Of a stretch of 64,000 nucleotides of DNA, positions 1 to 64,000 are shown in pieces (the stretch's first letter is position 1; each line of letters begins with the position of its first letter). The position numbers and the translations under genes are program-made. Location: the NCBI GenBank assembly GCA_002439165.1, contig DJTE01000011.1, forward strand, positions 87,297 through 151,296, given 5' to 3'. Source of the stretch: Chryseobacterium indologenes (GTDB lineage: Bacteria > Bacteroidota > Bacteroidia > Flavobacteriales > Weeksellaceae). The notes beneath the pieces were generated by a model. That model saw only the letters and a list, made by a program, of their open reading frames with translations. It had not been told where the DNA came from and did no database searches.

Positions 1-573
1 AAGGCTTTTGTTGATCTTTTCGTTGTATCTGGAAATCGTAATGATATTCTCCGATTTCCTGAAAGCTTCTTTTTCGCAGAAAATACGGCCTTTGTGTACT
101 TTTTTATATCCGAAATATTTTTCAAGTACAGACCATGAGCCGTGGCAACGTATCACATAAGGTATATTCTGAGGGATGGCGAGTGCCAGTCCGTCAAAAT
201 CGTGGGTTTCGGCAACGTCAAAATGAAGTTTGTTTTTTCTGATCCAATCGCTTATTTTATCCGATATGGCTTTTTTTTCGGAAAGGTAGAGTTTAAAATG
301 AATGGGTTCCAGTACTTTCAGCTTTCCGGTAAAAGATCTCATAAGTTCAAGCGCAGGGCTGGATTTGAAAATATCTTTAATGGAATGAATCGTTACCCCG
401 TCTTCCCGGATATCGAAAGCGTATCTGGAGATTAGGAAAACATGTACTGAAATACCTCTCTTTACGAGTTCTCCGGATAAATTCTTATAAAAAGTACCTG
501 TTCCTCCTACTTTTGGGGTCCGGGAACATTTGTACTCTTTGGTTACAATAAGTACATGTTTTATTTCTTTCAT
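1..573 (-). CDS. glycosyltransferase family 4, N-terminal part only (gene continues beyond the left window edge)
   Basis: Own translation of the minus strand from ATG (573-571) gives MKEIKHVLIVTKEYKCSRTPKVGGTGTFYKNLSGELVKRGISVHVF..., open to nt 1 (191 codons). It has a GT-B/GT4-type glycine-rich N-terminal loop. It is absent from the ORF track because no stop lies in the window; + strand ORF 142..435 is its shadow. There is an ATGA overlap with the stop of gene 570..1547. Confidence 0.7.
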   Translation of the reverse strand, partial: MKEIKHVLIVTKEYKCSRTPKVGGTGTFYKNLSGELVKRGISVHVFLISRYAFDIREDGVTIHSIKDIFKSSPALELMRSFTGKLKVLEPIHFKLYLSEKKAISDKISDWIRKNKLHFDVAETHDFDGLALAIPQNIPYVIRCHGSWSVLEKYFGYKKVHKGRIFCEKEAFRKSENIITISRYNEKINKSL

Positions 574-1547
574 GAATTCAGTTTAAAAACAGTATCCACC
601 CAATGATCCAGGGTGTACTTATAATAAACTGCTTCCGGAAGCTTTTCGTATGGTGTTTCAAAAAAATCTTTTTTTACATTACTGAATTTTTTATTCAGCA
701 GCAGAATATTATTGGGATTATAAAAATCGTAACTGGCAATAGTGGGATTATCTGTAATGATCTTTTTTTCCAGAGCCATCGCTTCAAAAATCCTGAAGCT
801 GAGCCCGGTCTGATCAGCCCGCATCAGGTCCAGAACTACTTTTGTGTTCTTATAGTAAGAGGGCAGCGCATGATGCGGAATCTTTCTTCTTCCAAACTTC
901 AGTATTTCTATATTTTTTTTGTCGAAGATCTGATTCAGCTTATTTTTCCATCCCTTCTTACCCACCATGTACACTTCAAACTTTACTTTCAGCGAACAGA
1001 GCCTGTTGATGAGTACATTTAAGGCGGATAATCTCTTGTGGTCATAGGAGGAGACATAAAACAGATCCAGTTTGGGATTCTGTTTTTCTGCCGGAAGATA
1101 TTCCAGATAATTATAATTCGTGATCTTTTCGAATCCGAAGTTTTTTACGTCTTCATCATCAAAAGAAAAAACCGTATCAAAATAATGCAGAAGATGAGTG
1201 GCAGGGTTCCTGGCCATACTGTCGTAGAGGTAGGCAATATTACGGTCAGTGTATTCCCTGATCTTCCGGTGTATTTCTTCATCTATGGCTTCAGGGTTGA
1301 TTACAAGGATCTGATCCTGCTTTCCTATTTTTTCAAGAGATTCGAGTATGAAATTTTGTCTTTTATGATATTTCGGATTTTTGCCTAAGAAAATTTTGCT
1401 GAAAGTGTTCTTCAAACGTTCACCCGTGTTTTTATGGGTGAATGCTCCGATGTTGATATGGCAGGCCTGAATGCCTCTCTCATTCAGTTTATCCACGATA
1501 TGCTCATCATAGTGCCAGAAATCGAAACTAATTAAACAAATTTTCAT
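570..1547 (-). CDS. hypothetical protein, probably a polysaccharide/LPS biosynthesis accessory enzyme (glycosyltransferase-like)
   Basis: A 325-aa ORF embedded in a glycosyltransferase cluster and translationally coupled (ATGA) to the downstream GT4 gene. I cannot name a motif with certainty. Confidence 0.5.
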   Translation of the reverse strand: MKICLISFDFWHYDEHIVDKLNERGIQACHINIGAFTHKNTGERLKNTFSKIFLGKNPKYHKRQNFILESLEKIGKQDQILVINPEAIDEEIHRKIREYTDRNIAYLYDSMARNPATHLLHYFDTVFSFDDEDVKNFGFEKITNYNYLEYLPAEKQNPKLDLFYVSSYDHKRLSALNVLINRLCSLKVKFEVYMVGKKGWKNKLNQIFDKKNIEILKFGRRKIPHHALPSYYKNTKVVLDLMRADQTGLSFRIFEAMALEKKIITDNPTIASYDFYNPNNILLLNKKFSNVKKDFFETPYEKLPEAVYYKYTLDHWVDTVFKLNS

Positions 1548-1606
1548 AGTGCAAAAATAAAAAATTCATATTTAAATTTATATTTTTGGCGAAAAGCCCT
1601 TCTATA

Positions 1607-2686
1607 ATGAGAAAGAAAATTCTTATCGATGCCGAAAGACTGAAATATCCAAAGTCGGGAATTGCCAATGTATGCACTTCCCTGATCAGGGGATTGGATG
1701 AGAAAGTATCTGATTTTGAGTATTCTCTTTATGGTCCCGCGAAAAATATGCCCGTAACGAAGAACAGGTTTACGGTTATAAACTGGAAGTTCTGGCAGAA
1801 AAAAATTCCTGTCAGTACCGGATCTTTTTCGCTCATCCATACCGCTCACCAGCTTTCCGATTACTTTCATCAGATAAAAAACGGGCAAAAAAAAGTGGTT
1901 ACTCTTCATGATCTTAATTTTCTGCATGACAACAGTTCCGGAAAGAAGGTCAAAAAGAGTACCAGACTCGTCCAGAAAAATATAGGAAATGCAGATGCCA
2001 TTGTATGCATCTCGGATTTTGTAAAGGAAGATTTCCTGAAAAACAAACATCTTTTCACGCTGAATAAGGATGTAAGGGTTGAGGTCATATATAACGGACT
2101 GATCTTTCCCGAAATTACAGATTTTAATTCTAAAAATAAATACAGCTTCATAGGAAAAAAATACATTTTGAATATAGGTGTGCTTTTTCCCAAGAAAAAC
2201 CAGGACGTACTGCTGGATCTTCTGACAGAAAACGACAGGGATCTTGTGCTGGTAACTTCTTCTGCCAAGTCGGCCTATAAAGAAAAGTTTTTAGAAAAAA
2301 CGAAAGCTTTAGGTTTGGAAAACAGAGTGCATATTCTTGAAAATGTGGATAATAATGATAAGTATTTTCTTCTTCAGCACTGTGAATCCTACTGTCATCC
2401 TTCGTTGGCCGAAGGTTTCGGAATTCCGCCTGTGGAAGCCATGTATTTTGGAAAACCTGTTTTTCTGAGCAGATTAACGAGCCTGCCGGAAATAGGAGGA
2501 AATCTTGCTTTTTATTTTGATGATTTTTCAGCAGAAAATATGCAGCAGGTATACGCATCAGGCATGCAGACGTATGGCGCAAGAGCAGGCGAATATGCAT
2601 CAGAACTGAAAGAAAGAGCCCTGAAATTCGGGTATACGGAAATGGCAGATGCTTACGAAAAACTGTATAGCAGCCTTTTGAATTAA
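1607..2686 (+). CDS. glycosyltransferase, GT-B fold (family 1/4)
   Basis: The C-terminal motif HPSLAEGFGIPPVEAMYFGKPVF is typical of GT1/GT4 enzymes. The track ORF starts at TTG 1586; the first ATG is at 1607 (MRKKILIDAERLKYPKSGIANV). Confidence 0.8.
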   Translation: MRKKILIDAERLKYPKSGIANVCTSLIRGLDEKVSDFEYSLYGPAKNMPVTKNRFTVINWKFWQKKIPVSTGSFSLIHTAHQLSDYFHQIKNGQKKVVTLHDLNFLHDNSSGKKVKKSTRLVQKNIGNADAIVCISDFVKEDFLKNKHLFTLNKDVRVEVIYNGLIFPEITDFNSKNKYSFIGKKYILNIGVLFPKKNQDVLLDLLTENDRDLVLVTSSAKSAYKEKFLEKTKALGLENRVHILENVDNNDKYFLLQHCESYCHPSLAEGFGIPPVEAMYFGKPVFLSRLTSLPEIGGNLAFYFDDFSAENMQQVYASGMQTYGARAGEYASELKERALKFGYTEMADAYEKLYSSLLN

Positions 2687-3426
2687 AGTTTAACTTTTCC
2701 AAGTCTCAGTTTCCATTTGAAAAGATCAAAACTGTCCCCTCCTTTGATATCGATTCTCTTGATCTCGAATTTATTTTTCCACGGAAAATAGGCTATATTA
2801 TTTCCGATACGTACAGCTGAGGTTATACCTGTATTTTCCAGCATGGCAAAAAACTCTTTCTTGGCTTCTCCTTTTTTGGGAAACTGCCCGTAAGGATAGG
2901 CGAGAACTTTGGTAAATGGTATTTTCTTCTCTTCAAGAGTACGGATGTTTTTCTGAAGGTCATCTGAAGCTTCCTGAAGGGTAAGCTGTGAGTAATTTCT
3001 GTGGGAATGGCTGTGAAGAGCGATCTCTATGAAATCGGTATTTAATGATCTGATCTCATCAAAGGTCATCAGTTTGCGCTGTTCACTTACTTCATCTTTC
3101 TGTATAAGTTCTGTGGGGATAAAAATGGTGGCTTTCAGCTGATACTTTTCAAGCAAAGGGATCATATACTGGAGGTTGTTGAGGTAGCCGTCATCAAAAG
3201 TCAGGATCAGTTTACGCCGGGTAGTTTTGTTGGCTTCCAGTTCGTTGAAAAACAGTGTGGTATAGTTGTTTTTAATATACTGAAGCTGTTCCTCCAGATT
3301 TTCAACGGAAACGGCTAATGCATCTTTTCCGGAGATATTTTTCCCAGGTTTAATTTTATGATACATCAGAATACGGATGCTTTCTGCCTTTGAAAATCCA
3401 AGTATTCTCTTAAAGAATCTGAACAT
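2683..3426 (-). CDS. polysaccharide deacetylase (NodB homology / CE4)
   Basis: Shows LILTFDDGYLNN...KATIFIPT and ALHSHSH motifs typical of NodB-type deacetylases. Its 3' end overlaps gene 1607..2686 convergently by 4 nt. Confidence 0.8.
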   Translation of the reverse strand: MFRFFKRILGFSKAESIRILMYHKIKPGKNISGKDALAVSVENLEEQLQYIKNNYTTLFFNELEANKTTRRKLILTFDDGYLNNLQYMIPLLEKYQLKATIFIPTELIQKDEVSEQRKLMTFDEIRSLNTDFIEIALHSHSHRNYSQLTLQEASDDLQKNIRTLEEKKIPFTKVLAYPYGQFPKKGEAKKEFFAMLENTGITSAVRIGNNIAYFPWKNKFEIKRIDIKGGDSFDLFKWKLRLGKVKL

Positions 3427-3653
3427 GGTTATGTGAATTTAAGATCCCGTTAATTTTTTATGGAATTCAAAACATATAAAAGTTCCGGAGATCCATATTG
3501 TGCTTTTTTGTTTGGTGTACATTATACTCTTCAAATTTAATTAAAAATTGAAGGCACCAGCTTAAAAATATATTAAAATAAGGGTTTGTAGGGATGAATG
3601 ACAGACAGCCACAGTAAAAACCGCGGCTGTCTGATATTGTTTTCTGAGAATCT

Positions 3654-4409
3654 TTACTGGTTTCTGAGAATCTCATTGATCTTAATATATTTAAGAAAAG
3701 TGTAAAAGGCTCCGGTGATGGAAATATAGAATCCTGCCACCCCGTCCATAAAACCCAGTTTGAAAAAATAGGTCTTTATGAAATTAAAAAAAGGAGCAAA
3801 TACAATTTTAAACAGGGATACTTTTTTACCGTTCGCTATCTTCTTTTCTGCCATCAGCTGTGTGTAGTTATTGATCTTTTCAATGTGATGGGCAATACTT
3901 TTGTAGGTGTAATGGTTGATGTTTCCCGGAAGTTTTCCTGTTTTATCCAGGGTGATGAAACTTTCATGAACCAGATCATCGGAATATTTTCCATGTCCTT
4001 TCTTAAAAAAGCGCTCTCTCCATACCGTTCCCCAGCCTCCGTACCGGATTATTTTCTTCAGCAGGATATTGTTGAAATGAATTGTGTATACTTTATAAGC
4101 GGGATCACTGCTTTTCAGAATATCTTTAATAGCCTGTACGGCTTCTGCATCCGGAACTTCATCAGAGTCCAGAAACAGGATCCATTCGCCGGAAGCCTGT
4201 GCCAGTGTGTAGTTTTTCTGGTCACCGAATCCTTCGAATTTTTTTTTGATAAACTTTACTTTTGGAAACCCGGTACAGATCTCCTCAGTTTTGTCCGTAG
4301 AAAAAGAATCAACGATAATAATCTCATCTGCGATGTCATAAACGCTTCGGATACTTTTTTCGATGATTCTTTCCCCGTTAAAAATAATATAACAGACTGA
4401 TAGTTTCAT
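3654..4409 (-). CDS. glycosyltransferase family 2 (LPS-core type, GT-A fold)
   Basis: N-terminus [23 protein letters not shown]...IIIVDSFSTDKTEE plus a LDSDE (DxD) motif. Confidence 0.8.
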   Translation of the reverse strand: MKLSVCYIIFNGERIIEKSIRSVYDIADEIIIVDSFSTDKTEEICTGFPKVKFIKKKFEGFGDQKNYTLAQASGEWILFLDSDEVPDAEAVQAIKDILKSSDPAYKVYTIHFNNILLKKIIRYGGWGTVWRERFFKKGHGKYSDDLVHESFITLDKTGKLPGNINHYTYKSIAHHIEKINNYTQLMAEKKIANGKKVSLFKIVFAPFFNFIKTYFFKLGFMDGVAGFYISITGAFYTFLKYIKINEILRNQ

Positions 4410-5656
4410 TAACGAAATTCTGTGATCGTTTTTTCAATGATTTTTACGCATTCTAAAAGCTGTTCTTCAGTAATTACCAATGGTGGTGCAAGCCTGATGA
4501 TGTTTCCGTGGGTAGGCTTGGCCAGAAGACCGTTTTCTTTTAACTGAAGGCAAAGGTTCCATGCAGTGGAACTCTCCGGAGTATCGTTAATCAGAATAGC
4601 ATTCAGAAGACCTTTTCCTCTTACTTTGGTGATAAGGTCGTTTTTTTCGATGATCTTTTCGATCTCTGCTCTGAAGACCTGCCCCAGATGTTCAGCTCTT
4701 TCTGACAGTTTTTCATCAGCTACTACGTCTAAAGCAGCCACAGCCACAGCGCAGGCAATAGGATTTCCTCCGAAAGTGGAACCGTGCTGCCCCGGTTTAA
4801 TAACATTCATGATATTGTCGTTGGCCAATACTGCAGATACAGGATACATTCCTCCTGAAAGGGCTTTCCCTAAAATAAGAATATCAGGCTGTACATTTTC
4901 GTGATGACAGGCGATCAGTTTTCCGGTTCTTGCTATTCCGGTCTGAACTTCGTCTGCAATGAAAAGTACGTTGTATTTTTTACATAATTCAGAAGCGTTT
5001 TTCAGGAAGTTCTCATCAGGAACATAAACTCCTGCTTCTCCCTGGATAGGTTCAACCAGGAAAGCCGCGATATTTCCAGCCTCTCTGCTTAAGACGTCTT
5101 CCAAAGCAGCTGTATCATTATAAGGGATTTTAATAAATCCAGGGGTGAAAGGACCGTAGTTCCGGTTGGCATCGGGATCATTGGAGAAAGAAACAATAGT
5201 GGTGGTTCTTCCGTGGAAATTATTTTCACAGACAATAATCTTCGCGGCATTCTCAGAGATACCTTTTACCTCGTAGCTCCATTTTCTGGCTAATTTCACA
5301 GCGGTTTCCACTGCTTCAGCTCCGGAATTCATAGGAAGAACCTTGTCAAACCCAAACAGGGTGGTGATCTTCTGTTCATACTCTCCCAGTTTAGAATTGT
5401 AAAAAGCTCTTGAAGTTAACGCCAGTTTCTGTGCCTGGTCTACCAGCGCTCCTACAATTTTGGGGTGAGAGTGTCCCTGGTTCACAGCAGAATATGCTGA
5501 AAGAAAATCATAATATTTCTTGCCTTCCACATCCCATACAAAAACGCCTTCTCCGCGGTCAAGAACTACGGGAAGAGGGTGGTAGTTGTGCGCTCCGTGT
5601 TTGTCTTCAAGGTCAATAAAATACTGTGAGTTTTTTGTTGTTTCTGCTGTTGACAT
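4409..5656 (-). CDS. rocD: ornithine--oxo-acid aminotransferase (class III PLP aminotransferase)
   Basis: 415 aa with [49 protein letters not shown] and [15 protein letters not shown]...LGKALSGG (PLP lysine region), as I recall for OAT. Confidence 0.85.
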
Positions 5657-5672
5657 ATGTTTTGGTTTTTGA

Positions 5673-5704
5673 CAAATTTAAGCAATATTAATGAGATGCA
5701 TCAA
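5673..5704 (-). promoter_or_regulatory. Bacteroidota sigma-A type promoter candidate for rocD (TTG-N21-TAaaTTTG)
   Basis: The minus strand reads TTGatgcatctcattaatattgctTAAATTTG, ending 17 nt upstream of the rocD ATG. It matches the published -33 TTG / -7 TAnnTTTG consensus. Confidence 0.45.
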
Positions 5705-5845
5705 CAAAAGTGGAGTAGTGCGGAGGCCTGAAATTAAAGTATATTTTAAGGGCGAATGAGAGTGTATCAGTAAATATTTCTTGGTCTCAACAGATCATGC
5801 AGGTATTATATCTTTATGCAGCCCTTTTTCACTTGTAAAAATTTT

Positions 5846-6676
5846 TTATAATGAAATGTATTCTGTTTTCTGAATTACCGTACTGGTTTTCTTACCACCG
5901 GTGGAAGTGATGCAGGACGATATATTACCCTGATCATCATAATTGATGCTGCTGGTAACGGTTATTCTGGTTTTATCAGGATAAACGGAAACCGTTTCTA
6001 CTGCGTTTTTCCTGTGATCATATGTGATGAGGGTAGTTTCCTGAACTCTTCCATTCTTTTTGTTAATGATAAGATCAGGTCTGTCTTTCAGGCTTTTATA
6101 CTGATATACGGTTGAAGAAATATCGGATGGCTGGTCTGTATAATAGCTTTTTACCTCTCTGATCTGATGGTCCGCGGTATAGTTACATTCCAGGATAAAA
6201 TTACTTCTGACTGATTGGATGATATAGCCCTGTTTATTGTAATGATATTCTTCAGTTTCGTCAATTTCATTTTTATTGTCTTCATATTTTCCATAACTGC
6301 TCTTCCGGATGAGTCTGCCCGTGCTGTCATAGGAAAATACTTCCTTTCCGGTTCCGTCAGAACTTGTAATGCTGTCCAGCCTGCCATTGTCATAATGATA
6401 ATAAACTGTGAGTTCATCTTCTTTTTCCCTGTGAAAACTGTTTTTGAGAAGAAGACCCGTATCAGAAAAATAAAGAGTCCGGTAGTCCTGTTGAGCTGCT
6501 TTATCTGAATAAGAAGTCGTGATTTCAACCTTTTTAACATTCGATTGCAGCCCATGATCCTGTAAAGTTACAGGAGGTCTGAAAAGGAGATTCTGCCTGA
6601 GAACGGAATCGTCCGGTTGTTGTGCCGTAATGAATACACACAGAAAAGCGGAAAAGAACAAGTGCAGTCTGTTCAT
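5846..6676 (-). CDS. secreted YD/RHS-repeat-like protein (short, no toxin domain recognisable)
   Basis: The signal peptide MNRLHLFFSAFLCVFITAQQ starts at the internal ATG 6676; the track ORF extension to 6844 would overlap the hcp-like gene and its terminator. YD-type repeats are present: YYHYDNGRLDSI, FSYDSTGRLIRK, YHYNKQGYII, ITYDHRKNAV, INYDDQGNIS. Confidence 0.65.
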   Translation of the reverse strand: MNRLHLFFSAFLCVFITAQQPDDSVLRQNLLFRPPVTLQDHGLQSNVKKVEITTSYSDKAAQQDYRTLYFSDTGLLLKNSFHREKEDELTVYYHYDNGRLDSITSSDGTGKEVFSYDSTGRLIRKSSYGKYEDNKNEIDETEEYHYNKQGYIIQSVRSNFILECNYTADHQIREVKSYYTDQPSDISSTVYQYKSLKDRPDLIINKKNGRVQETTLITYDHRKNAVETVSVYPDKTRITVTSSINYDDQGNISSCITSTGGKKTSTVIQKTEYISL

Positions 6677-6723
6677 TGAGGGGCGGGTTATTGGTTTGAT
6701 GTATTTCAGGAGTGCTGTAAAGA

Positions 6724-6758
6724 TAAAAAAAGACAGAACGGCGATGGCCATTCTGTCT
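6724..6758 (-). terminator. rho-independent terminator after the TssD/Hcp-like gene
   Basis: 8-bp perfect stem AGACAGAA/TTCTGTCT (6731-6738 / 6751-6758), followed on the minus strand by a T7 run (A-run 6724-6730 on +). Confidence 0.7.
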
Positions 6759-6785
6759 TTGTTAGTTTTTAATATAAAGCGGCAT

Positions 6786-7193
6786 TTATGAATTTGGCCA
6801 GTCTCCGTGGAAGGAAGCTGTTCCAAGATCAATCTGTTCTGCACTTACTACAAAACTGATGTACATACTGTTGTTATCTATTGCATCGAAATCTACTTCG
6901 TGCTGGATTACATATCCGTTGTTCCACTTTAATGTTGTAAGTGTTCCTTCTTCATGAGACTTGTTAAAGGTAACTTCTCCTGTTGTAGGCTTATACTTTC
7001 CGTTCAGCAAACTTTCCAGAATGTCTGACTTTTCAGTAGCTTCTACCGTAATTTTGATAAGGGCGTTGGAAGGGTCTGATGCTACACGTCCTGAAACGTC
7101 CGTAGATCTTGATACACTGTAATTCAGTTTTAACAGTTTCTGACCGTCTCCCCCGTTGAATTTTAAAATTCCTCTCGAATTTTTTTCTGCCAT
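6786..7193 (-). CDS. type VI secretion system tube protein, TssD/Hcp-like (Bacteroidota T6SS-iii type)
   Basis: 135 aa. The pattern NYSVSRSTDVSGRVASDP...IKITVEATEKSDILESLL...GEVTF...FVVSAEQIDLG...GDW matches my recollection of the ~130-aa Bacteroidota TssD family. Assigned from memory, not searched. Confidence 0.6.
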   Translation of the reverse strand: MAEKNSRGILKFNGGDGQKLLKLNYSVSRSTDVSGRVASDPSNALIKITVEATEKSDILESLLNGKYKPTTGEVTFNKSHEEGTLTTLKWNNGYVIQHEVDFDAIDNNSMYISFVVSAEQIDLGTASFHGDWPNS

Positions 7194-7502
7194 GATTTGT
7201 AAATTTTTATGGATTAATATTCTGTGATTTGATTTCTTATGTCACCAAAAATAGAAGTAATTTCGGTAGGAAAAAATAAAATCAGTATAAATTTTAAAAA
7301 GTGTAGTAATAGTGCGACTAACAACTGTTAGGTAAATTGAGCTTTGTGAATCAGATATTTATGTGAAAGGAAGTGGGGTAGCAGCTACGGATGTCCTATG
7401 GGCAGGAAGGTTGAGCCAATTTATATATCTGATCTGAAAATCCGGTAAAACAAAAACAGATTTTAAAACAGTACAGTCCTGAATTTTTATTTGTAACCGC
7501 TT

Positions 7503-8054
7503 TTATAAATAATACGCAAAAAATTCCCTGAAAACAGAATAAAGATCCCTTACTTCAAAATAGGCAGGGCTGGAACTTTCAATGTTTTTGAAATGATGTT
7601 TCCTGAACAGTTTTTTTATCCGGGTCTGATGATAAAACTGTGATACGGAAATGATCGTATCATATTGTAAGCTGTATGCTGTTTTCAGGGTATTCATAAC
7701 GGTCTTTTCAGTGTCATCCCCAAAGTTATCCACAAGAATGTCAGCCGGGGGAATTTTATTCTTAACAAGGTATTTTTTCATTTCCGTACCTTCCCAATAG
7801 CCCTCTTTGCCGAGACCACCGCTTACCAGAATATTTCTTACCTGTTTTTTCCGGTACAGTTCAATACTTTTATCCAGTCTTGCCCTTAGCCGCAGCGAAA
7901 GAGTTCCGTCTTCATTCACTTTATTTCCGAATACCACGGCAAGGTCAGCTTTCTGCTTTGCATCCGTAAGCCCATCATAAGTAATATAAAGTGAGTGAAT
8001 AAGAAACCAGGCCAGGCCTGAAATCAGAATATATTTTACAGTTTTTTTCAGCAT
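7503..8054 (-). CDS. DUF218 (YdcF/ElyC/SanA family) membrane-anchored protein
   Basis: N-terminal TM helix followed by LAVVFGNKVNEDGTLSLRLRARLDKSIELYRKKQVRNILVSGG, typical of DUF218. Confidence 0.7.
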   Translation of the reverse strand: MLKKTVKYILISGLAWFLIHSLYITYDGLTDAKQKADLAVVFGNKVNEDGTLSLRLRARLDKSIELYRKKQVRNILVSGGLGKEGYWEGTEMKKYLVKNKIPPADILVDNFGDDTEKTVMNTLKTAYSLQYDTIISVSQFYHQTRIKKLFRKHHFKNIESSSPAYFEVRDLYSVFREFFAYYL

Positions 8055-8133
8055 GATTTTCTCAGTTGAATAAGAACAAAAATAAAAAACTGCCTCAAAT
8101 AGAGACAGTTTAAAGTTTTTATTTTAAATAATC

Positions 8134-9489
8134 TTAGTGATTATCATATTTTCTATCCATTACAAAATCTTCCATGAATTTTGTCGTATAGTTTCCTGCA
8201 AGATAATCTTCGTTATCCATCAGTTGTCTGTGGAAAGGAATGGTTGTTTTTACTCCTTCAATATAGAATTCCTCAAGAGCACGTCTCATTTTGGCAATCG
8301 CTTCTTCACGGGTCTGAGCCGTAGTGATCAGCTTGGCGATCATAGAGTCGTAGTTGGATGGAATGGTATATCCTGAATAAACGTGAGTATCCACTCTGAT
8401 CCCGTGTCCGCCGGGAATATTTAATCCTGTGATCTTTCCGGGAGACGGTCTGAAATCAGCATAAGGATCTTCCGCGTTGATTCTGCACTCAATGGAATGT
8501 AATTTAGGATAATAGTTGATTCCTGAAATAGGAGTTCCCGCAGCAAGAAGGATCTGTTCCCTGATCAGGTCATAGTCAATTACCTGTTCAGTAATAGGGT
8601 GTTCTACCTGGATTCTTGTATTCATTTCCATGAAATAGAAATTTCTGTGCTTGTCTACAAGGAACTCGATAGTACCTACCCCTTCGTATCCGATGAATTC
8701 AGCTGCTTTTACAGCAGCCTCGCCCATTTTCTCACGAAGCTCATCTGTCATGAAAGGAGAAGGTGTTTCTTCCGTTAATTTCTGGTTTCTTCTCTGTACA
8801 GAACAGTCTCTTTCAGAAAGGTGGCAGGCTTTACCGTATTGGTCTCCCGCAACCTGGATCTCGATATGTCTTGGCTCTTCGATCAGTTTTTCCATATACA
8901 TACCTCCGTTTCCGAAGGCTGCTACGGCTTCCTGAATAGCGGACTCCCAGTGGTCTTTAAGGTCTTCAGCCTTCCAGACTGCTCTCATTCCTTTACCTCC
9001 ACCACCTGCGGTAGCTTTGATCATGACAGGGTATCCTGTTTCTTCAGCAATTTTTACTGCGTGCTCATAGGATTCAATCAACCCGTCAGAACCCGGTACA
9101 CAAGGTACACCGGCAGCTTTCATCGTTGCTTTGGCATTGGCCTTGTCACCCATTTTTTCGATCTGCTCAGGAGAAGCACCAATAAACTTAATGTTGTTTC
9201 TCTCACAGATTCTGGAGAAGTTGGCATTTTCAGATAAGAATCCGTAGCCTGGGTGAATAGCGTCAGCATTGGTAATTTCCGCTGCTGCAATAATGTTAGG
9301 GATTTTAAGGTATGAGTCTTTGCTCATCGCAGGGCCAATACAAACCGCTTCATCAGCAAATCTCACGTGAAGGCTGTCTTTATCCGCAGTAGAGTACACC
9401 GCAACGGTTTTGATCCCCATTTCTTTACAAGTACGTAAAATACGCATTGCAATTTCGCCACGATTGGCGATTAATATTTTTTTGAACAT
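8134..9489 (-). CDS. accC: acetyl-CoA carboxylase, biotin carboxylase subunit
   Basis: [26 protein letters not shown]..., ATP-grasp motifs, 451 aa, located directly downstream of accB. Confidence 0.95.
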
Positions 9490-9583
9490 CTCTCCGAAAT
9501 TTTAAATTATAAATTTTGAATTTTAAATTATTTTAAATGAAAAAAGTTTCACCTAAAATTTATAATCTTTAATCTAAAATTCC

Positions 9584-10069
9584 TTAAGAAGGATCTACTA
9601 AGAATAATGGCTGGTCATATTCTACCGGAGTAGCATCATCTACCAGGATCTTAACGATCTTACCGCTGATCTCAGATTCGATCTGGTTGAATAATTTCAT
9701 TGCTTCGATTACGCAAACCGTTTTTCCGATGGAAACTTCATCTCCTACATTTACGAATACATCTTTATCCGGGGATGGCTTTCTGTAGAAAGTACCGATC
9801 ATTGGAGACTTGATCGCTACATATTTGCTGTCATCAGAAGCTGCCTCTGCTTTTTCAGCCGGAGCTGCTGCCGGAGTAGCTGCCGCCGGTGCAGGTGCTG
9901 CTACTGCCTGAGGAGCGGTGTGGTAAACAGCAGGCTGTGCATATACTGCGTCGCTTCCCGCTAATGGAGTTTTAATAGTGATTTCGAAATCTTTAGTCTT
10001 GTATTTTACTTCCGAAACTTCAGCTTTGGATACAAACTTGATAAGATTCTGTATGTCTTTAATGTCCAT
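9584..10069 (-). CDS. accB: acetyl-CoA carboxylase biotin carboxyl carrier protein
   Basis: Ala/Pro-rich linker and the biotinylation motif CVIEAMKLFNQIES. Confidence 0.95.
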   Translation of the reverse strand: MDIKDIQNLIKFVSKAEVSEVKYKTKDFEITIKTPLAGSDAVYAQPAVYHTAPQAVAAPAPAAATPAAAPAEKAEAASDDSKYVAIKSPMIGTFYRKPSPDKDVFVNVGDEVSIGKTVCVIEAMKLFNQIESEISGKIVKILVDDATPVEYDQPLFLVDPS

Positions 10070-10196
10070 AAATTTGATATTTGATTTTGGGCCAAAGATA
10101 CCAAAAAAACATAAAAAACAACAAAAAACCGCCTAATTTTATCAAAATTGAGCGGTTTTTGTATTAAAATGAGGCTTTTTCAGCGAAAAGCGACTC

Positions 10197-10400
10197 TTAG
10201 TTTTCTTCAGTAGTTGCTACTTCTTTTTCCAATACTACTTTACCTCTGTAGTAAAGTTTTCCTTCATGCCAGTGAGCTCTGTGGTAAAGGTGAAGCTCTC
10301 CTGTTGTTGCATCTTTAGCTAATTGAGGAACTACGGCTTTGTAGTGAGTTCTTCTCTTATCTCTTCTTGTAGACGACTGTCTTCTCTTTGGATGTGCCAT
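10197..10400 (-). CDS. rpmF: 50S ribosomal protein L32
   Basis: [22 protein letters not shown]-terminus; follows the yceD-like gene as in many bacteria. Confidence 0.9.
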
Positions 10401-10467
10401 TTTGTAATAACTTTTTTAATTGATGAGCGATGAGATTCATCATCTCATCATATTTAAATTATTTTAT

Positions 10468-10998
10468 TTAATTATTGTCTCTTAACTTTTTCAAGGCATC
10501 CCAACGGGGATCGCTTTCATGTTCTTCCTCTTCTGTTTCCTCAATATCTTTCGGGCTGAACTGATCAAGGAGTTCCAGATCTTCATCACTTACATTCGGT
10601 GAAAGTTTTTTCATCGGGATAGAAAGCTGTACGTCTTCGTAAATCAGCTGTGCCGCATTAAAGGCATGGTCTCCCGCCGGGATTGTGATTACATCTTCTT
10701 CGCTGTCATCATATTCTTCCCCGAATTTTACCAGAACCCTGATCTGGTTTTCAATGGGATAGTCGAATGCTTCATTGGTAATATCACAAATCAGCTCCAC
10801 TGTTCCATGTACTTTGATCTCAAACTCTAAAAAAGTAGTGTGTTTTTCTAAAAGAATATCCACTTCTATTTTAGGATTTGTAAATTCCTGTTCAGTGTCA
10901 AATAATTGAAAGAACGTTTTATCTATCTCAAATTTGAACTCGTGCCTTCCGTTTTTTAGTCCGGAAAAGCTTACGTCATAGTTTCTTAACTTGTCCAT
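10468..10998 (-). CDS. YceD/DUF177 family protein (23S rRNA accumulation protein-like)
   Basis: Acidic 176-aa protein directly upstream of rpmF (conserved yceD-rpmF pairing). The track start at 11013 is TTG; the first ATG is at 10998 (MDKLRNYDV). Confidence 0.75.
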   Translation of the reverse strand: MDKLRNYDVSFSGLKNGRHEFKFEIDKTFFQLFDTEQEFTNPKIEVDILLEKHTTFLEFEIKVHGTVELICDITNEAFDYPIENQIRVLVKFGEEYDDSEEDVITIPAGDHAFNAAQLIYEDVQLSIPMKKLSPNVSDEDLELLDQFSPKDIEETEEEEHESDPRWDALKKLRDNN

Positions 10999-11083
10999 AA
11001 AATGAGTGTGCAAAAATATGCATTTTTTTTATAATAACAAATAAAATCCATCACAAATTAATTTTAAAATTTGTTTTAACGGT

Positions 11084-12175
11084 TTATGCTTCAGTTTCCT
11101 CTGGAAGATCCTCGTCTATTCCATTATCAACAGCCATTTTTCGCGGCTGCAGACGGTTGTTCATCAGATCATTGTATTCACTTCTGTTTTTAAAAATCTG
11201 GATGGCAGTAAAGATCGCTTCCGTAAAACTCTGCTCATCTGCTATGTTCTTTCCTGCAATGTCATAGGCTACGCCATGGTCAGGAGAAGTTCTGATGAAC
11301 GGTAGTGCTGCAGTATAATTTACCCCTTCTTCATAAGCCAGTGTTTTAAAAGGAGCAAGCCCCTGATCGTGATACATTGCCAGAACTGCATCAAAATTCC
11401 TGTATTTGTTGGGCTGGAAGAAACTGTCGGCAGGAAATGGTCCGAAAGCAAGGATGCCATTGTCTGAAAGCTCTTTTATTGCCGGCTGAATGATCTCAAT
11501 TTCTTCAGTACCTATAACGCCTCCGTCTCCTGCATGAGGATTCAGTCCCAATACTGCAATTTTCGGTTTCTGAATGCAGAAATCTTCAATTAATGTCTGG
11601 TTCAGGGCTCTGATCTGCTTTTTGATCTTTTCTTTTGAAATATTTTCCGCTACCTGTGCAATAGGAATATGGTGCGTGGAAACAGCAACTTTTAAATCGT
11701 CGGTTACCAGGAACATCAGTCCTTTTTTGCTGAATTTTTCTTCAAAATATCCCGTATGTCCGGCATGCTTAAAGCCCATTTTTACCATTTCATCTTTGTT
11801 GATAGGAGCGGTGACAAGAACATCAATATCTCCTTTCATTAAAGCTTCAGTCGCCATTTCCAGGGAATCAATGGCCATTCTGGTGGATTCTTCCGTAGGA
11901 ACTCCCAGTTCCACATTCACATTTTCTTTGGTAAGGTTTACCATATTCAGCTTTCCGCCCTGAGCCTGTGAAGCTTCATTGATGTAATTGAAGTTCAGAT
12001 TGAGTTTGAAAATATTTTTCTGATAGGTAAATAATTTTCCCGAACCAAAAATCACCGGAGTGAAAAAATCCGTAATGGTTTTGTCTTTCAGAGACTTCAT
12101 AATGATCTCAGGACCGATGCCATTGAAATCACCGATTGAAATTCCTACTCGTACTTTATGGTTTTTTGGGCTCAT
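11084..12175 (-). CDS. pdxA: 4-hydroxythreonine-4-phosphate dehydrogenase
   Basis: GISIGDFNGIGPEI..., HAGHTGY, LGLNPHAGDGG and TSPDHG motifs of PdxA. Confidence 0.9.
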   Translation of the reverse strand: MSPKNHKVRVGISIGDFNGIGPEIIMKSLKDKTITDFFTPVIFGSGKLFTYQKNIFKLNLNFNYINEASQAQGGKLNMVNLTKENVNVELGVPTEESTRMAIDSLEMATEALMKGDIDVLVTAPINKDEMVKMGFKHAGHTGYFEEKFSKKGLMFLVTDDLKVAVSTHHIPIAQVAENISKEKIKKQIRALNQTLIEDFCIQKPKIAVLGLNPHAGDGGVIGTEEIEIIQPAIKELSDNGILAFGPFPADSFFQPNKYRNFDAVLAMYHDQGLAPFKTLAYEEGVNYTAALPFIRTSPDHGVAYDIAGKNIADEQSFTEAIFTAIQIFKNRSEYNDLMNNRLQPRKMAVDNGIDEDLPEETEA

Positions 12176-12223
12176 TTTGATTATCTTTGAAGATTATAAT
12201 GTACAAATTTAGCAAAAAATAAT

Positions 12224-12808
12224 ATGTTCACAGGAATTATTGAGGCAGTAGGCGTAATTGAAAAGATAGAAGAAAAAGGAAGCAACATAGATTTTACCCT
12301 TACATGCCCGTTTACCAACGAGCTGAAGATAGATCAGAGCCTGGCGCATAACGGATGCTGCCTTACCGTTGTAGAGATTAAGGAAAGCCATTATGTGGTA
12401 ACGGCTATCAGCGAAACATTAGAAAAAACCAATCTTGGAAAATGGGATGTGGGTACGGTAGTAAACCTTGAAAGATGTATGAAGATGGACGGAAGACTGG
12501 ACGGGCATATTGTTCAGGGACATGTTGATAAAACGGGTGAAGTAGTGGGAATAGAAAATAAAGACGGCAGCTATTTTGTGACCATCCGGTATGAGGATGA
12601 CGGAAATTTTGTAACCGTTCCGCAGGGATCAATTACCGTAAACGGAATCAGCCTTACAGTGGCAAAAAGCGAAGAGAAACAGTTTTCAGTAGCTATTATT
12701 CCATATACCTGGGAATTTACCAATATGCAGCATCTCAGAACAGGAGATAAAGTTAATTTAGAATTTGACATCATTGGTAAGTATATTGCTAGGTTAATTA
12801 AAAAGTAG
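12224..12808 (+). CDS. ribE: riboflavin synthase (alpha chain)
   Basis: MFTGIIEAVG N-terminus plus the duplicated lumazine-binding repeat (GSITVNGISLTV). Confidence 0.9.
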   Translation: MFTGIIEAVGVIEKIEEKGSNIDFTLTCPFTNELKIDQSLAHNGCCLTVVEIKESHYVVTAISETLEKTNLGKWDVGTVVNLERCMKMDGRLDGHIVQGHVDKTGEVVGIENKDGSYFVTIRYEDDGNFVTVPQGSITVNGISLTVAKSEEKQFSVAIIPYTWEFTNMQHLRTGDKVNLEFDIIGKYIARLIKK

Positions 12809-12809
12809 A

Positions 12810-14264
12810 ATGCCAATCAGTAAATACAAAGGATACAGTTTAAGGAACCGGGTATTTTTCGGTTTTCTGCTGGTATGTTTTTTAAGTGTTGTGGCTACAT
12901 CGCTTGTGCCTTATTTTGTCCTGAGAAAGAATTCCCAGGAACAGAGCAATATTGAAATGCAGGAGAAAACCAATGCGGTAATGAGGTTCCTGGATTATGC
13001 GGTAAGCCGTACCCTTGTAAAGACAGAAGACCTTCCAAAAGTTTTAGGAAACAAGATTTTCGAAATTGCAGACATCAATCAGCACGATATTGTTATTTAT
13101 GATCTGAAGGGGAATTACCTTCTTTCCAATAAAGATGAAAGCCAGGTAGATCAGAAAGCAATTCCTATCTATATTGTCAATAAAATTCTGGCTACTGAAG
13201 CCAGGGTTGATATCAGGGGATATGACAAAACAAAAGAAGCCGGTCTCACTTCTTCTTATCTGCTTTTGAAAAACAATGATCTTGAGCCTATCGGTATTGT
13301 ATATATTCCTTTGTACCACAATGAATCCGCTTATTTTGATGTTCTGAACCAGTTTGTGAAGTATATTCTTCTGGTGGATATTTTCCTTATTCTTTTCAGT
13401 ATCTGGATCAGCTGGGTGACTTCTAACGGTCTGGCGAAAAATATTACGAAGTTTTCTGATATGATTACGCGGATCACTCTCTTTGAAAACGAAATGCGTC
13501 CCATCAGATATTATAAAAATGATGAATTGAATGCTCTGGCCAGGGCTTATAACAGGATGATCCTTCAGATTCAGGACCAGAAAGAAAGGCTTCGTTTCAA
13601 GGCTTCGGAAGAAGCATGGCGTGAAATGGCCAAACAGGTGGCGCATGAAGTGAAAAACCCGCTTACTCCGATGAAGCTTACCATTCAGAATTTTGAAAGA
13701 AAATTTGACCCTGAAGATCCTAATATCAGGGAAAGAGTAAAACAGATGAGCAAAACAATGGTAGATCAGATCGATCTTATTGCTACTGTGGCATCTGCCT
13801 TCTCCGAATTTGCCAAGCTTCCTGAAAAAAATAATGAAGTGATCAACCTGAATACGGAAGTGGAAGATATTCTTCGTGTCTTCAATGATGACAGCATCTT
13901 TATGCATTCCAATAAGGGGAATATTATGATCAATATGGACAGGATTTACCTTTCCAGGATTATTACCAATCTTGTTACAAATGCCAAGCAGGCGGAGAGT
14001 GACGAGAGAAAGCTGATCATTAATGTGGATGTGGAGCAGCACCAGAGAAGGGTGATGATCTCTGTACAGGATAACGGAATCGGAATTCCTGAAAATATGT
14101 ACGAAAGGATTTTTGAGCCGAATTTCACCTCCAAAAACAGCGGCATGGGGCTTGGTCTTTCTATGGTAAGAAAAATGATTGAAGACTATAAAGGAGAAAT
14201 CACGGTGAGATCGGAAGTAGGAAAAGGTTCCACATTCATTATTACATTACCTACCAATTTATAG
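12810..14264 (+). CDS. sensor histidine kinase (two TM segments, HAMP, HisKA, HATPase_c)
   Basis: H-box MAKQVAHEVKNPLTPM, N-box ITNLVTNAKQA, G-boxes DNGIGIP and GMGLGLSMV. No response regulator lies adjacent. Confidence 0.9.
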   Translation: MPISKYKGYSLRNRVFFGFLLVCFLSVVATSLVPYFVLRKNSQEQSNIEMQEKTNAVMRFLDYAVSRTLVKTEDLPKVLGNKIFEIADINQHDIVIYDLKGNYLLSNKDESQVDQKAIPIYIVNKILATEARVDIRGYDKTKEAGLTSSYLLLKNNDLEPIGIVYIPLYHNESAYFDVLNQFVKYILLVDIFLILFSIWISWVTSNGLAKNITKFSDMITRITLFENEMRPIRYYKNDELNALARAYNRMILQIQDQKERLRFKASEEAWREMAKQVAHEVKNPLTPMKLTIQNFERKFDPEDPNIRERVKQMSKTMVDQIDLIATVASAFSEFAKLPEKNNEVINLNTEVEDILRVFNDDSIFMHSNKGNIMINMDRIYLSRIITNLVTNAKQAESDERKLIINVDVEQHQRRVMISVQDNGIGIPENMYERIFEPNFTSKNSGMGLGLSMVRKMIEDYKGEITVRSEVGKGSTFIITLPTNL

Positions 14265-14965
14265 TGAAGTCTTTTATATTTAAGCATTTTGAAATCCGGC
14301 AGTCAAAAGAGGTCTTCCGGGTCGGAACAGATGGTGTGCTTCTGGGAGCGCTGGCGGGTGTGGAAAATGCTTCCCGTGTTCTGGAAATCGGAACAGGAAC
14401 CGGGCTGATCTCTCTGATGCTTGCCCAAAGAAACAGGACGGCTTCTTTTCTTGGGCTGGATATCAACGGTGAGGCAGCTGCGCTTACAAAATCCAATTTT
14501 GAAAATTCTCCCTATCATTCAAGGCTCGCTCATCTGCATCAGGATCTGAAGATGTTTGAAACAGGAGAAAAGTTCAGTTTTATTGTTTCCAACCCTCCTT
14601 ATTTTGAAGAATCCGGATCTGAAAAAGATAAGATCGCCCGTCAGACCGTCGAGCTGAATTTCAGGCAGCTTATAGAAGCTTCTGTAAAGTTTCTGGCAGA
14701 AGACGGAATTCTGTCTGTGATTATTCCTGCGGAAGTGGGAGAAGAGTTTATCAGGATGGCTGATGAAAACCGGCTGTTTTTAATACGAAGAATCAATATT
14801 CAGGGGATTGAAAATTCAAAGGTAAAAAGGCTTATTCTTGAATTTTCTTTAACTGAAAGGCCTCTGTCTGAGTCTGCTTTTATAATAGAAAAAAGTCCGA
14901 GACAATACTCGGACCAATATCTTGAACTCACCAAAGAGTTTCATGTCTTTAAGAACAAAGATTAA
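14264..14965 (+). CDS. tRNA (adenine-N6)-methyltransferase, TrmN6/YfiC-like
   Basis: SAM motif VLEIGTGTGLISLMLAQR and catalytic NPPYF. GTG start overlaps the kinase stop (TAGTG). Confidence 0.75.
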   Translation: MKSFIFKHFEIRQSKEVFRVGTDGVLLGALAGVENASRVLEIGTGTGLISLMLAQRNRTASFLGLDINGEAAALTKSNFENSPYHSRLAHLHQDLKMFETGEKFSFIVSNPPYFEESGSEKDKIARQTVELNFRQLIEASVKFLAEDGILSVIIPAEVGEEFIRMADENRLFLIRRINIQGIENSKVKRLILEFSLTERPLSESAFIIEKSPRQYSDQYLELTKEFHVFKNKD

Positions 14966-14990
14966 CGGATATTTTACTTTTCCGGTTTTC

Positions 14991-15701
14991 CTATTCAAAT
15001 AATTCAGTGGTATCCAGGACGGATACTTTTCCGTCTTCACATCTTATCGCTTCTCCCGGAAAATTCTGGATCATATGATAATCGTGGGTTGCCATTACTA
15101 CTGCTGCTCCGTTTTCAAGGGCAACCTGTTTCAGTAAGGTCATGATTTCGTTGGAGGTTTCCGGGTCAAGGTTTCCGGTAGGCTCATCTGCAAGGATAAG
15201 GTCCGGGTGGTTCAGTAAGGCTCTGGCAATAGCAATACGCTGCTGTTCTCCTCCGGAAAGTTCATGCGGCATTTTATGCTTTTTACTCTTCATATTTACG
15301 CTTCCCAATACCTCGTTGATGCGGTCTTCCATTTTGGTCTTATCGCTCCATCCTGTGGCTTCAAGAACGAATCTCAGATTCTTTTCAACAGTTCTGTCGG
15401 AAAGAAGCTGAAAGTCCTGGAATACGATTCCCAGTTTTCTCCTCAGGTTAGGGATGTCAGAAGGTCTGAGCTTGGCAAGATCAAAACCAACCACTGCCCC
15501 GTGTCCTGATGCTAAAGGAATATGCCCGTAAAGTGTTTTCAGAAGGGAGCTTTTTCCGGAACCTGTCTTTCCGATAAGGTAGCAGAATCTGCCTTTTTTA
15601 ATGTTAAGGTTAACATCAGAAAGAACAGTGAAGTTTTTTTGCGCAATTTTCGCGTGCTGTAAACTTATGATATTATCTCCGGAGATATTTGTATGTGGCA
15701 T
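14991..15701 (-). CDS. ftsE: cell division ATP-binding protein FtsE-like ABC ATPase
   Basis: Walker A GKTGSGKSS, signature LSGGEQQR, Walker B LILADEPT. Small soluble ABC ATPase with no fused permease. Confidence 0.75.
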   Translation of the reverse strand: MPHTNISGDNIISLQHAKIAQKNFTVLSDVNLNIKKGRFCYLIGKTGSGKSSLLKTLYGHIPLASGHGAVVGFDLAKLRPSDIPNLRRKLGIVFQDFQLLSDRTVEKNLRFVLEATGWSDKTKMEDRINEVLGSVNMKSKKHKMPHELSGGEQQRIAIARALLNHPDLILADEPTGNLDPETSNEIMTLLKQVALENGAAVVMATHDYHMIQNFPGEAIRCEDGKVSVLDTTELFE

Positions 15702-15799
15702 AATTCGATTTTAACGTGCTATTTCTAAAATATTTTTTGAGATCTTAAAAATAGAAAAAAGAAGCTTAAAGAACCTAAATTTTAGTAAATTTTAACAAC

Positions 15800-15831
15800 A
15801 AAAAATGCCTGAAAAACTTCTTTTCAAGCAT
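15800..15831 (-). terminator. rho-independent terminator after rpmH
   Basis: The minus-strand RNA AUGCUUGAAAA-GAAG-UUUUUCAGGCAU forms an 11-bp stem with one G-U pair, followed by a U-run. Confidence 0.6.
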
Positions 15832-15855
15832 GATTTGTATATGATAATATAGAAA

Positions 15856-16014
15856 TTATCTCTTAGCGCGTGCAGCACTTACAGTTAATCTCTTTCTGCC
15901 TTTAGCTCTTCTTGCAGCCAAAACTCTTCTCCCATTTGGCGTAGACATTCTTTCTCTGAAACCGTGTTTGTTTCTTTTCTTTCTTTCTGATGGCTGGAAT
16001 GTTCTTTTACTCAT
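15856..16014 (-). CDS. rpmH: 50S ribosomal protein L34
   Basis: Own translation gives [52 protein letters not shown] (52 aa). It is below the ORF-track length cutoff. Confidence 0.95.
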
Positions 16015-16250
16015 TACTATATATTTAAATCGTAATTATATCTATTAATTTTCAGGTTGCAAAGATATAGAAAAAAATATAAGTTACAAACTTTAGCTCT
16101 CTTTTTTTGAAATTATTTAATAGGTTTTTTAATCAGTTACTTACAAATCCCGAAGGAAAGGCCGATTGCGGATACAAAAATAATATTTAAATGATTTGTT
16201 TAAAAGCTCTATCTTTGAAAACTCAAATTTAAAGAAAAACAGAACACCGG

Positions 16251-17258
16251 ATGTTTACACCTGCAGAACTTTTAGAAATCAATACATTACTTGCACCAGA
16301 AAAGAAGATTGTTATCCTTACCCATTATAATCCGGATGGGGATGCTATTGGTTCCAGTCTTGGACTGAAGCATTTTCTGAAAGCAAAAGGTATTTCTGCG
16401 GAAGTTATTGTTCCCAATGATTTTCCGAAATTTCTGAAATGGATGCCGGAAGCAAAGAAAGTGATTATCGGGGAATACAAAAGAAAACTGGCATTCGATA
16501 TGATCAGCAGTGCGGACGTGATTTTCTGCCTTGATTTTAATTCTCCTTCCAGAATAGGGATCCTGGGAGAATGGCTGACGAAAGCCACTGCCAGAAAAAT
16601 CCTGATCGATCACCATCAGCAGCCGGAAAATTTTGATTTTGTTTATTCTGATACTGTTATTCCTGCGACCTCCCAGATGATCTATCATTTCATTGAAGCC
16701 CTGGATGAGGAGCATCTGGTAAATCTTGATATGGCAGAATGTCTGTATACAGGGATTATGACCGATACAGGAGGTTTCCGTTTCCGTTCCACAAGTGCGG
16801 CCACTCACAGGATTATTGCAAATTTAATAGAAAAAGGAGCAGACCCGTCTGTAATTACCTCCAATACCTGGGATACCAACACGGTTTCCCGCCTTCATCT
16901 CCTTGCCCTGGTATTGGGAAGAATAGAAGTGGTGAATGACGGAAAAGTGGCTGTTCTGTCGCTGACAAGAAATGAACTTAAAGAATTCGGTTTCCAGAAG
17001 GGGGATACGGAAGGTTTTGTAAACTATGGATTAAGCATTGCCGGAGTGAAGATGTCTGCTTTCTTTATGGAAGATCTGTATGAAGATTTTATTAAAATTT
17101 CTTTCAGAAGCAAGGATGATGTAGATGTTAACCGGTTTTCCAGAAAATATTTCAATGGCGGTGGCCATATCAATGCTGCCGGAGGAAAATCTTACGGCTC
17201 TCTGAAAAATACGATCAGTGATTTCAAAAGTTATCTTGAAAAAGATGAACTTTATTAG
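16251..17258 (+). CDS. DHH-family phosphoesterase (NrnA-like oligoribonuclease / pAp phosphatase)
   Basis: DHH motifs ILTHYNPDGDAIGS and LIDHHQ, plus the DHHA1 C-terminal GGGHINAAGG. Confidence 0.85.
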   Translation: MFTPAELLEINTLLAPEKKIVILTHYNPDGDAIGSSLGLKHFLKAKGISAEVIVPNDFPKFLKWMPEAKKVIIGEYKRKLAFDMISSADVIFCLDFNSPSRIGILGEWLTKATARKILIDHHQQPENFDFVYSDTVIPATSQMIYHFIEALDEEHLVNLDMAECLYTGIMTDTGGFRFRSTSAATHRIIANLIEKGADPSVITSNTWDTNTVSRLHLLALVLGRIEVVNDGKVAVLSLTRNELKEFGFQKGDTEGFVNYGLSIAGVKMSAFFMEDLYEDFIKISFRSKDDVDVNRFSRKYFNGGGHINAAGGKSYGSLKNTISDFKSYLEKDELY

Positions 17259-17749
17259 AAGTATCCTTAAATTTTATCCGGTATTATCTTGAAATGTACA
17301 GGCTCATTATGTATTAATGATTTTCTACATATCTTCAGTATGTCCTGCATTTACCTGTTGCTTACAGGTCAAAAGCCTGTTTTTAACTGATATACGCTGC
17401 TGTTTCCTGTTAAAAGGTTTGCTGTAAGTTTCTTTCTGTGGATTACATTTAAATCTTATCTGTGTAATCGTTCTGCTATTTTTTTCATCTTTTTAAAAAC
17501 AGTTTGTCCGGCGGATTACTGAAAAGGATGCCTCCCGGTTTTTCACGCTGATCTTTATTAATCATGAATATGGATTTTTCAAAGATATTCTTGATGGGTG
17601 AAATAATAGTTAATAAAAGTGTCTGATTATTTTTTAATATTTGTATTTTAATTGAAAAGATTATAAAAACATTAAAATATTTCATAATATGTAATTTGTT
17701 TAGTATTATTTTCGTAGATTAGATGGAACTTACTTAAAAACAATCTATT

Positions 17750-19342
17750 ATGAAAACAAAATTACTCGCGATGTTGTTTGCATTGCCATTCTTAGCAAGC
17801 GCACAGTTTTCTCAAAATTTTGACGCAGGGACCACAACTCCCACTGGTTGGACGGTTATTAACGGAGGAGATGCCAACGGCTTTATTTTTGGTCCCGGAG
17901 CTCCTAGAAGTGTTTATTCATTACCCAATGCGGCACAGATTAATTACAGTACCGCAGCTCATGATGATCTTTTGATTACTCCTGCAATTACTGTAACGGC
18001 AGGTGTTAACACAAGGCTGACTTACTTCGTAAAGAATCAGGACCCTAACTATGTGGAAAGCTATGCGGTAAAATTATCCACTACAACTCCTACTGCAGCA
18101 GCATTTACCACGGTATTAACACCGGTTGCCCCCGCTCCGAACCAATGGACTTTCTTTTCCATAGATCTGTCTTCCTACGTAGGGCAAACAGTATATGTAG
18201 GGTTTCATGCTACTTCGGCAGACATGTTTAGGTTGCTTTTTGATAATATTAATAGTGACGTTGCTCCTACTGTAATACCGAACTGCCCCGCATTGGTTTC
18301 TCCCGCTAACGCACAGACGGGTGTAAATCCAAATGCGGCAACATTAACGTGGACGGCTCCTGCTTCGGGTGCTGCGGTAGACAGCTATGAGCTGTACCTT
18401 GATACAAATCCGAATCCTACAACTCTGGTTCCGAGCAGTTATTTATTCGCAGATTTTAATAACCTGCTGGGGAATACAACATATTACTGGAAGGTAGTTG
18501 CTAAAAATGCAGCCGGTGTGGCGGTTTCATGTCAGACGAACAGTTTTACCACCGGACCTTCTTTTGCTCCTTACTGTTTTGGGAATTTATTGTTTACCAG
18601 CGGTGTTGAGCCGATTACCTCGGTTCAGTTCAGTAATATGAGCAATACATCTTCGGAATTACTTAACAGCCCTGCTCATGAGAACTATGCCAATAAAATA
18701 GCTACCGTGGAACAGGGAGGTACTTATCCGATTACTTTCAAAGGGAATACGGATGGAAATAATGCTACGAAATTTGTTGTATTCATAGACTGGAACCAGG
18801 ATGGAGATTTCCTTGATGCCGGCGAGATATATTTCAGTACCACCGGAACAGCCGTAACGCTGACCAACTCTACCGGAGTGGATACAAAAACAGCCACGGG
18901 AAATATCGTTGTTCCGGCTACGGCAACATTAGGAGCCACAAGAATGAGAGTTAAGAAGAATTATGCGACGGGCACCATTTTCTATTTAAGCCCTTGTTAT
19001 TCTTCAGGAGCAACGCTTACTTCTACTTCGGGAACTACCGGTTACGGTCAGGCTGAAGATTATACGGTGAATGTTGTTCCTGCAGGTTCACTCGCTGTTA
19101 ATGAAAGCAATACCAAACCTAAACTGGGAGTGTATCCGAATCCGGTGAAAGATATGTTGAATGTGTCAACGGCAGACAGAAAGATAACGGAAGTTTCATT
19201 CTATTCGGCTGACGGCAGGCTGGTGAAATCGGTTAAAGAAAATATTTCCGCGATCAATACTGATGATCTCAAATCAGGGGTGTACGTAGTGAAAGTAAAA
19301 ACATCAGATGCTGAACAGACGTTCAAAGTAATTAAAGAATAA
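17750..19342 (+). CDS. T9SS-secreted surface protein (N-terminal MAM/choice-of-anchor-J-like domain, Fn3-like, GEVED-like domain, type-A sorting CTD)
   Basis: Signal peptide, GEVED-like DWNQDGDF...GEIYF...TRMRV...GQAEDY, and C-terminal LGVYPNPVKDMLNV...GVYVVKVKT...FKVIKE. Confidence 0.8.
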   Translation: MKTKLLAMLFALPFLASAQFSQNFDAGTTTPTGWTVINGGDANGFIFGPGAPRSVYSLPNAAQINYSTAAHDDLLITPAITVTAGVNTRLTYFVKNQDPNYVESYAVKLSTTTPTAAAFTTVLTPVAPAPNQWTFFSIDLSSYVGQTVYVGFHATSADMFRLLFDNINSDVAPTVIPNCPALVSPANAQTGVNPNAATLTWTAPASGAAVDSYELYLDTNPNPTTLVPSSYLFADFNNLLGNTTYYWKVVAKNAAGVAVSCQTNSFTTGPSFAPYCFGNLLFTSGVEPITSVQFSNMSNTSSELLNSPAHENYANKIATVEQGGTYPITFKGNTDGNNATKFVVFIDWNQDGDFLDAGEIYFSTTGTAVTLTNSTGVDTKTATGNIVVPATATLGATRMRVKKNYATGTIFYLSPCYSSGATLTSTSGTTGYGQAEDYTVNVVPAGSLAVNESNTKPKLGVYPNPVKDMLNVSTADRKITEVSFYSADGRLVKSVKENISAINTDDLKSGVYVVKVKTSDAEQTFKVIKE

Positions 19343-19359
19343 TCTGATAACAATAGTAT

Positions 19360-20172
19360 TTAAAGGCTCTCTATCCGGGGGCCTTTTTTGTATCCTTTGG
19401 TTTCCAGTTCCAGGCAGGTGTATTCATAAACCTCCCTGAACATTTCATCCAGGTTTTTCTTACTGAACAGGCTGAACTTGGTCATTTTGGGAGGATCGAG
19501 AAAAATATCGCAGGATCTGGCTTTGGAATAAACGGATTTGGCAATAGCAAGGTGAAGAATCCTATCGAACTCCTTCATCAGGCTCATTTTTTTCAATTCG
19601 TCATAGCTTATTGAGTTCACATGGGAGGCGATCAGAAAGTCGCATTTGTCGATAATAGGTTCAATAGGAAGGTTGTCCAGTACGCCGCCGTCTACATATA
19701 TTTTCTCTTCAATTCTTACGGGAGGAAGAATAAAAGGGACACTGGATGAAGCGAGAAGTGGCCTGAAAAGTTCGCCTTCGGAAAAAAAATCAACAATGCC
19801 GTGCGTCATTTCTGTGGCTGCTACATAAACCGGTATTTTCAGGATTTTAAAATCGTCTTCAGGAAAATGGTCTTTAAAAAGTTTTAAAATGAAATTTGAG
19901 CTGAAAATTCCGTTTTTTGAAAGTTTCAGATAAGACCGGGAAAAGAAAGTGGTCTGTTTAACGATTTCTATCATTTCATCCGGCGTTTTTCCGAATGCGT
20001 AAAAAGCACCTACGATAGAACCGGCACTGGTCCCTGAAATAATATGAGGTTTAAGACCGTATTCTTCGAGCGCCTTCAGAACGGCAATATGGGCAATTCC
20101 CCTCATTCCGCCTCCGGAAAGTGTAAGCCCAATAATTGGCGGCTGTTTTTTTTTGAACGAGAATAGACCCAT
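19360..20172 (-). CDS. patatin-like phospholipase (RssA-like)
   Basis: Oxyanion GGGMRG, nucleophile GTSAGS, and catalytic DGG (VDGGVLDN). Confidence 0.85.
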   Translation of the reverse strand: MGLFSFKKKQPPIIGLTLSGGGMRGIAHIAVLKALEEYGLKPHIISGTSAGSIVGAFYAFGKTPDEMIEIVKQTTFFSRSYLKLSKNGIFSSNFILKLFKDHFPEDDFKILKIPVYVAATEMTHGIVDFFSEGELFRPLLASSSVPFILPPVRIEEKIYVDGGVLDNLPIEPIIDKCDFLIASHVNSISYDELKKMSLMKEFDRILHLAIAKSVYSKARSCDIFLDPPKMTKFSLFSKKNLDEMFREVYEYTCLELETKGYKKGPRIESL

Positions 20173-20248
20173 TGAAATAATTATTCCCCACTAAGATACA
20201 AGATTTTTTAATATAGGGAACTGAAGTTTTCAGGCAGGTGCAACCTGT

Positions 20249-21031
20249 TTACAGGACCAGTCTTTTGGGCAGGTTATGAAGAAGTTCTGTGTTGATGATT
20301 TCAGCGCAGATGGAAGGTTTTTCCCAGTGCCCGTTGTGCCCGCAGTCTAGAATATATGATTTTATATTTGTCCTGTCCGGAAGGTTTCTGATCATGACAT
20401 CCGTTTTTACCGCATTGTCATGTTTTCCTGCCAGAACTAAAATTTTAGCTTCCAGATTTTCCATAACGTGCTTTTTGTCGGTTCTTTCCACCATACCTTT
20501 TACACAGGCTAATGCTCCCAGATTGTTTGTTGATAGAGCTGTTTCGAGAGCGGTTTCAATTTTCCCTTCCAGAATATCCCATTCGTTGGGATTGAAAAGA
20601 TTAGGAACGCCGGCTCTGGCGTAATGGGCAAATGCATCTTTAATGATCCTGTAACTTTTAATGCGCTGCTGCTTTTTCTCTTCATCATCTGCAAAATAAG
20701 TCGAAAAAAACAGCGTAAGACTTTTCAGGAACTCCGGGTGTTTTTCGGCAAAGGCAAGTGACGTATAACCGCCCATAGAATGCCCTAACAGATGTACTTT
20801 CTGAAGTTTTTCATGATCTAAAACCTTTTTTACTTCATCTGCCATCAGTTCCATAGTGTGAACTTCCGCAAGGATGTCGGACTGTCCGTGTCCCGGCAGG
20901 TCAATTTTCAGCAGGGAGAAATCTTTAGAAAGATGAGGTTCCATGTCATTCCAAATCGAAAGGTTTTCCATAAAGCCGTGAAGCAGGACGAGGGTTTCTT
21001 TTCCGTTTCCTTTTCTCTCAAAATTCAGCAT
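20249..21031 (-). CDS. alpha/beta-fold hydrolase
   Basis: HGF oxyanion region (LVLLHGFMEN), nucleophile elbow GHSMGG, C-terminal His (CGHNGHWEKP). Confidence 0.85.
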   Translation of the reverse strand: MLNFERKGNGKETLVLLHGFMENLSIWNDMEPHLSKDFSLLKIDLPGHGQSDILAEVHTMELMADEVKKVLDHEKLQKVHLLGHSMGGYTSLAFAEKHPEFLKSLTLFFSTYFADDEEKKQQRIKSYRIIKDAFAHYARAGVPNLFNPNEWDILEGKIETALETALSTNNLGALACVKGMVERTDKKHVMENLEAKILVLAGKHDNAVKTDVMIRNLPDRTNIKSYILDCGHNGHWEKPSICAEIINTELLHNLPKRLVL

Positions 21032-21074
21032 GATTTCTATTGTATTACAGTTAAACTAAAATTCGTTACCGTTT

Positions 21075-21082
21075 CAAATTTA
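21075..21082 (-). promoter_or_regulatory. -7 box TAAATTTG upstream of the hydrolase gene
   Basis: Exact TAnnTTTG match on the minus strand, 43 nt upstream of ATG 21031 and immediately downstream of the exbD terminator. Confidence 0.35.
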
Positions 21083-21084
21083 AA

Positions 21085-21113
21085 TAAAAAAAGAGCATTG
21101 TAAAAATGCTCTT
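21085..21113 (-). terminator. rho-independent terminator after the orphan exbD
   Basis: Perfect 8-bp stem AGAGCATT/AATGCTCT followed by T7 on the minus strand. Confidence 0.7.
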
Positions 21114-21118
21114 TGCTT

Positions 21119-21637
21119 TTATTGGGTTAATTCGGTATAAACTTTCTTTTCCCAGGGTTTTATATCGGCGATGCCGTATCGTTCTTTTTTGGAAATCGCG
21201 ACATTGTCCAGAACATCCACGAAGTTTTTATAACTGGCGTCGTCTGTCGGTTTTATAATCACGGTAAAATTATCCGGAACCGGAGCGTTTTTAAAGGCAT
21301 CGGAAATAATCTTTGAAATGTTTACGCCATTGAAATCGGTCTCTTTTAAATTACCTGTATTAAGGTCTTTTTCATTGCTCTGGTGATAGAATACCCTGTT
21401 GTCTTTCCCGAGGATAAAGGTAACCTGATTTTTGTCGTTAATTACAGTTTTAGGGTCGTGAACAGGACTTTTTGCGGGTAATCCCAGATCCATTACATTG
21501 GGTTTTGTAAAATTGGTGGTAAACATGAAAAAGGTGATCAGCAGAAATCCCAGATCTACCATTGGGGTCATATCTACCCGGATTAATTTTTTCTTTTGTT
21601 TTCCTCCCTGTTTTTCCTGAGTGTTTACTTCGGCCAT
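21119..21637 (-). CDS. exbD: ExbD/TolR-family biopolymer transport protein (orphan paralogue)
   Basis: RVDMTPMVDLGFLLITFFMFTT TM segment, identical over 22 aa to the ExbD at 41071..41637. No ExbB or TonB lies adjacent. Confidence 0.85.
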   Translation of the reverse strand: MAEVNTQEKQGGKQKKKLIRVDMTPMVDLGFLLITFFMFTTNFTKPNVMDLGLPAKSPVHDPKTVINDKNQVTFILGKDNRVFYHQSNEKDLNTGNLKETDFNGVNISKIISDAFKNAPVPDNFTVIIKPTDDASYKNFVDVLDNVAISKKERYGIADIKPWEKKVYTELTQ

Positions 21638-21828
21638 GGTGCATAGTTTTTAAATGTTAAACAAATAGTAATAAAGACTGAACTTTTAATCTTTATCCGG
21701 AGAAATCTATACAAAGTTTATACCTTAATTTTGTAATTGGTAATTATTTTGAAAAATATTTGAATTTTAATATTTAAAATAAAGGTTTCTTATTCTGTAT
21801 TGTTTTTTGAAATTTTAAAACTGTTCTT

Positions 21829-23319
21829 TTATTTTCTGATCAGCAGTTTTTCTGTTGAGATAATATTTCCTTTATGCAGAACCTGTACAGAATATACACC
21901 GTTGCTGAATGCTGTAACATCTATGGCGGCTTTGGATTCAGTATATTTCCTGCTGAATAATTTTCTTCCCGACATATCCGTAATGCTTACTACTGCTTCA
22001 CCGGGAAGAGGGCTGATATAAACCGTATTTCTTGCAGGATTGGGATAAAGTGAAATATATTCGGGTTTTACATTTTCATGGGTTCCCAGTTTTTCAGATC
22101 TCAGTTTTATAATCTGGTAGTCATAGTTGGACTGTAACGGTGTAAAAGAGTTGGACATCCCGGCCATGACATACCCTCCATCTGCGGTTTGCTGTACCGC
22201 TGATGCATAATCATCATAAGGCCCTCCAAATCTTTTCTCCCAGTCTGTATCTCCGCCGGCAGTTAATTTTACCAGCCAGTAATCATTGGAGGTGAAACTG
22301 GCTGCTGCGGCAGTGTAACCCAGCACAACAGATCCTCCGTCATCCGTATTGTCTATACTGAACGCATAATCATACTGCTCGTTTCCAAGAGATTTTTGCC
22401 ACAGCAGATTTCCGGAATTATTTAATTTTATAATCCAGTAATCAAAATAGCCGTTATTGGCGGTAATATCCCCGTTAGTGGAATTGGAGCTTCCTGCAAT
22501 AATATATCCTCCATCCGGAGTTGGCTTCAAGGAATTTGCCGTATCTGAAGAAGAACCACCATAATTTTTCGACCACTGTATATTTCCTGAGGAATCTGTT
22601 TTTACAATCCAGTAATTAAGATCACTGCCCGCCACGGTGATACTGCCGGCCATTACATATCCTCCGTCGGCAGTCGTTTCAACAGCCGTAAACTCCTCAA
22701 ATCCTGGGCCTCCGAAGGATTTCTGCCACACTATATTTCCGGTCTGGTCCAGTTTCACGATCCAGCCATCCGCATATCCGTTGTTTCCGGTAATGTTACC
22801 ATCAGCAGAGTCTGATCTTCCTGCTACAATATATCCTCCATCCGCAGTTTGCCGGACGCATTTAGCTATATCGCTGCCACTTCCGCCTAATGCTTTCTCC
22901 CACTCTATATTCCCGGCGGGATTCAGTTTTACAACCCAGAAATCTTCCTGACCATGATTGCCGGTAACATTTCCGTTAACCGAGCGGGTAGAGCCGGCTA
23001 CAATATATCCTCCGTCATTGGTTTGCCGTACGGAATAGGCTTTATCATCTGCCGTACCTCCATAAGATCTATGCCATTCGGTAGTTCCCGCGGCATTTAC
23101 CTTGATAACCCATTGGTCAAAGAGACCATGATTGCCGAAACCTTCGTCAATGGAAAGTGAAGAGCCTGCTATAATATACCCTCCGTCATTGGTCTGATGG
23201 ATATCCGGAGATTGTTCCATCCGGCTTCCTCCGTATGACTTCTGCCATTCTATCGAATTATTCTGTGCAGAAAGAGAGGCGAAAACAAAGAGAAAAAAAA
23301 TAGATTTTGAATATCTCAT
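21829..23319 (-). CDS. T9SS cargo: 7-bladed beta-propeller repeat protein with type-A sorting CTD
   Basis: Signal peptide MRYSKSIFFLFVFASLSAQ (internal ATG 23319). Seven ~50-58-aa repeats (W.K..GG...D.a.sv.QT.DGGYIvAG.s.S.nG.itgNhG..D.WivKl...G). CTD is YPNPARNTVYIS...GVYSVQV. Confidence 0.8.
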   Translation of the reverse strand: MRYSKSIFFLFVFASLSAQNNSIEWQKSYGGSRMEQSPDIHQTNDGGYIIAGSSLSIDEGFGNHGLFDQWVIKVNAAGTTEWHRSYGGTADDKAYSVRQTNDGGYIVAGSTRSVNGNVTGNHGQEDFWVVKLNPAGNIEWEKALGGSGSDIAKCVRQTADGGYIVAGRSDSADGNITGNNGYADGWIVKLDQTGNIVWQKSFGGPGFEEFTAVETTADGGYVMAGSITVAGSDLNYWIVKTDSSGNIQWSKNYGGSSSDTANSLKPTPDGGYIIAGSSNSTNGDITANNGYFDYWIIKLNNSGNLLWQKSLGNEQYDYAFSIDNTDDGGSVVLGYTAAAASFTSNDYWLVKLTAGGDTDWEKRFGGPYDDYASAVQQTADGGYVMAGMSNSFTPLQSNYDYQIIKLRSEKLGTHENVKPEYISLYPNPARNTVYISPLPGEAVVSITDMSGRKLFSRKYTESKAAIDVTAFSNGVYSVQVLHKGNIISTEKLLIRK

Positions 23320-23358
23320 AAAGTATCGAATTTTTGATGTTAACAATGCCGTGTTTCT

Positions 23359-24903
23359 TTATTTGCTGATGAGAAGTTTTTCAGACAAGATTATTTTATT
23401 CTTATGCAGTATCTGAATAAGATAGGTACCGGTTGTAAATGCTCTGAGATCCATTGAGATTTTCTGATCACTGTATTTCTGCGTGAATACTTTTCTTCCG
23501 GACATATCAGTGATACTTACGGTTGTATTGCCGGGCAAAGAACTGATATATACAAAATCTTTTGCCGGATTCGGATAAATATCAGGCTTATGAATAAGGT
23601 TGTTTTCAGCAGTGCTTAATTGATCGGATTTTAGTTTTACGATCCAGGCATCACTGCTTCCGTGGTGTCCTGTAATATCTCCGTCTGCGGACTCTGCTGT
23701 GCCTGCCAGTATATATCCTCCATCAGAAGTCTGCTGAATAGAATATAGAGTGTCAAAAGCACTTCCTCCCAATGCTTTTTGCCATTGCATATTTCCTTCA
23801 GCATCTAATTTGATGATTCCATAATCAGCAAGTCCGTGATTTCCTGTAATATTTCCGTCTATGGATGCGTATTCCCCGGCCATAATATAGCCTCCGTCTG
23901 ATGTCTGTTGGACAGAATAAGCATAATCATTACCGCTCCCTCCAAGATACCTTTGCCATTGCATATTTCCTTCAGTATCCAGCTTGGCTATACGATAGTT
24001 GGAGACCCCAAACGTTACCGGGATTTCAGAGTTTACAGAATTGGAACCTCCGGCAACAATGTATCCCCCGTCTGATGTTTCCCGTATAGATTCCGCAGCA
24101 TCAGCAAGATTTCCTGTCAGTGATTTCTCCCACTGTATGTTTCCCGAGGGATCTAATTTTACGACCCAGAAATCCTCGTTTCCATGGTTTCCTGTAACGT
24201 TTCCATTCGTGGAAGCTGATCCGCCTGCCACAATGTAGCCTCCGTCAGAGGTCTGCTGAACAGAATTAGCTCTGTCATAGGAACTTCCTCCCAATGCTTT
24301 CTGCCATTGCAGATTTCCTGAAGAATCCAGTTTTACAATCCAGTAATCAGAAAATCCGTGATTTCCTGTAACATCTCCATCGGTAGAATAAGATTCCCCG
24401 GCAATAATATATCCTCCGTCCAAAGTCTGCTGAACAGAATTGGCTATATCTTCTTTACTTCCTCCCAGTGATTTTTGCCATTGCAGGTTTCCTGAGGGAT
24501 CTAATTTTACAATCCAATAATCGGAGTACCCATGATTTACTGTAACATCTCCGTTGGCGGAAGCGGATTCTCCTGCAACAATATATCCTCCGTCAGAGGT
24601 CTGCTGAATAAAGTTGGCAGCATCATAAAGAGTTCCACCCAGTGATTTCTGCCACTGTATAGCTCCTGATGCATCCAGTTTTACGATCCAGAAATCAGAA
24701 TCTCCATGATTTAGTGTAACATCCCCATTGACAGACGAAGACTGGCCTGCTATAATATACCCTCCGTCAGAAGTCTGCTGAACAGAATTGGCCTGATCCC
24801 AGCCATTTCCTCCCAAAGCTTTTTGCCATTGTATAGAGGGAGCCTGTGCGGAAAGGAATGAAGATATGATAAGGAAGAAAAAAATAGATTTGAAATATTT
24901 CAT
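23359..24903 (-). CDS. T9SS cargo: 7-bladed beta-propeller repeat protein with type-A sorting CTD (tandem paralogue)
   Basis: Signal peptide MKYFKSIFFFLIISSFLSAQ. Seven very regular ~58-aa repeats (e.g. NLQWQKSLGGSKEDIANSVQQTLDGGYIIAGESYSTDGDVTGNHGFSDYWIVKLDSSG). CTD is YPNPAKDFVYIS...GTYLIQI. Confidence 0.8.
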   Translation of the reverse strand: MKYFKSIFFFLIISSFLSAQAPSIQWQKALGGNGWDQANSVQQTSDGGYIIAGQSSSVNGDVTLNHGDSDFWIVKLDASGAIQWQKSLGGTLYDAANFIQQTSDGGYIVAGESASANGDVTVNHGYSDYWIVKLDPSGNLQWQKSLGGSKEDIANSVQQTLDGGYIIAGESYSTDGDVTGNHGFSDYWIVKLDSSGNLQWQKALGGSSYDRANSVQQTSDGGYIVAGGSASTNGNVTGNHGNEDFWVVKLDPSGNIQWEKSLTGNLADAAESIRETSDGGYIVAGGSNSVNSEIPVTFGVSNYRIAKLDTEGNMQWQRYLGGSGNDYAYSVQQTSDGGYIMAGEYASIDGNITGNHGLADYGIIKLDAEGNMQWQKALGGSAFDTLYSIQQTSDGGYILAGTAESADGDITGHHGSSDAWIVKLKSDQLSTAENNLIHKPDIYPNPAKDFVYISSLPGNTTVSITDMSGRKVFTQKYSDQKISMDLRAFTTGTYLIQILHKNKIILSEKLLISK

Positions 24904-24987
24904 GCATCTTTATTATTGGTTGTCAGTGAACTAAGTTATTAAAAAATAATTTCGTTTAAATAAAAAATGAAAATATTTGACAGAAAA

Positions 24988-25030
24988 TAAAAAAGACTGT
25001 CTCAGATTGAAACAGTCTTTTATTTTTTAT
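24988..25030. terminator. bidirectional hairpin terminator downstream of the dsbD-like gene
   Basis: Perfect 8-bp stem AAGACTGT/ACAGTCTT (24993-25000 / 25012-25019), flanked by an A-run on the left and a T-run on the right. Confidence 0.65.
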
Positions 25031-25040
25031 TGCGAGATTG

Positions 25041-27110
25041 CTATTTATTCTTTTTGTAATAACTGACCCCACATTCCAGGAATTTTTTGAAATCCTCTTT
25101 CGGCATATATCCGGAAACCGGAGTGTTGATTACTTTTCCGTCAGGTGTTATTAAAACATAATGAGGCTGGGAGTTATTATTGAAGTTTACCTGCTGGAAT
25201 AAGCTCCACCGGTCACCAATCGTTTTCACTTTTTTGATCTGTCCGTCCCCAAGATCAATCTTTGTTTTCTGATCTTCAGGAAGCTCTTCCTTATCATCCA
25301 CATATAAAGAAGCCAGAACAACATCGTTCTGAAGGATTGGCAGGATATCAGGTTCGCTCCATACAAATTCTTCCATTTTACGACAGTTTTCACATCCGTA
25401 TCCGGTAAAGTCAATCAGGATAGGTTTGTTCTCTTTTTTCGCAATTTCAATCGCCTTAAAGAAATCATGTTCAGGATGCATTCCTAAAATCCCGTCTTTC
25501 TCGTCATGGAAATAGCTTACATTCAGAGGAGGCAGGATTCCGCTTAACAGCTGAAGTTTCGGGCGGTCTGAAGGAATCAGTCCCTGAATAAGATAAATGA
25601 CAAAACCGATTCCCAGTGCTCCTAAAATTTTTCTGGTAATAGAGATTTTCGGTTTTTTATCATCATGCGGGAATCTGATCAGCCCGAACAGGTATAAGGC
25701 AAGTCCCAAAGCGATAATAATCCATATCGCAATGAAAAGTTCTCTTTTTAAGAAGAATGTTTTGGAAACAAGATCCGCTTTGGATAAGAATTTTAAAGCT
25801 AAAGCCAGTTCAACAAAACCTAAAACCACTTTCACGGTATTCATCCATCCTCCGGATTTCGGAAGACTCTGTAAGGCCTGAGGGAATAATGCCAGCAGTC
25901 CGAAAACAATAGCCCATGCCAGCCCGAATCCTGCCAGTGCAAAAGTAAGCAGCATCGGAACGTTGGCGGAACCTGTTACGGCACTTCCCAGTAAGCTTCC
26001 CAGAATAGGACCTGTACATGAGAATGAAACAATCACAAGCGTTAAGGCCATAAAGAAAATACCAATGATTCCTCCTGCTTCTTCCGCTTTTGAAGATTTA
26101 TTGGCAATAGAGCTTGGAAGCGTAATGTCATAATATCCGAAGAAGCTTCCTGCAAAGAAGATGAATATGATGAAGAAGGCAATATTCAGCCATACGCTGG
26201 TAGAAATTTCGTTGAAAATATTTCCTGCAATCCCATCAATTAAATGGAACGGCACGCTTAATAAAACGAAGATTAAAAGGATGAAAAATCCGTAGATCAA
26301 TGCATCTCTTTTACCTTTTGCTTTGTTTTTATTTCCTTTGGTAAAGAATGAAACCGTTAATGGAATCATTGGGAAAACGCAGGGTGTTAATAGGGCAATT
26401 AATCCTCCGATGAAACCCAAGAACAGATAAGTCCAGTAATTTTCATCCACCTTTGTTGAGGCGGTCCCGCAGTCGGTCAGCGGTTTTTTGAAATCAAGCG
26501 TTTCAATTTTCAGCTGTTTGGGATCCAGTTGTGAAGCTTCAGTAATGGTTACTTCTGCTTTTGCCGGATTTTCTGTAACTGTTTCAGCTACTTTAGCCGA
26601 GTCTTGGGCTGCCTGAGCCGTTTCATCGGTTGCCGCTGTTTCTTCAACTCCTTTTGGCGTTACTTTCTGGTTGAACTCTAACGTGTTGGGAGCCAGACAA
26701 ACCCTGTCATCACAGGTCTGATAGGTGATTTCAGAAGTAACGTCTGCCGGTTTTGCAGGGTCTTTTAATTTAAATTTCTGCTTAAAGCCCGCTGTATTGG
26801 AATAGTAGACGATTGTTCCGCCGAAAGCCTCAGAAAATTCCTCATGCTTTTTACCCACTTCGGTAAATTTTCCGATCAGCTCAATATTTTTGCCCGAAAC
26901 TTTATATTCAGTAGGAATTCCTGTGTCCTCAGGAAGATCTTTGGAATAAATATGCCAGCCGCTTTCCATAGTGGCATTCAAAACAGCTTCATACTGATTG
27001 TTACCCAGGTCATTGACGGTGAACTTAAATTTTACGGGATTTTTAATCTGCGCATTGATTCCTGCCGCTAAAAATAGGAGGACTGCTAAAAACCAGTTTC
27101 TAAATTTCAT
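25041..27110 (-). CDS. DsbD-family thiol:disulfide interchange protein (N-terminal DsbD-alpha-like domain, cytochrome-c-biogenesis TM domain, C-terminal thioredoxin)
   Basis: Signal peptide MKFRNWFLAVLLFLAAGINAQ, TM core with LTPCVFPMIPL and FSCTGPILG, and C-terminal thioredoxin FTGYGCENCRKME. Alternative in-frame starts exist at 27122 and 27164. Confidence 0.85.
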   Translation of the reverse strand: MKFRNWFLAVLLFLAAGINAQIKNPVKFKFTVNDLGNNQYEAVLNATMESGWHIYSKDLPEDTGIPTEYKVSGKNIELIGKFTEVGKKHEEFSEAFGGTIVYYSNTAGFKQKFKLKDPAKPADVTSEITYQTCDDRVCLAPNTLEFNQKVTPKGVEETAATDETAQAAQDSAKVAETVTENPAKAEVTITEASQLDPKQLKIETLDFKKPLTDCGTASTKVDENYWTYLFLGFIGGLIALLTPCVFPMIPLTVSFFTKGNKNKAKGKRDALIYGFFILLIFVLLSVPFHLIDGIAGNIFNEISTSVWLNIAFFIIFIFFAGSFFGYYDITLPSSIANKSSKAEEAGGIIGIFFMALTLVIVSFSCTGPILGSLLGSAVTGSANVPMLLTFALAGFGLAWAIVFGLLALFPQALQSLPKSGGWMNTVKVVLGFVELALALKFLSKADLVSKTFFLKRELFIAIWIIIALGLALYLFGLIRFPHDDKKPKISITRKILGALGIGFVIYLIQGLIPSDRPKLQLLSGILPPLNVSYFHDEKDGILGMHPEHDFFKAIEIAKKENKPILIDFTGYGCENCRKMEEFVWSEPDILPILQNDVVLASLYVDDKEELPEDQKTKIDLGDGQIKKVKTIGDRWSLFQQVNFNNNSQPHYVLITPDGKVINTPVSGYMPKEDFKKFLECGVSYYKKNK

Positions 27111-27111
27111 T

Positions 27112-28446
27112 TTACTTTTCATTAAAAATTTTGAGAATACATTTCGTCTTCTCATCTTTTGCATATCTTCTGTCCTGTCTTAAAGGGATGATTCCGAGAA
27201 CGGAATTGCTGCTGTCGCACAGGATCCAGATTTTTTGCCTCGCTAAAATAGATAATTTTTCGTCCCTAAAAAACTTAGAGACTTTCTTTTTGCCTGAAAA
27301 TCCCGAGGGATAAATTTCATCACCATCCAGCTGTTTCCGCAAATACACGGGAAACTGTATTTTTTCAGCATCAAACTCCCAGTTAAAAACAGTATTGATT
27401 CCATCAATCTCTTCAATAGGATGCTGAAAATTAACGGCAATCAGAGATCCGGCAGGCTCCGGATTTTCAATAAGGATCATTTTATTACTGATTTCCTGTT
27501 TTCGGCCCAGATCGATAAGGATTAATTCGCCACGGCCGATCATCAGCTGATAATCTTTTGAAAAAAAAGAACTTCCGTTTTCCGCTTTAAAAATTTTTGG
27601 AATCTCATTTTCCCGGTCGAAACCGTATTTTTTTAAGATCTCAAATTTTACAAAATCACTTTCCCGGTCCAGCTTTTCCTTTGATAAAATTTTATGGTCC
27701 GGGTTAAATACCGTCAGTTTATTTTCAATTTCCTGAATCTGTTTTTCCACAAAATCTTTGGTCTGATTCAGATATAAAATGCTTTTTTTAAAATTGTCCA
27801 GAAAATGATCATTGGTTTCCAGAAGTTTCGGCACAATTTCATTCCTGATCTTATTTCTCAGGTAATCACTTTTCTTATTGGAGAGGTCTTCCCGGAAATC
27901 AATATGGTTTTCTTCAGCATACTGATAGATTTCCTCTTTTGAAAAAGGCAGAAGCGGGCGAAGAATACGGTTGCTGTTCGCAGGTATCCCGCTGAGACCG
28001 TTAATCCCGGCTGCTTTGGATAAATTGATCATGAATGTTTCCAGCTGGTCATTCAGATGATGGGCGGTTACCAGAAACTCAAGCTGCTCCTGTTCCCTGA
28101 TCTTTCTGAAAAAGCCGTAACGGAGCTCCCTGGCCCAAAGCTGAATGGAATTTTCAGGCTTCCTGTCTTTTTCCGACACTTCATAAAGATGAAACGGAAT
28201 ATGATTTTTTTCACAGAAATCCTGTACCGTTTTTTGATCGAGATCCGAATCTTTTCCGCGAAGCTTATAATTGATATGGGCGATATGAATGCTGAATTCG
28301 GCATCCTGAAGTTCATCCCTGAAATCTCTGAACAATGAGGCCAGAACCATGGAATCCGCACCTCCGCTTACCGCCAGAAGATAGCTGCGTTTTTCCGGAT
28401 CGCTGACCAGGTTTTTCAACTCATTTTTTAAACTTATTTTTTTCAA
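27112..28446 (-). CDS. tilS: tRNA(Ile)-lysidine synthase
   Basis: PP-loop LLAVSGGADSMVL, 444 aa, typical TilS layout. Confidence 0.85.
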   Translation of the reverse strand: MKKISLKNELKNLVSDPEKRSYLLAVSGGADSMVLASLFRDFRDELQDAEFSIHIAHINYKLRGKDSDLDQKTVQDFCEKNHIPFHLYEVSEKDRKPENSIQLWARELRYGFFRKIREQEQLEFLVTAHHLNDQLETFMINLSKAAGINGLSGIPANSNRILRPLLPFSKEEIYQYAEENHIDFREDLSNKKSDYLRNKIRNEIVPKLLETNDHFLDNFKKSILYLNQTKDFVEKQIQEIENKLTVFNPDHKILSKEKLDRESDFVKFEILKKYGFDRENEIPKIFKAENGSSFFSKDYQLMIGRGELILIDLGRKQEISNKMILIENPEPAGSLIAVNFQHPIEEIDGINTVFNWEFDAEKIQFPVYLRKQLDGDEIYPSGFSGKKKVSKFFRDEKLSILARQKIWILCDSSNSVLGIIPLRQDRRYAKDEKTKCILKIFNEK

Positions 28447-28536
28447 GACGCAGGGTGGAAATTTCTTTTATGCAAAGATAATCCATATAATTCAATTGAA
28501 TTTCCCTAACTTTGATTCGTCTAAAAATGATTACTT

Positions 28537-29370
28537 ATGAAGATTTTTAAAATTTTAGCAGTTTCTGCAATGGCGCTGGGATTGACATCTTGTGTCAGCA
28601 AAAAACAGTATGACGCTTTGAGCACAAACTATAAGCAGTGTATTGAAAATATTGGTGAAAGACAAAGAGAAATCCAGGATTTAAAGTCTCAGAATTCAGC
28701 ATTGGCCGGTGAAAACAATCTGTTGAAAAGCCAGCACGATGCTTTAAAATCATCTTTGGATGCCTGTCTTTCCAATACAGGAAAAAGTTCAGCTAATATT
28801 GATAAACTGGTGGGAGAAATCAATGCCTCCAACTCTTATATCAAGCAGCTGATCTCCAGCAATGCGAAGAACGACAGTCTGAATCTTGCATTATCCAACA
28901 AGCTGAAAAGATCTCTGGATAACGTAGCGGATGATGATGTACAGGTAAAAGTTCTGAAAGGGGTGGTAATGATCTCACTTTCGGATAAAATGTTATATAA
29001 AACAGGAGATTACAATGTATTGCCGGCAGCTCAGGAAGTGCTTGGAAAAGTGGCAAAAGTAATCAATGATTACGATAAATATTCCGTATTGATTGAAGGT
29101 AACACAGATAATGCACCTTTGAACTCTCCTAATCTGCCAAAAGACAACTGGGATCTTTCCGCACTGAGAGGTACGGCCATTGCGAAAGTATTGCAGACGC
29201 AGTTTGGAGTAGATCCTGCAAGAATTACCGCGGGAGGACGTTCTGAATACAATCCTAAAGCAACCAACATGAGTGTTTCGGGAAGAGCGGAGAACAGAAG
29301 AACAGAAATCATCATTATGCCTAAGCTTGATGAGTTTATGAAACTGATGGATATTGCTCCTAAGAAATAA
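28537..29370 (+). CDS. OmpA-family lipoprotein with coiled-coil N-terminal half (MotB-like annotation class)
   Basis: Lipobox LGLTSC, coiled-coil region, and a C-terminal OmpA-like domain (IEGNTDN...LSALRGTAIAKVL...GRAENRRTEI). Confidence 0.85.
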   Translation: MKIFKILAVSAMALGLTSCVSKKQYDALSTNYKQCIENIGERQREIQDLKSQNSALAGENNLLKSQHDALKSSLDACLSNTGKSSANIDKLVGEINASNSYIKQLISSNAKNDSLNLALSNKLKRSLDNVADDDVQVKVLKGVVMISLSDKMLYKTGDYNVLPAAQEVLGKVAKVINDYDKYSVLIEGNTDNAPLNSPNLPKDNWDLSALRGTAIAKVLQTQFGVDPARITAGGRSEYNPKATNMSVSGRAENRRTEIIIMPKLDEFMKLMDIAPKK

Positions 29371-29390
29371 TACAGATAACTTATAAATAA

Positions 29391-29427
29391 AAACAGATCC
29401 TGAAGAAATTCGGGATCTGTTTTTTTA
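29391..29427. terminator. bidirectional rho-independent terminator
   Basis: Stem ACAGATCC/GGATCTGT (29393-29400 / 29413-29420) with A5 on the left and T7 on the right. It lies between the ompA-like gene (+) and the candidate 51-aa ORF (-). Confidence 0.7.
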
Positions 29428-29428
29428 A

Positions 29429-29584
29429 TCAAATTAATTCTTCTTTTTTCAATAATGAGATAATTCGCTGTAAAAATGAGCTGGATATTTCGGTTTTAGT
29501 TTTTCTTAACGAAGAAACCGCTCTGCTGTCTGGCTTTGCGGTCTTCTGATTCTCCTGGTTAATTTGTTTTTCAGCCACATTCAT
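29429..29584 (-). CDS. candidate small protein (51 aa), unannotated and below the ORF-track cutoff
   Basis: Own codon-by-codon translation gives MNVAEKQINQENQKTAKPDSRAVSSLRKTKTEISSSFLQRIISLLKKEELI. An exact -7 box TACATTTG lies at 29622-29629 (minus), 37 nt upstream of the ATG, and the stop abuts the bidirectional terminator. No homology evidence. Confidence 0.3.
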   Translation of the reverse strand: MNVAEKQINQENQKTAKPDSRAVSSLRKTKTEISSSFLQRIISLLKKEELI

Positions 29585-29909
29585 TGTTTTTTCCTTTAGT
29601 GTTTTTACCCTTTGTTCTCTGCAAATGTATAGCTATTATCAATATCAGGGTATCCGTGTTTTTACGGTATTTTGCATTGAATGTATTTTTTTTTTCCAAT
29701 GATGGATTTAGGTACTAACCTCAGTCCGGGATAAGAATATCCGATAGATTCATAGAATTGAATACGTTGTCTAAAAGCAAGCTCCGTAGGAGCGGCCTGA
29801 TAATCATATTGGTTATTACCTCACGCTCCTGGAGCTTCAATACTCATTCAGGTTAATTAGGGACTTTCCTTATATTTTAAGTACATTTGAATAACAAAAA
29901 AATTGCAGC

Positions 29910-30557
29910 ATGAGCTTTTTCGAAGAAAAGAATCCTGAAATGGACAGGTATCTGGAAACCCACGCTTCCTCAGAACCTGAAATCTTGAAAAAATTGAGAA
30001 GAGAGACCTATCAGAAAACCACCCAGCCGCATATGATTTCCGGTTATCAGCAGGGAAGGCTTTTAACGATTGTTTCTCAGATGATACGTCCTGAAAATGT
30101 ACTTGAGATAGGAACTTTTACGGGGTATGCTACATTATGCCTGGCTGCCGGACTCGCCAGAGATGGGAAGATAACAACGCTGGATGTAAACGAAGATCTG
30201 GCCTATCTGCCAAAAAAATACTTTGAAAACAGCGAATATGCAGCACAGATTACCTTCAGGCTTCAGGATGCCAAAGAATTTCTGAAAGAAACAGACGAAT
30301 TTTTTGATCTTGTTTTTATTGACGCTGATAAAGAAAACTATGCCGAATATTTCAGACTGATCAAGCCCAGAACGAAATCAGGCTCGGTAGTGATGTTTGA
30401 TAATGTCTTATGGTATGGAAAAGTGCTGGAGGAAAATCCTAAACAGAAATCCACACAGGCCATTAAAGAACTGAATGATTTAATCGCAAAAGATGACGAT
30501 TTTGAAAATCTTATTTTACCTTTGCGGGATGGAGTAAACTTCCTTCGCAGGAAGTAA
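29910..30557 (+). CDS. class I SAM-dependent O-methyltransferase (caffeoyl-CoA OMT-like, family 3)
   Basis: VLEIGTFTGYATLCLA SAM motif, FDLVFIDADKENY, ~215 aa. Confidence 0.8.
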   Translation: MSFFEEKNPEMDRYLETHASSEPEILKKLRRETYQKTTQPHMISGYQQGRLLTIVSQMIRPENVLEIGTFTGYATLCLAAGLARDGKITTLDVNEDLAYLPKKYFENSEYAAQITFRLQDAKEFLKETDEFFDLVFIDADKENYAEYFRLIKPRTKSGSVVMFDNVLWYGKVLEENPKQKSTQAIKELNDLIAKDDDFENLILPLRDGVNFLRRK

Positions 30558-30614
30558 TTAAAGATATGACACCGAAAAATTCAGAGCTGAATTTTTCGGC
30601 TTCCTAACTTCTAA

Positions 30615-31340
30615 ATGAATAAAATGAACAAAGGAATTTGTATAGTCACGGTAGCACCGGTACGGGCAGAAGGTTCGGATAAAGCGGAAATTGTTACAGA
30701 AATATTGTTTGGAGAAAGTGCAGACATTCTTGAAGTAAATAAAAACTGGACCAGAATAAAGATGCATTACGATGGCTATGAAGGATGGATGGATACCAAA
30801 CAGCTGAAACCTGTTACCGGTGAAGAGCTGGAAAAAAGGAAAATTACAGTCGTTACTGAAGATTTTTCTTCCGTGCTGATGAATGACGGAAAAACACTTC
30901 TCTCTATGGGGTCCGAAGTGGAATTTCCTGTGGTTGCATCAAGAAGAAGTCACGATCTGCGCGAAAGTATAGCCCTGGCTGCTAAAGAGTTTCTCAATGT
31001 TCCATACCTGTGGGGTGGGAAAAGCTTTTTTGCCGTAGATTGCTCCGGCTTTACACAGCTGGTCTATAAAATTCACGGAATTAAACTTCCGAGAGATACT
31101 TATCAGCAGGCAGAAGCAGGCGTTCCTTTAAACTTTGTTGAAGAAAGTCAGCCAGGAGATTTGGCCTTTTTTGAAAACCCTGAAGGGAAAATTATCCATG
31201 TGGGGATCATGCTGGATAACCAGAGAATTATCCACGCTTCAGGAAAAGTAAGAATTGATATTCTGGATTCTACCGGAATCTTCAATAAGGAAATGAATAA
31301 GCACACTCACAAACTGAGGGTGATTAAAAATGTTCTTTAG
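30615..31340 (+). CDS. NlpC/P60 (C40) peptidase with N-terminal SH3-like domain
   Basis: Catalytic Cys context GGKSFFAVDCSGFTQLVYK and His in IIHVGIM...IIHAS. Confidence 0.85.
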   Translation: MNKMNKGICIVTVAPVRAEGSDKAEIVTEILFGESADILEVNKNWTRIKMHYDGYEGWMDTKQLKPVTGEELEKRKITVVTEDFSSVLMNDGKTLLSMGSEVEFPVVASRRSHDLRESIALAAKEFLNVPYLWGGKSFFAVDCSGFTQLVYKIHGIKLPRDTYQQAEAGVPLNFVEESQPGDLAFFENPEGKIIHVGIMLDNQRIIHASGKVRIDILDSTGIFNKEMNKHTHKLRVIKNVL

Positions 31341-31359
31341 GCTTTAAAACCAGTCTGGG

Positions 31360-31827
31360 ATGGAAAATATTTTACTGACCGCTTTTGATCTTTTAAATTT
31401 AGGAATGTTGATCTTCTTCTGGAGATTTACCCTGAGATATTATAAGGCACTTCCTGAGAAAATTCCTGTTCACTTCGATTTTTATGGAAAAGCCGATCAT
31501 TTCGGAAACAGAAAGTTTTCCTTTTTTATGCCGGCTTTTATAACGGTATTATTTGGAGTGCTTACTGTTGTATTAAGGTTTGAAAATACAGTTAATTTTC
31601 CGGTAGAAATTACCGAACAGAATAAAGACTCCCAGTTTCTGATCATGGAAATCTTTGTTCGATGGATGATTACTTTGGCCATACTGATCTGTATGAATCT
31701 CCAGGATTATATGTTCCGCTATACCTTTGATGAAAACGTAAAGCCGAGGGTTCCTTTCGGAGGAGCGATGCTGGCTGTTTTTGGAAGTATGATCACCATA
31801 TTTGTTTTTATTGGTCTGTTTAAATGA
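31360..31827 (+). CDS. DUF1648-like integral membrane protein
   Basis: Four predicted TM helices and a LPEKIPVHFDFYGKADHFG motif resembling DUF1648. Confidence 0.5.
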   Translation: MENILLTAFDLLNLGMLIFFWRFTLRYYKALPEKIPVHFDFYGKADHFGNRKFSFFMPAFITVLFGVLTVVLRFENTVNFPVEITEQNKDSQFLIMEIFVRWMITLAILICMNLQDYMFRYTFDENVKPRVPFGGAMLAVFGSMITIFVFIGLFK

Positions 31828-31871
31828 AGTCCTTCAATTATCATAAAGCTAAATCTGAAAAATAACCCCCG

Positions 31872-33104
31872 ATGTCTTTTCTTTATAATCTTTTCGTCAG
31901 TCTTCTCATTTTCGGAATGAAGATTTTCGCATTGTTTAATGATAAAACTAAAAAAGGAGTTGAAGGGAGAAAAGAATCTCTGAATAAAGTGAAAAGTGCT
32001 TTTTCAGCTTCCGATAAAACTATCTGGATGCATGCCGCCAGTCTGGGAGAATATGAACAGGGACTGCCGGTGTTGGAAAAACTGAAAGAGAAATATCCCC
32101 GTCATAAAATTCTGGTAACCTTCTTTTCACCTTCGGGATATGAGAATGTGATTAAGAAGAAACATATCGCGGATGTAATCTGCTATCTTCCTTTTGATAA
32201 GAAAAATATTGTAAAAGACTTTGTATCAGGTATTAATGTTGAACTATTTTTTACGGTGAAGTATGATTACTGGTACAATCTCCTGGCTGAACTTAAAAAT
32301 AAAGGCACTACCATCTATGTTGTTTCTGCCTTGTTTTATGAAAGCCAGTCGTTCTTCACGTCGTATGGAAAATGGTTTGTAAAGCAGCTTCAGAAAAATA
32401 TCGATTGGTTTTTTCATCAGACTCCGTTTTCTATGGCACTTGCCAAAAGTGTAGGACTTACCAATTCTTCGGTAGCGGGTGACACGCGGTTTGATCGTGT
32501 AAAACAGCTTAGAATGCGTGATAACCATGTAGAATATATCAACAAATTTATCGATGGTAAACAAACCGTGGTTTTTGGAAGCAGCTGGCAGGCCGAAGAG
32601 AAGATTGCAGCAACAGTTTTTAGGAAAAATGCGGACCTGAAATTAATTATAGCCCCTCATGATCTGAAAAGAGTTGAGCATTTAAAAAGCATCTTCCCTG
32701 ATGCTTTGGTATACAGTGAAATTAACAATGCAGAAGCAGCTGTAAAAGAATCTCAGATTTTAATTATAGACAGCATCGGATTGTTGTCAAAACTTTATTC
32801 CTATGCAGATATAGCTGTGGTAGGCGGAGGTTTCCATGATGCAGGGCTTCACAATATTCTCGAAGCAGCAACATTTGGAGTTCCGGTAGTTTTTGGAAAT
32901 CACTACAAAAAAAATCCCGAAGCAGATGATCTGATTACCGCGGAAGGCGGAAGATCCTTTTCTGAGGAAAATGCTGCCGCTGAATTTGTTCTATTTCTCC
33001 TCAATAACAGAGAAGAACTGGAAACAATGTCCCAAAATGCAGGCAGATTTATAGACGGGAAACCGAACTCCACAGAACTTATTCTCCGGAAAATTTTATT
33101 TTAA
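31872..33104 (+). CDS. waaA: 3-deoxy-D-manno-octulosonic acid (Kdo) transferase
   Basis: WMHAASLGEYEQGLPVLEKLK and GGGFHDAGLHNILEAATFGVPVVFG, as in KdtA/WaaA. Confidence 0.85.
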   Translation: MSFLYNLFVSLLIFGMKIFALFNDKTKKGVEGRKESLNKVKSAFSASDKTIWMHAASLGEYEQGLPVLEKLKEKYPRHKILVTFFSPSGYENVIKKKHIADVICYLPFDKKNIVKDFVSGINVELFFTVKYDYWYNLLAELKNKGTTIYVVSALFYESQSFFTSYGKWFVKQLQKNIDWFFHQTPFSMALAKSVGLTNSSVAGDTRFDRVKQLRMRDNHVEYINKFIDGKQTVVFGSSWQAEEKIAATVFRKNADLKLIIAPHDLKRVEHLKSIFPDALVYSEINNAEAAVKESQILIIDSIGLLSKLYSYADIAVVGGGFHDAGLHNILEAATFGVPVVFGNHYKKNPEADDLITAEGGRSFSEENAAAEFVLFLLNNREELETMSQNAGRFIDGKPNSTELILRKILF

Positions 33105-33725
33105 AAATCCCTGGCTTTTGATCCCTTTCATGATCTGTTCAATATTTTCCGGAATATCCTCACAGCTTCGGAGCCAGTTCATATCCACGCCGTTGTTGGT
33201 AGATAATTTCAGCAGATAATGGTTTTCTTCTATACCGGATCGGGCTGTTCTCAGGAAGTCATCAATTTCCAGCCAGTAATCTTCATCCAGTTTTTTGGCA
33301 AGGATCAGGGCTTTAAATACTTTATTGATGATATAAAGGTATAATTTGTACACATGGTCAAATCTTTGCCTGCTGAGGTCGCTGTTGTATTCTAAAATTT
33401 TGTTGATCAGAAGCAGGTTAAGCGAAACATCCCCGAATTTGTCGGTGGTTATTTTTACATGCTCAGTGATCTCTGCGCTTATTTTCCGGATGACGCTCAG
33501 AAAATATTTGGAATTGCCGATGTATTTGGAAGCCAGAAGCACCTTTTCTGAAACATTTTCTTCCATGGCATTCCTTTTATCATCCGTAGTTTCAGGATCA
33601 ATCAGTTCAAAATATAATTTTTTAGACAGGAGCTTGTCTTTCTTCAGCAATCTGAAAATAAGCCTGTCCTTTTCTATATTTGAAAAAGCACTCAGTGCCG
33701 CTTTGAATTCTTTTGAATACTCCAT
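33096..33725 (-). CDS. hypothetical helical protein
   Basis: 209-aa ORF with clean coding character. It has an ATGA-type overlap with the upstream GT2 gene and converges on waaA with a 9-nt overlap. No recognisable motif. Confidence 0.55.
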   Translation of the reverse strand: MEYSKEFKAALSAFSNIEKDRLIFRLLKKDKLLSKKLYFELIDPETTDDKRNAMEENVSEKVLLASKYIGNSKYFLSVIRKISAEITEHVKITTDKFGDVSLNLLLINKILEYNSDLSRQRFDHVYKLYLYIINKVFKALILAKKLDEDYWLEIDDFLRTARSGIEENHYLLKLSTNNGVDMNWLRSCEDIPENIEQIMKGIKSQGFLK

Positions 33726-34501
33726 CAGTTGAAAATTTTAGAATATTTAAGGAACCCGTTCACAGCCCAGTTGGCGGTATAATAAAGTGATTTTATGGTA
33801 GAGAATTCCATGAAATCTTTATACACAAGATACTGATCGATGATGATGTTTTTTTTCTTTCTGGAAACGCTGTTTTCACGCATTCTGTATTTGGCCAGCG
33901 TCTTTTTTACAGGCATTCCTTCCGGGATTACTTTTAAAAGGTTCAGCCACATCACATGATCTTCCCGTTTGCTTTTAATAGGAAAGAAAAATTTACCGAC
34001 CCTCCGGGTGTCATACATCGTGGAAACCGGAGCCAGCCTGCAGGTTTTCAGAAGATTGGAGAACGTAACGATTTTGTCTGCTTCAAAATCTTTAAGAACA
34101 GGCTCAAGCTGCTCATTGCATCTTGAATAATTACAGTATACCAGTTCCGCATGATGTTCCTGCATATAACCTGTCATGGTTTCCAGATATTCAGGATGCC
34201 AGTAGTCATCGGAGTCCAGGAAGGCAATATATCTTCCTCCGGCTCTTTCAAGGCTTTTATTTCTCGCGTTTCCGGCACCTCCGTTTTTCTCAAGCGTCTC
34301 AAGTTTTATTCTGGGATCATTGTATTTTCTGATGATCTCAACGGTATTGTCTTTGGAAAGATCGTCGGTAATCAGCCATTCCCAGTTCTGATAGGTTTGG
34401 TTAAGAACAGACTGTATCGTTTCTTCGATAAATTCTGCAGAATTGTAGCAGGGAGTAATAATAGAGACCAGGTCTTGCATTTGTGTCGTTATATCTTTCA
34501 A
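33725..34501 (-). CDS. glycosyltransferase family 2
   Basis: VSIITPCYNSAEFIEETIQSVLNQTY and FLDSDDYW (DxD). Confidence 0.85.
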   Translation of the reverse strand: MKDITTQMQDLVSIITPCYNSAEFIEETIQSVLNQTYQNWEWLITDDLSKDNTVEIIRKYNDPRIKLETLEKNGGAGNARNKSLERAGGRYIAFLDSDDYWHPEYLETMTGYMQEHHAELVYCNYSRCNEQLEPVLKDFEADKIVTFSNLLKTCRLAPVSTMYDTRRVGKFFFPIKSKREDHVMWLNLLKVIPEGMPVKKTLAKYRMRENSVSRKKKNIIIDQYLVYKDFMEFSTIKSLYYTANWAVNGFLKYSKIFN

Positions 34502-34503
34502 AA

Positions 34504-35481
34504 TTATAAAAATTTCTTTTCATACAGATGCCATGAAGCAATTCCTGCTCCAATTACGACGAACATGCATACAAAACTCATCATATACGGATTGTAATCG
34601 GCAAAAAGCCCCGTTGTCTGAAATGTTCTGATAATCGGGAAATGAAATATATAGATTCCATAGGTGAAATCCCCGTACTTGCCGAAATTATTCAGGAATT
34701 TAAAAGAGTAGGCGATATACAGAACAATAATACTGATCATGATAGGAGAGAACAGCTTTATTTTGAAATAAAGATCGATCCATACCGTGATTATGGCAAT
34801 GATGAAGAGAGTGTTTTTATGTTTGATAAACTGATCAAAATTGAAATAAATCAGCATTCCCCCGATAAAATAGCACAGTGATCCCGGTAGCTGCTTGGCC
34901 ATTGAAATTTTCCCCGCCATTTCAAAATAATTGAGATAAATGAGCGAAAGAAAATACAGGACCATCAGACTGGTATTTCTGTATTTATTATTTTTTCCGA
35001 AGAGTAAAAACATCAGGGGAACAGCGATGTAAAAGCACATTTCTATTTTCATCGTCCATAATGCTCCGTTTACAGCCTGGTTGCCGAATACCCCCGGAAG
35101 CCAGGGAGCTTTGAAATTCAGGAAAAGAGAATTCCAGAACAAATATTTATAAACCTGTGTATTACCGAAATATTCCGAAAAAGAAAGAGTGCTTACCAGA
35201 CTGAGCAGGATAGCACAGAGAAATACAACCAACAGGTAGGCGGGAACAATCCTGTTGAATCTTTTTTTAGCGTAACTTTTAAGGCTGGATGACCTTTCAT
35301 AGCTTCGCGCGATTAAAAATCCACTGACCACAAAAAACGAAAAAACAGCAATTTCTACGGGGCTGTTTTCTAAAACAGCAAGCTCTTTGGAGAAGCTTAA
35401 TGCTCCCAGATGTCCTACAAAGACAATGAAAGCGAGGAGAACACGTATGAAGTCAAAATTGTTTTTCGTTATGTTTTGCAT
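34504..35481 (-). CDS. acyltransferase family 3 (membrane O-acyltransferase)
   Basis: Ten or more TM helices and the N-terminal FDFIRVLLAFIVFVGH motif typical of AT3. Confidence 0.8.
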   Translation of the reverse strand: MQNITKNNFDFIRVLLAFIVFVGHLGALSFSKELAVLENSPVEIAVFSFFVVSGFLIARSYERSSSLKSYAKKRFNRIVPAYLLVVFLCAILLSLVSTLSFSEYFGNTQVYKYLFWNSLFLNFKAPWLPGVFGNQAVNGALWTMKIEMCFYIAVPLMFLLFGKNNKYRNTSLMVLYFLSLIYLNYFEMAGKISMAKQLPGSLCYFIGGMLIYFNFDQFIKHKNTLFIIAIITVWIDLYFKIKLFSPIMISIIVLYIAYSFKFLNNFGKYGDFTYGIYIFHFPIIRTFQTTGLFADYNPYMMSFVCMFVVIGAGIASWHLYEKKFL

Positions 35482-35679
35482 TTTTTTTCTTTGCTACAAA
35501 AATAACTTTTTTAATAAAATAAAGGCGTTTCAGCGGGTTCAATATTTATTAAATAAGGCGGTTTTTGCGCTGTACGGTTCCAAAATTGGCAGAAATATGG
35601 ATTTGTAAAATAATTTTTCACAAAAAATAGTAATATAAATCAAAAAAATTATAATTTTAGCGCTTGAAAATTTGAGTAT

Positions 35680-36156
35680 ATGAAGAAATTAGCATTACTA
35701 TTTGCAGGTTTATCATTATTTGTAGCTACTGGATGTAATGACAACAACGATAATGAAATGGAATATCCGCTGGTAGGCGTATGGCAGCCATACAAAGAAG
35801 TTGTTACAACCATAGAGACAGGAGAAACTCCGGTTTCAGACGAGATCACCTACACCACCTGTCAGAAAGATTCCAGATGGAGATTCAACACAGAAACTGT
35901 CGGTAAGAGAACAGAGTGGGGAGATTCTGCAACTCCGGGGACGTGTGCTATATCATCAGACCGTAATTTTACGTATACCTATGATAAAGCTGCCAAAACA
36001 GTGATCATCAAATACCAGGGAACCGTGGAACCTGATAACGGAAAAATCGTTACCCTTAATGACACCACCCTGAACCTTGCTATAAGAGTAAATACGGAAA
36101 ATCCTAATGTATTTAAGACGATAACATATACTATGAAGAGAATTCCTCAACCATAA
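35680..36156 (+). CDS. lipocalin-like lipoprotein
   Basis: Lipobox VATGC, a small all-beta-like sequence, and GVWQPYKEV as in Bacteroidota lipocalin-like proteins. Confidence 0.5.
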   Translation: MKKLALLFAGLSLFVATGCNDNNDNEMEYPLVGVWQPYKEVVTTIETGETPVSDEITYTTCQKDSRWRFNTETVGKRTEWGDSATPGTCAISSDRNFTYTYDKAAKTVIIKYQGTVEPDNGKIVTLNDTTLNLAIRVNTENPNVFKTITYTMKRIPQP

Positions 36157-36480
36157 TATATTGACTACCATATAATAAAAGATCTCATCTCCGGATGGGA
36201 TTTTTTTATTTCATAACGGAACATATTATCAGCCGTTAATTTCTGCCATACTATAAAAATCAATCACACGAAAGGTTATTCAGGCCAGATATTTTCCAGT
36301 GCCAGTACTTTCTATCTTTTACGGTTGAATTTCAGCTCACAAACAGGGGCTGCATGTCTCTCCGGCAATTAATTGAAAATTAAATTCCCATTTGCTTTAA
36401 AATCATTATTTTTGTGAATCCCGATTTCGGATATTTTAATTTCCGGAATCAGGTGTTTAACATCTAATATCTATAATAAA

Positions 36481-39294
36481 GTGTTTTACGATCATCAGCA
36501 GATAGAAAAAAAGTGGCAGAAATACTGGGAGGACAATCAGACTTACAAGACTTCCAATAACACAGACAAACCTAAATTTTATGTTCTCGATATGTTTCCG
36601 TATCCATCCGGAGCAGGACTTCACGTGGGGCACCCGCTGGGGTATATCGCATCAGATATTTATGCGAGATATAAAAGACATCAGGGGTTTAATGTACTCC
36701 ACCCGGTAGGTTATGACAGCTTTGGCCTCCCTGCAGAACAGTATGCAATTCAGACAGGACAGCATCCGGCTGTAACAACGGAGCAGAATATCAACCGCTA
36801 TGAAGAGCAGCTGAAAAAGATCGGTTTTTCATTCGACTGGAGCAGAGAGGTAAGAACTTCAGATTCCTCTTATTATAAATGGACCCAGTGGATTTTTATT
36901 CAGTTATATCATTCATGGTATAATAAAGATACAGATAAAGCAGAATCTATCGATACGCTGATCCGTCATTTTGAAGAAAAAGGAACAGAAGGTTTAAATG
37001 CCAATCAGAACGATGAACTGAGTTTCACCGCAGAAGAATGGAAGAATGCTTCCGGATTGGATAAAGAAGATATCCTTTTGAATTACCGTCTGGCATACAG
37101 AGCAGAGACTACCGTAAACTGGTGTCCCGCTTTGGGAACAGTGCTGGCTAATGATGAAGTAAAAGACGGAAAATCCGAAAGAGGAGGATTCCCGGTATTC
37201 CAGAAAAAAATGATGCAGTGGAGTATGAGAATTTCGGCTTACTCCGAAAGACTTTTACAGGGACTCAATACTTTAGACTGGCCGCAGCCGCTGAAAGATT
37301 CCCAGGAGTACTGGATCGGGAAATCTCAGGGAGCACAGGTGAAGTTTCAGGTTGAAGGCCATGATGAGATTGTTGAGGTATTCACCACAAGACCGGATAC
37401 CATTTTTGGAGCAACTTTTATGGTGCTGGCCCCTGAAAACCCTTTAGTGGAAACCATTACTACGGATGCACAGAAAGCCGAAGTAGATACTTATATAGAA
37501 GAAACTTCCAAAAAAACAGAGAGAGACAGAATGGCTGACGTGAAAAACGTAAGCGGTGCTTTCACGGGAAGTTATGCCGTCAATCCGTTCAGCGGAGAAA
37601 AAATGCCGGTTTACATTTCAGATTATGTGCTGATGGGCTATGGAACAGGAGCGGTAATGGCGGTTCCTGCTCACGATGAGCGTGATCACAGATTTGCAAA
37701 GAAATTTAATCTGGAAATTAAAAAAGTTGTAGAAACGGAAGAAGATGTCCGGGAAAAATCTTTCGACTCTAAAGATTCAGTTGGTGTAAACTCTGATTTC
37801 TTAAACGGTCTGAATTATAACGATGCCAAATCAAAAATAATTTCAGAAATTGAAAACCGGGGAATCGGTCACGGAACCACCAATTACAGACAGCGTGATG
37901 CGATCTTCTCAAGACAGCGTTACTGGGGAGAGCCGGTTCCTGTATATTATAAGGATGGAATGCCGTATACACTTCCCGTTTCTGCTTTACCGCTGGAACT
38001 TCCCGAAGTGGAAAAATATTTACCGACTGAAGACGGAGATCCGCCATTAGGAAATGCGAAAACATTTGCATGGGACGAAGCGAATCAGAAAGTAGTGGCC
38101 ACAGACCTTATTGATGACAAAACTGTTTTCCCGCTTGAATTGTCTACAATGCCGGGATGGGCAGGAAGCTCATGGTATTTCCTGAGATATATGGATCCGG
38201 ATGATCAGGAGACTTTCGTTAAAAAAGAATTAGCAGATTATTGGGGACAGGTAGATTTATATATCGGAGGAAGCGAACATGCAACCGGACACTTACTGTA
38301 CTCCCGTTTCTGGAATATGTTCTTAAAGGACAGAGGATATATCAGTCATGATGAACCTTTCCGTAAACTGATCAATCAGGGTATGATTTTGGGAATGAGT
38401 GCTTTTGTTTTCAGAATTGACGGAACCAGCCAGTATGTTTCTAAAAACCTGGCCGGAAATTACCAGACACAGAAGATCCACGTTGACGTATCCTTATTAA
38501 AAGGAACCTCTGATGAACTGGATACTGAAGCCTTCAAAGCCTGGAGACCGGATTATGCCAATGCAGAATTTATTCTGGAAGACGGAAAATACATCACGGA
38601 GCGTGAAGTGGAAAAAATGTCCAAGTCAAAATATAATGTCGTAAATCCTGATGATATCTGTAATGAATACGGAGCGGATGGTCTGAGACTTTATGAAATG
38701 TTCTTAGGACCATTGGAGCAGTCCAAGCCCTGGAACACACAGGGACTGAGCGGAGTTTACGGTTTCCTTAAAAAATTCTGGAACCTGTATTTCAACGGGG
38801 ATGTTTTCGAAGTTTCCGGCGAAGAACCTTCAAAGGCAGAATACAAAGTTTTACATACCTTGATAAAAAAGGTGGTGTATGATATAGAAAACTTCTCTTT
38901 CAATACTTCAGTATCTTCCTTTATGATCGCGGTGAACGAACTTCAGAAATTAAAATGCAACAAACGCAATATTTTGGAACCTCTTGCCGTTATCATCTCT
39001 CCATATGCTCCGCACATCTGTGAGGAACTGTGGAGTTTACTGGGGCATGATACTTCTGTTGAATTCGAGAAATTCCCTGTATTGAACGAGGATTATCTTG
39101 TTGAAGATGAAATAGAGTATCCTGTAAGTGTAAACGGTAAAATGAAATTCAAAATTTCACTTTCAGCTCAGTTATCTGCCGGGGAAGTGGAAGAATTGGT
39201 GATTGCAGACGAAAAAATGCAACAGATTTTAGATGGCAAAACCCCGAAAAAAATCATTGTTGTGCCTCACCGTATTGTGAATATCGTAATTTAA
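36481..39294 (+). CDS. leuS: leucine--tRNA ligase
   Basis: HVGHPLGY (HIGH) and KMSKSK motifs, 937 aa. Apparent GTG start (MFYDHQQIEKKWQKYW). Confidence 0.95.
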   Translation: MFYDHQQIEKKWQKYWEDNQTYKTSNNTDKPKFYVLDMFPYPSGAGLHVGHPLGYIASDIYARYKRHQGFNVLHPVGYDSFGLPAEQYAIQTGQHPAVTTEQNINRYEEQLKKIGFSFDWSREVRTSDSSYYKWTQWIFIQLYHSWYNKDTDKAESIDTLIRHFEEKGTEGLNANQNDELSFTAEEWKNASGLDKEDILLNYRLAYRAETTVNWCPALGTVLANDEVKDGKSERGGFPVFQKKMMQWSMRISAYSERLLQGLNTLDWPQPLKDSQEYWIGKSQGAQVKFQVEGHDEIVEVFTTRPDTIFGATFMVLAPENPLVETITTDAQKAEVDTYIEETSKKTERDRMADVKNVSGAFTGSYAVNPFSGEKMPVYISDYVLMGYGTGAVMAVPAHDERDHRFAKKFNLEIKKVVETEEDVREKSFDSKDSVGVNSDFLNGLNYNDAKSKIISEIENRGIGHGTTNYRQRDAIFSRQRYWGEPVPVYYKDGMPYTLPVSALPLELPEVEKYLPTEDGDPPLGNAKTFAWDEANQKVVATDLIDDKTVFPLELSTMPGWAGSSWYFLRYMDPDDQETFVKKELADYWGQVDLYIGGSEHATGHLLYSRFWNMFLKDRGYISHDEPFRKLINQGMILGMSAFVFRIDGTSQYVSKNLAGNYQTQKIHVDVSLLKGTSDELDTEAFKAWRPDYANAEFILEDGKYITEREVEKMSKSKYNVVNPDDICNEYGADGLRLYEMFLGPLEQSKPWNTQGLSGVYGFLKKFWNLYFNGDVFEVSGEEPSKAEYKVLHTLIKKVVYDIENFSFNTSVSSFMIAVNELQKLKCNKRNILEPLAVIISPYAPHICEELWSLLGHDTSVEFEKFPVLNEDYLVEDEIEYPVSVNGKMKFKISLSAQLSAGEVEELVIADEKMQQILDGKTPKKIIVVPHRIVNIVI

Positions 39295-39534
39295 AAAAAA
39301 ATTAACATTGGCAAATTAAAAAAAATGAGGGGCTTATTTTTTTAAATTTTTAACCCAAATGTTAAAATTGGGGAAAATAAATAAAATATTTAAAAATAAT
39401 TATTATATCGAAATCGTATTAAAATTTCTTTATCAAAAAAAAGCAAAATGTTTATTTAAGACTCTTGCATTTTAATTAATTTTGCCTTTAATTTACACCC
39501 TGTAAAATTTTAAAACAATATAATTTAGTTAAAT

Positions 39535-40398
39535 ATGGAAATGAATGTTTCAAAAAATGATGAGCAAGTAGTTGCTAGAAAAGCAGGAGGTTTAAATCCA
39601 GCTGTTATTATTCCTATTCTATTTGCTATAGGAGTATGTATTTATTTATTCGTTCTTGGAAGCCCAGGAAACTTTAAAGACGCAGATAAACTTGGAAGTG
39701 GATCTGTAGCTTTCTCAAGTGTTGAAGGAAAGGACATTCACCCAGAGTCGTTTTTAGGTATTATCTACAAAGGAGGGGTTATCGTACCAATCTTGATTAC
39801 TTTCATGATTACTGTAATTGTTTTCTCTTTTGAAAGATACTTCGTTCTTAGCAAAGCTGCTGGAAAAGGAAACTTAGACAACTTCGTAGTTCAGGTAAGA
39901 AGCTTACTGAACAAAAACAAAATCGATGAAGCTTTAGAAGAGTGCGACAGACAGCAGGGTTCTGTTGGTAACGTAGTGAAAGAAGGTCTTACTACTTACA
40001 AAGCACTTTCTCATGATACAACTTTAAATAAAGAGCAGAAAATGGTAGCTCTTAACAAAGCTATCGAAGAAGCTACTACTCTTGAGATGCCAATGCTTGA
40101 GAAAAACATGATGATCCTTTCTACTTTAGGTACTGTTGCAACGCTTGTAGCACTTCTTGGAACGGTAATCGGGATGATCAAGGCATTCTTCGCATTAGGT
40201 TCAGGTGGTGGTACTCCAGATGCTGCTGCACTTTCAACAGGTATCTCCGAAGCATTGATCAACACTGCTTTAGGTATTGGTACTTCAGCAATCGCTATTA
40301 TCCTTTACAACTTCTTTACTTCTAAAATTGACGGACTGACTTATAAGATCGACGAGATCGCTATGAGCATCCAGCAGTCTTTCGCTGAATTCAACTAA
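39535..40398 (+). CDS. exbB: MotA/TolQ/ExbB proton-channel protein
   Basis: C-terminal LSTGISEALINTALGIGTSAIAIILYNFF motif; first gene of the exbB-exbD-exbD-tonB array. Confidence 0.85.
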   Translation: MEMNVSKNDEQVVARKAGGLNPAVIIPILFAIGVCIYLFVLGSPGNFKDADKLGSGSVAFSSVEGKDIHPESFLGIIYKGGVIVPILITFMITVIVFSFERYFVLSKAAGKGNLDNFVVQVRSLLNKNKIDEALEECDRQQGSVGNVVKEGLTTYKALSHDTTLNKEQKMVALNKAIEEATTLEMPMLEKNMMILSTLGTVATLVALLGTVIGMIKAFFALGSGGGTPDAAALSTGISEALINTALGIGTSAIAIILYNFFTSKIDGLTYKIDEIAMSIQQSFAEFN

Positions 40399-40457
40399 GA
40401 ATTAGCAAGGATTTTGCAGTAAGTAAAAAGAAGTTTAATTAAAAATCATTCATAATA

Positions 40458-41060
40458 ATGGCGAGAGTCAAACCAAAAAGACACGGAGTAATTACGGACA
40501 TGACGGCAATGTGTGACGTTGCGTTCCTGCTACTTACGTTCTTTATATTGACCACTCAGTTTAAAAAACCTGACGTGGAGCAGATTAAACCGCCATCTTC
40601 AATATCGGAAAAACTTCTTCCTGATGCCAGTCTAATGACTATCAATGCTACTCCGGACGGAAAATTCTATTTCCAGCCAGTAGAAAATGCATCAGAAAGA
40701 TTAGCCCTTTTGGAAAAAATGGGAGAAAAGTATCACATGACTTTTGATACCAAACAAAAAGTGGCTTTCCAGAAAGTACAGGCGATCGGGGTTCCTATGA
40801 ACCAGCTGAAAGGCTACCTGGATATGTCTGAAGATGAGCAGAAAAATTATAAGAGTCCTACCGGGATTCCGATGGATAGTACAAATAAGCAGTTAATCGA
40901 CTGGGTACAGCAGAGTTTAAGCGTTAATCCTGAATACAAATTAGCTATTAAAGGTGACGTTACTACTGAATACCCTAAAGTTAAAAGCCTGTTTGAGGGT
41001 TTGAGAGATATTGATTTTCTTAAATTTTGGTTGATTACATCACAGGAAGGAAAACCGTAA
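40458..41060 (+). CDS. exbD: ExbD/TolR-family protein
   Basis: N-terminal TDMTAMCDVAFLLLTFFILTT TM segment. Confidence 0.8.
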   Translation: MARVKPKRHGVITDMTAMCDVAFLLLTFFILTTQFKKPDVEQIKPPSSISEKLLPDASLMTINATPDGKFYFQPVENASERLALLEKMGEKYHMTFDTKQKVAFQKVQAIGVPMNQLKGYLDMSEDEQKNYKSPTGIPMDSTNKQLIDWVQQSLSVNPEYKLAIKGDVTTEYPKVKSLFEGLRDIDFLKFWLITSQEGKP

Positions 41061-41070
41061 ATCATTAGAA

Positions 41071-41637
41071 ATGGCAGAAGTACAAGTACAGGATAAGGGC
41101 GCCAAAGGCGGCAAGGTACGTTCCAAGAAACAGAGTACCAGAGTTGATATGACTCCGATGGTGGACTTGGGTTTTCTATTGATTACCTTCTTTATGTTCA
41201 CAACTACATTTAGCAAACCGAACGTTATGGATTTGGGTCTTCCGGCAAAACCGAAAGATGATACTAAAAAACCACCTCCAACAGAAATTAAACTTTCGAA
41301 CTCTATCTCTATATTATTAGGTAAAGACAACAAAGTGTTCTGGCACCAGCAGGATAATACTTCCCTGACTGATCAGAATCTTAACGAAACTACCTTAGAC
41401 AGAGAAGGAATCAGAAAAGTTATTGAGCAGGCAAAAGCAAGAGCGGCAGATCAAACCAAATTTACGGTGATCATTAAGCCGACTGACGATGCTGTATATA
41501 AAAACTTCGTGGATATTCTTGATGAAATGGCCATTACCAAAAGCGAACAGTACGGGGTAACCGATCTGAAGCCGTGGGAGAAAGCTATTTACGAGAAAAA
41601 AATAGGAGGTGCCTCTGCACCGGCTGCCACAAAGTAA
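41071..41637 (+). CDS. exbD: ExbD/TolR-family protein
   Basis: RVDMTPMVDLGFLLITFFMFTT; paralogue of 21119..21637. Confidence 0.85.
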   Translation: MAEVQVQDKGAKGGKVRSKKQSTRVDMTPMVDLGFLLITFFMFTTTFSKPNVMDLGLPAKPKDDTKKPPPTEIKLSNSISILLGKDNKVFWHQQDNTSLTDQNLNETTLDREGIRKVIEQAKARAADQTKFTVIIKPTDDAVYKNFVDILDEMAITKSEQYGVTDLKPWEKAIYEKKIGGASAPAATK

Positions 41638-41660
41638 TTTAACCATAAAATTGTATATCT

Positions 41661-42503
41661 ATGGCAGATGAAAATGTATACGGTCAGAATCTTACCCTAG
41701 ACGAAATCGTATTTGAAAATAGAAACAAGGAATATGGTGCCTATGATCTTAGACATCAGTATCCTAAACTTTTGACAAAATCTTTTATCATAGGAACCGC
41801 ATTGTTCCTGCTTATGGCTTTGTCTCCGTTCATCTATCTTACGATTAAAAATCTTACAGCTCCGCCTAAACAGGAAGTGAAGGCAGATCTATTAAATATT
41901 ATCGAAGAAGATCCGATTATCGAGCAGCCTAAAGAAGAAGAACCACCTCCACCACCTCCACCTCCGAAAGAGGAAGAGAAAATTGAGGTTATTCAGAACG
42001 TTGTTCCTGAGCCTGTAAAAGCTCCGAAGATTGAAACACCACCTCCACCGATTTCCAGACAGTTGGAAACAACAACCGGTTTACAGAATCAGGAAGGGGT
42101 GAAAGCTCCGGCTTATACGCCACCGCCACCACCACCATCTACCGGTACTAAAGCAAGTACCGCAGAGGTGAAAACAAATAACCCTAACGAGATCTACAAA
42201 GATGTAGACCAGTCTGCAGAATATCCTGGAGGTATGGGAGCATTGAGAAAGTTCCTGGGGGAAAACTTTGATACTTCCTTAATGGAAGGAGGTGAAGGTA
42301 CACTTAAAGCCAAGCTTAAATTCGTTGTAGAAAAAGACGGAACTGTTTCCGGAGTTACTATTGAAGAGAAATCTCCAAATGGCGACTTCAACAATGAAGC
42401 GATCCGCGTAGTTAAGAAACTGAAAAAATGGACTCCTGCGAAAAGAAACGGGGAGAGCGTTCGTTCTTACTATAGCGTTCCGTTTACAATGAACTTTGAA
42501 TAG
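41661..42503 (+). CDS. tonB: energy transducer TonB
   Basis: TM anchor, proline-rich spacer (EEPPPPPPPPKEEE, PPPPPPS), and a C-terminal TonB domain (AEYPGGMGALRKFL...SYYSVPFTMNF). Confidence 0.85.
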   Translation: MADENVYGQNLTLDEIVFENRNKEYGAYDLRHQYPKLLTKSFIIGTALFLLMALSPFIYLTIKNLTAPPKQEVKADLLNIIEEDPIIEQPKEEEPPPPPPPPKEEEKIEVIQNVVPEPVKAPKIETPPPPISRQLETTTGLQNQEGVKAPAYTPPPPPPSTGTKASTAEVKTNNPNEIYKDVDQSAEYPGGMGALRKFLGENFDTSLMEGGEGTLKAKLKFVVEKDGTVSGVTIEEKSPNGDFNNEAIRVVKKLKKWTPAKRNGESVRSYYSVPFTMNFE

Positions 42504-42530
42504 TAATTCTTATTCAACTTATAAAAGAAA

Positions 42531-42567
42531 AAGAGAGGCATATGCTTCTCTTTTTTATTTTTTTTGG
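42531..42567 (+). terminator. rho-independent terminator after tonB
   Basis: Stem AGAGAG/CTTCTCT around a GCATATG loop, followed by a long T-run. Confidence 0.6.
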
Positions 42568-42579
42568 TATTTTTGTTAC

Positions 42580-42777
42580 ATGATGTTCAATTGGTTATCC
42601 TTAATTACAGGATTGTTTTATATCGTATTGGGAGGTGTAGTTATTGTCTACAAATTTTTCTTTACGATTCTTGAGCCTGCCGTTGCTTATGCATTGGGTG
42701 CAGTGCTTATTCTTTATGGTATTTTTAGAATCTATAGAGCACTGGGAAAAATTAAAAATTCAGGAAATGAAGAATAG
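42580..42777 (+). CDS. small two-TM membrane protein
   Basis: MMFNWLSLITGLFYIVLGGVVIVYKFFFTILEPAVAYALGAVLILYGIFRIYRAL. The ATG at 42580 lies after the tonB terminator, and the 3' end overlaps the next gene by 11 nt. Confidence 0.5.
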   Translation: MMFNWLSLITGLFYIVLGGVVIVYKFFFTILEPAVAYALGAVLILYGIFRIYRALGKIKNSGNEE

Positions 42778-43639
42778 TTTTAAAGCATTGTTACTCGGTG
42801 CTTTAAGTATCATCGCTGTAAGCTGTAAAAAAGAAGATAAATCTCCGTCTTACCATAAAGGAGACCTTACCATTCTTGCGGATGAATCCTTCAAAAGTGT
42901 TACTGAAGCACTGGCTGGGGGATATATGATCAACTATCCGGATACCCGCATCAAAGTGGTTACCAAAAAAGAAGATCTGGGTTTTATGGACCTTCTTAAT
43001 GATAAAGCCAGGATTGCTGTCATGTCCAGAGATCTTAGTCCTGAAGAAAAGAAAGCTTATGAAGAGCAGGTAGACCTGAAGTTTCTTCCCGCTAAATTTG
43101 CAGCAGATGCCGTCATTTTTGTAGTCCCTAAAGATTCCCCTAAAGAAAAGATCTCTATGGACGAAATTAAAAACGGGCTGGAATCTGATGAAAAAAACTT
43201 TATTTTTGACGGAACCAATTCAAGTAACCTAAACTTTGTCGCTCAGAAATTAAAAAAACAGCCTAAAGACCTTAAATTTTCCATTATACCGGGGAATCAG
43301 AACATTATTGAAGAACTCGGGAAATATCCCGGAAAAATAGGCGTTATAGGACTTAATACATTTAGCCGTCCTTATGATAAGACCTCTCAGAGGCTGAGAG
43401 AAATGGTGAAAGTGCTTCCTGTGGAAGACGGAGGAAAGCTGTATACAGCTGATTCTGATGGAATGCGTGAAATGAAATATCCGTTCACACGTGTTCTGTA
43501 TTTTTTAACCAACGAAGGAAACTTTAATATCGCCAACGGCTTTATCAGGTATTCATGTACCCAGCTGGGACAGATGATTGTGGAAAAGGAAGGACTGCAG
43601 CCTTATAACCTTTATAAAAGAGAGGTACAAATGCGTTAA
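42767..43639 (+). CDS. PstS-family (phosphate-binding-like) periplasmic substrate-binding lipoprotein
   Basis: Lipobox IAVSCKK at the internal ATG 42767 (track start 42644 is rejected). The type-2 periplasmic binding fold sequence resembles PstS-like proteins. Confidence 0.6.
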   Translation: MKNSFKALLLGALSIIAVSCKKEDKSPSYHKGDLTILADESFKSVTEALAGGYMINYPDTRIKVVTKKEDLGFMDLLNDKARIAVMSRDLSPEEKKAYEEQVDLKFLPAKFAADAVIFVVPKDSPKEKISMDEIKNGLESDEKNFIFDGTNSSNLNFVAQKLKKQPKDLKFSIIPGNQNIIEELGKYPGKIGVIGLNTFSRPYDKTSQRLREMVKVLPVEDGGKLYTADSDGMREMKYPFTRVLYFLTNEGNFNIANGFIRYSCTQLGQMIVEKEGLQPYNLYKREVQMR

Positions 43640-43729
43640 AAAAATAAAAATGATATTTTACCCTTCAGAAAAACAGTATTTTGGTCTGAAAATTGTGTAG
43701 AATATAACTCAAGTACAGAAAAATATAAA

Positions 43730-45379
43730 ATGAAAGATATAATGATTATGAATGTAAAAAAGATTGCTTTTGGAGCAGCCGTAGTATTTTTTGCCGGTTT
43801 CACTTCTGCACAGACGCTGCAGGACGGTATTAACAGCATAGATAGTGATAAATTTGCACAGGCTAAGACTAATTTCACAGATATGATCGCTAAAGAGCCA
43901 AGCGCTGCAAATTATTTCTATTTAGGAAATACGTATCTGAAACAGGGAGAACCTGATTATGCCAAAGCAATCGAAAGTTTCAACAAAGGTCTGGCTGCAG
44001 ACGGTAAAAGCTTTTTAAATAAAATAGGACTGGCTACCGTAAAACTGGGTAAAGGTGATAAATCTGCCATCGCTGAAATTCAGAAAATTGTAGCTGATTC
44101 TAAAGAAAAAGATCCTGAAGTACTGTTCAGAGCTGCTGAAGCGTTAACTTTATTTGAGAAAAACAGTGCCCCGGATGCGGCAATTCAATATCTTACAAAA
44201 GCCATTGAAAAAGCTGAAAAGAAAGGAGTACCTGCTCATTTCTATTACACTCTCGGGGATGCTTACAGATTGAAAAGAATGCCTGGTGATGCAATGTCTG
44301 CCTATGATAAAGCACTTCCTTTAGCTAAAAATAAAGCGTCCGTATACACAAGAATGGCAACTTTATGGATGGCTGCACAACAGTGGCAGCAGGCTAAACA
44401 AAATATTGACAAAGCTATCAGTGTAGATGCTACTTACGCGCCGGCTTATAAAGCCCTGGCATCTTATGATATCAGATACCAGCAGAATGCAAAAGCTACC
44501 CAGGACCTTATCAACTATACAAAATATGCTGACGAAGATCCGTATACCCAGCTGGAAATTTCTAAATTATACTTCACCAACGAAGATTACGCGAACTCTA
44601 AAACGGTATTGGATAAGATCTTTGATAAAATCGATGACCCTATTAAATTTAAGCTGAGAGCATATCAGTCTTATGCAGACGGAAATTATGCGGAAGCCAA
44701 ACAAAATATGGATACTTTCGTTTCTCAGGCAGAGAAAACAAGAATCCAGCCCGCAGATCAGGGACTTCAGGGACTTATCGCAGCAGGTTTAGCTAAAACA
44801 GAAACCGATGCAGCCAAGAAAACTGCTTTAATGAACGAAGCACAGCAGAAAATTGCTATTGCTAAAGGAGCGAAAGATGAAACAATGAAGTGGGATGTGG
44901 AAATGGCGAATATTGCCGGTGGAGGAGCTTCCCAGGCTGAAGCGGATAAAGGCCCTACTACTCCTGAAATTGAAGCGCTTAAGAAAAAAGTGATCGAAAA
45001 TTCACAGGATTCCGATTCATTATTTAAATTAGCGACTGCTTATCAGGATGTTAAAAACTGGAACGGGGCTGTTCTTACATGGCAGAAAATGATTGCTCTT
45101 CTTCCTGAATGGGCTCCGGCTTATTACAGTCAGGGATATTCTTATCAGCAGGCAGGAAACAACGACGCAGCAAAGCTGGCTTATGAAAAGTTCATCAGTA
45201 TAGTGAAGCCGGCAGATAGAGAAGCCAACAAGCAGACGCTTGCCTATGCCTATTTTGCCGTAGCTTATATGGTGAAAGATTCTGATGTGGCAAAAGCAAA
45301 AGATTATGTTGCCAAGTCTTTACAGCTTGATCCGAGTTATCAGGATGCAGTAAAACTAAATGCAGAAATCAATAAGTAA
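43730..45379 (+). CDS. tetratricopeptide-repeat protein (secreted)
   Basis: Signal peptide ...AVVFFAGFTSAQ and multiple TPR units (YFYLGNTYLKQGEPDYAKAIESFNKGL etc.). Alternative start at 43748. Confidence 0.8.
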   Translation: MKDIMIMNVKKIAFGAAVVFFAGFTSAQTLQDGINSIDSDKFAQAKTNFTDMIAKEPSAANYFYLGNTYLKQGEPDYAKAIESFNKGLAADGKSFLNKIGLATVKLGKGDKSAIAEIQKIVADSKEKDPEVLFRAAEALTLFEKNSAPDAAIQYLTKAIEKAEKKGVPAHFYYTLGDAYRLKRMPGDAMSAYDKALPLAKNKASVYTRMATLWMAAQQWQQAKQNIDKAISVDATYAPAYKALASYDIRYQQNAKATQDLINYTKYADEDPYTQLEISKLYFTNEDYANSKTVLDKIFDKIDDPIKFKLRAYQSYADGNYAEAKQNMDTFVSQAEKTRIQPADQGLQGLIAAGLAKTETDAAKKTALMNEAQQKIAIAKGAKDETMKWDVEMANIAGGGASQAEADKGPTTPEIEALKKKVIENSQDSDSLFKLATAYQDVKNWNGAVLTWQKMIALLPEWAPAYYSQGYSYQQAGNNDAAKLAYEKFISIVKPADREANKQTLAYAYFAVAYMVKDSDVAKAKDYVAKSLQLDPSYQDAVKLNAEINK

Positions 45380-45403
45380 TTTAAAATTTAAATTATAGAT
45401 ATT

Positions 45404-45440
45404 AAAACTTCCCATTCCTAATGTTTGGGAAGTTTTTATT
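45404..45440 (+). terminator. rho-independent terminator after the TPR gene
   Basis: Stem AACTTCCC/GGGAAGTT followed by a T-run. Confidence 0.65.
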
Positions 45441-45461
45441 TTAAAGCTTATCTTTGAAAGT

Positions 45462-46181
45462 ATGAAAACAGATATACTTGCTTTTGGAGCACATCCTGAT
45501 GATGTGGAACTGGGATGCGGCGGTACTATTGCCAAAATGATTTCGGAAGGAAAAACATGCGTAATCGTAGATCTTACCAAAGGAGAACTCGGAACAAGAG
45601 GAACCGATGAAACAAGAAAAGAGGAAGCCACAGAAGCGGCCAAAATATTGGGCGTCTCTGCAAGGGAGAATCTTGGAATGAAGGACGGCTTTTTGACCAA
45701 CTCTGAGGAATATCAGATGAAGATCGTAAAAATGATCCGCAGATACAGGCCGGAAATCGTCTTGGCCAATGCAATTGATGACAGACATCCGGACCATGCA
45801 AAAGGAGCGAAATTAGTGTCGGATGCGTGCTTTTTATCCGGACTGAGAAAAATTGAAACTGTAATGGACGGAGAAAACCAGGAAGTCTGGAGACCCAAGC
45901 ATATTTTTCATTACATTCAGTGGAAAGATATAAAGCCGGAGTTCGTTATCGACATCTCCGAACATCTGGATAAAAAAATTGCAGCCTGTATGGCTTTCAA
46001 AACCCAGTTTTATGATCCTGCTTCTAAAGAACCTGTTACTCCAATTGCCACAAAAGACTTTTTTGAGAGTCTGACTTACCGTGCCCAGGATTTGGGACGA
46101 TTATCCGGAGTTGCTTATGCTGAGGGCTTTACGACAGAAAAATTAATTGCTTTGAAAAATTTTGATGGAATTGTTTTGTAA
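45462..46181 (+). CDS. bshB1: bacillithiol biosynthesis deacetylase BshB1 (PIG-L/LmbE family)
   Basis: DILAFGAHPDDVELGCGGTIAKM...DLTKGELGTRG... and HPDH motifs. Confidence 0.8.
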   Translation: MKTDILAFGAHPDDVELGCGGTIAKMISEGKTCVIVDLTKGELGTRGTDETRKEEATEAAKILGVSARENLGMKDGFLTNSEEYQMKIVKMIRRYRPEIVLANAIDDRHPDHAKGAKLVSDACFLSGLRKIETVMDGENQEVWRPKHIFHYIQWKDIKPEFVIDISEHLDKKIAACMAFKTQFYDPASKEPVTPIATKDFFESLTYRAQDLGRLSGVAYAEGFTTEKLIALKNFDGIVL

Positions 46182-46204
46182 TTAAAAAATCTTTCCTATA
46201 TTTG
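46176..46204 (+). promoter_or_regulatory. Bacteroidota-type promoter for tRNA-His (TTG-N18-TATATTTG)
   Basis: TTG at 46176-46178 and an exact TAnnTTTG at 46197-46204, ending 12 nt upstream of the tRNA 5' end. Confidence 0.5.
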
Positions 46205-46216
46205 CACTCACAAAAC

Positions 46217-46291
<75 letters not shown>

Positions 46292-46295
46292 CAAG

Positions 46296-46326
46296 AAAAG
46301 TACACTTTTAGAGTGTACTTTTTTTA
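46296..46326 (+). repeat. hairpin element copy 1 (AAAAGTACAC-loop-GTGTACTTTT); also the tRNA-His terminator
   Basis: 10-bp perfect stem followed by a T-run. The same stem sequence recurs at 49163, 50587 and 58521. Confidence 0.8.
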
Positions 46327-46820
46327 TTTCTATATGCTCGCCAAAACTATTTTACGGTGTTGATTATTTGTTTGGTAATCCATAAGAAAAGCATATTTTT
46401 GCAGCCGTCATAGATTATTATGATAACCGTTGTCTCTAAAAACTAAAACCTGAATTTGAAAACCATGATACCATGAAACTACCACCTGAATTTTATTCTG
46501 TTAATTTATCAGTACTTATTGTTCCTGCAATTTAGAATCAAAACATTCCTCAGAAAAGATACAAGCTGTATAATCATTTTATTTATTTCAGTAATCACCT
46601 ATAAAATGTCTGTGCTAAAGTAGCCGCAGGTGTTCTGTCGGTAATGATACAGTATGCCGTTTAAAAAGACATTTGCCAGTCAAAGTGTGATAAAGCCTGT
46701 ATTTTTTCGTGAATTAATTTGATTTTGGAAAGCCTGCATTTCATATGGAGTTCAGAAACCATTCAAACGAAGCGGAACCGAAAAGCTAAACGAGTAGGAG
46801 AAATATTACGAAACTTAAAC

Positions 46821-49082
46821 ATGAAGAGATTTAAAACCATGAAAAAACTCTACTTTTTATTTTTAATCCTCAGTTCAATTTCTGCATTTGCACAAACGTA
46901 TAGTTATACAACATACAATACTTCCAATTCAGAAATAGGAAGCAACTATATTGCGGATATTGAAACCGATGCCAATGGTTTATTATGGCTGGCGACTTCT
47001 AACGGGATTTCAACTTTTAACGGAACGGCTTTTACCAATTATAATACGGCGAATTCCGGTATTGCATCCAATTCAATTATAAAAATTCAAATTGACGGTT
47101 TAGGCAGAAAATGGATTGCTTCTCAACTCAATGGGATTATTTTGTATAACGGTACAACCTGGACGAATTATACAACTTCCAATTCAGGCTTACCGGCTAA
47201 TGCAATCAATGATATAGCGGTTGACGGGCAGAATAACCTTTGGATTGCAACAGATTCAGGACTTACAAAATTCAACGGGACTGCCTGGACTACTTATACT
47301 TCTGTAAACAACCTGAATTCTGTGGCAACTGACAGTAATAATGGCGTTTGGGTTACCAATGGAGGGGTATTGTATAAATTCAACGGAACTGATTTTGATT
47401 TTGTAGCTCAGGGAACCGAACGTATATTAAGAATTGCCAACAATACAGTGTATCTGAAAGGTTCTGATAGCTTAATTACCTTAACAACAAGCGGAACTAA
47501 CCTTACATTTATCTATCAAAGCACTTCCTGCCTTGCAGGATACAACCCGAAGGCTTTGGATCTTGACACTAACAACAAGGTATGGATTGGCTTTAACGGA
47601 GCAGGTTTACAAAACTTTACTAATTGCACGACCTATACCAGAGAAAATACAAATTCAGGTTTGCCGGATGACTATTTCAGTGCAGTTAAGACAGTATCTT
47701 CAGGGACTATCTGGCTGGGAACATTGCAGCTTGGTTTGACGAAAATGACGCCAGGTGATGTTCAAAACGGCTGTTTTCAAAAAATAAGCGCGGGTAGCTT
47801 ACATAGTGTAGCTATAAAAACTGACGGAACATTATGGGCCTGGGGAAATAATTACTCAGGACAATTAGGAAATGGTACCACAGCTAATTCATCAATCCCG
47901 AAACAAATAGGGACAGGTAATAACTGGAAAGCGATAGCCGGTGGAAGCAATCACACAATTGCTCAAAAAACAGACGGAACACTGTGGGCATGGGGAGCAA
48001 ATTCAGGCCAGTTGGGAAATGGTACAAATACAGATCAGCATACACCGGTTCAGGTGGGAAGTGCTAATGATAATGATTGGAAAACCTTTGACAGTGGAAT
48101 GTATCATACCGTTGCTATAAAAAATAACGGTACATTGTGGGCCTGGGGGCTTAATCCGTATGGACAGTTAGGTACGGGCAACACTACAACCAGTTTGGTA
48201 CCCGTTCAAATAGGAACTGCCAATAACTGGTTAGCTGTTCAGTGCGGACAGGACTTTACCGTTGCCTTGAAAACAGACGGAACACTTTGGGCCTGGGGAA
48301 GCAATACTTACGGTACTGTTGGAGATGCCTCCAATACCAATAGATTAGTACCGACTCAAATTGGAACCGCCAACAATTGGCAGAGTCTTGGTGTAGGAGC
48401 ACTTCATGTTGCAGCATTAAAGACAGACGGAACACTTTGGGCATGGGGATATAATGCGAATGGACAGCTCGGGGACGGAACAACCACAGATAAGAATATT
48501 CCAACACAAATCGGAACCGCTGCTGACTGGCAGAATATTGCATCCGGAGGAAATCACACCCTTGCAATAAAATCCAACGGAACACTCTGGGCCTGGGGAA
48601 GGAATCAATATGGTCAGTTAGGAAACGGACTTACTGCAAATAGTAACGTTCCTGTACAGATAGGCAGTCTTACAACCTGGAAAACCATTGCCGGTGGAAT
48701 ATCACATACTTTTGCCTTAAAAAGCGACGGGACTGTCAGTACATGGGGATTAAATCTTTATGGTCAATTAGGTGACGGCTCTAATGTTGATAAAAAAATA
48801 CCAACAGCTCTTGCCTGTCCGACTTTAGGTGTTGATGATTTTACCATATCAAAGAATACCATAAAAGCTTATCCGAATCCTGTTCATGACAAGCTGATTA
48901 TTTCGTTTGATCAGAAGATTTCCTTTGTATCGGTTTATAATGTATTGGGGCAGGAAGTATTGAATAAAGAGGTGAATGCCAACGAAGGCACAATAGATTT
49001 TTCCGGTTTAGCACCAGGAGTTTATTGGGTTAAAGTAAATTCAAATGATAATACGAAGGCATTAAAAATCATTAAAAAATAA
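46821..49082 (+). CDS. T9SS cargo: two-component-regulator-propeller (Reg_prop-like) repeats + RCC1-like repeats + type-A sorting CTD
   Basis: Signal peptide MKRFKTMKKLYFLFLILSSISAFAQ at the internal ATG 46821. Reg_prop-like units (LWLATSNGISTFNGTAFTNY, LWIATDSGLTKFNGTAWTTY). At least seven RCC1-like units (HSVAIKTDGTLWAWGNNYSGQLGNGT...). CTD is YPNPVHDKLIISF...GVYWVKV. Confidence 0.8.
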   Translation: MKRFKTMKKLYFLFLILSSISAFAQTYSYTTYNTSNSEIGSNYIADIETDANGLLWLATSNGISTFNGTAFTNYNTANSGIASNSIIKIQIDGLGRKWIASQLNGIILYNGTTWTNYTTSNSGLPANAINDIAVDGQNNLWIATDSGLTKFNGTAWTTYTSVNNLNSVATDSNNGVWVTNGGVLYKFNGTDFDFVAQGTERILRIANNTVYLKGSDSLITLTTSGTNLTFIYQSTSCLAGYNPKALDLDTNNKVWIGFNGAGLQNFTNCTTYTRENTNSGLPDDYFSAVKTVSSGTIWLGTLQLGLTKMTPGDVQNGCFQKISAGSLHSVAIKTDGTLWAWGNNYSGQLGNGTTANSSIPKQIGTGNNWKAIAGGSNHTIAQKTDGTLWAWGANSGQLGNGTNTDQHTPVQVGSANDNDWKTFDSGMYHTVAIKNNGTLWAWGLNPYGQLGTGNTTTSLVPVQIGTANNWLAVQCGQDFTVALKTDGTLWAWGSNTYGTVGDASNTNRLVPTQIGTANNWQSLGVGALHVAALKTDGTLWAWGYNANGQLGDGTTTDKNIPTQIGTAADWQNIASGGNHTLAIKSNGTLWAWGRNQYGQLGNGLTANSNVPVQIGSLTTWKTIAGGISHTFALKSDGTVSTWGLNLYGQLGDGSNVDKKIPTALACPTLGVDDFTISKNTIKAYPNPVHDKLIISFDQKISFVSVYNVLGQEVLNKEVNANEGTIDFSGLAPGVYWVKVNSNDNTKALKIIKK

Positions 49083-49162
49083 CTGAAGATATTCATAACA
49101 AAAAATTAGGTCGGTGAATCATCAGGCTGATGCGACCAGATTTTTGAATGTGATTTACCTGG

Positions 49163-49190
49163 AAAAGTACACCGTAAAAAGTGTACTTTT
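49163..49190 (+). repeat. hairpin element copy 2 (terminator-like)
   Basis: AAAAGTACAC-cgtaaaaa-GTGTACTTTT. The downstream flank TTTTTATACCTTGCTTCTCCGAAAAGG resembles the flank of copy 3. Confidence 0.8.
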
Positions 49191-49335
49191 CTTGTTTTTA
49201 TACCTTGCTTCTCCGAAAAGGAAATTGTGTTTTTGATCCTGTTTGTAAATATTAATTGTGTTTATTAATCTTATTCTAGAATATATATGAAAATTATTTA
49301 TAAAAAACATTATATTTGTGAAAACTAATTACACT

Positions 49336-49449
49336 ATGCTAAGGATTGTTAATATTGATGACCATCAGGAAATCAGAAAAAATATACTCAGTTTCATTCC
49401 ATCCGGATTCATTATTTCTAACTGCTTAAAGGAATGTGAAAACCTTTAA
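49336..49449 (+). pseudogene. possible remnant of a response-regulator receiver domain (N-terminal ~37 codons only)
   Basis: MLRIVNIDDHQEIRKNILSFIPSGFIISNCLKECENL-stop resembles the start of NarL/LuxR-type receivers (M.RI.I.DDH..IR). It is truncated and has no downstream continuation. Confidence 0.3.
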
Positions 49450-49692
49450 TGCCATTTAATTTTCTGGAATAATACTTCATTACTTATCAATATCACCTAT
49501 TTTGACCTTACATCAGAACAGGCGGGTAAGTCTTTAAACAGATTTATATAAAATTCCAACGAATTTATTCGTGGCTTCAACAGATATTCATTTGTCAGAA
49601 TTATTATCTGGCTTTCATTTATTATTGCATCATAATTCAAAAGAAAACACATGCATATAAAACTAATAATATTAATTAAAATCAATAAACTC

Positions 49693-50430
49693 ATGAGAAA
49701 ACAATCAATTTTTTTAATTCCGGTTCTTGCCCTGATGCTTCTTTTTACATCTTGTGGAAAAGAGAGTACTCCGGTAGAAATAGGTAAAGAATTCAAAATA
49801 GAGCAAAACCCTATCACTATTGTAAAACTGGAGGAAGGAAAAGTACTGCGTTCATCAAAAGAAGAAAAGGTACAGATAGCACCAAAAGGGAAGAAATATA
49901 TCTATCTGGAGGTGAAAAATCCAAAAAGTGAAATGATCTTTCTGAAAGCTTTTAATAAAGAAAAAGAGCTGAAATCAGAGGACGATCTTCAGTATTTTTC
50001 CCATGATGTGGAAACCGGATTTGAAGATGCTTATTATCTTGTAGATGAAAATACCAGCATTGACAAAATTGTGATCACTACACCTTCTGAGACTGAATAT
50101 GTCGTTATGAATCCAGCGGTAACAAAAAGTAAGCTTTCTATTCCTGAAGATGTTCAGAAGATCATAGATTCTTATAGTGGAGAAAAAGCAATCGGGCTAA
50201 TGGATGGGTTTGCTCCTTATGTTAAAGATGGAAAAAATGTGTACGATGTTGCAAAGCAGGAAGGCCACGTGATTGCAAGTAACATGATGAGTAATAACGC
50301 TGAAGTTGATTACTTTACAGAGGATGGAAAGAAATATATTTTCAATGTGAAAAATATTTTTGGTACAAATGCAAAAGTAACCACCTATTGGGACAACGGT
50401 AAAATAACAAGTATAGAAGTTGTAGAATAA
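49693..50430 (+). CDS. hypothetical lipoprotein
   Basis: Lipobox MRKQSIFLIPVLALMLLFTSCGK at the internal ATG 49693. I recognise no family with confidence. Confidence 0.6.
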   Translation: MRKQSIFLIPVLALMLLFTSCGKESTPVEIGKEFKIEQNPITIVKLEEGKVLRSSKEEKVQIAPKGKKYIYLEVKNPKSEMIFLKAFNKEKELKSEDDLQYFSHDVETGFEDAYYLVDENTSIDKIVITTPSETEYVVMNPAVTKSKLSIPEDVQKIIDSYSGEKAIGLMDGFAPYVKDGKNVYDVAKQEGHVIASNMMSNNAEVDYFTEDGKKYIFNVKNIFGTNAKVTTYWDNGKITSIEVVE

Positions 50431-50586
50431 TAATTTTATAAAATCTGAAAAGATCGGTATAGACAGGTTATTATGGTTGGGATTAAACGCAGCCTCAGCA
50501 GGCCTCCTGCCCGTAAACAGGATATCGTTATAAAAAATATCCGCAAAACAATATGAAGTTTCGGTATCTTACCTGACGGCCATCTG

Positions 50587-50618
50587 AAAAAGTACACTAT
50601 AAAAAAGTGTACTTTTTT
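50587..50618 (+). repeat. hairpin element copy 3 (terminator-like)
   Basis: AAAAAGTACAC-tataaaaaa-GTGTACTTTTTT, with downstream flank ATTTATACTGCCTTGTCCTGAAAAAGC. Confidence 0.8.
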
Positions 50619-50824
50619 ATTTATACTGCCTTGTCCTGAAAAAGCAGAGAACTGAATAAAAAAGCCTCCTGATCTGAATGCCTGCCATTAAAAAAGGTAC
50701 AGGTTTCAACCCTTATGGTACCGGAATTGTCTCTGCAGTCAACAGTTCCTCCTGATATTTTTATTCCGTTTGGACCGAATTAAGTATATTTGATGGTTAG
50801 TCAATATTTCTTTTAAAACTGATC

Positions 50825-52672
50825 ATGAAATTCAGAAATGATATTTCCTTTCTCCGGGCACTGTCAGTAGTTGCTGTACTATTATATCATTTTAAATTTT
50901 CTTTTTTTAGAGGAGGGTTTATCGGGGTTGACATTTTCTTTGTTATCTCAGGCTATTTAATGACGCGGATCATTCTGTCCGGGCTCTCAGATAATAACTT
51001 CTCTCTTTCTGATTTTTATAAGAAAAGATTGATGAGAATATTTCCTGCACTGCTGGCCATGATTACGTTTTTTGGTATTCTGATCTATTTTTGTATCCCA
51101 ACCCAATGGCTAATCTATACAAAACAATGTTTTGCAAGCAGCCTTTTCTTTTCCAATATTGCATTTTATTACTGGGATGCAGGCTATTTCAGAGGCTCTC
51201 AGCAGCTCAATTTTCTGCTGCACACCTGGTCACTGTCTGTGGAGTGGCAGTTTTATATGGTGTATCCGGTGATGTTGATGCTTGTTCGCAAAACTTATAT
51301 CAATACCCGGAAGGTATTTAACGGTTTCTTTATTATGGGAATTTGCCTGTCTATAGGGCTGATGCTTTTTCATTATTTATTCAGTGCCACCTATTCTTTC
51401 TATATGCTGGATACAAGAGCCTGGGAAATGATGTCCGGAGGTCTTGTTTTTCTGTTCAGAGACAGGATCAGGGGAAAAAGTACACAGGTAAAAAAGAGGC
51501 TTTTTTATGTATCGTTCGCGATCCTTGTCTTCTTTCTCGTTTTTGCGGATGAACATTCCGTAAGATGGTGGCCGTTTGTAACAACTATGTTGCCGGTGGG
51601 GTGTACGGCTCTGATTTTATGGTTACAGCCTGACCTGAAGATTTTCAGTAACAGAATAATTAAATATACAGGAGATATTTCCTATTCACTATATCTGTGG
51701 CACTGGCCGCTGTATGTTTTCAGCTTGTTTTTCGGACTGAACGAAAGCTTTATCTATAAAATGGCATTCATTGTGCTGTCTGTATTTTTTGCCGCTATAT
51801 CTTACCATTGCATTGAAAAGCGGGAGTATAGGAACTATAAATTTACTTTATGGGCTGCTGTAATCCTTTTTTTACTGTCTTATGGTGTTTCAAAGCTGAA
51901 TCCCCAATACTTATTGGATAGAAAAACGGCTAATCTTGCTTATGCAGCAGTGTATTACAAAGATAGCAAAGAAGTTCGGCGGCAGTTCAGGCGGGAAACT
52001 CAGCATCTGAGAGATGTTCAGCCTTTCAGTGAATATAATTTGAATACGCTGAAAATTAATCCTGACAAAAAAAATATCATTTTATTGGGAGACAGCCACG
52101 CAGGAATGTTCTCACAAACCATGCACGATATTCTGAATAAAGATAAATACCACCTGATTCAGGTTACGGGTGATGCTACCTATCCGATGGCTGATGCAGA
52201 AGGAGGATATTCCGGACCCAAAGAACTTTTTAATTACTTTTTTAAAGAATACTTCCCTGAAAACTATCAAAAGATTGATCTTGTTATTATCAATGCCAAT
52301 TACGATGCCTATGAGAAAAATGATCTGGCAGAGAAGATCGGTTTTAATGAAGATTATTTTAAAAAATATAATATTCCGGTTGTTTATCTGGGGCAGACAG
52401 AAAATTACGGCATCGACTTTCCTACCCATTTCTATCTGAAGAACAGATTTAATACTGAACCAGCCAATAGCCAGTCACTGAGAGATAAAGTACGGCAAAC
52501 CAATCGATATTTAATGGAAAGGCTTGGAAACCGGTACATCAGTCTCCTTGACTGTAAGATTACCAGAGTGAGTAAAGAAGGAATTCCTTATATGTACGAT
52601 ATGAACCATCTTACTTATTACGGGACCCGGCAATATCAGGAATTCATCCTGGAATCACTGCCCTTAAAATAA
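50825..52672 (+). CDS. acyltransferase family 3 fused to a C-terminal SGNH domain (OafA/YrhL-like O-acetyltransferase)
   Basis: AT3 N-terminus FLRALSVVAVLLYHF...GVDIFFVISGYL, about 10 TM helices, then an SGNH block I-like ILLGDSHA. Confidence 0.8.
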   Translation: MKFRNDISFLRALSVVAVLLYHFKFSFFRGGFIGVDIFFVISGYLMTRIILSGLSDNNFSLSDFYKKRLMRIFPALLAMITFFGILIYFCIPTQWLIYTKQCFASSLFFSNIAFYYWDAGYFRGSQQLNFLLHTWSLSVEWQFYMVYPVMLMLVRKTYINTRKVFNGFFIMGICLSIGLMLFHYLFSATYSFYMLDTRAWEMMSGGLVFLFRDRIRGKSTQVKKRLFYVSFAILVFFLVFADEHSVRWWPFVTTMLPVGCTALILWLQPDLKIFSNRIIKYTGDISYSLYLWHWPLYVFSLFFGLNESFIYKMAFIVLSVFFAAISYHCIEKREYRNYKFTLWAAVILFLLSYGVSKLNPQYLLDRKTANLAYAAVYYKDSKEVRRQFRRETQHLRDVQPFSEYNLNTLKINPDKKNIILLGDSHAGMFSQTMHDILNKDKYHLIQVTGDATYPMADAEGGYSGPKELFNYFFKEYFPENYQKIDLVIINANYDAYEKNDLAEKIGFNEDYFKKYNIPVVYLGQTENYGIDFPTHFYLKNRFNTEPANSQSLRDKVRQTNRYLMERLGNRYISLLDCKITRVSKEGIPYMYDMNHLTYYGTRQYQEFILESLPLK

Positions 52673-52987
52673 TTATGGGTGATACCATCAGGTATGATGC
52701 CGGGGATATCTGAAAATAATGAAACTTATCCGGCTGTTTTTAAGATGATAATAATCTGATTTTCATATTTATTTGCCAGTTTTTATATTGTAGAAATTAT
52801 TTTAAATCATGATAAACAGTCAAAGCTCTTAAATCATATGGCTTTTTCATTTTTATTTCCTTAAAAATAAAAGATTTAAATAATGTTTTTTTTAATTCGG
52901 AAAAATGCTCTTACAGGCTATACAATAGCGGAATGAAGGTACCACAGTGAAAAATTTCCCTATATTTAGTCCACACTAACTTCAAAT

Positions 52988-53422
52988 ATGGAAATAAAGG
53001 TCACAGTAAAGCAATTGGGTAAAAAACACCCTGTTCTTTCGGAACAGAAACTTGAAATAGAGTATACAGACAATACTATTACGCTGGAAAGGCTGTTAAA
53101 GCTGATCGTTCAGCAGCAGGTGGAAGCATTCAATGCAAAATCATTTGAACTGGAAGACGAAGACTATGCTAAAATCCCCACAGACAATTATCTGAATATC
53201 CTTACCGATACAGGAAAAGCAGGATTCGGAAGTATCTACAATCAGAAAAAGGCAGATCTGGCAAAAGCTCAGGAAAATGCCATTCAGGCTTTTGAAGACG
53301 GGCTGTTTGCCGTATTTTATAATGATGAACAACTTGAAAACCTCACCCAAATCATCAATCTGGGCCTGGAGCATTCCTTTACTTTCATCAGGCTTACCTT
53401 CCTGGCGGGAAGCTATTGGTAG
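52988..53422 (+). CDS. hypothetical 144-aa protein, first gene of the candidate system operon
   Basis: Clean ORF ending 27 nt before the giant ORF on the same strand. It has no signal peptide or TM segment and no motif I recognise. Confidence 0.6.
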   Translation: MEIKVTVKQLGKKHPVLSEQKLEIEYTDNTITLERLLKLIVQQQVEAFNAKSFELEDEDYAKIPTDNYLNILTDTGKAGFGSIYNQKKADLAKAQENAIQAFEDGLFAVFYNDEQLENLTQIINLGLEHSFTFIRLTFLAGSYW

Positions 53423-53449
53423 AAAAATCACACTAAGCAACAAATATAA

Positions 53450-56400
53450 ATGGAAATTACAGAAAAACTAAAATCAAAGGCTCTCGTCAGCAATTATTAC
53501 GAAAAAGTAAAAAAAGACCTCACAGCACTGGCAGAAGGCAATATTTCAGCACGTGTCTTCCAGGATAAGCCTGTACTTAAAAAAGAGGTAGCAGAGACGG
53601 CTCTGCTGCTGAAAGGGAAGGCCAATCATTACCAGCAGCTTACTTTAGGCTCCAAAGAGGCCGAAAAATTAAAAGATTACATCAAACCGGACATCTGGGA
53701 TGATAAAGATTATTACGAACTGCTCGTTTATTACTTTGGACCTTATGCTGATCTGATAAAGTATGCCTGGAACAAAATGGCTTACAAAATGTATCAGGCA
53801 GGATACTACCGCCGTTCATTCCGGGCACCGCATAACGAGCGTTATCTGTTGCTCAATCAGGTGAACCTTTTGCGGGAGCTTGTAAATTTCCCGGTAATCT
53901 ATAATTACAGCAGCGGTAATCAGTATTTTGATCTTTCACTGGAAGAACAGATCATTTACGATCACGCAATAGCCAATAATTCATCCCAGTTTTATGTATG
54001 GTCGGCAGCCATTGATACAGGAAATACAGCCGTCTACAAGTTAATTGAGGATATTATTTTCAATAAACATACAGAAGGAAAAGTATCCAGAAACATTATA
54101 AAGGCTCTGTTGAACAGTGAACAGAAGCACTGCTGGGAGCTCGTTGAAAAACTGTTGCTGGCAGCCCAGAGACAGGAAGGTCTCCGGCAGACCATACTGG
54201 AAGCGCTGGATGAAACCAGTATAGGAGCTCTTCAGTATATGGTTCACGTGATTCTTGAACACAAGCTCACCCGTTTTTCTTCCGTTGTGAGGGCCATAGA
54301 TACCTGGACAGGATTGGGATGGGATGCGGAAAAAGAATCTGTGGTGAAAAATATAGTCTCGCTGGCAGATACTTACTTCAGCAATCCCGAACAGATTCCT
54401 GCTGCCATAAAAAGCAAAAACAATAACGAGGTCTACATGGCACTTTGGGCACAGGCCGTCTGGGATGTGGAAAAAACAGTCCCTTACCTGCACCAGCTCT
54501 TTGATAAAGGAAATACGGAAAAAAAATGTCTGGCGGTAAAGTTTGCGGTGGAAACCGGAGATCCTTATATCCAGATGCCGCTGTTCTATAAAGCAATACA
54601 GGAGGACGATCTGCAGGTGCTGGCATTTGTGGGACCTTCTTTATCCTTATTATTAAGTGTCAATACCGACTCAAAATTCTATATCAATAATGCAGATTAT
54701 CCGGATTTTTTTGAAAAACTCCATGCATTAACCCAAAAGATAGACATAAAGGAAAAAAAATTCGAGGGGAAGATATTCTCATGGCTTAATGCTACTTTTA
54801 ATAAGAATAATTTCTATTCTTCGATGTTCTATCTGGTAGGAGAAGATGAAAGTAAACTGGATCTGGTGCTTTCTTATTTCGACCAGTTTGAACTTTCATT
54901 GCGGGAACAGCTGACGAGGGTACTTTTAGGTGACTTTTACTGCTATTCATTCTCTTACGGAATAGGAAAAAAGAAAAAGGCTGTTACTCCCTTCCAGAAA
55001 GAATTTGCTTTCAGAATTATAAAAGACAGGGGAGAATCTCTGATTGCTTCAGGAATCAATGTACTCCTTCAGAATTCCCTGAATAAAGAAGAAGTCATGA
55101 CTTTCTTCGATATGTTTAAAAGAAAAGGAGGGACGCTCCGTAAAAAACTGATCGAGCTCGTTATTCAGCAGGAGGATGAAACAGTGGTTCCGTTTGTGGA
55201 TGAACTGATGACCAAAGGTGATGTGGAGCAGAGAACAGCTTCTCTGGACCTCATGCTTCAGCTTCAAAAGAACAGAAGAGTGTCGGCCCGGATCACAGAA
55301 TGGACCAAAATATATTCTGAAAGGCCAAAGATCTCCGAAAGAGAACAGAACCTTCTGGAGCAGCTTAATCCTTCCGGAAATCAACAGCAGCTTTCCCCTG
55401 AAAATGGCTTCGGGTTCTATGATCCTAAAGTTATTTCTGCGTTCGGGCTGCCGGAAGTAAAAGCAGATTCCGTATATGCAAAAGCGGTTAAAAAAGAGAA
55501 ATACGGATTCACACAGCCATTAAGCCGGATAAAGGCGGAACTGAAAAAGCTGAATGACCTCTACCTGAAACATAAAGACTATGAGTACGAATTTGAAAAC
55601 TGGGATGGTGCTATGCAGAAACTGCTGCTGGGAAATAGTTTCGTACAGATTAAAAGGAATACCGAAGGTTTTACGGGCGCGCAGTTGACAGAAAACTATC
55701 CTTTGCATGAAGTATGGGAGCAGTGGTATAAAGATTCGGGGCTTGAGCCTAGAGATCTTTTCCTGATGACCTTTGCAGAAAGCTGCGACCATAAAAAATT
55801 CAGGGATTTTCTTGACAATTATGTGTTTTATTGTAGAGATGTGCTGCCGAATCCTAAGAAAGGAGGTTATTTCTGGGATAACCCTATTAAATATATTCTG
55901 GATTCGCTGCAGCATAAATTTGTGTTTGAAGAAAAAACAGACTTCCTGCTGGACATCTGCAGTACATTATTTGCGAATCTTCCGGAAGAAATTATCAATC
56001 ATAAGGCAAAACAAAACGATTACTATTACAGATACGACGGAAACGGCTGGCAGCAGACAGGCTTTTTCAATCTGTTCCTGGATGCGGTTCCGTTCCGGAA
56101 AATTACAGACGAACAGCTGATTAAGCTATGGAATTTATACCGTTGGATGCAGTTCAACGGACTGCCGGAAAATGTAAAGCATACCGTCCCTGATTTCTAC
56201 TTATTCTGTAAAGCTTATGAGCTGAAGGTAATCACCAAAGACGAGTTGTACGAAGGGATTTTCACCGGAGATTCTGTCATAAGAAACCTCACCACTGTCA
56301 AATTCTATCAGAACAGCGAAAAGCTGTTGGAAATCTTCCCTTTCCTGAAACCTGTTATTACAGAAATACAGAATAAATTCCTTGATGTGGAACTTATCCG

Positions 56401-58492
56401 TGGCGATGCCAATACTGCCGTTTCCCACTTTGTACAGGAGTTCAGGGCGATATACGGAGCAGAAAGGTTTGCACAGATACTGAAAGGGCTGGGTAAATCC
56501 GGATTGTATGCCAACTACATATACAGTTATGGCAATGAAAGCATGACCAGGCAAAAGTTATTTTCTTACCTGCTTTCCCAGTGCTATCCTCTGGAAACGG
56601 ATACCCAGAAATCTTTCAACGAAATAATGAAAAAGGAAAAGATCACAGAACTCCGCCTGATACAGGCAGCTGTGTATGCTCCGCAGTGGCAGAAATTCAT
56701 CAGCAGCTATTTGGGCTGGAAAGGGTTGGATTCTGCGATCTGGTGGATGCACGCCCATACCAAAACCGGGGCCTATCAGGAACAGAATTCGGAACTGGAA
56801 AGTGAGGCGGCTAAATATTCATCGGTAGATATTCAGGAGTTTAAAGACGGAGCTGTGGATAAAGAATGGTTTACCAAAGCTTATAAAGAGCTGGGGAAAG
56901 CCCGCTGGGAAATGCTTTACGAATCGGCCAAATATATTTCAGACGGTAACGGGCACCGCCGTGCAAGACTGTATTCAGATACCCTTACCGGAAGCTTAAA
57001 GATCAAAGAGGTAACGGCAAAGGTCAAAGATAAAAGAGATCAGGATTTTCTCCGGGTATACGGCCTTGTTCCGCTAAGCAAAACCAATCCGGAGAAAGAT
57101 GTACTGAGCCGGTACGAATACATACAGCAGTTTAAAAAGGAAAGCCGTGAATTTGGCTCTATGAAACAGGCCAGTGAAGCTTTGGCGGTAAGAGTTGCCT
57201 TAGAAAACCTGGCAAGAAATGCTGGCTATCCTGATCCGATCCGTCTGACCTGGGCTATGGAAACCAGACAGATTCAGAATCTGCTGTCAAAAGAAACCCA
57301 GGTAACCGTAGATGGCGTAACCGTAGGTTTAATCATTGAAACAGACGGAAAAGCTGAACTTGTGGTATTCAGAGATGATAAACAGCTGAAATCTATTCCT
57401 CCGAAAATTAAAAAGGATAAGGCAGTGATAGAATTGGGGAACTACCGTAAAATCATGCGTGAGCAGTGGACCCGTTCCAGGAAAGGACTGGAAGAAGCCA
57501 TGATCAGGGGGGATGAATTCCTTTTTGCTGAAATTCAGAACCTGTTTGAACATCCCATTATTGTAAAACACCTGGAAAAGCTGGTATTTATTTCCAATGA
57601 CGGTAAAATCGGATTTTTTCATGATGGAAACCTGGTGAGTTCTCATGGTGAAATTCAGGAACTGAACAGAGAAAATACACTGCGTATTGCCCATTGTGTA
57701 GATCTGCATCAGAATTCTGTATGGAGCGATTATCAGCATTACTGTTTTGCAGAAAAGCTGATCCAGCCGTTCAAACAGATCTTCAGGGAATTGTATGTGC
57801 CGACACCGGATGAACTGCAGGAGAAATCAGTATCACGCCGTTATGCCGGGCATCAGATCCAGCCGAAGCAGACTTTAGCTCTTCTGAAAACAAGAGGCTG
57901 GAAAGTAGATCATGAAGAAGGGCTGCAGAAGGTTTATCACAAAGAAGGCTTCCAGGTGAAACTTTATGCGATGGCAGACTGGTTCTCGCCGGCAGATATA
58001 GAAAGTCCTACGCTGGAAACCATAGAATTCCATTCGCTGAAAACGTATAAGAATATTCCTTTTGAAGAAATCAATCCGAGGCTGTTCTCGGAAGTCATGC
58101 GTGATGTGGATCTGGTGGTTTCAGTAGCGCATGTAGGAGGGGTAGATCCTGAAGCCAGCCATTCATCCGTTGAAATGAGAGCTGTGCTGATGAAAGAAAC
58201 AGCCCGCCTGTTTAAACTGGATAATATAAAAATAGAAGGTTCACATGTATTGGTGAAAGGCCAGATGGCGGAATACAGTGTGCATTTAGGAAGTGCTGTT
58301 GTTCATCAGACTCCGGGGAGGTATTTATCAATTCTTCCGGTACATTCCCAGCACAGGGGAAGATTATTCCTGCCTTTTGCTGATGATGATCCGAAATCTG
58401 CGGAAGTCCTGTCTAAGGTGTTACTGCTGGCTAAAGACAATGAAATACAGGACCCTACCATACTTTCCCAGATTAAGAGGGAGTTTGTGTAA
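53450..58492 (+). CDS. 1,680-aa cytoplasmic protein: helical-repeat (HEAT/ARM-like) N-terminal ~1,100 aa + DUF4132 (MolR/YehI-like) C-terminal region
   Basis: Uninterrupted 5-kb ORF with no signal peptide, TM segment or Walker A. The C-terminal signatures HPIIVKHLEKLVF..., LIQPFKQIFRELY and LFSEVMRDVDLVVSVAHVGG match my recollection of the DUF4132 family. This is not verified by a search. Confidence 0.6.
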   Translation: MEITEKLKSKALVSNYYEKVKKDLTALAEGNISARVFQDKPVLKKEVAETALLLKGKANHYQQLTLGSKEAEKLKDYIKPDIWDDKDYYELLVYYFGPYADLIKYAWNKMAYKMYQAGYYRRSFRAPHNERYLLLNQVNLLRELVNFPVIYNYSSGNQYFDLSLEEQIIYDHAIANNSSQFYVWSAAIDTGNTAVYKLIEDIIFNKHTEGKVSRNIIKALLNSEQKHCWELVEKLLLAAQRQEGLRQTILEALDETSIGALQYMVHVILEHKLTRFSSVVRAIDTWTGLGWDAEKESVVKNIVSLADTYFSNPEQIPAAIKSKNNNEVYMALWAQAVWDVEKTVPYLHQLFDKGNTEKKCLAVKFAVETGDPYIQMPLFYKAIQEDDLQVLAFVGPSLSLLLSVNTDSKFYINNADYPDFFEKLHALTQKIDIKEKKFEGKIFSWLNATFNKNNFYSSMFYLVGEDESKLDLVLSYFDQFELSLREQLTRVLLGDFYCYSFSYGIGKKKKAVTPFQKEFAFRIIKDRGESLIASGINVLLQNSLNKEEVMTFFDMFKRKGGTLRKKLIELVIQQEDETVVPFVDELMTKGDVEQRTASLDLMLQLQKNRRVSARITEWTKIYSERPKISEREQNLLEQLNPSGNQQQLSPENGFGFYDPKVISAFGLPEVKADSVYAKAVKKEKYGFTQPLSRIKAELKKLNDLYLKHKDYEYEFENWDGAMQKLLLGNSFVQIKRNTEGFTGAQLTENYPLHEVWEQWYKDSGLEPRDLFLMTFAESCDHKKFRDFLDNYVFYCRDVLPNPKKGGYFWDNPIKYILDSLQHKFVFEEKTDFLLDICSTLFANLPEEIINHKAKQNDYYYRYDGNGWQQTGFFNLFLDAVPFRKITDEQLIKLWNLYRWMQFNGLPENVKHTVPDFYLFCKAYELKVITKDELYEGIFTGDSVIRNLTTVKFYQNSEKLLEIFPFLKPVITEIQNKFLDVELIRGDANTAVSHFVQEFRAIYGAERFAQILKGLGKSGLYANYIYSYGNESMTRQKLFSYLLSQCYPLETDTQKSFNEIMKKEKITELRLIQAAVYAPQWQKFISSYLGWKGLDSAIWWMHAHTKTGAYQEQNSELESEAAKYSSVDIQEFKDGAVDKEWFTKAYKELGKARWEMLYESAKYISDGNGHRRARLYSDTLTGSLKIKEVTAKVKDKRDQDFLRVYGLVPLSKTNPEKDVLSRYEYIQQFKKESREFGSMKQASEALAVRVALENLARNAGYPDPIRLTWAMETRQIQNLLSKETQVTVDGVTVGLIIETDGKAELVVFRDDKQLKSIPPKIKKDKAVIELGNYRKIMREQWTRSRKGLEEAMIRGDEFLFAEIQNLFEHPIIVKHLEKLVFISNDGKIGFFHDGNLVSSHGEIQELNRENTLRIAHCVDLHQNSVWSDYQHYCFAEKLIQPFKQIFRELYVPTPDELQEKSVSRRYAGHQIQPKQTLALLKTRGWKVDHEEGLQKVYHKEGFQVKLYAMADWFSPADIESPTLETIEFHSLKTYKNIPFEEINPRLFSEVMRDVDLVVSVAHVGGVDPEASHSSVEMRAVLMKETARLFKLDNIKIEGSHVLVKGQMAEYSVHLGSAVVHQTPGRYLSILPVHSQHRGRLFLPFADDDPKSAEVLSKVLLLAKDNEIQDPTILSQIKREFV

Positions 58493-58520
58493 AATATAAA
58501 CGTTAGGATTTTATAAAACT

Positions 58521-58551
58521 AAAAAGGTACACTTTCAGCGGTGTACCTTTT
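58521..58551 (+). repeat. hairpin element copy 4 (variant AAAAGGTACAC-loop-GTGTACCTTTT); terminator of the giant gene
   Basis: 11-bp stem with a compensated A-to-G / T-to-C change relative to copies 1-3, followed by a T-run. Confidence 0.75.
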
Positions 58552-58680
58552 GTTATAATACCTGAGTGAAGCTGGGAACCGGACGAAAAAAAATATAAAG
58601 ATCATCAATACGATAAGAGTTGATCTTTTTTTACTCATTTTATGATATTAAAATTTATAGGGAGCATCAGTACCTATGGC

Positions 58681-58725
58681 TAAAAGTAACTTCCAGCCTC
58701 CTTCTTCCATCTCCCGGACTTTTAT
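58681..58725 (+). repeat. left copy of an imperfect direct repeat bracketing the SPFH/zinc-ribbon module
   Basis: TAAAAGTAACTTCCAGCCTCCTTCTTCCATCTCCCGGACTTTTA. Hand alignment to 61187..61229 gives 34 matches over 45 columns. Confidence 0.6.
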
Positions 58726-58793
58726 ACCCGGCTCCCCTGGTTAAACTCAGTTTTTTTAATATTCTAAAAGACAGGCATCATTAAATAAGTTGT

Positions 58794-58801
58794 TATATTT
58801 G
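58794..58801 (+). promoter_or_regulatory. -7 box TATATTTG upstream of the SPFH gene
   Basis: Exact TAnnTTTG match ending 34 nt upstream of ATG 58836. No well-spaced -33 TTG was seen. Confidence 0.35.
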
Positions 58802-58835
58802 TTTCCGGAAACTTTAACTATTAAAACATCAGAAA

Positions 58836-59822
58836 ATGGGCATATTCGATTTTATAAGAAATGAACTTATAGAGGTTATTGAATGGGTAGACAACACTAC
58901 CGATACGGTATTATGGAAATTCCAGGATGAAGGTAATAATATAAAGAACGGTGCAAAACTTACCGTACGTGAAAGCCAGGCTGCCGTTCTGATGAATGAA
59001 GGTGAATTTGGAGATGTCTACACTCCGGGACTTCATACGCTTACCACGAATAATATGCCGGTGATCACTACTTTGGAATCCTGGAAATATGGTTTTAATT
59101 CTCCGTTTAAAGTAGATGTTTATTTCATCAGTACCAAACAGTTTACCAATCTAAAGTGGGGAACTTCATCTCCGGTTATTATGAGAGATGCCGAACTGGG
59201 GCAGATCCGTTTAAAATCGTTCGGGAATTTTGCGATAAAAATAGATGATCCTAAGAAGTTTATTACCGCATTTTCAGGAACCAATCCTTATGTAAAAGCA
59301 GACCAGGTTGAGGAAACTCTCCGAAATATTATAGCGAGCAAAATGGCGGAAGGTTTTGCCGAAGCGAATGTTACCGTTCTGGATTTAACCGCTCAGTTTT
59401 CTGAGCTGAGCGAAAAGTTAATGCCTGTTTTCCGGAATGAGTTCGATGCTTACGGAATAAGCCTTGAAAAGTTTTTTATAGAGAGTGTTTCTCTTCCTGA
59501 TGAGGTAGAAAAAATGCTCGATAAGAAAACCCAGCTGAACGTACTGAAAGGCAGTCTTGATGATTTTAATAAAATGCAGGCGGGAATTTCTATGGAGAAT
59601 ATGTCTGAAAACAGTGCGGCCGGGAATGTAATGGGAATGGGGGCAGGAATGCTGATGACCCATGTGCTGAACCAGTCCGCTCAAAGTACTCCCGATACCT
59701 CTTCGAAAAATAAAACTGAGCTGATGGATATCCTGAAGCAGTTAAACGATTTAAAAACACAGGGCATTATCACAGAAGAAGAGTTTACCCAAAAAAAGCA
59801 GGAAATACTGAAACAATTATAG
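58836..59822 (+). CDS. SPFH/band-7 superfamily protein of the YdjI (COG4260, 'virion core protein-like') type with a C-terminal SHOCT domain
   Basis: N-terminus MGIFDFIRNELIEVIEWVDNT...LWKF...IKNGAKLTVRESQAAVLMNEG...YGFNSPFKVDVYFISTKQFT resembles YdjI-family proteins (from memory). The C-terminus ELMDILKQLNDLKTQGIITEEEFTQKKQEILKQL is a SHOCT-type motif. Confidence 0.65.
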   Translation: MGIFDFIRNELIEVIEWVDNTTDTVLWKFQDEGNNIKNGAKLTVRESQAAVLMNEGEFGDVYTPGLHTLTTNNMPVITTLESWKYGFNSPFKVDVYFISTKQFTNLKWGTSSPVIMRDAELGQIRLKSFGNFAIKIDDPKKFITAFSGTNPYVKADQVEETLRNIIASKMAEGFAEANVTVLDLTAQFSELSEKLMPVFRNEFDAYGISLEKFFIESVSLPDEVEKMLDKKTQLNVLKGSLDDFNKMQAGISMENMSENSAAGNVMGMGAGMLMTHVLNQSAQSTPDTSSKNKTELMDILKQLNDLKTQGIITEEEFTQKKQEILKQL

Positions 59823-59828
59823 ACTTCT

Positions 59829-60905
59829 ATGGCAAATATAGTGGAGTATCCGTGTCCTAACTGTAATTCGGAGCTCAATTTTGATTCAGAAAGCCAGAGT
59901 CTTAAATGTTTACACTGCAGCACACTTATTCCTATTGCAGAAAGTAATGAGTTGATTACTGAGCAGCGGATCAATGCATTTTTAGATGCTTCAAAACTGC
60001 CGGTTGTTGAGCTGAAAGAATTTAGTTTCCGTTGCTCAAAATGCGGAAAAGACAATATATGTACGGAGAATATCGCTTTCTTCGAGTGCCGGCACTGCAA
60101 AAATAATATCATTAATACAGACGGGTATCGGTCAAAGCCTATCACTCCGAAATCTATTCTTCCTTTTGAGATTTCCAGGGAAGAAGCATCGGGTATTTTT
60201 CAGGGCTGGATCGGCAAAGGATTCTGGAATGATTCTGCCCTGAAGAAACAGGCTCTTAACGATAAAATGGACGGATGCTATGTGCCCTTCTGGACTCTGG
60301 ATTCTCATACGGAAAGTGCTTGGTCCGGAGAAGCCGGAATTTATTATTATGTAGATATAAAGTATAAAGACCATAACGGACACGAAAAGGTAAAACGGGA
60401 GAGGAGAACACGATGGCATTACAAGTCGGGAAATACGGTTCAGTTTTTTAATGATATGCTTCTGTCGGGATCAAAGGAATTTGAACAGAAAACTATGGAG
60501 GAAATTTACCCTTATGACTTAAATAAGCTTAAACCTTTTAATGCTCAATATTTATTGGGATGGAGTGCCAAAGCTTATGATGGTGATCTGACCCAGTCCT
60601 ATAATTATTTTCATCAGTATATAGATGGTAAGATCCGGGAAATATGTATCAGCCTTTTAAAGGAGGATACTTACAGAGGATTATCGGTGCAAACCCGCTA
60701 TTATAATGAGACATTTAAACATATGGTTCTGCCGGTATGGCGATGTCATTATCTGTTTAAAGGGAAATCATACTTTTATATGATTAATGGGCAGACCGGT
60801 AAAATTTATGGGAAAAAGCCGCTTTCTGCATTCAAAATAGTTTTTACGGTCATGATGATTCTTGCGATTATTGCTGGACTGATTATCATTGGGCGGCAGA
60901 AATAA
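59829..60905 (+). CDS. double zinc-ribbon protein with a C-terminal TM anchor (YdjG-like)
   Basis: CPNC...CLHC and CSKC...CRHC pairs (two zinc ribbons), then a ~200-aa globular region and the terminal TM helix FKIVFTVMMILAIIAGLIIIG. It starts 6 nt after the SPFH gene stop. Confidence 0.65.
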   Translation: MANIVEYPCPNCNSELNFDSESQSLKCLHCSTLIPIAESNELITEQRINAFLDASKLPVVELKEFSFRCSKCGKDNICTENIAFFECRHCKNNIINTDGYRSKPITPKSILPFEISREEASGIFQGWIGKGFWNDSALKKQALNDKMDGCYVPFWTLDSHTESAWSGEAGIYYYVDIKYKDHNGHEKVKRERRTRWHYKSGNTVQFFNDMLLSGSKEFEQKTMEEIYPYDLNKLKPFNAQYLLGWSAKAYDGDLTQSYNYFHQYIDGKIREICISLLKEDTYRGLSVQTRYYNETFKHMVLPVWRCHYLFKGKSYFYMINGQTGKIYGKKPLSAFKIVFTVMMILAIIAGLIIIGRQK

Positions 60906-61186
60906 AACCTGATGGCCGGTATTGTTTTCTGGTGTTGTTTTATATTAATCGGATTGTATCCGATTGTGTGCTAAATCGTCCCTTCGGGACTTCCTCATAA
61001 TAATTTTTTACCGGTTGATCTTTCAAATTTTGAATTCATTGATGGCAAAAGGTTTTCGTTTTAAATGGATGATGTTTTCCGGGTGGGTTTTGGAAATGCT
61101 GCTGCTCAGGAAATAGGGAAGAGGGAAATTATGAAAGCCCTGAAGAGCAATTAGTTCCCTGAATAGACACTGTACGTAATTATAGT

Positions 61187-61229
61187 TAAAAGTAGTTTCC
61201 AGCTTCTTTCTTCCGGTTTCCGGCTTTCA
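61187..61229 (+). repeat. right copy of the imperfect direct repeat bracketing the SPFH/zinc-ribbon module
   Basis: TAAAAGTAGTTTCCAGCTTCTTTCTTCCGGTTTCCGGCTTTCA; see 58681..58725. Confidence 0.6.
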
Positions 61230-61258
61230 AATATTTTATGCTGTTCGTTTTCAGACAT

Positions 61259-61284
61259 AAAAAAAGCACCTTTTCCAGATGCTT
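61259..61284 (-). terminator. rho-independent terminator after the DUF3276 gene
   Basis: The minus-strand RNA AAGCAUC-UGGAAAA-GGUGCUU forms a 7-bp stem with one G-U pair, followed by U7. Confidence 0.55.
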
Positions 61285-61306
61285 GTGTTTTTAGATATTC
61301 TTTTTT

Positions 61307-61642
61307 TTAAACCTCGTCGTCAGAATCTATTGTGAATGATCTGCTTTTGAAGTCTTTGTCATGTTTTTCTGAAATTACATCCTCACCCTTCTCGTTAATG
61401 ATGAAATCTGTGGACTCATTAAACATCTCCTGAAAACTTTTAAAATCTTCTTTGTAAAGATAAATTTTGTGCTTCTCGAATGTAGCTTCCCCATTCTCTC
61501 CGAAGTTCTTTTTACTTTCGGTAATCGTAAGATAATAATCTCCTGCTTTCGTCTCGCGCACATCAAAGAAATAAGTTCTTCTCCCTGCTTTTAACACCTT
61601 AGTGAAAATTTCATTTTCATGGCGTTCCTTGTATTCACTCAT
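61307..61642 (-). CDS. DUF3276 / PUR-alpha-like nucleic-acid-binding protein
   Basis: IFTKVLKAGRRTYFFDVRETKAGDYYLTITESKK...FEKHKIYLYKEDF is the conserved Bacteroidota PUR-like repeat protein (from memory). Confidence 0.7.
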   Translation of the reverse strand: MSEYKERHENEIFTKVLKAGRRTYFFDVRETKAGDYYLTITESKKNFGENGEATFEKHKIYLYKEDFKSFQEMFNESTDFIINEKGEDVISEKHDKDFKSRSFTIDSDDEV

Positions 61643-61741
61643 TGTTAGATATTTTTTAATCTTGTTAAGAACAAATATAAAAGAATTCTTTTAATCACAA
61701 AATTTTTTTTATGATTTATTTAACAATTGGGAACGAAACGG

Positions 61742-63409
61742 CTATGCGGTTACAGAATTGGCAATTTCGGTAAGGTTGAGAATTTTGTCTGCTTTTTGAG
61801 CGCTAGACTCTCTGTGTGTGATGATTATGGAAGTGGCGTTTCGGATTTTTCTGTCGATATTTTCAAGAATGTTCTGCTCGGTTTCCGTATCCAAAGCAGA
61901 TAAAGAATCGTCGAAAATAATAATATTCGGGTCTTTAATCAGGGCTCTGGCGATGCAGATTCTCTGTTTCTGACCTCCCGAAAGCATCACTCCGCGTTCA
62001 CCTACAAGTGTTTTATACTGCTCTTTAAATTCAGCAATATTTTTATCAACGTCAGCAATTTTTGCATATTCCACTACTTTCTCATGAGAAGTATGATCGA
62101 TGGCAAAACCGATGTTGTTTTCAATGGAATCTGAGAACAGATAGCTTTCCTGTGGAATGTAGCCGATAAACTTCCGGTAGTTATAAAGGTTATGCTCTTT
62201 CAGGTTTTTTCCGTCAATCAGAATTTCACCCTCGGTAGGATCAATTAACCGGCACAGAAGAAGAGCAATGGTGGATTTTCCGCTTCCGGTTTTACCCATA
62301 ATAGCCAGTGATTCACCTGCTTTGATCTTAAAGCTTAAGTTTTCAAGAGCTTTGATTCCGGTATTGGGATAAACATACGTTACATTTCTGAATTCAATAT
62401 CCCCTCTGATCGGATAGTTCTCAAAGTTGGTATTCACAATCTCTGATTTTTTATCCATAAATTCATTGATTCTCTGCATAGAGGCTTCCGCCCGCTGATT
62501 GACTGAAGTTACCCAGCCTACCAGAGAGAAGGGCCAGATCAGGATGTTGATGTACATAAAGAAGTCTGCGATCTTACCTACACTCAGTTCTCCTGCAATA
62601 TATTTTTGCCCGCCAACCCAGATCACGGAAACATTCAAAAGTCCGATGACAAATAAAATAATGGTAAAGAAATAGGCTTCTGTTTTTGCCAGGTCCAGAG
62701 CTTTGTCCTGGTAATCGGTTACTTTAATGCCATAGTTTTTCTCGATGTACTTTTCTTTGGCAAAAAACTTCACCACACGGATTCCCGAAAAGCTGTCCTG
62801 TACAAATGTGGATATCGCAGACTGGCTTTTCTGCATGATCTTCGATTTCTTATTGATAATCGAACTTACCTTAAATATAAGATAAGAAAGTACGGGAAGG
62901 GGCAGGAGAGTCCATAAAGTCATTGAAGCATCTGTGCTTACCATATATATAGCCGTAATCACGACAAGAACGATAAGGTTAACAACATACATGACACCCG
63001 GTCCCAGATACATCCTTACGGCAACAACATCTTCACTGAGCCTGTTCATCAGATCTCCGATGGTCGTCTGCTTATAATCCGTTAAAGAAAGATCCTGGTA
63101 ATGTCTGTATATTTTATTTTTCAGTTCGTATTCAATTCTTCTGGAAGCTACAATAATAGTCTGTCTCATCATGAAGGTAAAAAAACCTGTGAGAAGAGAG
63201 CTGACAACAATGATCGCCACATAGATCAGTACCTGTTTATTGAAGCCCAGACTTCCGTTTTTCATATCTGCAAGCTGGTCCACAGATTTTCCGATAAACT
63301 GAACTTTATAAATATTGAAAAAATTACTGGCAATGATAAATAAGAATCCCCAAAACAAAAGTATTTTGTGTTTCCAAAAATAAGGGTTTAAGGTTTTTAG
63401 CGCTTTCAT
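61742..63409 (-). CDS. ABC exporter, fused permease/ATPase (MsbA-like)
   Basis: Six-TM ABC_membrane domain, Walker A GKTGSGKST, signature LSGGQKQR, Walker B IIIFDDSLSALD. Confidence 0.9.
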   Translation of the reverse strand: MKALKTLNPYFWKHKILLFWGFLFIIASNFFNIYKVQFIGKSVDQLADMKNGSLGFNKQVLIYVAIIVVSSLLTGFFTFMMRQTIIVASRRIEYELKNKIYRHYQDLSLTDYKQTTIGDLMNRLSEDVVAVRMYLGPGVMYVVNLIVLVVITAIYMVSTDASMTLWTLLPLPVLSYLIFKVSSIINKKSKIMQKSQSAISTFVQDSFSGIRVVKFFAKEKYIEKNYGIKVTDYQDKALDLAKTEAYFFTIILFVIGLLNVSVIWVGGQKYIAGELSVGKIADFFMYINILIWPFSLVGWVTSVNQRAEASMQRINEFMDKKSEIVNTNFENYPIRGDIEFRNVTYVYPNTGIKALENLSFKIKAGESLAIMGKTGSGKSTIALLLCRLIDPTEGEILIDGKNLKEHNLYNYRKFIGYIPQESYLFSDSIENNIGFAIDHTSHEKVVEYAKIADVDKNIAEFKEQYKTLVGERGVMLSGGQKQRICIARALIKDPNIIIFDDSLSALDTETEQNILENIDRKIRNATSIIITHRESSAQKADKILNLTEIANSVTA

Positions 63410-63499
63410 AAACTTTTACAAAATTACGAAAATGTGACCATATTACGAATTTCATCAATTTTAAATTTTGTATCTTTGCAGCCATAAAAAGCTCTTTGA

Positions 63500-64000
63500 A
63501 TGTTAGGAAGACGACAAATTCGTGAAAAAGTAGTGCAAACAGTGTATTCTTACTACCAGAATCCTGTAAAGTTTGATGTTTTAGAGAAAAATATGTTCTC
63601 AGGAATAGAGAAAATCTATTATCTATACATCTATCAGCTGAATTTTTTAGTGGCCCTGAAAGAACTGGCGGAAAACCAGATCGAGATCGGGAAAAACAAG
63701 TTCATTAAAACTGATGCTGATATTAATCCTAACCAGAAATTCATCAACAACCAGATCCTGATCAAACTGGAAGAAAACCCGGAAAGGTTATTTTTCACAG
63801 GCCAGCATAAACAGCTGAAATGGGATATGCACGATGATTTACTGGTAAAGACTTTCCAGAGAATTACAGCAGGAAAACGCTATCAGGATTTCATGAAAGA
63901 AGAAGGATATTCTTTTGAGGATGATCAGAAGTTCATCGGAAAACTTTTTTTAAGATACATTGCTGAAAATGATGATTTTCATGATTATCTGGGAGATAAG
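63500..64000 (+). CDS. nusB: transcription antitermination factor NusB (3' end beyond the window)
   Basis: Own translation from ATG 63500 gives MLGRRQIREKVVQTVYSYYQNPVKFDVLEKNMFSGIEKIYYLYIYQLNFL..., open to the window end (167 codons). NusB-like N-terminus (R...R.K..Q.LY). Confidence 0.7.
   Translation, partial: MLGRRQIREKVVQTVYSYYQNPVKFDVLEKNMFSGIEKIYYLYIYQLNFLVALKELAENQIEIGKNKFIKTDADINPNQKFINNQILIKLEENPERLFFTGQHKQLKWDMHDDLLVKTFQRITAGKRYQDFMKEEGYSFEDDQKFIGKLFLRYIAENDDFHDYLGDK

Follow-up and report, generated by a model that had tools for sequence, protein, structure and literature searches.

The two genes at positions 52988 to 58492 of the window (the whole 64,000-nucleotide stretch of Chryseobacterium indologenes DNA analyzed here) form a real two-gene operon encoding a small protein and a giant one, and sequence comparison identifies the pair as orthologous to drA0165-drA0166 of Deinococcus radiodurans, with the same gene order. 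The explanation that we favor, at a probability of roughly 0.45, is that the two proteins make up a dispensable complex serving in genotoxic or oxidative stress, the Chryseobacterium version of drA0165-drA0166.

The operon and its slot beside tRNA-His

The features of the locus are:
46218..46318, plus strand: tRNA-His with its trailing GTACAC...GTGTAC hairpin, the left boundary of the pair's variable slot
52950..52969, plus strand: promoter-like block AAAAATTTcccTATATTTAG, ending 18 nt before the ATG of the small gene
52988..53422, plus strand: small partner gene, an ORF with an ATG start (144 aa, 16.5 kDa, pI 4.7)
53423..53449, plus strand: intergenic spacer of 27 nt, no terminator within
53450..58492, plus strand: giant gene, an ORF with an ATG start (1680 aa, 195 kDa, cytoplasmic)
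53669..57259, plus strand: DUF5724, residues 74-1270 of the giant (Pfam PF18991, E = 0, profile positions 29-1214 of 1214)
57380..57901, plus strand: DUF4132, residues 1311-1484 (Pfam PF13569, E 4.6e-45)
58169..58474, plus strand: DUF7737, residues 1574-1675 (Pfam PF24879, E 7e-38)
58522..58551, no strand assigned: terminator-like hairpin AAAAGGTACAC-loop-GTGTACCTTTT with a 12-bp stem, at the 3' end of the operon

Co-transcription of the small and giant genes is implied by the 27-nt spacer, which has no terminator; elsewhere the two ORFs overlap or lie 1-3 nt apart (loci L082 and L085, and L089 in Deinococcus). The hairpin that closes the operon (dG -15.5 kcal/mol, z = -3.3 versus shuffles) has a better T-run on the minus strand and so looks bidirectional; this hairpin occurs four times, each time within the variable slot. 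An earlier note on this DNA had described a two-gene operon of same-strand ORFs 27 nt apart, followed by a strong terminator. The operon was borne out, the ORF positions were exact, and the terminator was found again, its stem being 12 bp at 58522-58551 where the note had 11 bp at 58521-58551.

The block at 52950..52969 is the sole conserved stretch in the 220 bp 5' of the small gene in 49 Chryseobacterium loci, and its similarity to the known Bacteroidota -7 box consensus, TAnnTTTG, suggests that it acts as the promoter. Neither a palindromic operator (compared across the 49 loci) nor a Bacteroidota LexA box was found 5' of the small gene.

The window has no tRNA gene other than this tRNA-His (46218-46292 without the hairpin). 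In 10 other Chryseobacterium genomes, the slot from it to the DUF3276 gene carries either nothing or different cargo. The pair is absent from nine of ten Chryseobacterium genomes with the same backbone, and the tenth has a frameshifted copy. The cassette-like, accessory location that had been claimed for the pair is upheld by this presence and absence between species; core synteny free of such variation is not what we found. Within the genus, the pair diverges in step with the backbone, a pattern consistent with vertical inheritance and loss. We propose that the pair is dispensable and repeatedly lost, yet under strong purifying selection where present (dN/dS about 0.05; 0.04-0.05 for the giant gene and 0.05-0.09 for the small one).

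The giant protein and its small partner

The giant exceeds the Pfam gathering scores for DUF5724 (1160 bits, cut-off 25), DUF4132 (154 bits, cut-off 27) and DUF7737 (129 bits, cut-off 27), in that order, and is a full-length member of the already catalogued DUF5724-DUF4132-DUF7737 architecture. The earlier note had placed DUF4132 at about residues 1250-1450, in good agreement with the Pfam match, and the two peptides that it quoted from the giant were found at residues 1437 and 1545. It had also seen no transmembrane segment and no Walker A motif, which the maximum 19-residue Kyte-Doolittle hydropathy of 1.47 and a motif check confirmed. Its reading of the first 1100 residues as HEAT/ARM-like was not confirmed: Pfam gives only DUF5724 there, no HEAT, ARM or TPR family matches the giant at E <= 1, and an hhalign profile self-comparison gave no sign of repeats within the protein (off-diagonal probability at most 2.3%).

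Between phyla the giant retains ~50% identity over 1680 aa, and 140 residues are invariant in 16 sequences from distant lineages; none of these is a cysteine. The conserved patch LLxAxxxQEGLRQ of DUF5724 lies at residues 235-247, and the DUF4132 domain carries the invariant motifs QPFKQxFRExY and RRYxG. Conservation is highest over the C-terminal 450 residues. Near the C-terminus are the invariant polar motifs RDxD, SxAHxGGxD, HLGS and PFxDDDP, and DUF7737 with its preceding helix bears an invariant Asp/His/Ser cluster (R1551, D1552, D1554, S1558, H1561, D1566, H1612, S1615, D1645 and D1647). The C-terminal structural model, which starts after residue 1230, has a pLDDT of 86.5 (around 90 for DUF4132), and the last 50 residues of the DUF5724/N-terminal region are helical in it. 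When the C-terminus was searched with Foldseek, neither PDB nor BFVD yielded a hit at E < 1e-3. The top match was the E2-related RWD domain of Knl1 (E 5e-3, TM 0.16/0.26, not significant), and Mediator subunits were also among the top matches, all of them weak with TM-scores below 0.3. A profile-versus-PDB search with the giant returned nothing, so that no known catalytic fold was assigned, and Pfam and a motif check found no recognizable effector domain or NTPase in either protein of the pair.

The giant had been called MolR/YehI-like, which is right for the DUF4132 domain and not for the rest of the protein. Like the giant, E. coli YehI and MolR (YehF/YehH) are large cytoplasmic proteins with DUF4132 near the C-terminus. 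However, the alignment with YehI is confined to DUF4132 (giant residues 1309-1556 to YehI 964-1208; BLASTP, 22% identity, E 9e-8); YehI has neither DUF5724 nor DUF7737 and ends where DUF7737 begins in the giant, and MolR has a WGR domain, for which the giant gave no Pfam match. The genomic context differs too. The E. coli genes sit in the yehF-yehQ cluster with MoxR AAA+, DUF5682, VWA and SWIM genes, none of which adjoins the Chryseobacterium pair, as had been noted for MoxR and VWA, and no VWA, SWIM or DUF5682 partner was found among the 25 commonest neighbor families of 21 loci. E. coli YehK is unrelated to the small protein.

The small protein had been expected to lack an informative match, and searches of Pfam, NCBIfam, PADLOC and PHROGs were indeed all empty. 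The family is nonetheless large (561 clusters at 50% identity). The small protein likely has a beta-grasp (ubiquitin/MoaD-like) fold, interrupted by an insert around residues 51-90, judging from an AF2 model (pLDDT 76) whose top Foldseek matches were all beta-grasp and all weak (E 0.04-0.2, TM up to 0.59); they include ubiquitin, NEDD8 and MoaD, none of them significant. Its motifs are KQLGKK, GK(A/V)GFG, AFEDGL and the C-terminal ...RLTFLAGSYW. A nearly invariant glycine directly follows the last strand, 125 of 150 representatives end in G-x-hydrophobic-aromatic-COOH, and the protein has no cysteine.

Linkage of the pair and its Deinococcus counterpart

Whether both genes co-occur had been posed as a question, and with one exception they do. 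The small gene lies directly upstream of the giant gene in 77 of 78 informative loci (77 of all 80 genome loci, two of the three exceptions being contig edges and uninformative); the third exception is Thorsellia, whose giant has no adjacent small gene. The same order was found in four further loci with small-protein homologues of only 32-36% identity, and across 76 loci the identities of the small and giant proteins co-vary (r = 0.98). The 80 loci span at least four phyla, including Bacteroidota, Acidobacteriota and Patescibacteria, and Deinococcus adds a fifth. Among the carriers is a 1.18-Mb Gracilibacteria genome. There is no third conserved neighbor gene in 22 diverse loci, and no neighbor recurs beyond five loci. 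In the window the neighbors are an AT3-SGNH acyltransferase, an SPFH protein, DUF3276 and an ABC transporter.

In D. radiodurans (L089) a 134-aa gene is followed, after 3 nt, by the gene of a 1626-aa giant that has all three domains, so that the small gene directly upstream of the giant gene is common to both organisms. The Deinococcus giant is 47.5% identical over the C-terminal 450 aa; the family profile detects the Deinococcus small proteins at E 3e-30, and a pairwise comparison gives 26% identity (E 6e-10). This link, which the earlier note had missed, is the most informative one. The small partner is DR_A0165, known as SEP068184, a Deinococcus 'species-specific small peptide'. The claims that DR_A0165 is Deinococcus-specific and has no RDRM (PMC9650054) are contradicted by the 561-cluster family, by the RDRM that we found and by another study (PMC8533742).

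That study placed drA0165-drA0166 in the DdrO/IrrE-controlled radiation-desiccation regulon, with a DdrO operator (RDRM) at the drA0165 promoter that was positive by ChIP-seq and RNA-seq, and found that V5-tagged DRA0166 increased after mitomycin C only when IrrE was present (PMC8533742). Another DUF4132 protein, DR2173, is in the DdrO regulon as well (PMC8533742). Gamma irradiation and H2O2 raised the level of the DR_A0165 product, whose structure was predicted to be MoaD-like, and in a co-immunoprecipitation without genotoxic stress it had many partners, including Trx1; DR_A0166 was not found among the matches listed there for DR_A0165 (PMC9650054). We located the RDRM palindrome 5' of the small gene at four Deinococcus loci with differing flanking genes: at a distance of 57-92 bp in D. 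radiodurans, D. ficus and D. psychrotolerans, and no more than about 200 bp away in Deinococcus sp. D7000. In E. coli, molR is listed as a LexA-regulon gene (PMC6590174), which parallels the damage-dependent control of the Deinococcus pair, and yehF is preceded by a CTG-N10-CAG box. In contrast to the Deinococcus promoter, that of Chryseobacterium has no recognizable damage operator: the LexA motifs GGA-N5-TCC and CTAA-N5-TTAG reported for Bacteroidota (PMC8565304) were not consistently upstream of the pair in the window and 75 loci. No Cheo box was found at locus L087.

Proposed role and competing explanations

The small protein and the giant are most likely two subunits of one cytoplasmic complex. 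The giant is probably the working subunit, and its invariant Asp/His/Ser cluster may constitute a metal-dependent catalytic or ligand-binding site. The small protein is probably an adaptor or regulator, which would dock on the giant via its invariant C-terminal tail and conserved loops. Because the Deinococcus counterpart is induced by DNA damage, the module would by analogy be a response factor for genotoxic or oxidative stress, and might be induced likewise in Chryseobacterium. Against the stress reading, no DNA-damage operator was found in Bacteroidota, and the Deinococcus deletion phenotype is mild and in the 'wrong' direction, the mutant surviving H2O2 better.

Anti-phage defence or abortive infection, with the giant as a sensor of infection or DNA damage that triggers growth arrest or death and the small protein as partner or antitoxin-like regulator, seems unlikely. 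Presence and absence at a tRNA-adjacent hot spot and a patchy distribution across phyla speak for it, as does the higher H2O2 survival of the DR_A0165 deletant, which makes the module costly under stress (PMC9650054); the 101 neighboring proteins include a few of defence type (PtuA, a type I restriction enzyme, AbiEi and SoFic), and an immunity-type SUKH gene adjoins the pair in L087. However, the neighbors are heterogeneous: housekeeping and transport functions predominate, and no defence partner recurs. Neither protein has a PADLOC match at E <= 1 (the PADLOC-DB version is of 2023 and covers no system described later) or a PHROGs match. The pair was found in none of 50,697 phage genomes and at 7 loci in 2.9 million viral contigs, and each of the 13 plasmid records is a non-mobilizable megaplasmid or chromid. 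The lack of an effector domain or NTPase and the divergence that tracks the backbone also count against defence, and the identity between phyla together with the low dN/dS would be unusual for defence sensors. The conflict or defence system suggested in the earlier note thus drew no positive support from PADLOC, PHROGs, phage genomes or neighbor content.

Alternatively, the giant might be a non-enzymatic scaffold or hub, a structural platform that assembles or sequesters proteins under stress with the beta-grasp protein as adaptor, which we consider distinctly unlikely. Beta-grasp domains are common adaptors. The giant is very large, lacks an NTPase motif, an invariant cysteine and an enzyme-fold match, and has protein-interaction modules (Knl1 RWD, Mediator subunits) as its top weak Foldseek matches; the many co-immunoprecipitation partners of DR_A0165, including Trx1, fit as well (PMC9650054). 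But those TM-scores are below 0.3, no conserved third gene offers a possible client, and the invariant polar motifs of the C-terminus look more like an active or metal site than an interaction surface.

It is improbable that the pair represents new damage-triggered machinery, either a ubiquitin-like tagging or carrier system in which the giant is an enzyme without E1/E2 cysteine chemistry, or an effector of the choice of cell fate that DdrO controls once DNA damage is severe, spread horizontally through at least five phyla. Quite improbable is a new type of ubiquitin-like modifier or carrier proper, with the small protein activated or transferred via its C-terminal glycine and the giant as activating or ligating enzyme. 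The beta-grasp matches suggest the fold class of MoaD, ThiS and bacterial Ubl proteins, which share the conserved glycine just after the last strand, and a MoaD-like structure was noted independently (PMC9650054); Deinococcus small proteins, alone in carrying a GG end, finish exactly in ...LAGG-COOH, and Knl1 RWD is E2-related. The Chryseobacterium protein ends in G-S-Y-W, and it differs from MoaD, ThiS and bacterial Ubl proteins also in an insert of about 40 residues. Its family's usual G-x-hydrophobic-aromatic end is not di-glycine, which favors a docking tail over a cleaved pro-peptide. Moreover, its partner is a DUF5724 giant with no invariant cysteine rather than an E1, E2, JAB or sulfurtransferase: the pair has no ThiF/E1, JAB or E2 Pfam match, no E1, JAB or E2 family occurs in the window flanks or the 25 commonest neighbor families, and the RWD match is not significant. 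Regulation of molybdate or molybdopterin metabolism, evoked by the historical name of the E. coli DUF4132 paralogue MolR, the MoaD-like fold and, in D. radiodurans, a modA gene on the other strand some 1.8 kb downstream, is highly improbable, since the giant and MolR share one domain only, no mod, moa or moe gene lies near the pair in the window or three other Deinococcus loci or recurs in 21 diverse loci, and the Deinococcus operon is reported not to share its regulation with molybdenum genes (PMC8533742).

DUF5724, DUF4132 and DUF7737 are widespread uncharacterized families whose experimental handles have been scattered, with molR in an SOS list and two unconnected Deinococcus papers. Here the DUF5724-type giant is defined as one unit with a large, unnamed, likely beta-grasp partner family. 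A role of DUF4132 in the DNA-damage response thereby becomes testable, through a two-protein unit with a candidate active site, a putative docking tail and natural presence/absence variants.

The linked gene pair and its distribution

The pair comprises two same-strand ORFs 27 nt apart, at exactly the coordinates read from the sequence in the earlier note, and the hairpin described there as closing the operon folds with a 12-bp stem. The GC content of the pair is slightly higher than that of its flanks. The 195-kDa giant has three Pfam domains, each of unknown function, in the order DUF5724, DUF4132, DUF7737.

Features of the pair and its surroundings
46218–46292: tRNA-His, the sole tRNA of the window
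52988–53422, + strand: small gene, ATG start, 144 aa
53450–58492, + strand: giant gene, ATG start, 1680 aa
Giant residues 74–1270: DUF5724, almost all of the 1214-position model (E = 0)
Giant residues 1311–1484: DUF4132 (E = 4.6e-45)
Giant residues 1574–1675: DUF7737 (E = 7e-38)
58522–58551: hairpin 3' of the giant gene, 12-bp stem, ΔG −15.5 kcal/mol, z = −3.3

The small gene lies directly 5' of the giant gene in 77 of 80 genome loci with a giant relative, spanning Chryseobacterium, Empedobacter, Flavobacterium, Cytophagales, Chitinophaga, Pyrinomonadaceae, Thorsellia and one Gracilibacteria genome. Whether the small gene always precedes the giant, a question raised earlier, is thus answered with a single real exception, Thorsellia, the other two loci being contig edges. 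Four small-protein relatives of only 32–36% identity are likewise encoded directly upstream of a giant gene, frequently with overlapping stop and start codons; three of the adjacent giants are confirmed DUF5724-DUF4132-DUF7737 proteins, and the fourth is cut by a contig end. Identity to the window co-varies between small protein and giant (r = 0.98, 76 loci), and dN/dS relative to the closest relatives is 0.05–0.09 for the small gene and 0.04–0.05 for the giant. No third conserved gene was found around the pair, nor a recurrent partner in 21 other loci. The two genes are one unit. The source names of matches to the giant C-terminus add Bacillota, Chloroflexota, Cyanobacteriota and Deinococcota to its range.

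The Thorsellia anophelis locus (L067, 7300–13133) encodes a full-length giant (1718 aa, 50% identity) preceded by ~680 bp of non-coding DNA, with no small-partner gene within 21 kb; it is the only complete locus of this kind. Candidatus Gracilibacteria bacterium HOT-871 (L075), a reduced candidate-phyla-radiation genome (complete, 1.18 Mb), has both genes, their products being 50% (giant) and 51% (small protein) identical to those of the window; at ~5.5 kb the pair is a large investment for a genome of that size.

Damage-responsive regulation in Deinococcus

Searching a plasmid collection matched Deinococcus megaplasmids. In D. radiodurans, a 134-aa gene is followed after 3 nt by the gene for a giant of 1626 aa that shares all three domains, and the Deinococcus small proteins match the small-protein family profile at E = 3e-30; the orthologous locus is drA0165-drA0166. 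The drA0165-drA0166 promoter carries a DdrO operator, is bound by DdrO in ChIP-seq and is de-repressed upon DdrO depletion, and the DRA0166 protein increases after mitomycin C only with the IrrE protease present; the DdrO regulon also includes another DUF4132 protein, DR2173 (PMC8533742). All four Deinococcus species examined have the operator palindrome 5' of the pair: in three it lies 57–92 bp from the small gene, and in sp. D7000, whose annotated small gene has a shorter N-terminus, within ~200 bp. The genes flanking the pair differ among the four.

The DR_A0165 product, SEP068184, is induced by gamma rays and H2O2, and its deletion gives higher H2O2 survival (PMC9650054). The claims of that study that DR_A0165 is Deinococcus-specific and has no operator are contradicted by the wide small-protein family, by the palindrome upstream and by PMC8533742. 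DR_A0166 was not found among the published SEP068184 interactors listed, from a co-immunoprecipitation done without stress, and a survey of the Deinococcus RDR regulon (PMC5552922) does not mention the pair. In D. radiodurans (L089; 3956–4440, 9386–9970) the thioredoxin gene TrxC precedes the small gene and a DUF99/endonuclease-dU gene lies 3' of the giant.

We tentatively propose, with a probability of about 45%, a role for the module in coping with genotoxic or oxidative stress. The damage-regulation lead is limited, no equivalent of the DdrO operator having been found in Bacteroidota: upstream conservation among 49 Chryseobacterium loci is confined to a short promoter-like block, and neither of the Bacteroidota LexA motifs (PMC8565304) occurs consistently upstream of the pair. 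A Cheo box was sought at one locus outside Deinococcus (L087) and none was found.

A variable slot beside tRNA-His

In ~45 Chryseobacterium species the pair occupies one place, between tRNA-His (beside a PIG-L gene) and a DUF3276/ABC-transporter gene pair. Looking up identical DUF3276 proteins retrieved ten further Chryseobacterium genomes with the same backbone, as far from the window as are species that carry the pair.

Slot content in the ten same-backbone genomes
Empty: 4
FG-GAP protein: 3
FG-GAP protein and beta-helix/T9SS protein: 2
Pair, with the giant frameshifted near residue 204: 1

The presence/absence variation that the earlier note asked about is therefore real (nine of the ten lack the pair in the slot), and since the slot is empty or otherwise filled in these genomes, the pair is dispensable and repeatedly absent there. 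In the one genome that has the pair, in its usual slot (L098, 10471–15979), the frameshift leaves the giant as two ORFs of 257 and 1452 aa, through either decay or sequencing error. Genomes that retain the pair show it under strong constraint, its divergence paralleling that of the backbone; long residence with repeated losses fits the slot pattern better than recent transfer.

The window slot also holds an RCC1/T9SS protein, a 259-aa protein, an AT3-SGNH acyltransferase and an SPFH + 358-aa pair. Such cargo (window 46719–52672 and 58836–60905; L094–L103, the ten same-backbone genomes) differs between Chryseobacterium species, its types being RCC1-repeat T9SS, FG-GAP and beta-helix T9SS proteins, AT3-SGNH acyltransferase, and an SPFH-SHOCT protein with its 358-aa partner, the last found in only one of 80 other loci (L008). 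A Ku - LigD_N - LigD (ligase/primase-polymerase) NHEJ operon lies ~6–9 kb from the slot, on the DUF3276/ABC-transporter side, in nine of the ten genomes (L094–L096, L098–L103; not L097).

Four copies of a hairpin, AAAAGTACAC-loop-GTGTACTTTTT, are present in the 64-kb window against 0.01 expected by chance, all of them within the slot.

Copies of the hairpin
46300–46318: directly 3' of tRNA-His
49167–49186: after the RCC1/T9SS gene
50592–50612: after the 259-aa gene
58527–58546: after the giant gene

Other Chryseobacterium loci carry it after tRNA-His and, in ~14 cases, after the giant too, and it is nearly absent elsewhere in those 20-kb loci. As direct repeats of the tRNA terminator, these copies could allow cassettes to be gained or lost; no integrase gene was found near them.

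A defense or abortive infection system, the conflict role suggested in the earlier note, would be in keeping with a variable slot, a patchy distribution and the cost observed in Deinococcus. However, PADLOC, PHROGs and phage genomes gave no matches, an effector domain is absent, the neighbors are ordinary and sequence evolution is very slow, so that this role finds no support there and we consider it unlikely.

The two proteins and a proposed mechanism

The giant had no match in NCBIfam, PADLOC or PHROGs, and neither protein matched a solved structure in single-sequence or profile searches. Conservation is strongest over residues 1000–1680. The last 450 residues, ~50% identical between distant lineages, are predicted confidently (pLDDT 86.5, pTM 0.79), and this model gave only insignificant Foldseek matches to PDB and BFVD; a likeness to the Knl1 RWD domain had a TM below 0.3 and is therefore not taken as evidence. 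Polar motifs are invariant in this region (QPFKQxFRExY, RRYxG, RDxD, SxAHxGGxD, HLGS, PFxDDDP). Of the features proposed from sequence, the lack of a Walker A motif was borne out, no stretch is sufficiently hydrophobic for a membrane helix, and the two quoted peptides lie at residues 1437 and 1545; the HEAT/ARM-like reading was not, profile self-comparison having detected no HEAT-type repeats. A purely scaffolding role for the module is unlikely, slightly more so than defense.

The proposed likeness to YehI/MolR held for the DUF4132 domain and went no further: E. coli YehI aligns with the giant over DUF4132 alone (22% identity) and ends where DUF7737 would start. The E. coli cluster has WGR, MoxR, DUF5682, VWA and SWIM genes, whereas none of these flank the pair in the window. 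Damage regulation extends to other DUF4132 proteins, DR2173 and also the E. coli paralogue molR, which is on a LexA list (PMC6590174); a CTG-N10-CAG box is visible 5' of yehF. An ST131 paper brings up DUF4132 solely as a site of transposon insertion in E. coli. YehK, considered as a possible counterpart to the small protein, was rejected (hhalign probability 0.1%).

As the earlier note had expected, the small protein belongs to no recognized family (Pfam, NCBIfam, PADLOC and PHROGs). Exhaustive searching nonetheless yielded 561 clusters (50% identity), almost entirely of stand-alone proteins of 138–145 aa. Its fold is likely beta-grasp: the AlphaFold2 model (pLDDT 76, with a poorly ordered insert) has the corresponding strand-strand-helix ... 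strand order, and its top Foldseek matches, although weak (E 0.04–0.2), are all beta-grasp (staphylococcal superantigen-like C-domains, ubiquitin, NEDD8, MoaD, ISG15). A MoaD-like prediction was noted independently for the Deinococcus homologue by its authors (PMC9650054). In 125 of 150 representatives the C-terminus is G-[R/S/G]-hydrophobic-[W/F/Y], ending three residues past a conserved glycine; the Deinococcus partners (L089, L090, L092, L093) end in ...LAGG-COOH rather than G-x-hydrophobic-W. A ubiquitin-like modifier might be suggested by this fold, by the conserved glycine and by the GG with which the Deinococcus proteins end, but the window protein has no C-terminal di-glycine and neither E1/JAB partners nor a catalytic cysteine was found, making such a system improbable. 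Molybdenum regulation, argued for solely by a name, can be set aside as very improbable.

For a stress-responsive module, we propose that the invariant polar set of the giant C-terminus may form a metal-dependent catalytic or ligand-binding site, and that the small protein would use its fixed C-terminal tail and its conserved loops for docking, and would regulate or adapt the giant.

The gene families already had DUF entries, and the Deinococcus orthologue of the operon had been noted before. What is new is the consistent pairing of the giant with a large unnamed small-protein family, likely beta-grasp, bearing a conserved docking-type tail; the presence or absence of the pair from genome to genome at the tRNA-His slot; and the tying of two unconnected Deinococcus studies to one family across many phyla. 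Although its mechanism is only proposed, the pair offers a well-defined, testable way into DUF4132 biology.

Follow-up and report, generated by a model that had tools for sequence, protein, structure and literature searches.

A YdjI-like SPFH-SHOCT gene paired with a YdjG-like zinc-ribbon gene in Chryseobacterium indologenes

In the pspA-ydjGHI (pspA-samGHI) operon of Bacillus subtilis, an SPFH gene and a zinc-ribbon gene are co-operonic. It is known that the membrane foci of B. subtilis YdjI require YdjG/YdjH, and that the two-hybrid contacts are those of YdjI with YdjH and PspA and those of YdjG with YdjH (PMC8581546). SamGH signalling was described as being restrained by SamI (Baur et al. 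2026, bioRxiv, 10.64898/2026.02.06.704340). The central domain of the YdjG family has been described as a YpeB-related NTF2-like fold, and SHOCT has been proposed to be a membrane-proximal docking module (PMC11237479). Eberhardt et al. 2013 (PMC3581485) found Band 7 (PF13421) to be the domain most often joined to SHOCT, and thus the Band_7_1+SHOCT architecture is already known; the one SHOCT domain tested in that study did not oligomerise, which counts against the scaffold model proposed below. SPFH scaffolds are also encoded alongside a dedicated membrane partner in the HflK/C-FtsH, QmcA-YbbJ/NfeD, and flotillin (FloA/FloT) systems.

A two-gene locus in Chryseobacterium indologenes

I analysed a 64-kb stretch of C. 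indologenes DNA (the window) in which two adjacent ORFs, here called P1 and P2, encode homologues of YdjI and YdjG, respectively. The features of the locus are as follows.

58836..59822, forward strand: P1 ORF, 328 aa
59829..60905, forward strand: P2 ORF, 358 aa
58522..58551, no strand assigned: hairpin terminator (11-pair stem-loop, then a T run), 3′ of the upstream 1680-aa DUF5724/DUF4132 gene
58794..58801, forward strand: candidate Bacteroidota -7 box TATATTTG, from a pattern search (consensus TAnnTTTG)
61264..61284, no strand assigned: hairpin terminator, a terminator-like site T-rich on both sides and shared with the convergent DUF3276 gene
61307-61642, reverse strand: DUF3276 gene, convergent to the pair

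The stop codon of P1 (TAG, 59820-59822) and the start codon of P2 (ATG, 59829) are separated by 6 nt, as the sequence-only reading of this DNA had noted and as the ORF list and the sequence itself bear out. This spacing suggests co-expression. Since full-length homologues number hundreds to thousands for both proteins, P1 and P2 are genuine genes rather than chance ORFs. The terminator at 58522..58551 marks the upstream limit of their transcription unit, and the transcript probably ends at the hairpin 61264..61284, which is also kept in the empty site of a related locus (L108). The earlier reading of the pair as a separate transcription unit is supported. The -7 box assigned to it stands as a motif, TATATTTG, lying 35 nt before the ATG of P1. 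The -7 motif is barely enriched across the window (87 found vs 71 expected), and thus this box is a plausible but not proven promoter. No RNA reads were found over the locus in RNA runs bearing the same species label as some of the DNA runs. With moderate confidence, the locus may be regarded as a self-contained two-gene operon and as the version, found in Bacteroidota, of an SPFH-anchor dyad that is conserved widely.

Domain architecture of P1 and P2

The domains of the two proteins were located as follows.

58914..59540, forward strand: Band_7_1 (SPFH) domain of P1, residues 27-235 (PF13421, E 2e-82; PF01145, E 2.7e-16)
59733..59810, forward strand: SHOCT bi-helical tail of P1, residues 300-325 (PF09851, E 1.1e-7)
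59853..59918, forward strand: zinc ribbon 1 of P2 (C9, C12, C27, C30), from cysteine conservation and model beta-hairpins at 4-27
60033..60098, forward strand: zinc ribbon 2 of P2 (C69, C72, C87, C90), from cysteine conservation and model strands at 64-96
60141..60818, forward strand: central alpha+beta domain of P2, residues ~105-330, from alignments and the AF2 model
60837..60893, forward strand: C-terminal TM helix of P2, residues 337-355 (KD19 2.96; model helix 334-357)

P1 had been taken for an SPFH protein of the YdjI/COG4260 type that ends in SHOCT. In the Pfam profile check, PF13421 matched P1 at profile positions 2-210 of 211 with 276.3 bits (cut-off 24), upholding the family placement, and the SHOCT match of 31.9 bits also exceeded its gathering score of 27. 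Before the SHOCT tail lies a Gly/Met/Gln-rich linker of low confidence (residues ~256-288); in the AF2 model, a stretch with pLDDT <50 precedes the helices 289-308 and 314-327. No TM segment was found in P1, whose maximum 19-residue Kyte-Doolittle mean (KD19) is 1.0. BLASTP aligned P1 with the YdjI orthologue of B. stercoris over 297 residues (27% identity, E 2e-30). P1 has at least 7692 homologues, and 118 of the best 120 bear both PF13421 and PF09851; a PDB sequence search with P1 gave no match. By its sequence, P1 is a soluble SPFH protein of the Band_7_1/YdjI (SamI) family, COG4260-type.

Like YdjI, P1 is soluble, and in both proteins a low-complexity linker leads to a small module at the C-terminus. 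This module is a zinc ribbon in YdjI and in the COG4260 description, whereas P1 has no CxxC motifs and ends in SHOCT. The PF13421+PF09851 proteins of PMC3581485 have a domain architecture identical to that of P1, although a YdjG-like neighbour and a function were not treated there. The anchored SPFH systems are built differently. HflK/C, QmcA, and FloA/FloT each bring a TM segment or hairpin of their own, together with long coiled-coil or flotillin regions. P1 lacks any membrane anchor, and its SPFH core is followed by a single helix. The partners NfeD and FtsH are unrelated to P2.

For P2, the cysteines, alignments, KD19, and model agree with the earlier description of two CxxC..CxxC ribbons, a middle domain, and a single C-terminal TM helix. 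This architecture is common to 112 homologues, in whose alignment all eight ribbon cysteines are invariant. The central domain is conserved, beta-rich, and ~225 aa long, with long beta-hairpins at 148-213 and 281-320 in the AF2 model (pLDDT 93.7) and with the conserved motifs IIPF, GxYVPFWxxD, LLPVW, and NGQTGK. Only three residues, RQK, follow the TM helix. Bacillus YdjG aligns with P2 over residues 4-338 (27% identity, E 4e-35, BLASTP) and has the same architecture, including the two ribbons, the conserved motifs, and the C-terminal TM helix; a YdjG-seeded HMM retrieves every P2 homologue. These alignments show P2 to be a genuine homologue of YdjG (SamG) over its full length. It is probably a tail-anchored inner-membrane protein and the membrane partner of P1. 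The P2 family comprises 5655 representatives at E<=1e-3 (~5,600 clusters at 50% identity), and no record of the exact P2 sequence was found in public assemblies. Members are usually labelled as hypothetical, or misnamed as 'RNA polymerase subunit RPC12/RpoP' or 'PriA'.

The central domain of P2 is covered by no Pfam model. A PDB sequence search with P2 returned weak eL43 zinc-ribbon matches only, and Foldseek found no significant PDB fold match for the P2 model. The only significant structure matches, found in BFVD, are two giant-virus 'DnaJ-like' proteins, Yasminevirus A0A5K0UBJ7 (E 3e-11) and Edafosvirus A0A3G4ZSZ8 (E 1.6e-8). They resemble the P2 model with a TM score of 0.44-0.49 over ~260 aligned columns, but the identity is 13-16% and the N-terminal context is different, as their names imply.

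Distribution of the dyad and its slot in Chryseobacterium

Compared with pspA-ydjGHI, the Chryseobacterium locus has a Gram-negative Bacteroidota host without the sigma-W context, the SPFH gene precedes the anchor gene where the Bacillus order is G-H-I, and the identity of the proteins is only ~27%. The locus also lacks PspA and YdjH (TPM), as had been proposed: neither was detected in the 64-kb window by phmmer and iterated HMMs built from the Bacillus proteins, which is a weak test, nor in the 80 related loci searched by the same means. Among 50 flanking ORFs, Pfam recognised neither PspA nor TPM_phosphatase. The TPM controls were positive (Bacillus YdjH, E 1e-23; the Caldalkalibacillus TPM gene was also found).

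The sequence-only reading had regarded the gene order as inverted and the pair as a minimal module. A survey based on tblastn and HMM results gave the opposite picture. Among 73 assessable loci from many phyla, 56 have a Band_7_1 gene on the same strand immediately before the P2 homologue; a divergent Band_7_1 gene lies beside it in four loci, and the remaining 13 have none within the flank. Thus, P2 need not have an SPFH gene as its neighbour, a point against the tethering model proposed below. The SPFH-then-zinc-ribbon arrangement without PspA/TPM spans Bacteroidota, Proteobacteria, Cyanobacteria, Acidobacteriota, Firmicutes, and others; it is the majority form, and the B. subtilis operon is the exception. 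Loci of the Caldalkalibacillus/Paenibacillus/Clostridium type, composed of Band_7_1(+Zn ribbon), then a YdjG-like gene (then TPM), share the gene order and close spacing of the Chryseobacterium locus. They differ in the SPFH tail, which is a double zinc ribbon, and Caldalkalibacillus has a TPM gene directly downstream where Chryseobacterium has none.

The C-terminal tails of the 56 SPFH partners are GYF_2 (37), SHOCT (11), and Zn-ribbon (7). P1 ends in SHOCT and has no ribbon, as the earlier reading had it; SHOCT, typical of Bacteroidota, is one of three interchangeable tails on a constant SPFH core. Such modular tails fit an assembly or docking role rather than catalysis. No conserved third gene was found near the P2 homologues (iterated HMMs in 80 loci; Pfam on 50 flanking ORFs), and the flanks of 50 related loci hold heterogeneous housekeeping genes. 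In four loci, the intervening ORFs are unrelated, e.g. cytochrome b561-like proteins. In summary, the dyad is real and understudied, yet not exotic.

In Chryseobacterium, species loci were anchored on the neighbouring DUF3276/ABC genes. The pair is present in 1/80 of these loci, while 21 have an empty site, including the closest relative L108; two related loci, L110 and L125, have other cargo in the same slot. The pair is accessory in this genus, as the earlier reading had expected, and occupies a variable slot beside DUF3276. Other Chryseobacterium strains hold it at the same place beside DUF3276 (L001, L168, and L169 are among the carriers), with identities of 79-91% for P1, 65-83% for P2, and 88-92% for the ABC gene. 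The divergence of the pair in step with the backbone is compatible with vertical inheritance and repeated losses, or with homologous exchange among members of the genus.

The pair is bracketed, as had been noticed, by an imperfect direct repeat.

58670..58717, forward strand: upstream copy of the 48-nt imperfect direct repeat, from a repeat search, 75% identical to the downstream copy
61176..61223, forward strand: downstream copy, from the same repeat search

It was assessed whether the pair is a mobile cassette, bounded by these repeats and recently transferred into the position between the DUF5724 gene and DUF3276. Such a cassette would account for the bracketing repeat, the 21 empty sites, and the different cargo of L110 and L125, but I consider it improbable. 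The two copies are only 75% identical, and the repeat was found neither beside the pair in L001, L168, and L169, nor in any of the 170 related loci, nor in the rest of the window; the repeat was rejected as a mobile-element boundary on these grounds. Moreover, in GC and GC3 the pair matches the mean of the window, no integrase or transposase was found nearby, and the DUF3276-side position is the same in the strains whose backbone diverges in step with the pair. Thus, positive evidence for the proposed horizontal acquisition was not obtained.

Proposed role of the pair and alternative readings

With moderate confidence, the analysis favours a model in which P1 forms an oligomeric scaffold tethered to the membrane by P2 and serves membrane homeostasis or the handling of stress independently of PspA. 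The model is drawn by analogy with B. subtilis, from the dependence of YdjI foci on YdjG/YdjH and the restraint of SamGH by SamI. The zinc ribbons and the beta-rich central domain of P2 would lie on the cytoplasmic side of the inner membrane, a topology suggested by the lack of a signal peptide, by a lone TM helix at the very C-terminus, and by the cysteine-rich Zn sites. P2 may bind P1 and recruit it to this face, where P1 may self-assemble as an SPFH-type oligomeric scaffold. The SHOCT domain, on its flexible low-complexity linker, could add a contact to P2, to other P1 subunits, or to the membrane. The resulting complex would serve membrane organisation or the handling of envelope stress, with neither PspA nor TPM (YdjH) as a dedicated partner. 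Against the model, YdjI of B. subtilis contacted YdjH and PspA, and YdjG contacted YdjH, so that anchoring may depend on a partner which this locus lacks.

The two proteins might instead form a membrane-tethered signalling device, in which P2 is the active element and P1 is mainly an inhibitory brake, not a structural scaffold. The P2 ribbons would bind nucleic acid or a regulator, and the membrane-proximal NGQTGK loop would sense the bilayer. This device would resemble the model of Baur et al. 2026, in which SamGH is held back by SamI. Popp et al. (PMC9239133) place the YdjG zinc ribbon (Zn_Ribbon_TF) in a DNA-binding type, Bacillus YdjG matches PF08271 (E 1.8e-12), and NGQTGK and the basic residues immediately before the TM helix are nearly invariant. 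On the other hand, P2 itself reaches no Pfam zinc-ribbon threshold, no conserved transcription factor or kinase lies beside the dyad, and the samI phenotype of B. subtilis is suppressed by deletion of samH, whose product (SamH/TPM) is absent here. I regard signalling of this kind as a minority possibility, at roughly one chance in five.

The pair had also been suggested to be an abortive-infection-type module. In such an anti-phage system, P2 would be a membrane effector whose long beta-hairpins could insert or oligomerise, and P1 would be an SPFH scaffold restraining it until infection perturbs the membrane. The strands of the P2 model are 28-33 residues long, and its top PDB matches in Foldseek are beta-pore-forming toxins, all non-significant. 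In B. subtilis, SamGH becomes harmfully active once SamI is lost (10.64898/2026.02.06.704340), which follows a brake-and-effector logic, and the pair is accessory in Chryseobacterium, in a slot that holds other cargo in other species. No support was found for this suggestion. In PADLOC-DB, P1 had no match and the best match of P2 (E 0.01 over 30-45 zinc-ribbon residues) is noise, while PHROGs matched the SHOCT tail alone. The proximity check on the window and related loci revealed no defence-gene neighbours. The island in the window encodes a T9SS RCC1-repeat protein, an AT3-SGNH acyltransferase, and the DUF5724 giant protein, with no defence or mobile genes; around the 50 related loci lie housekeeping genes rather than defence islands; and the family distribution is very broad and stable. 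An anti-phage role is thus very improbable.

A bolder reading may be offered tentatively, as less likely than not: the Band_7_1/YdjG-like dyad might be a membrane module of ancient origin that functions autonomously and independently of PspA, and the Psp-linked operon of B. subtilis might be its late elaboration. The SPFH tails (SHOCT, GYF_2 with poly-proline, and double Zn ribbon) might then be alternative 'latches' that either shut the SPFH oligomer or fasten it to its tail-anchored partner. The central domain of P2 would be a new membrane-proximal fold, since it has no solved relative and recurs only in the giant-virus proteins with a J-domain annotation.

For the Chryseobacterium genome, P1 and P2 are an ordinary accessory gene pair and not a new system. 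For the family, a correct name for P2 would be useful, given the hypothetical and misnamed entries. The only relative studied by experiment is PspA-SamGHI of B. subtilis, in which the contributions of SamG, SamH, SamI, and PspA are hard to separate. The SPFH-anchor dyad is bare here and in most other sampled phyla, and thus it may provide a simpler setting in which to learn what the two components, a soluble SPFH protein and a YdjG-type anchor, do alone.

The gene pair and its protein families

Both ORFs of the pair lie exactly where the sequence-only reading had placed them, and the 6-nt gap between them reads TAG acttct ATG. The first, P1, is the SPFH (Band_7_1)-SHOCT protein, and the second, P2, is the double zinc-ribbon membrane protein. 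A pattern search gave a candidate Bacteroidota-type -7 box, TATATTTG, 35 nt 5′ of the P1 start. The imperfect direct repeat around the pair was also recovered, and its copies differ mostly by transitions.

Features of the gene pair in the window
58522-58551, terminator of the preceding gene, upstream bound of the pair's unit
58670-58717 and 61176-61223, direct repeat bracketing the pair, 48 nt, 75% identity between copies
58836..59822, + strand, P1 ORF, 328 aa
59829..60905, + strand, P2 ORF, 358 aa
61264-61284, hairpin common to the pair and the convergent DUF3276 gene, downstream bound

In Pfam, P1 residues 27-235 match Band_7_1 (PF13421, E 2e-82) and residues 300-325 match SHOCT (PF09851, E 1e-7), both above the curated cut-off. 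No hydrophobic segment was found in P1, which is a soluble protein. It has at least 7692 homologous matches, and 118 of the best 120 share the Band_7_1 plus SHOCT architecture.

P2 matched no Pfam family. In an alignment of 112 homologues, eight invariant cysteines form two CxxC..CxxC ribbons (C9/12/27/30 and C69/72/87/90), followed by a central region spanning some 225 residues with the conserved motifs IIPF, GxYVPFWxxD, LLPVW, and NGQTGK; this alignment and hydrophobicity place a hydrophobic helix at the C-terminus. The AlphaFold2 model is confident (pLDDT 93.7, pTM 0.85) and comprises the two ribbons, two very long beta-hairpins (148-213 and 281-320), few helices, and a terminal TM helix (334-357). 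Its sole significant structural matches, from BFVD, are two Klosneuvirinae giant-virus proteins (E 3e-11 and 1.6e-8; TM 0.44-0.49 over ~260 columns), both bearing the annotation 'DnaJ-like subfamily C member 3'. The P2 family comprises 5655 clusters at E<=1e-3, counted in a complete HMMER search of 1.84 billion representatives. Source names of P2 homologues include 'DNA-directed RNA polymerase subunit RPC12/RpoP', 'ribosomal protein L37AE/L43A', 'Replication restart DNA helicase PriA', and 'A2L zinc ribbon protein', which look like mis-annotations from the zinc ribbons alone.

The Bacillus pspA-ydjGHI locus was located in the genome collection via the published ydjG primer sequence (PMC8581546), and reference copies of its four genes were taken from B. 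stercoris. Pfam assigns them to PspA_IM30 (PspA), TPM_phosphatase (YdjH), Band_7_1 plus a zinc ribbon (YdjI), and a TFIIB-type ribbon (YdjG). P1 aligns with YdjI (27% identity, E 2e-30). Between P2 and YdjG, the alignment spans residues 4-338 at 27% identity (E 4e-35). Thus, the YdjI-like and YdjG-like assignments made earlier were right, and I regard the identities of the two proteins as hardly in doubt. The ORF, Pfam, and alignment evidence bears out the observation of a two-gene SPFH-SHOCT and zinc-ribbon locus as a whole.

Gene order and C-terminal tails across bacteria

With the P2 alignment as the query, one genome of each species was scanned, and a P2 relative turned up in at least 591 species, in phyla including Bacteroidota, Cyanobacteria, Acidobacteriota, Planctomycetota, Verrucomicrobiota, Armatimonadota, Chloroflexota, and Firmicutes, as well as in Alpha-, Beta-, Gamma-, and Deltaproteobacteria. 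Among the 80 best loci, 73 have enough upstream DNA for gene order to be counted. A Band_7_1 gene lies directly upstream on the same strand in 56 of these, a divergent one is present in 4, and 13 have none within the flank. The order SPFH then anchor, as in the window, is therefore standard, whereas the G-H-I order behind pspA in B. subtilis is the unusual case. In Caldalkalibacillus, the order is Band_7_1, YdjG-like, and then TPM. Neither PspA nor TPM was found in the 80 best loci or in the window by iterated HMM searches, for which Bacillus PspA, Bacillus YdjH, and a Caldalkalibacillus TPM protein served as seeds; the B. subtilis operon has both PspA and YdjH. In the clade of the window's proteins, the dyad normally comes without PspA and TPM. 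When 50 ORFs flanking related loci were searched against Pfam, only heterogeneous housekeeping families came up. One locus has tandem YdjG-like genes after a single SPFH gene (L065, 1351-3758), and another has a second YdjG-like gene, a 676-aa version, on the opposite strand ~4 kb off (L028, 12050-14080).

While YdjI of Bacillus ends in a zinc ribbon, P1 ends in SHOCT. Band 7 (PF13421) has already been reported as the domain most often paired with SHOCT (PMC3581485). I surveyed the tails of 56 Band_7_1 partners of YdjG-like genes. A GYF_2 tail, then a poly-proline end, is present in 37 (L018, L024, L047, L067, and 33 other SPFH partner genes), from Proteobacteria, Cyanobacteria, Acidobacteriota, and some Bacteroidota; a double zinc ribbon is present in 7, mostly Firmicutes. 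Since the 11 SHOCT-tailed partners are nearly all from Bacteroidota, the SHOCT version is the lineage-typical form. The SPFH core stays constant while the small tails, joined by a low-complexity linker, are exchangeable, and the tail may therefore serve in docking or assembly. Proline-rich peptides are ligands of GYF domains; thus, the GYF_2 and poly-proline tails suggest a putative head-to-tail self-association.

Status of the pair in Chryseobacterium

The stretch between the PIG-L and DUF3276 genes (46200-61300) behaves as a variable island, with the pair at its edge.

Features of the island and its borders in the window
45462-46181, PIG-L, conserved gene at the island edge
46719-49082, T9SS-sorted RCC1-repeat protein
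49651-50430 and 52988-53422, two ORFs without a Pfam family
50825-52672, AT3-SGNH acyltransferase
53450-58492, + strand, DUF5724 giant gene, 1680 aa, directly upstream of the pair; DUF5724 (E 0, 1160 bits), DUF4132, DUF7737
61307-61642, DUF3276 gene at the island edge

The closest genome relative, Chryseobacterium sp. c4a, has the pair with the same neighbours (P1 91%, P2 81%). I compared 80 Chryseobacterium species loci anchored on the DUF3276 gene, all with the DUF3276-ABC backbone, and c4a is the only one with the pair (1/80). The DUF5724 giant gene occupies this position in 27 of the 80 loci (75-89% identity). It abuts DUF3276 with nothing between in 21 loci, including L108, the closest by backbone identity; 5 loci have other cargo in the slot, and 52 lack the giant gene as well. 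The cargo is a 493-aa repeat protein, apparently T9SS-sorted, in L110 (6749-8230), and a LytTR-type response regulator with a lipoprotein in L125 (6966-8632). The pair likewise adjoins DUF3276, with different upstream neighbours, in contigs from metagenomes and isolates that have P1 identities of 79-90%.

The pair directly follows PIG-L in L168, and a Kelch/T9SS protein lies between them in L169. Both loci are syntenic with the window upstream of the island, where an ExbB/ExbD/ExbD/TonB cluster is followed by a PBP-like gene (39535-43639). A tandem heptamer (GCCATAA)n lies beside the DUF3276 terminator both in the empty site of L108 (6395-6425) and next to the pair in L169 (10259-10335); none was found at the corresponding place in the window.

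The pair is accessory in Chryseobacterium. The sequence-only reading had it horizontally acquired, and the bracketing repeat might mark a mobile cassette. However, the pair matches the mean of the window in both GC and GC3, its divergence parallels that of the backbone genes, no integrase or transposase was found near it, and the 48-nt repeat occurs only in the window among 170 loci examined, being absent from relatives that carry the pair. A pair that is long resident and has been lost repeatedly, or has been exchanged within the genus, fits the data better than a recent foreign insertion, and a repeat-bounded mobile cassette is improbable.

Possible function of the dyad

P2 is almost certainly tail-anchored with the remainder in the cytoplasm, as predicted from its sequence and model, because it has no signal peptide, cysteine-rich zinc sites, and a single TM helix 3 residues from its end. 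P1 would form an oligomeric scaffold that P2 holds at the cytoplasmic membrane on its inner side, with the SHOCT tail of P1 as a possible extra contact, and the two may serve membrane organisation or stress handling without the need of a dedicated PspA. In B. subtilis, membrane foci of YdjI need YdjG and YdjH (PMC8581546), and SamI (YdjI) has been proposed to be a higher oligomer restraining SamGH (bioRxiv 10.64898/2026.02.06.704340). This anchor-scaffold mechanism is the best-supported reading and a reasonably probable one, its main caveat being that the two-hybrid contacts of Bacillus YdjI are YdjH and PspA rather than YdjG (PMC8581546). A less probable alternative is that signalling by P2 is the active part and P1 acts as the brake on it. 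The abortive-infection-type module suggested earlier would accord with the patchy occurrence of the pair and with Bacillus genetics that resemble a brake, but PADLOC, PHROGs, neighbourhoods, and fold comparisons gave nothing in its favour, and a defence role is highly improbable.

The pair represents, in a form typical of Bacteroidota, a widespread SPFH-anchor dyad that is experimentally almost unstudied. What made it look special, namely the inverted order, the lack of PspA and YdjH, and SHOCT in place of the ribbon, is the family norm outside B. subtilis.
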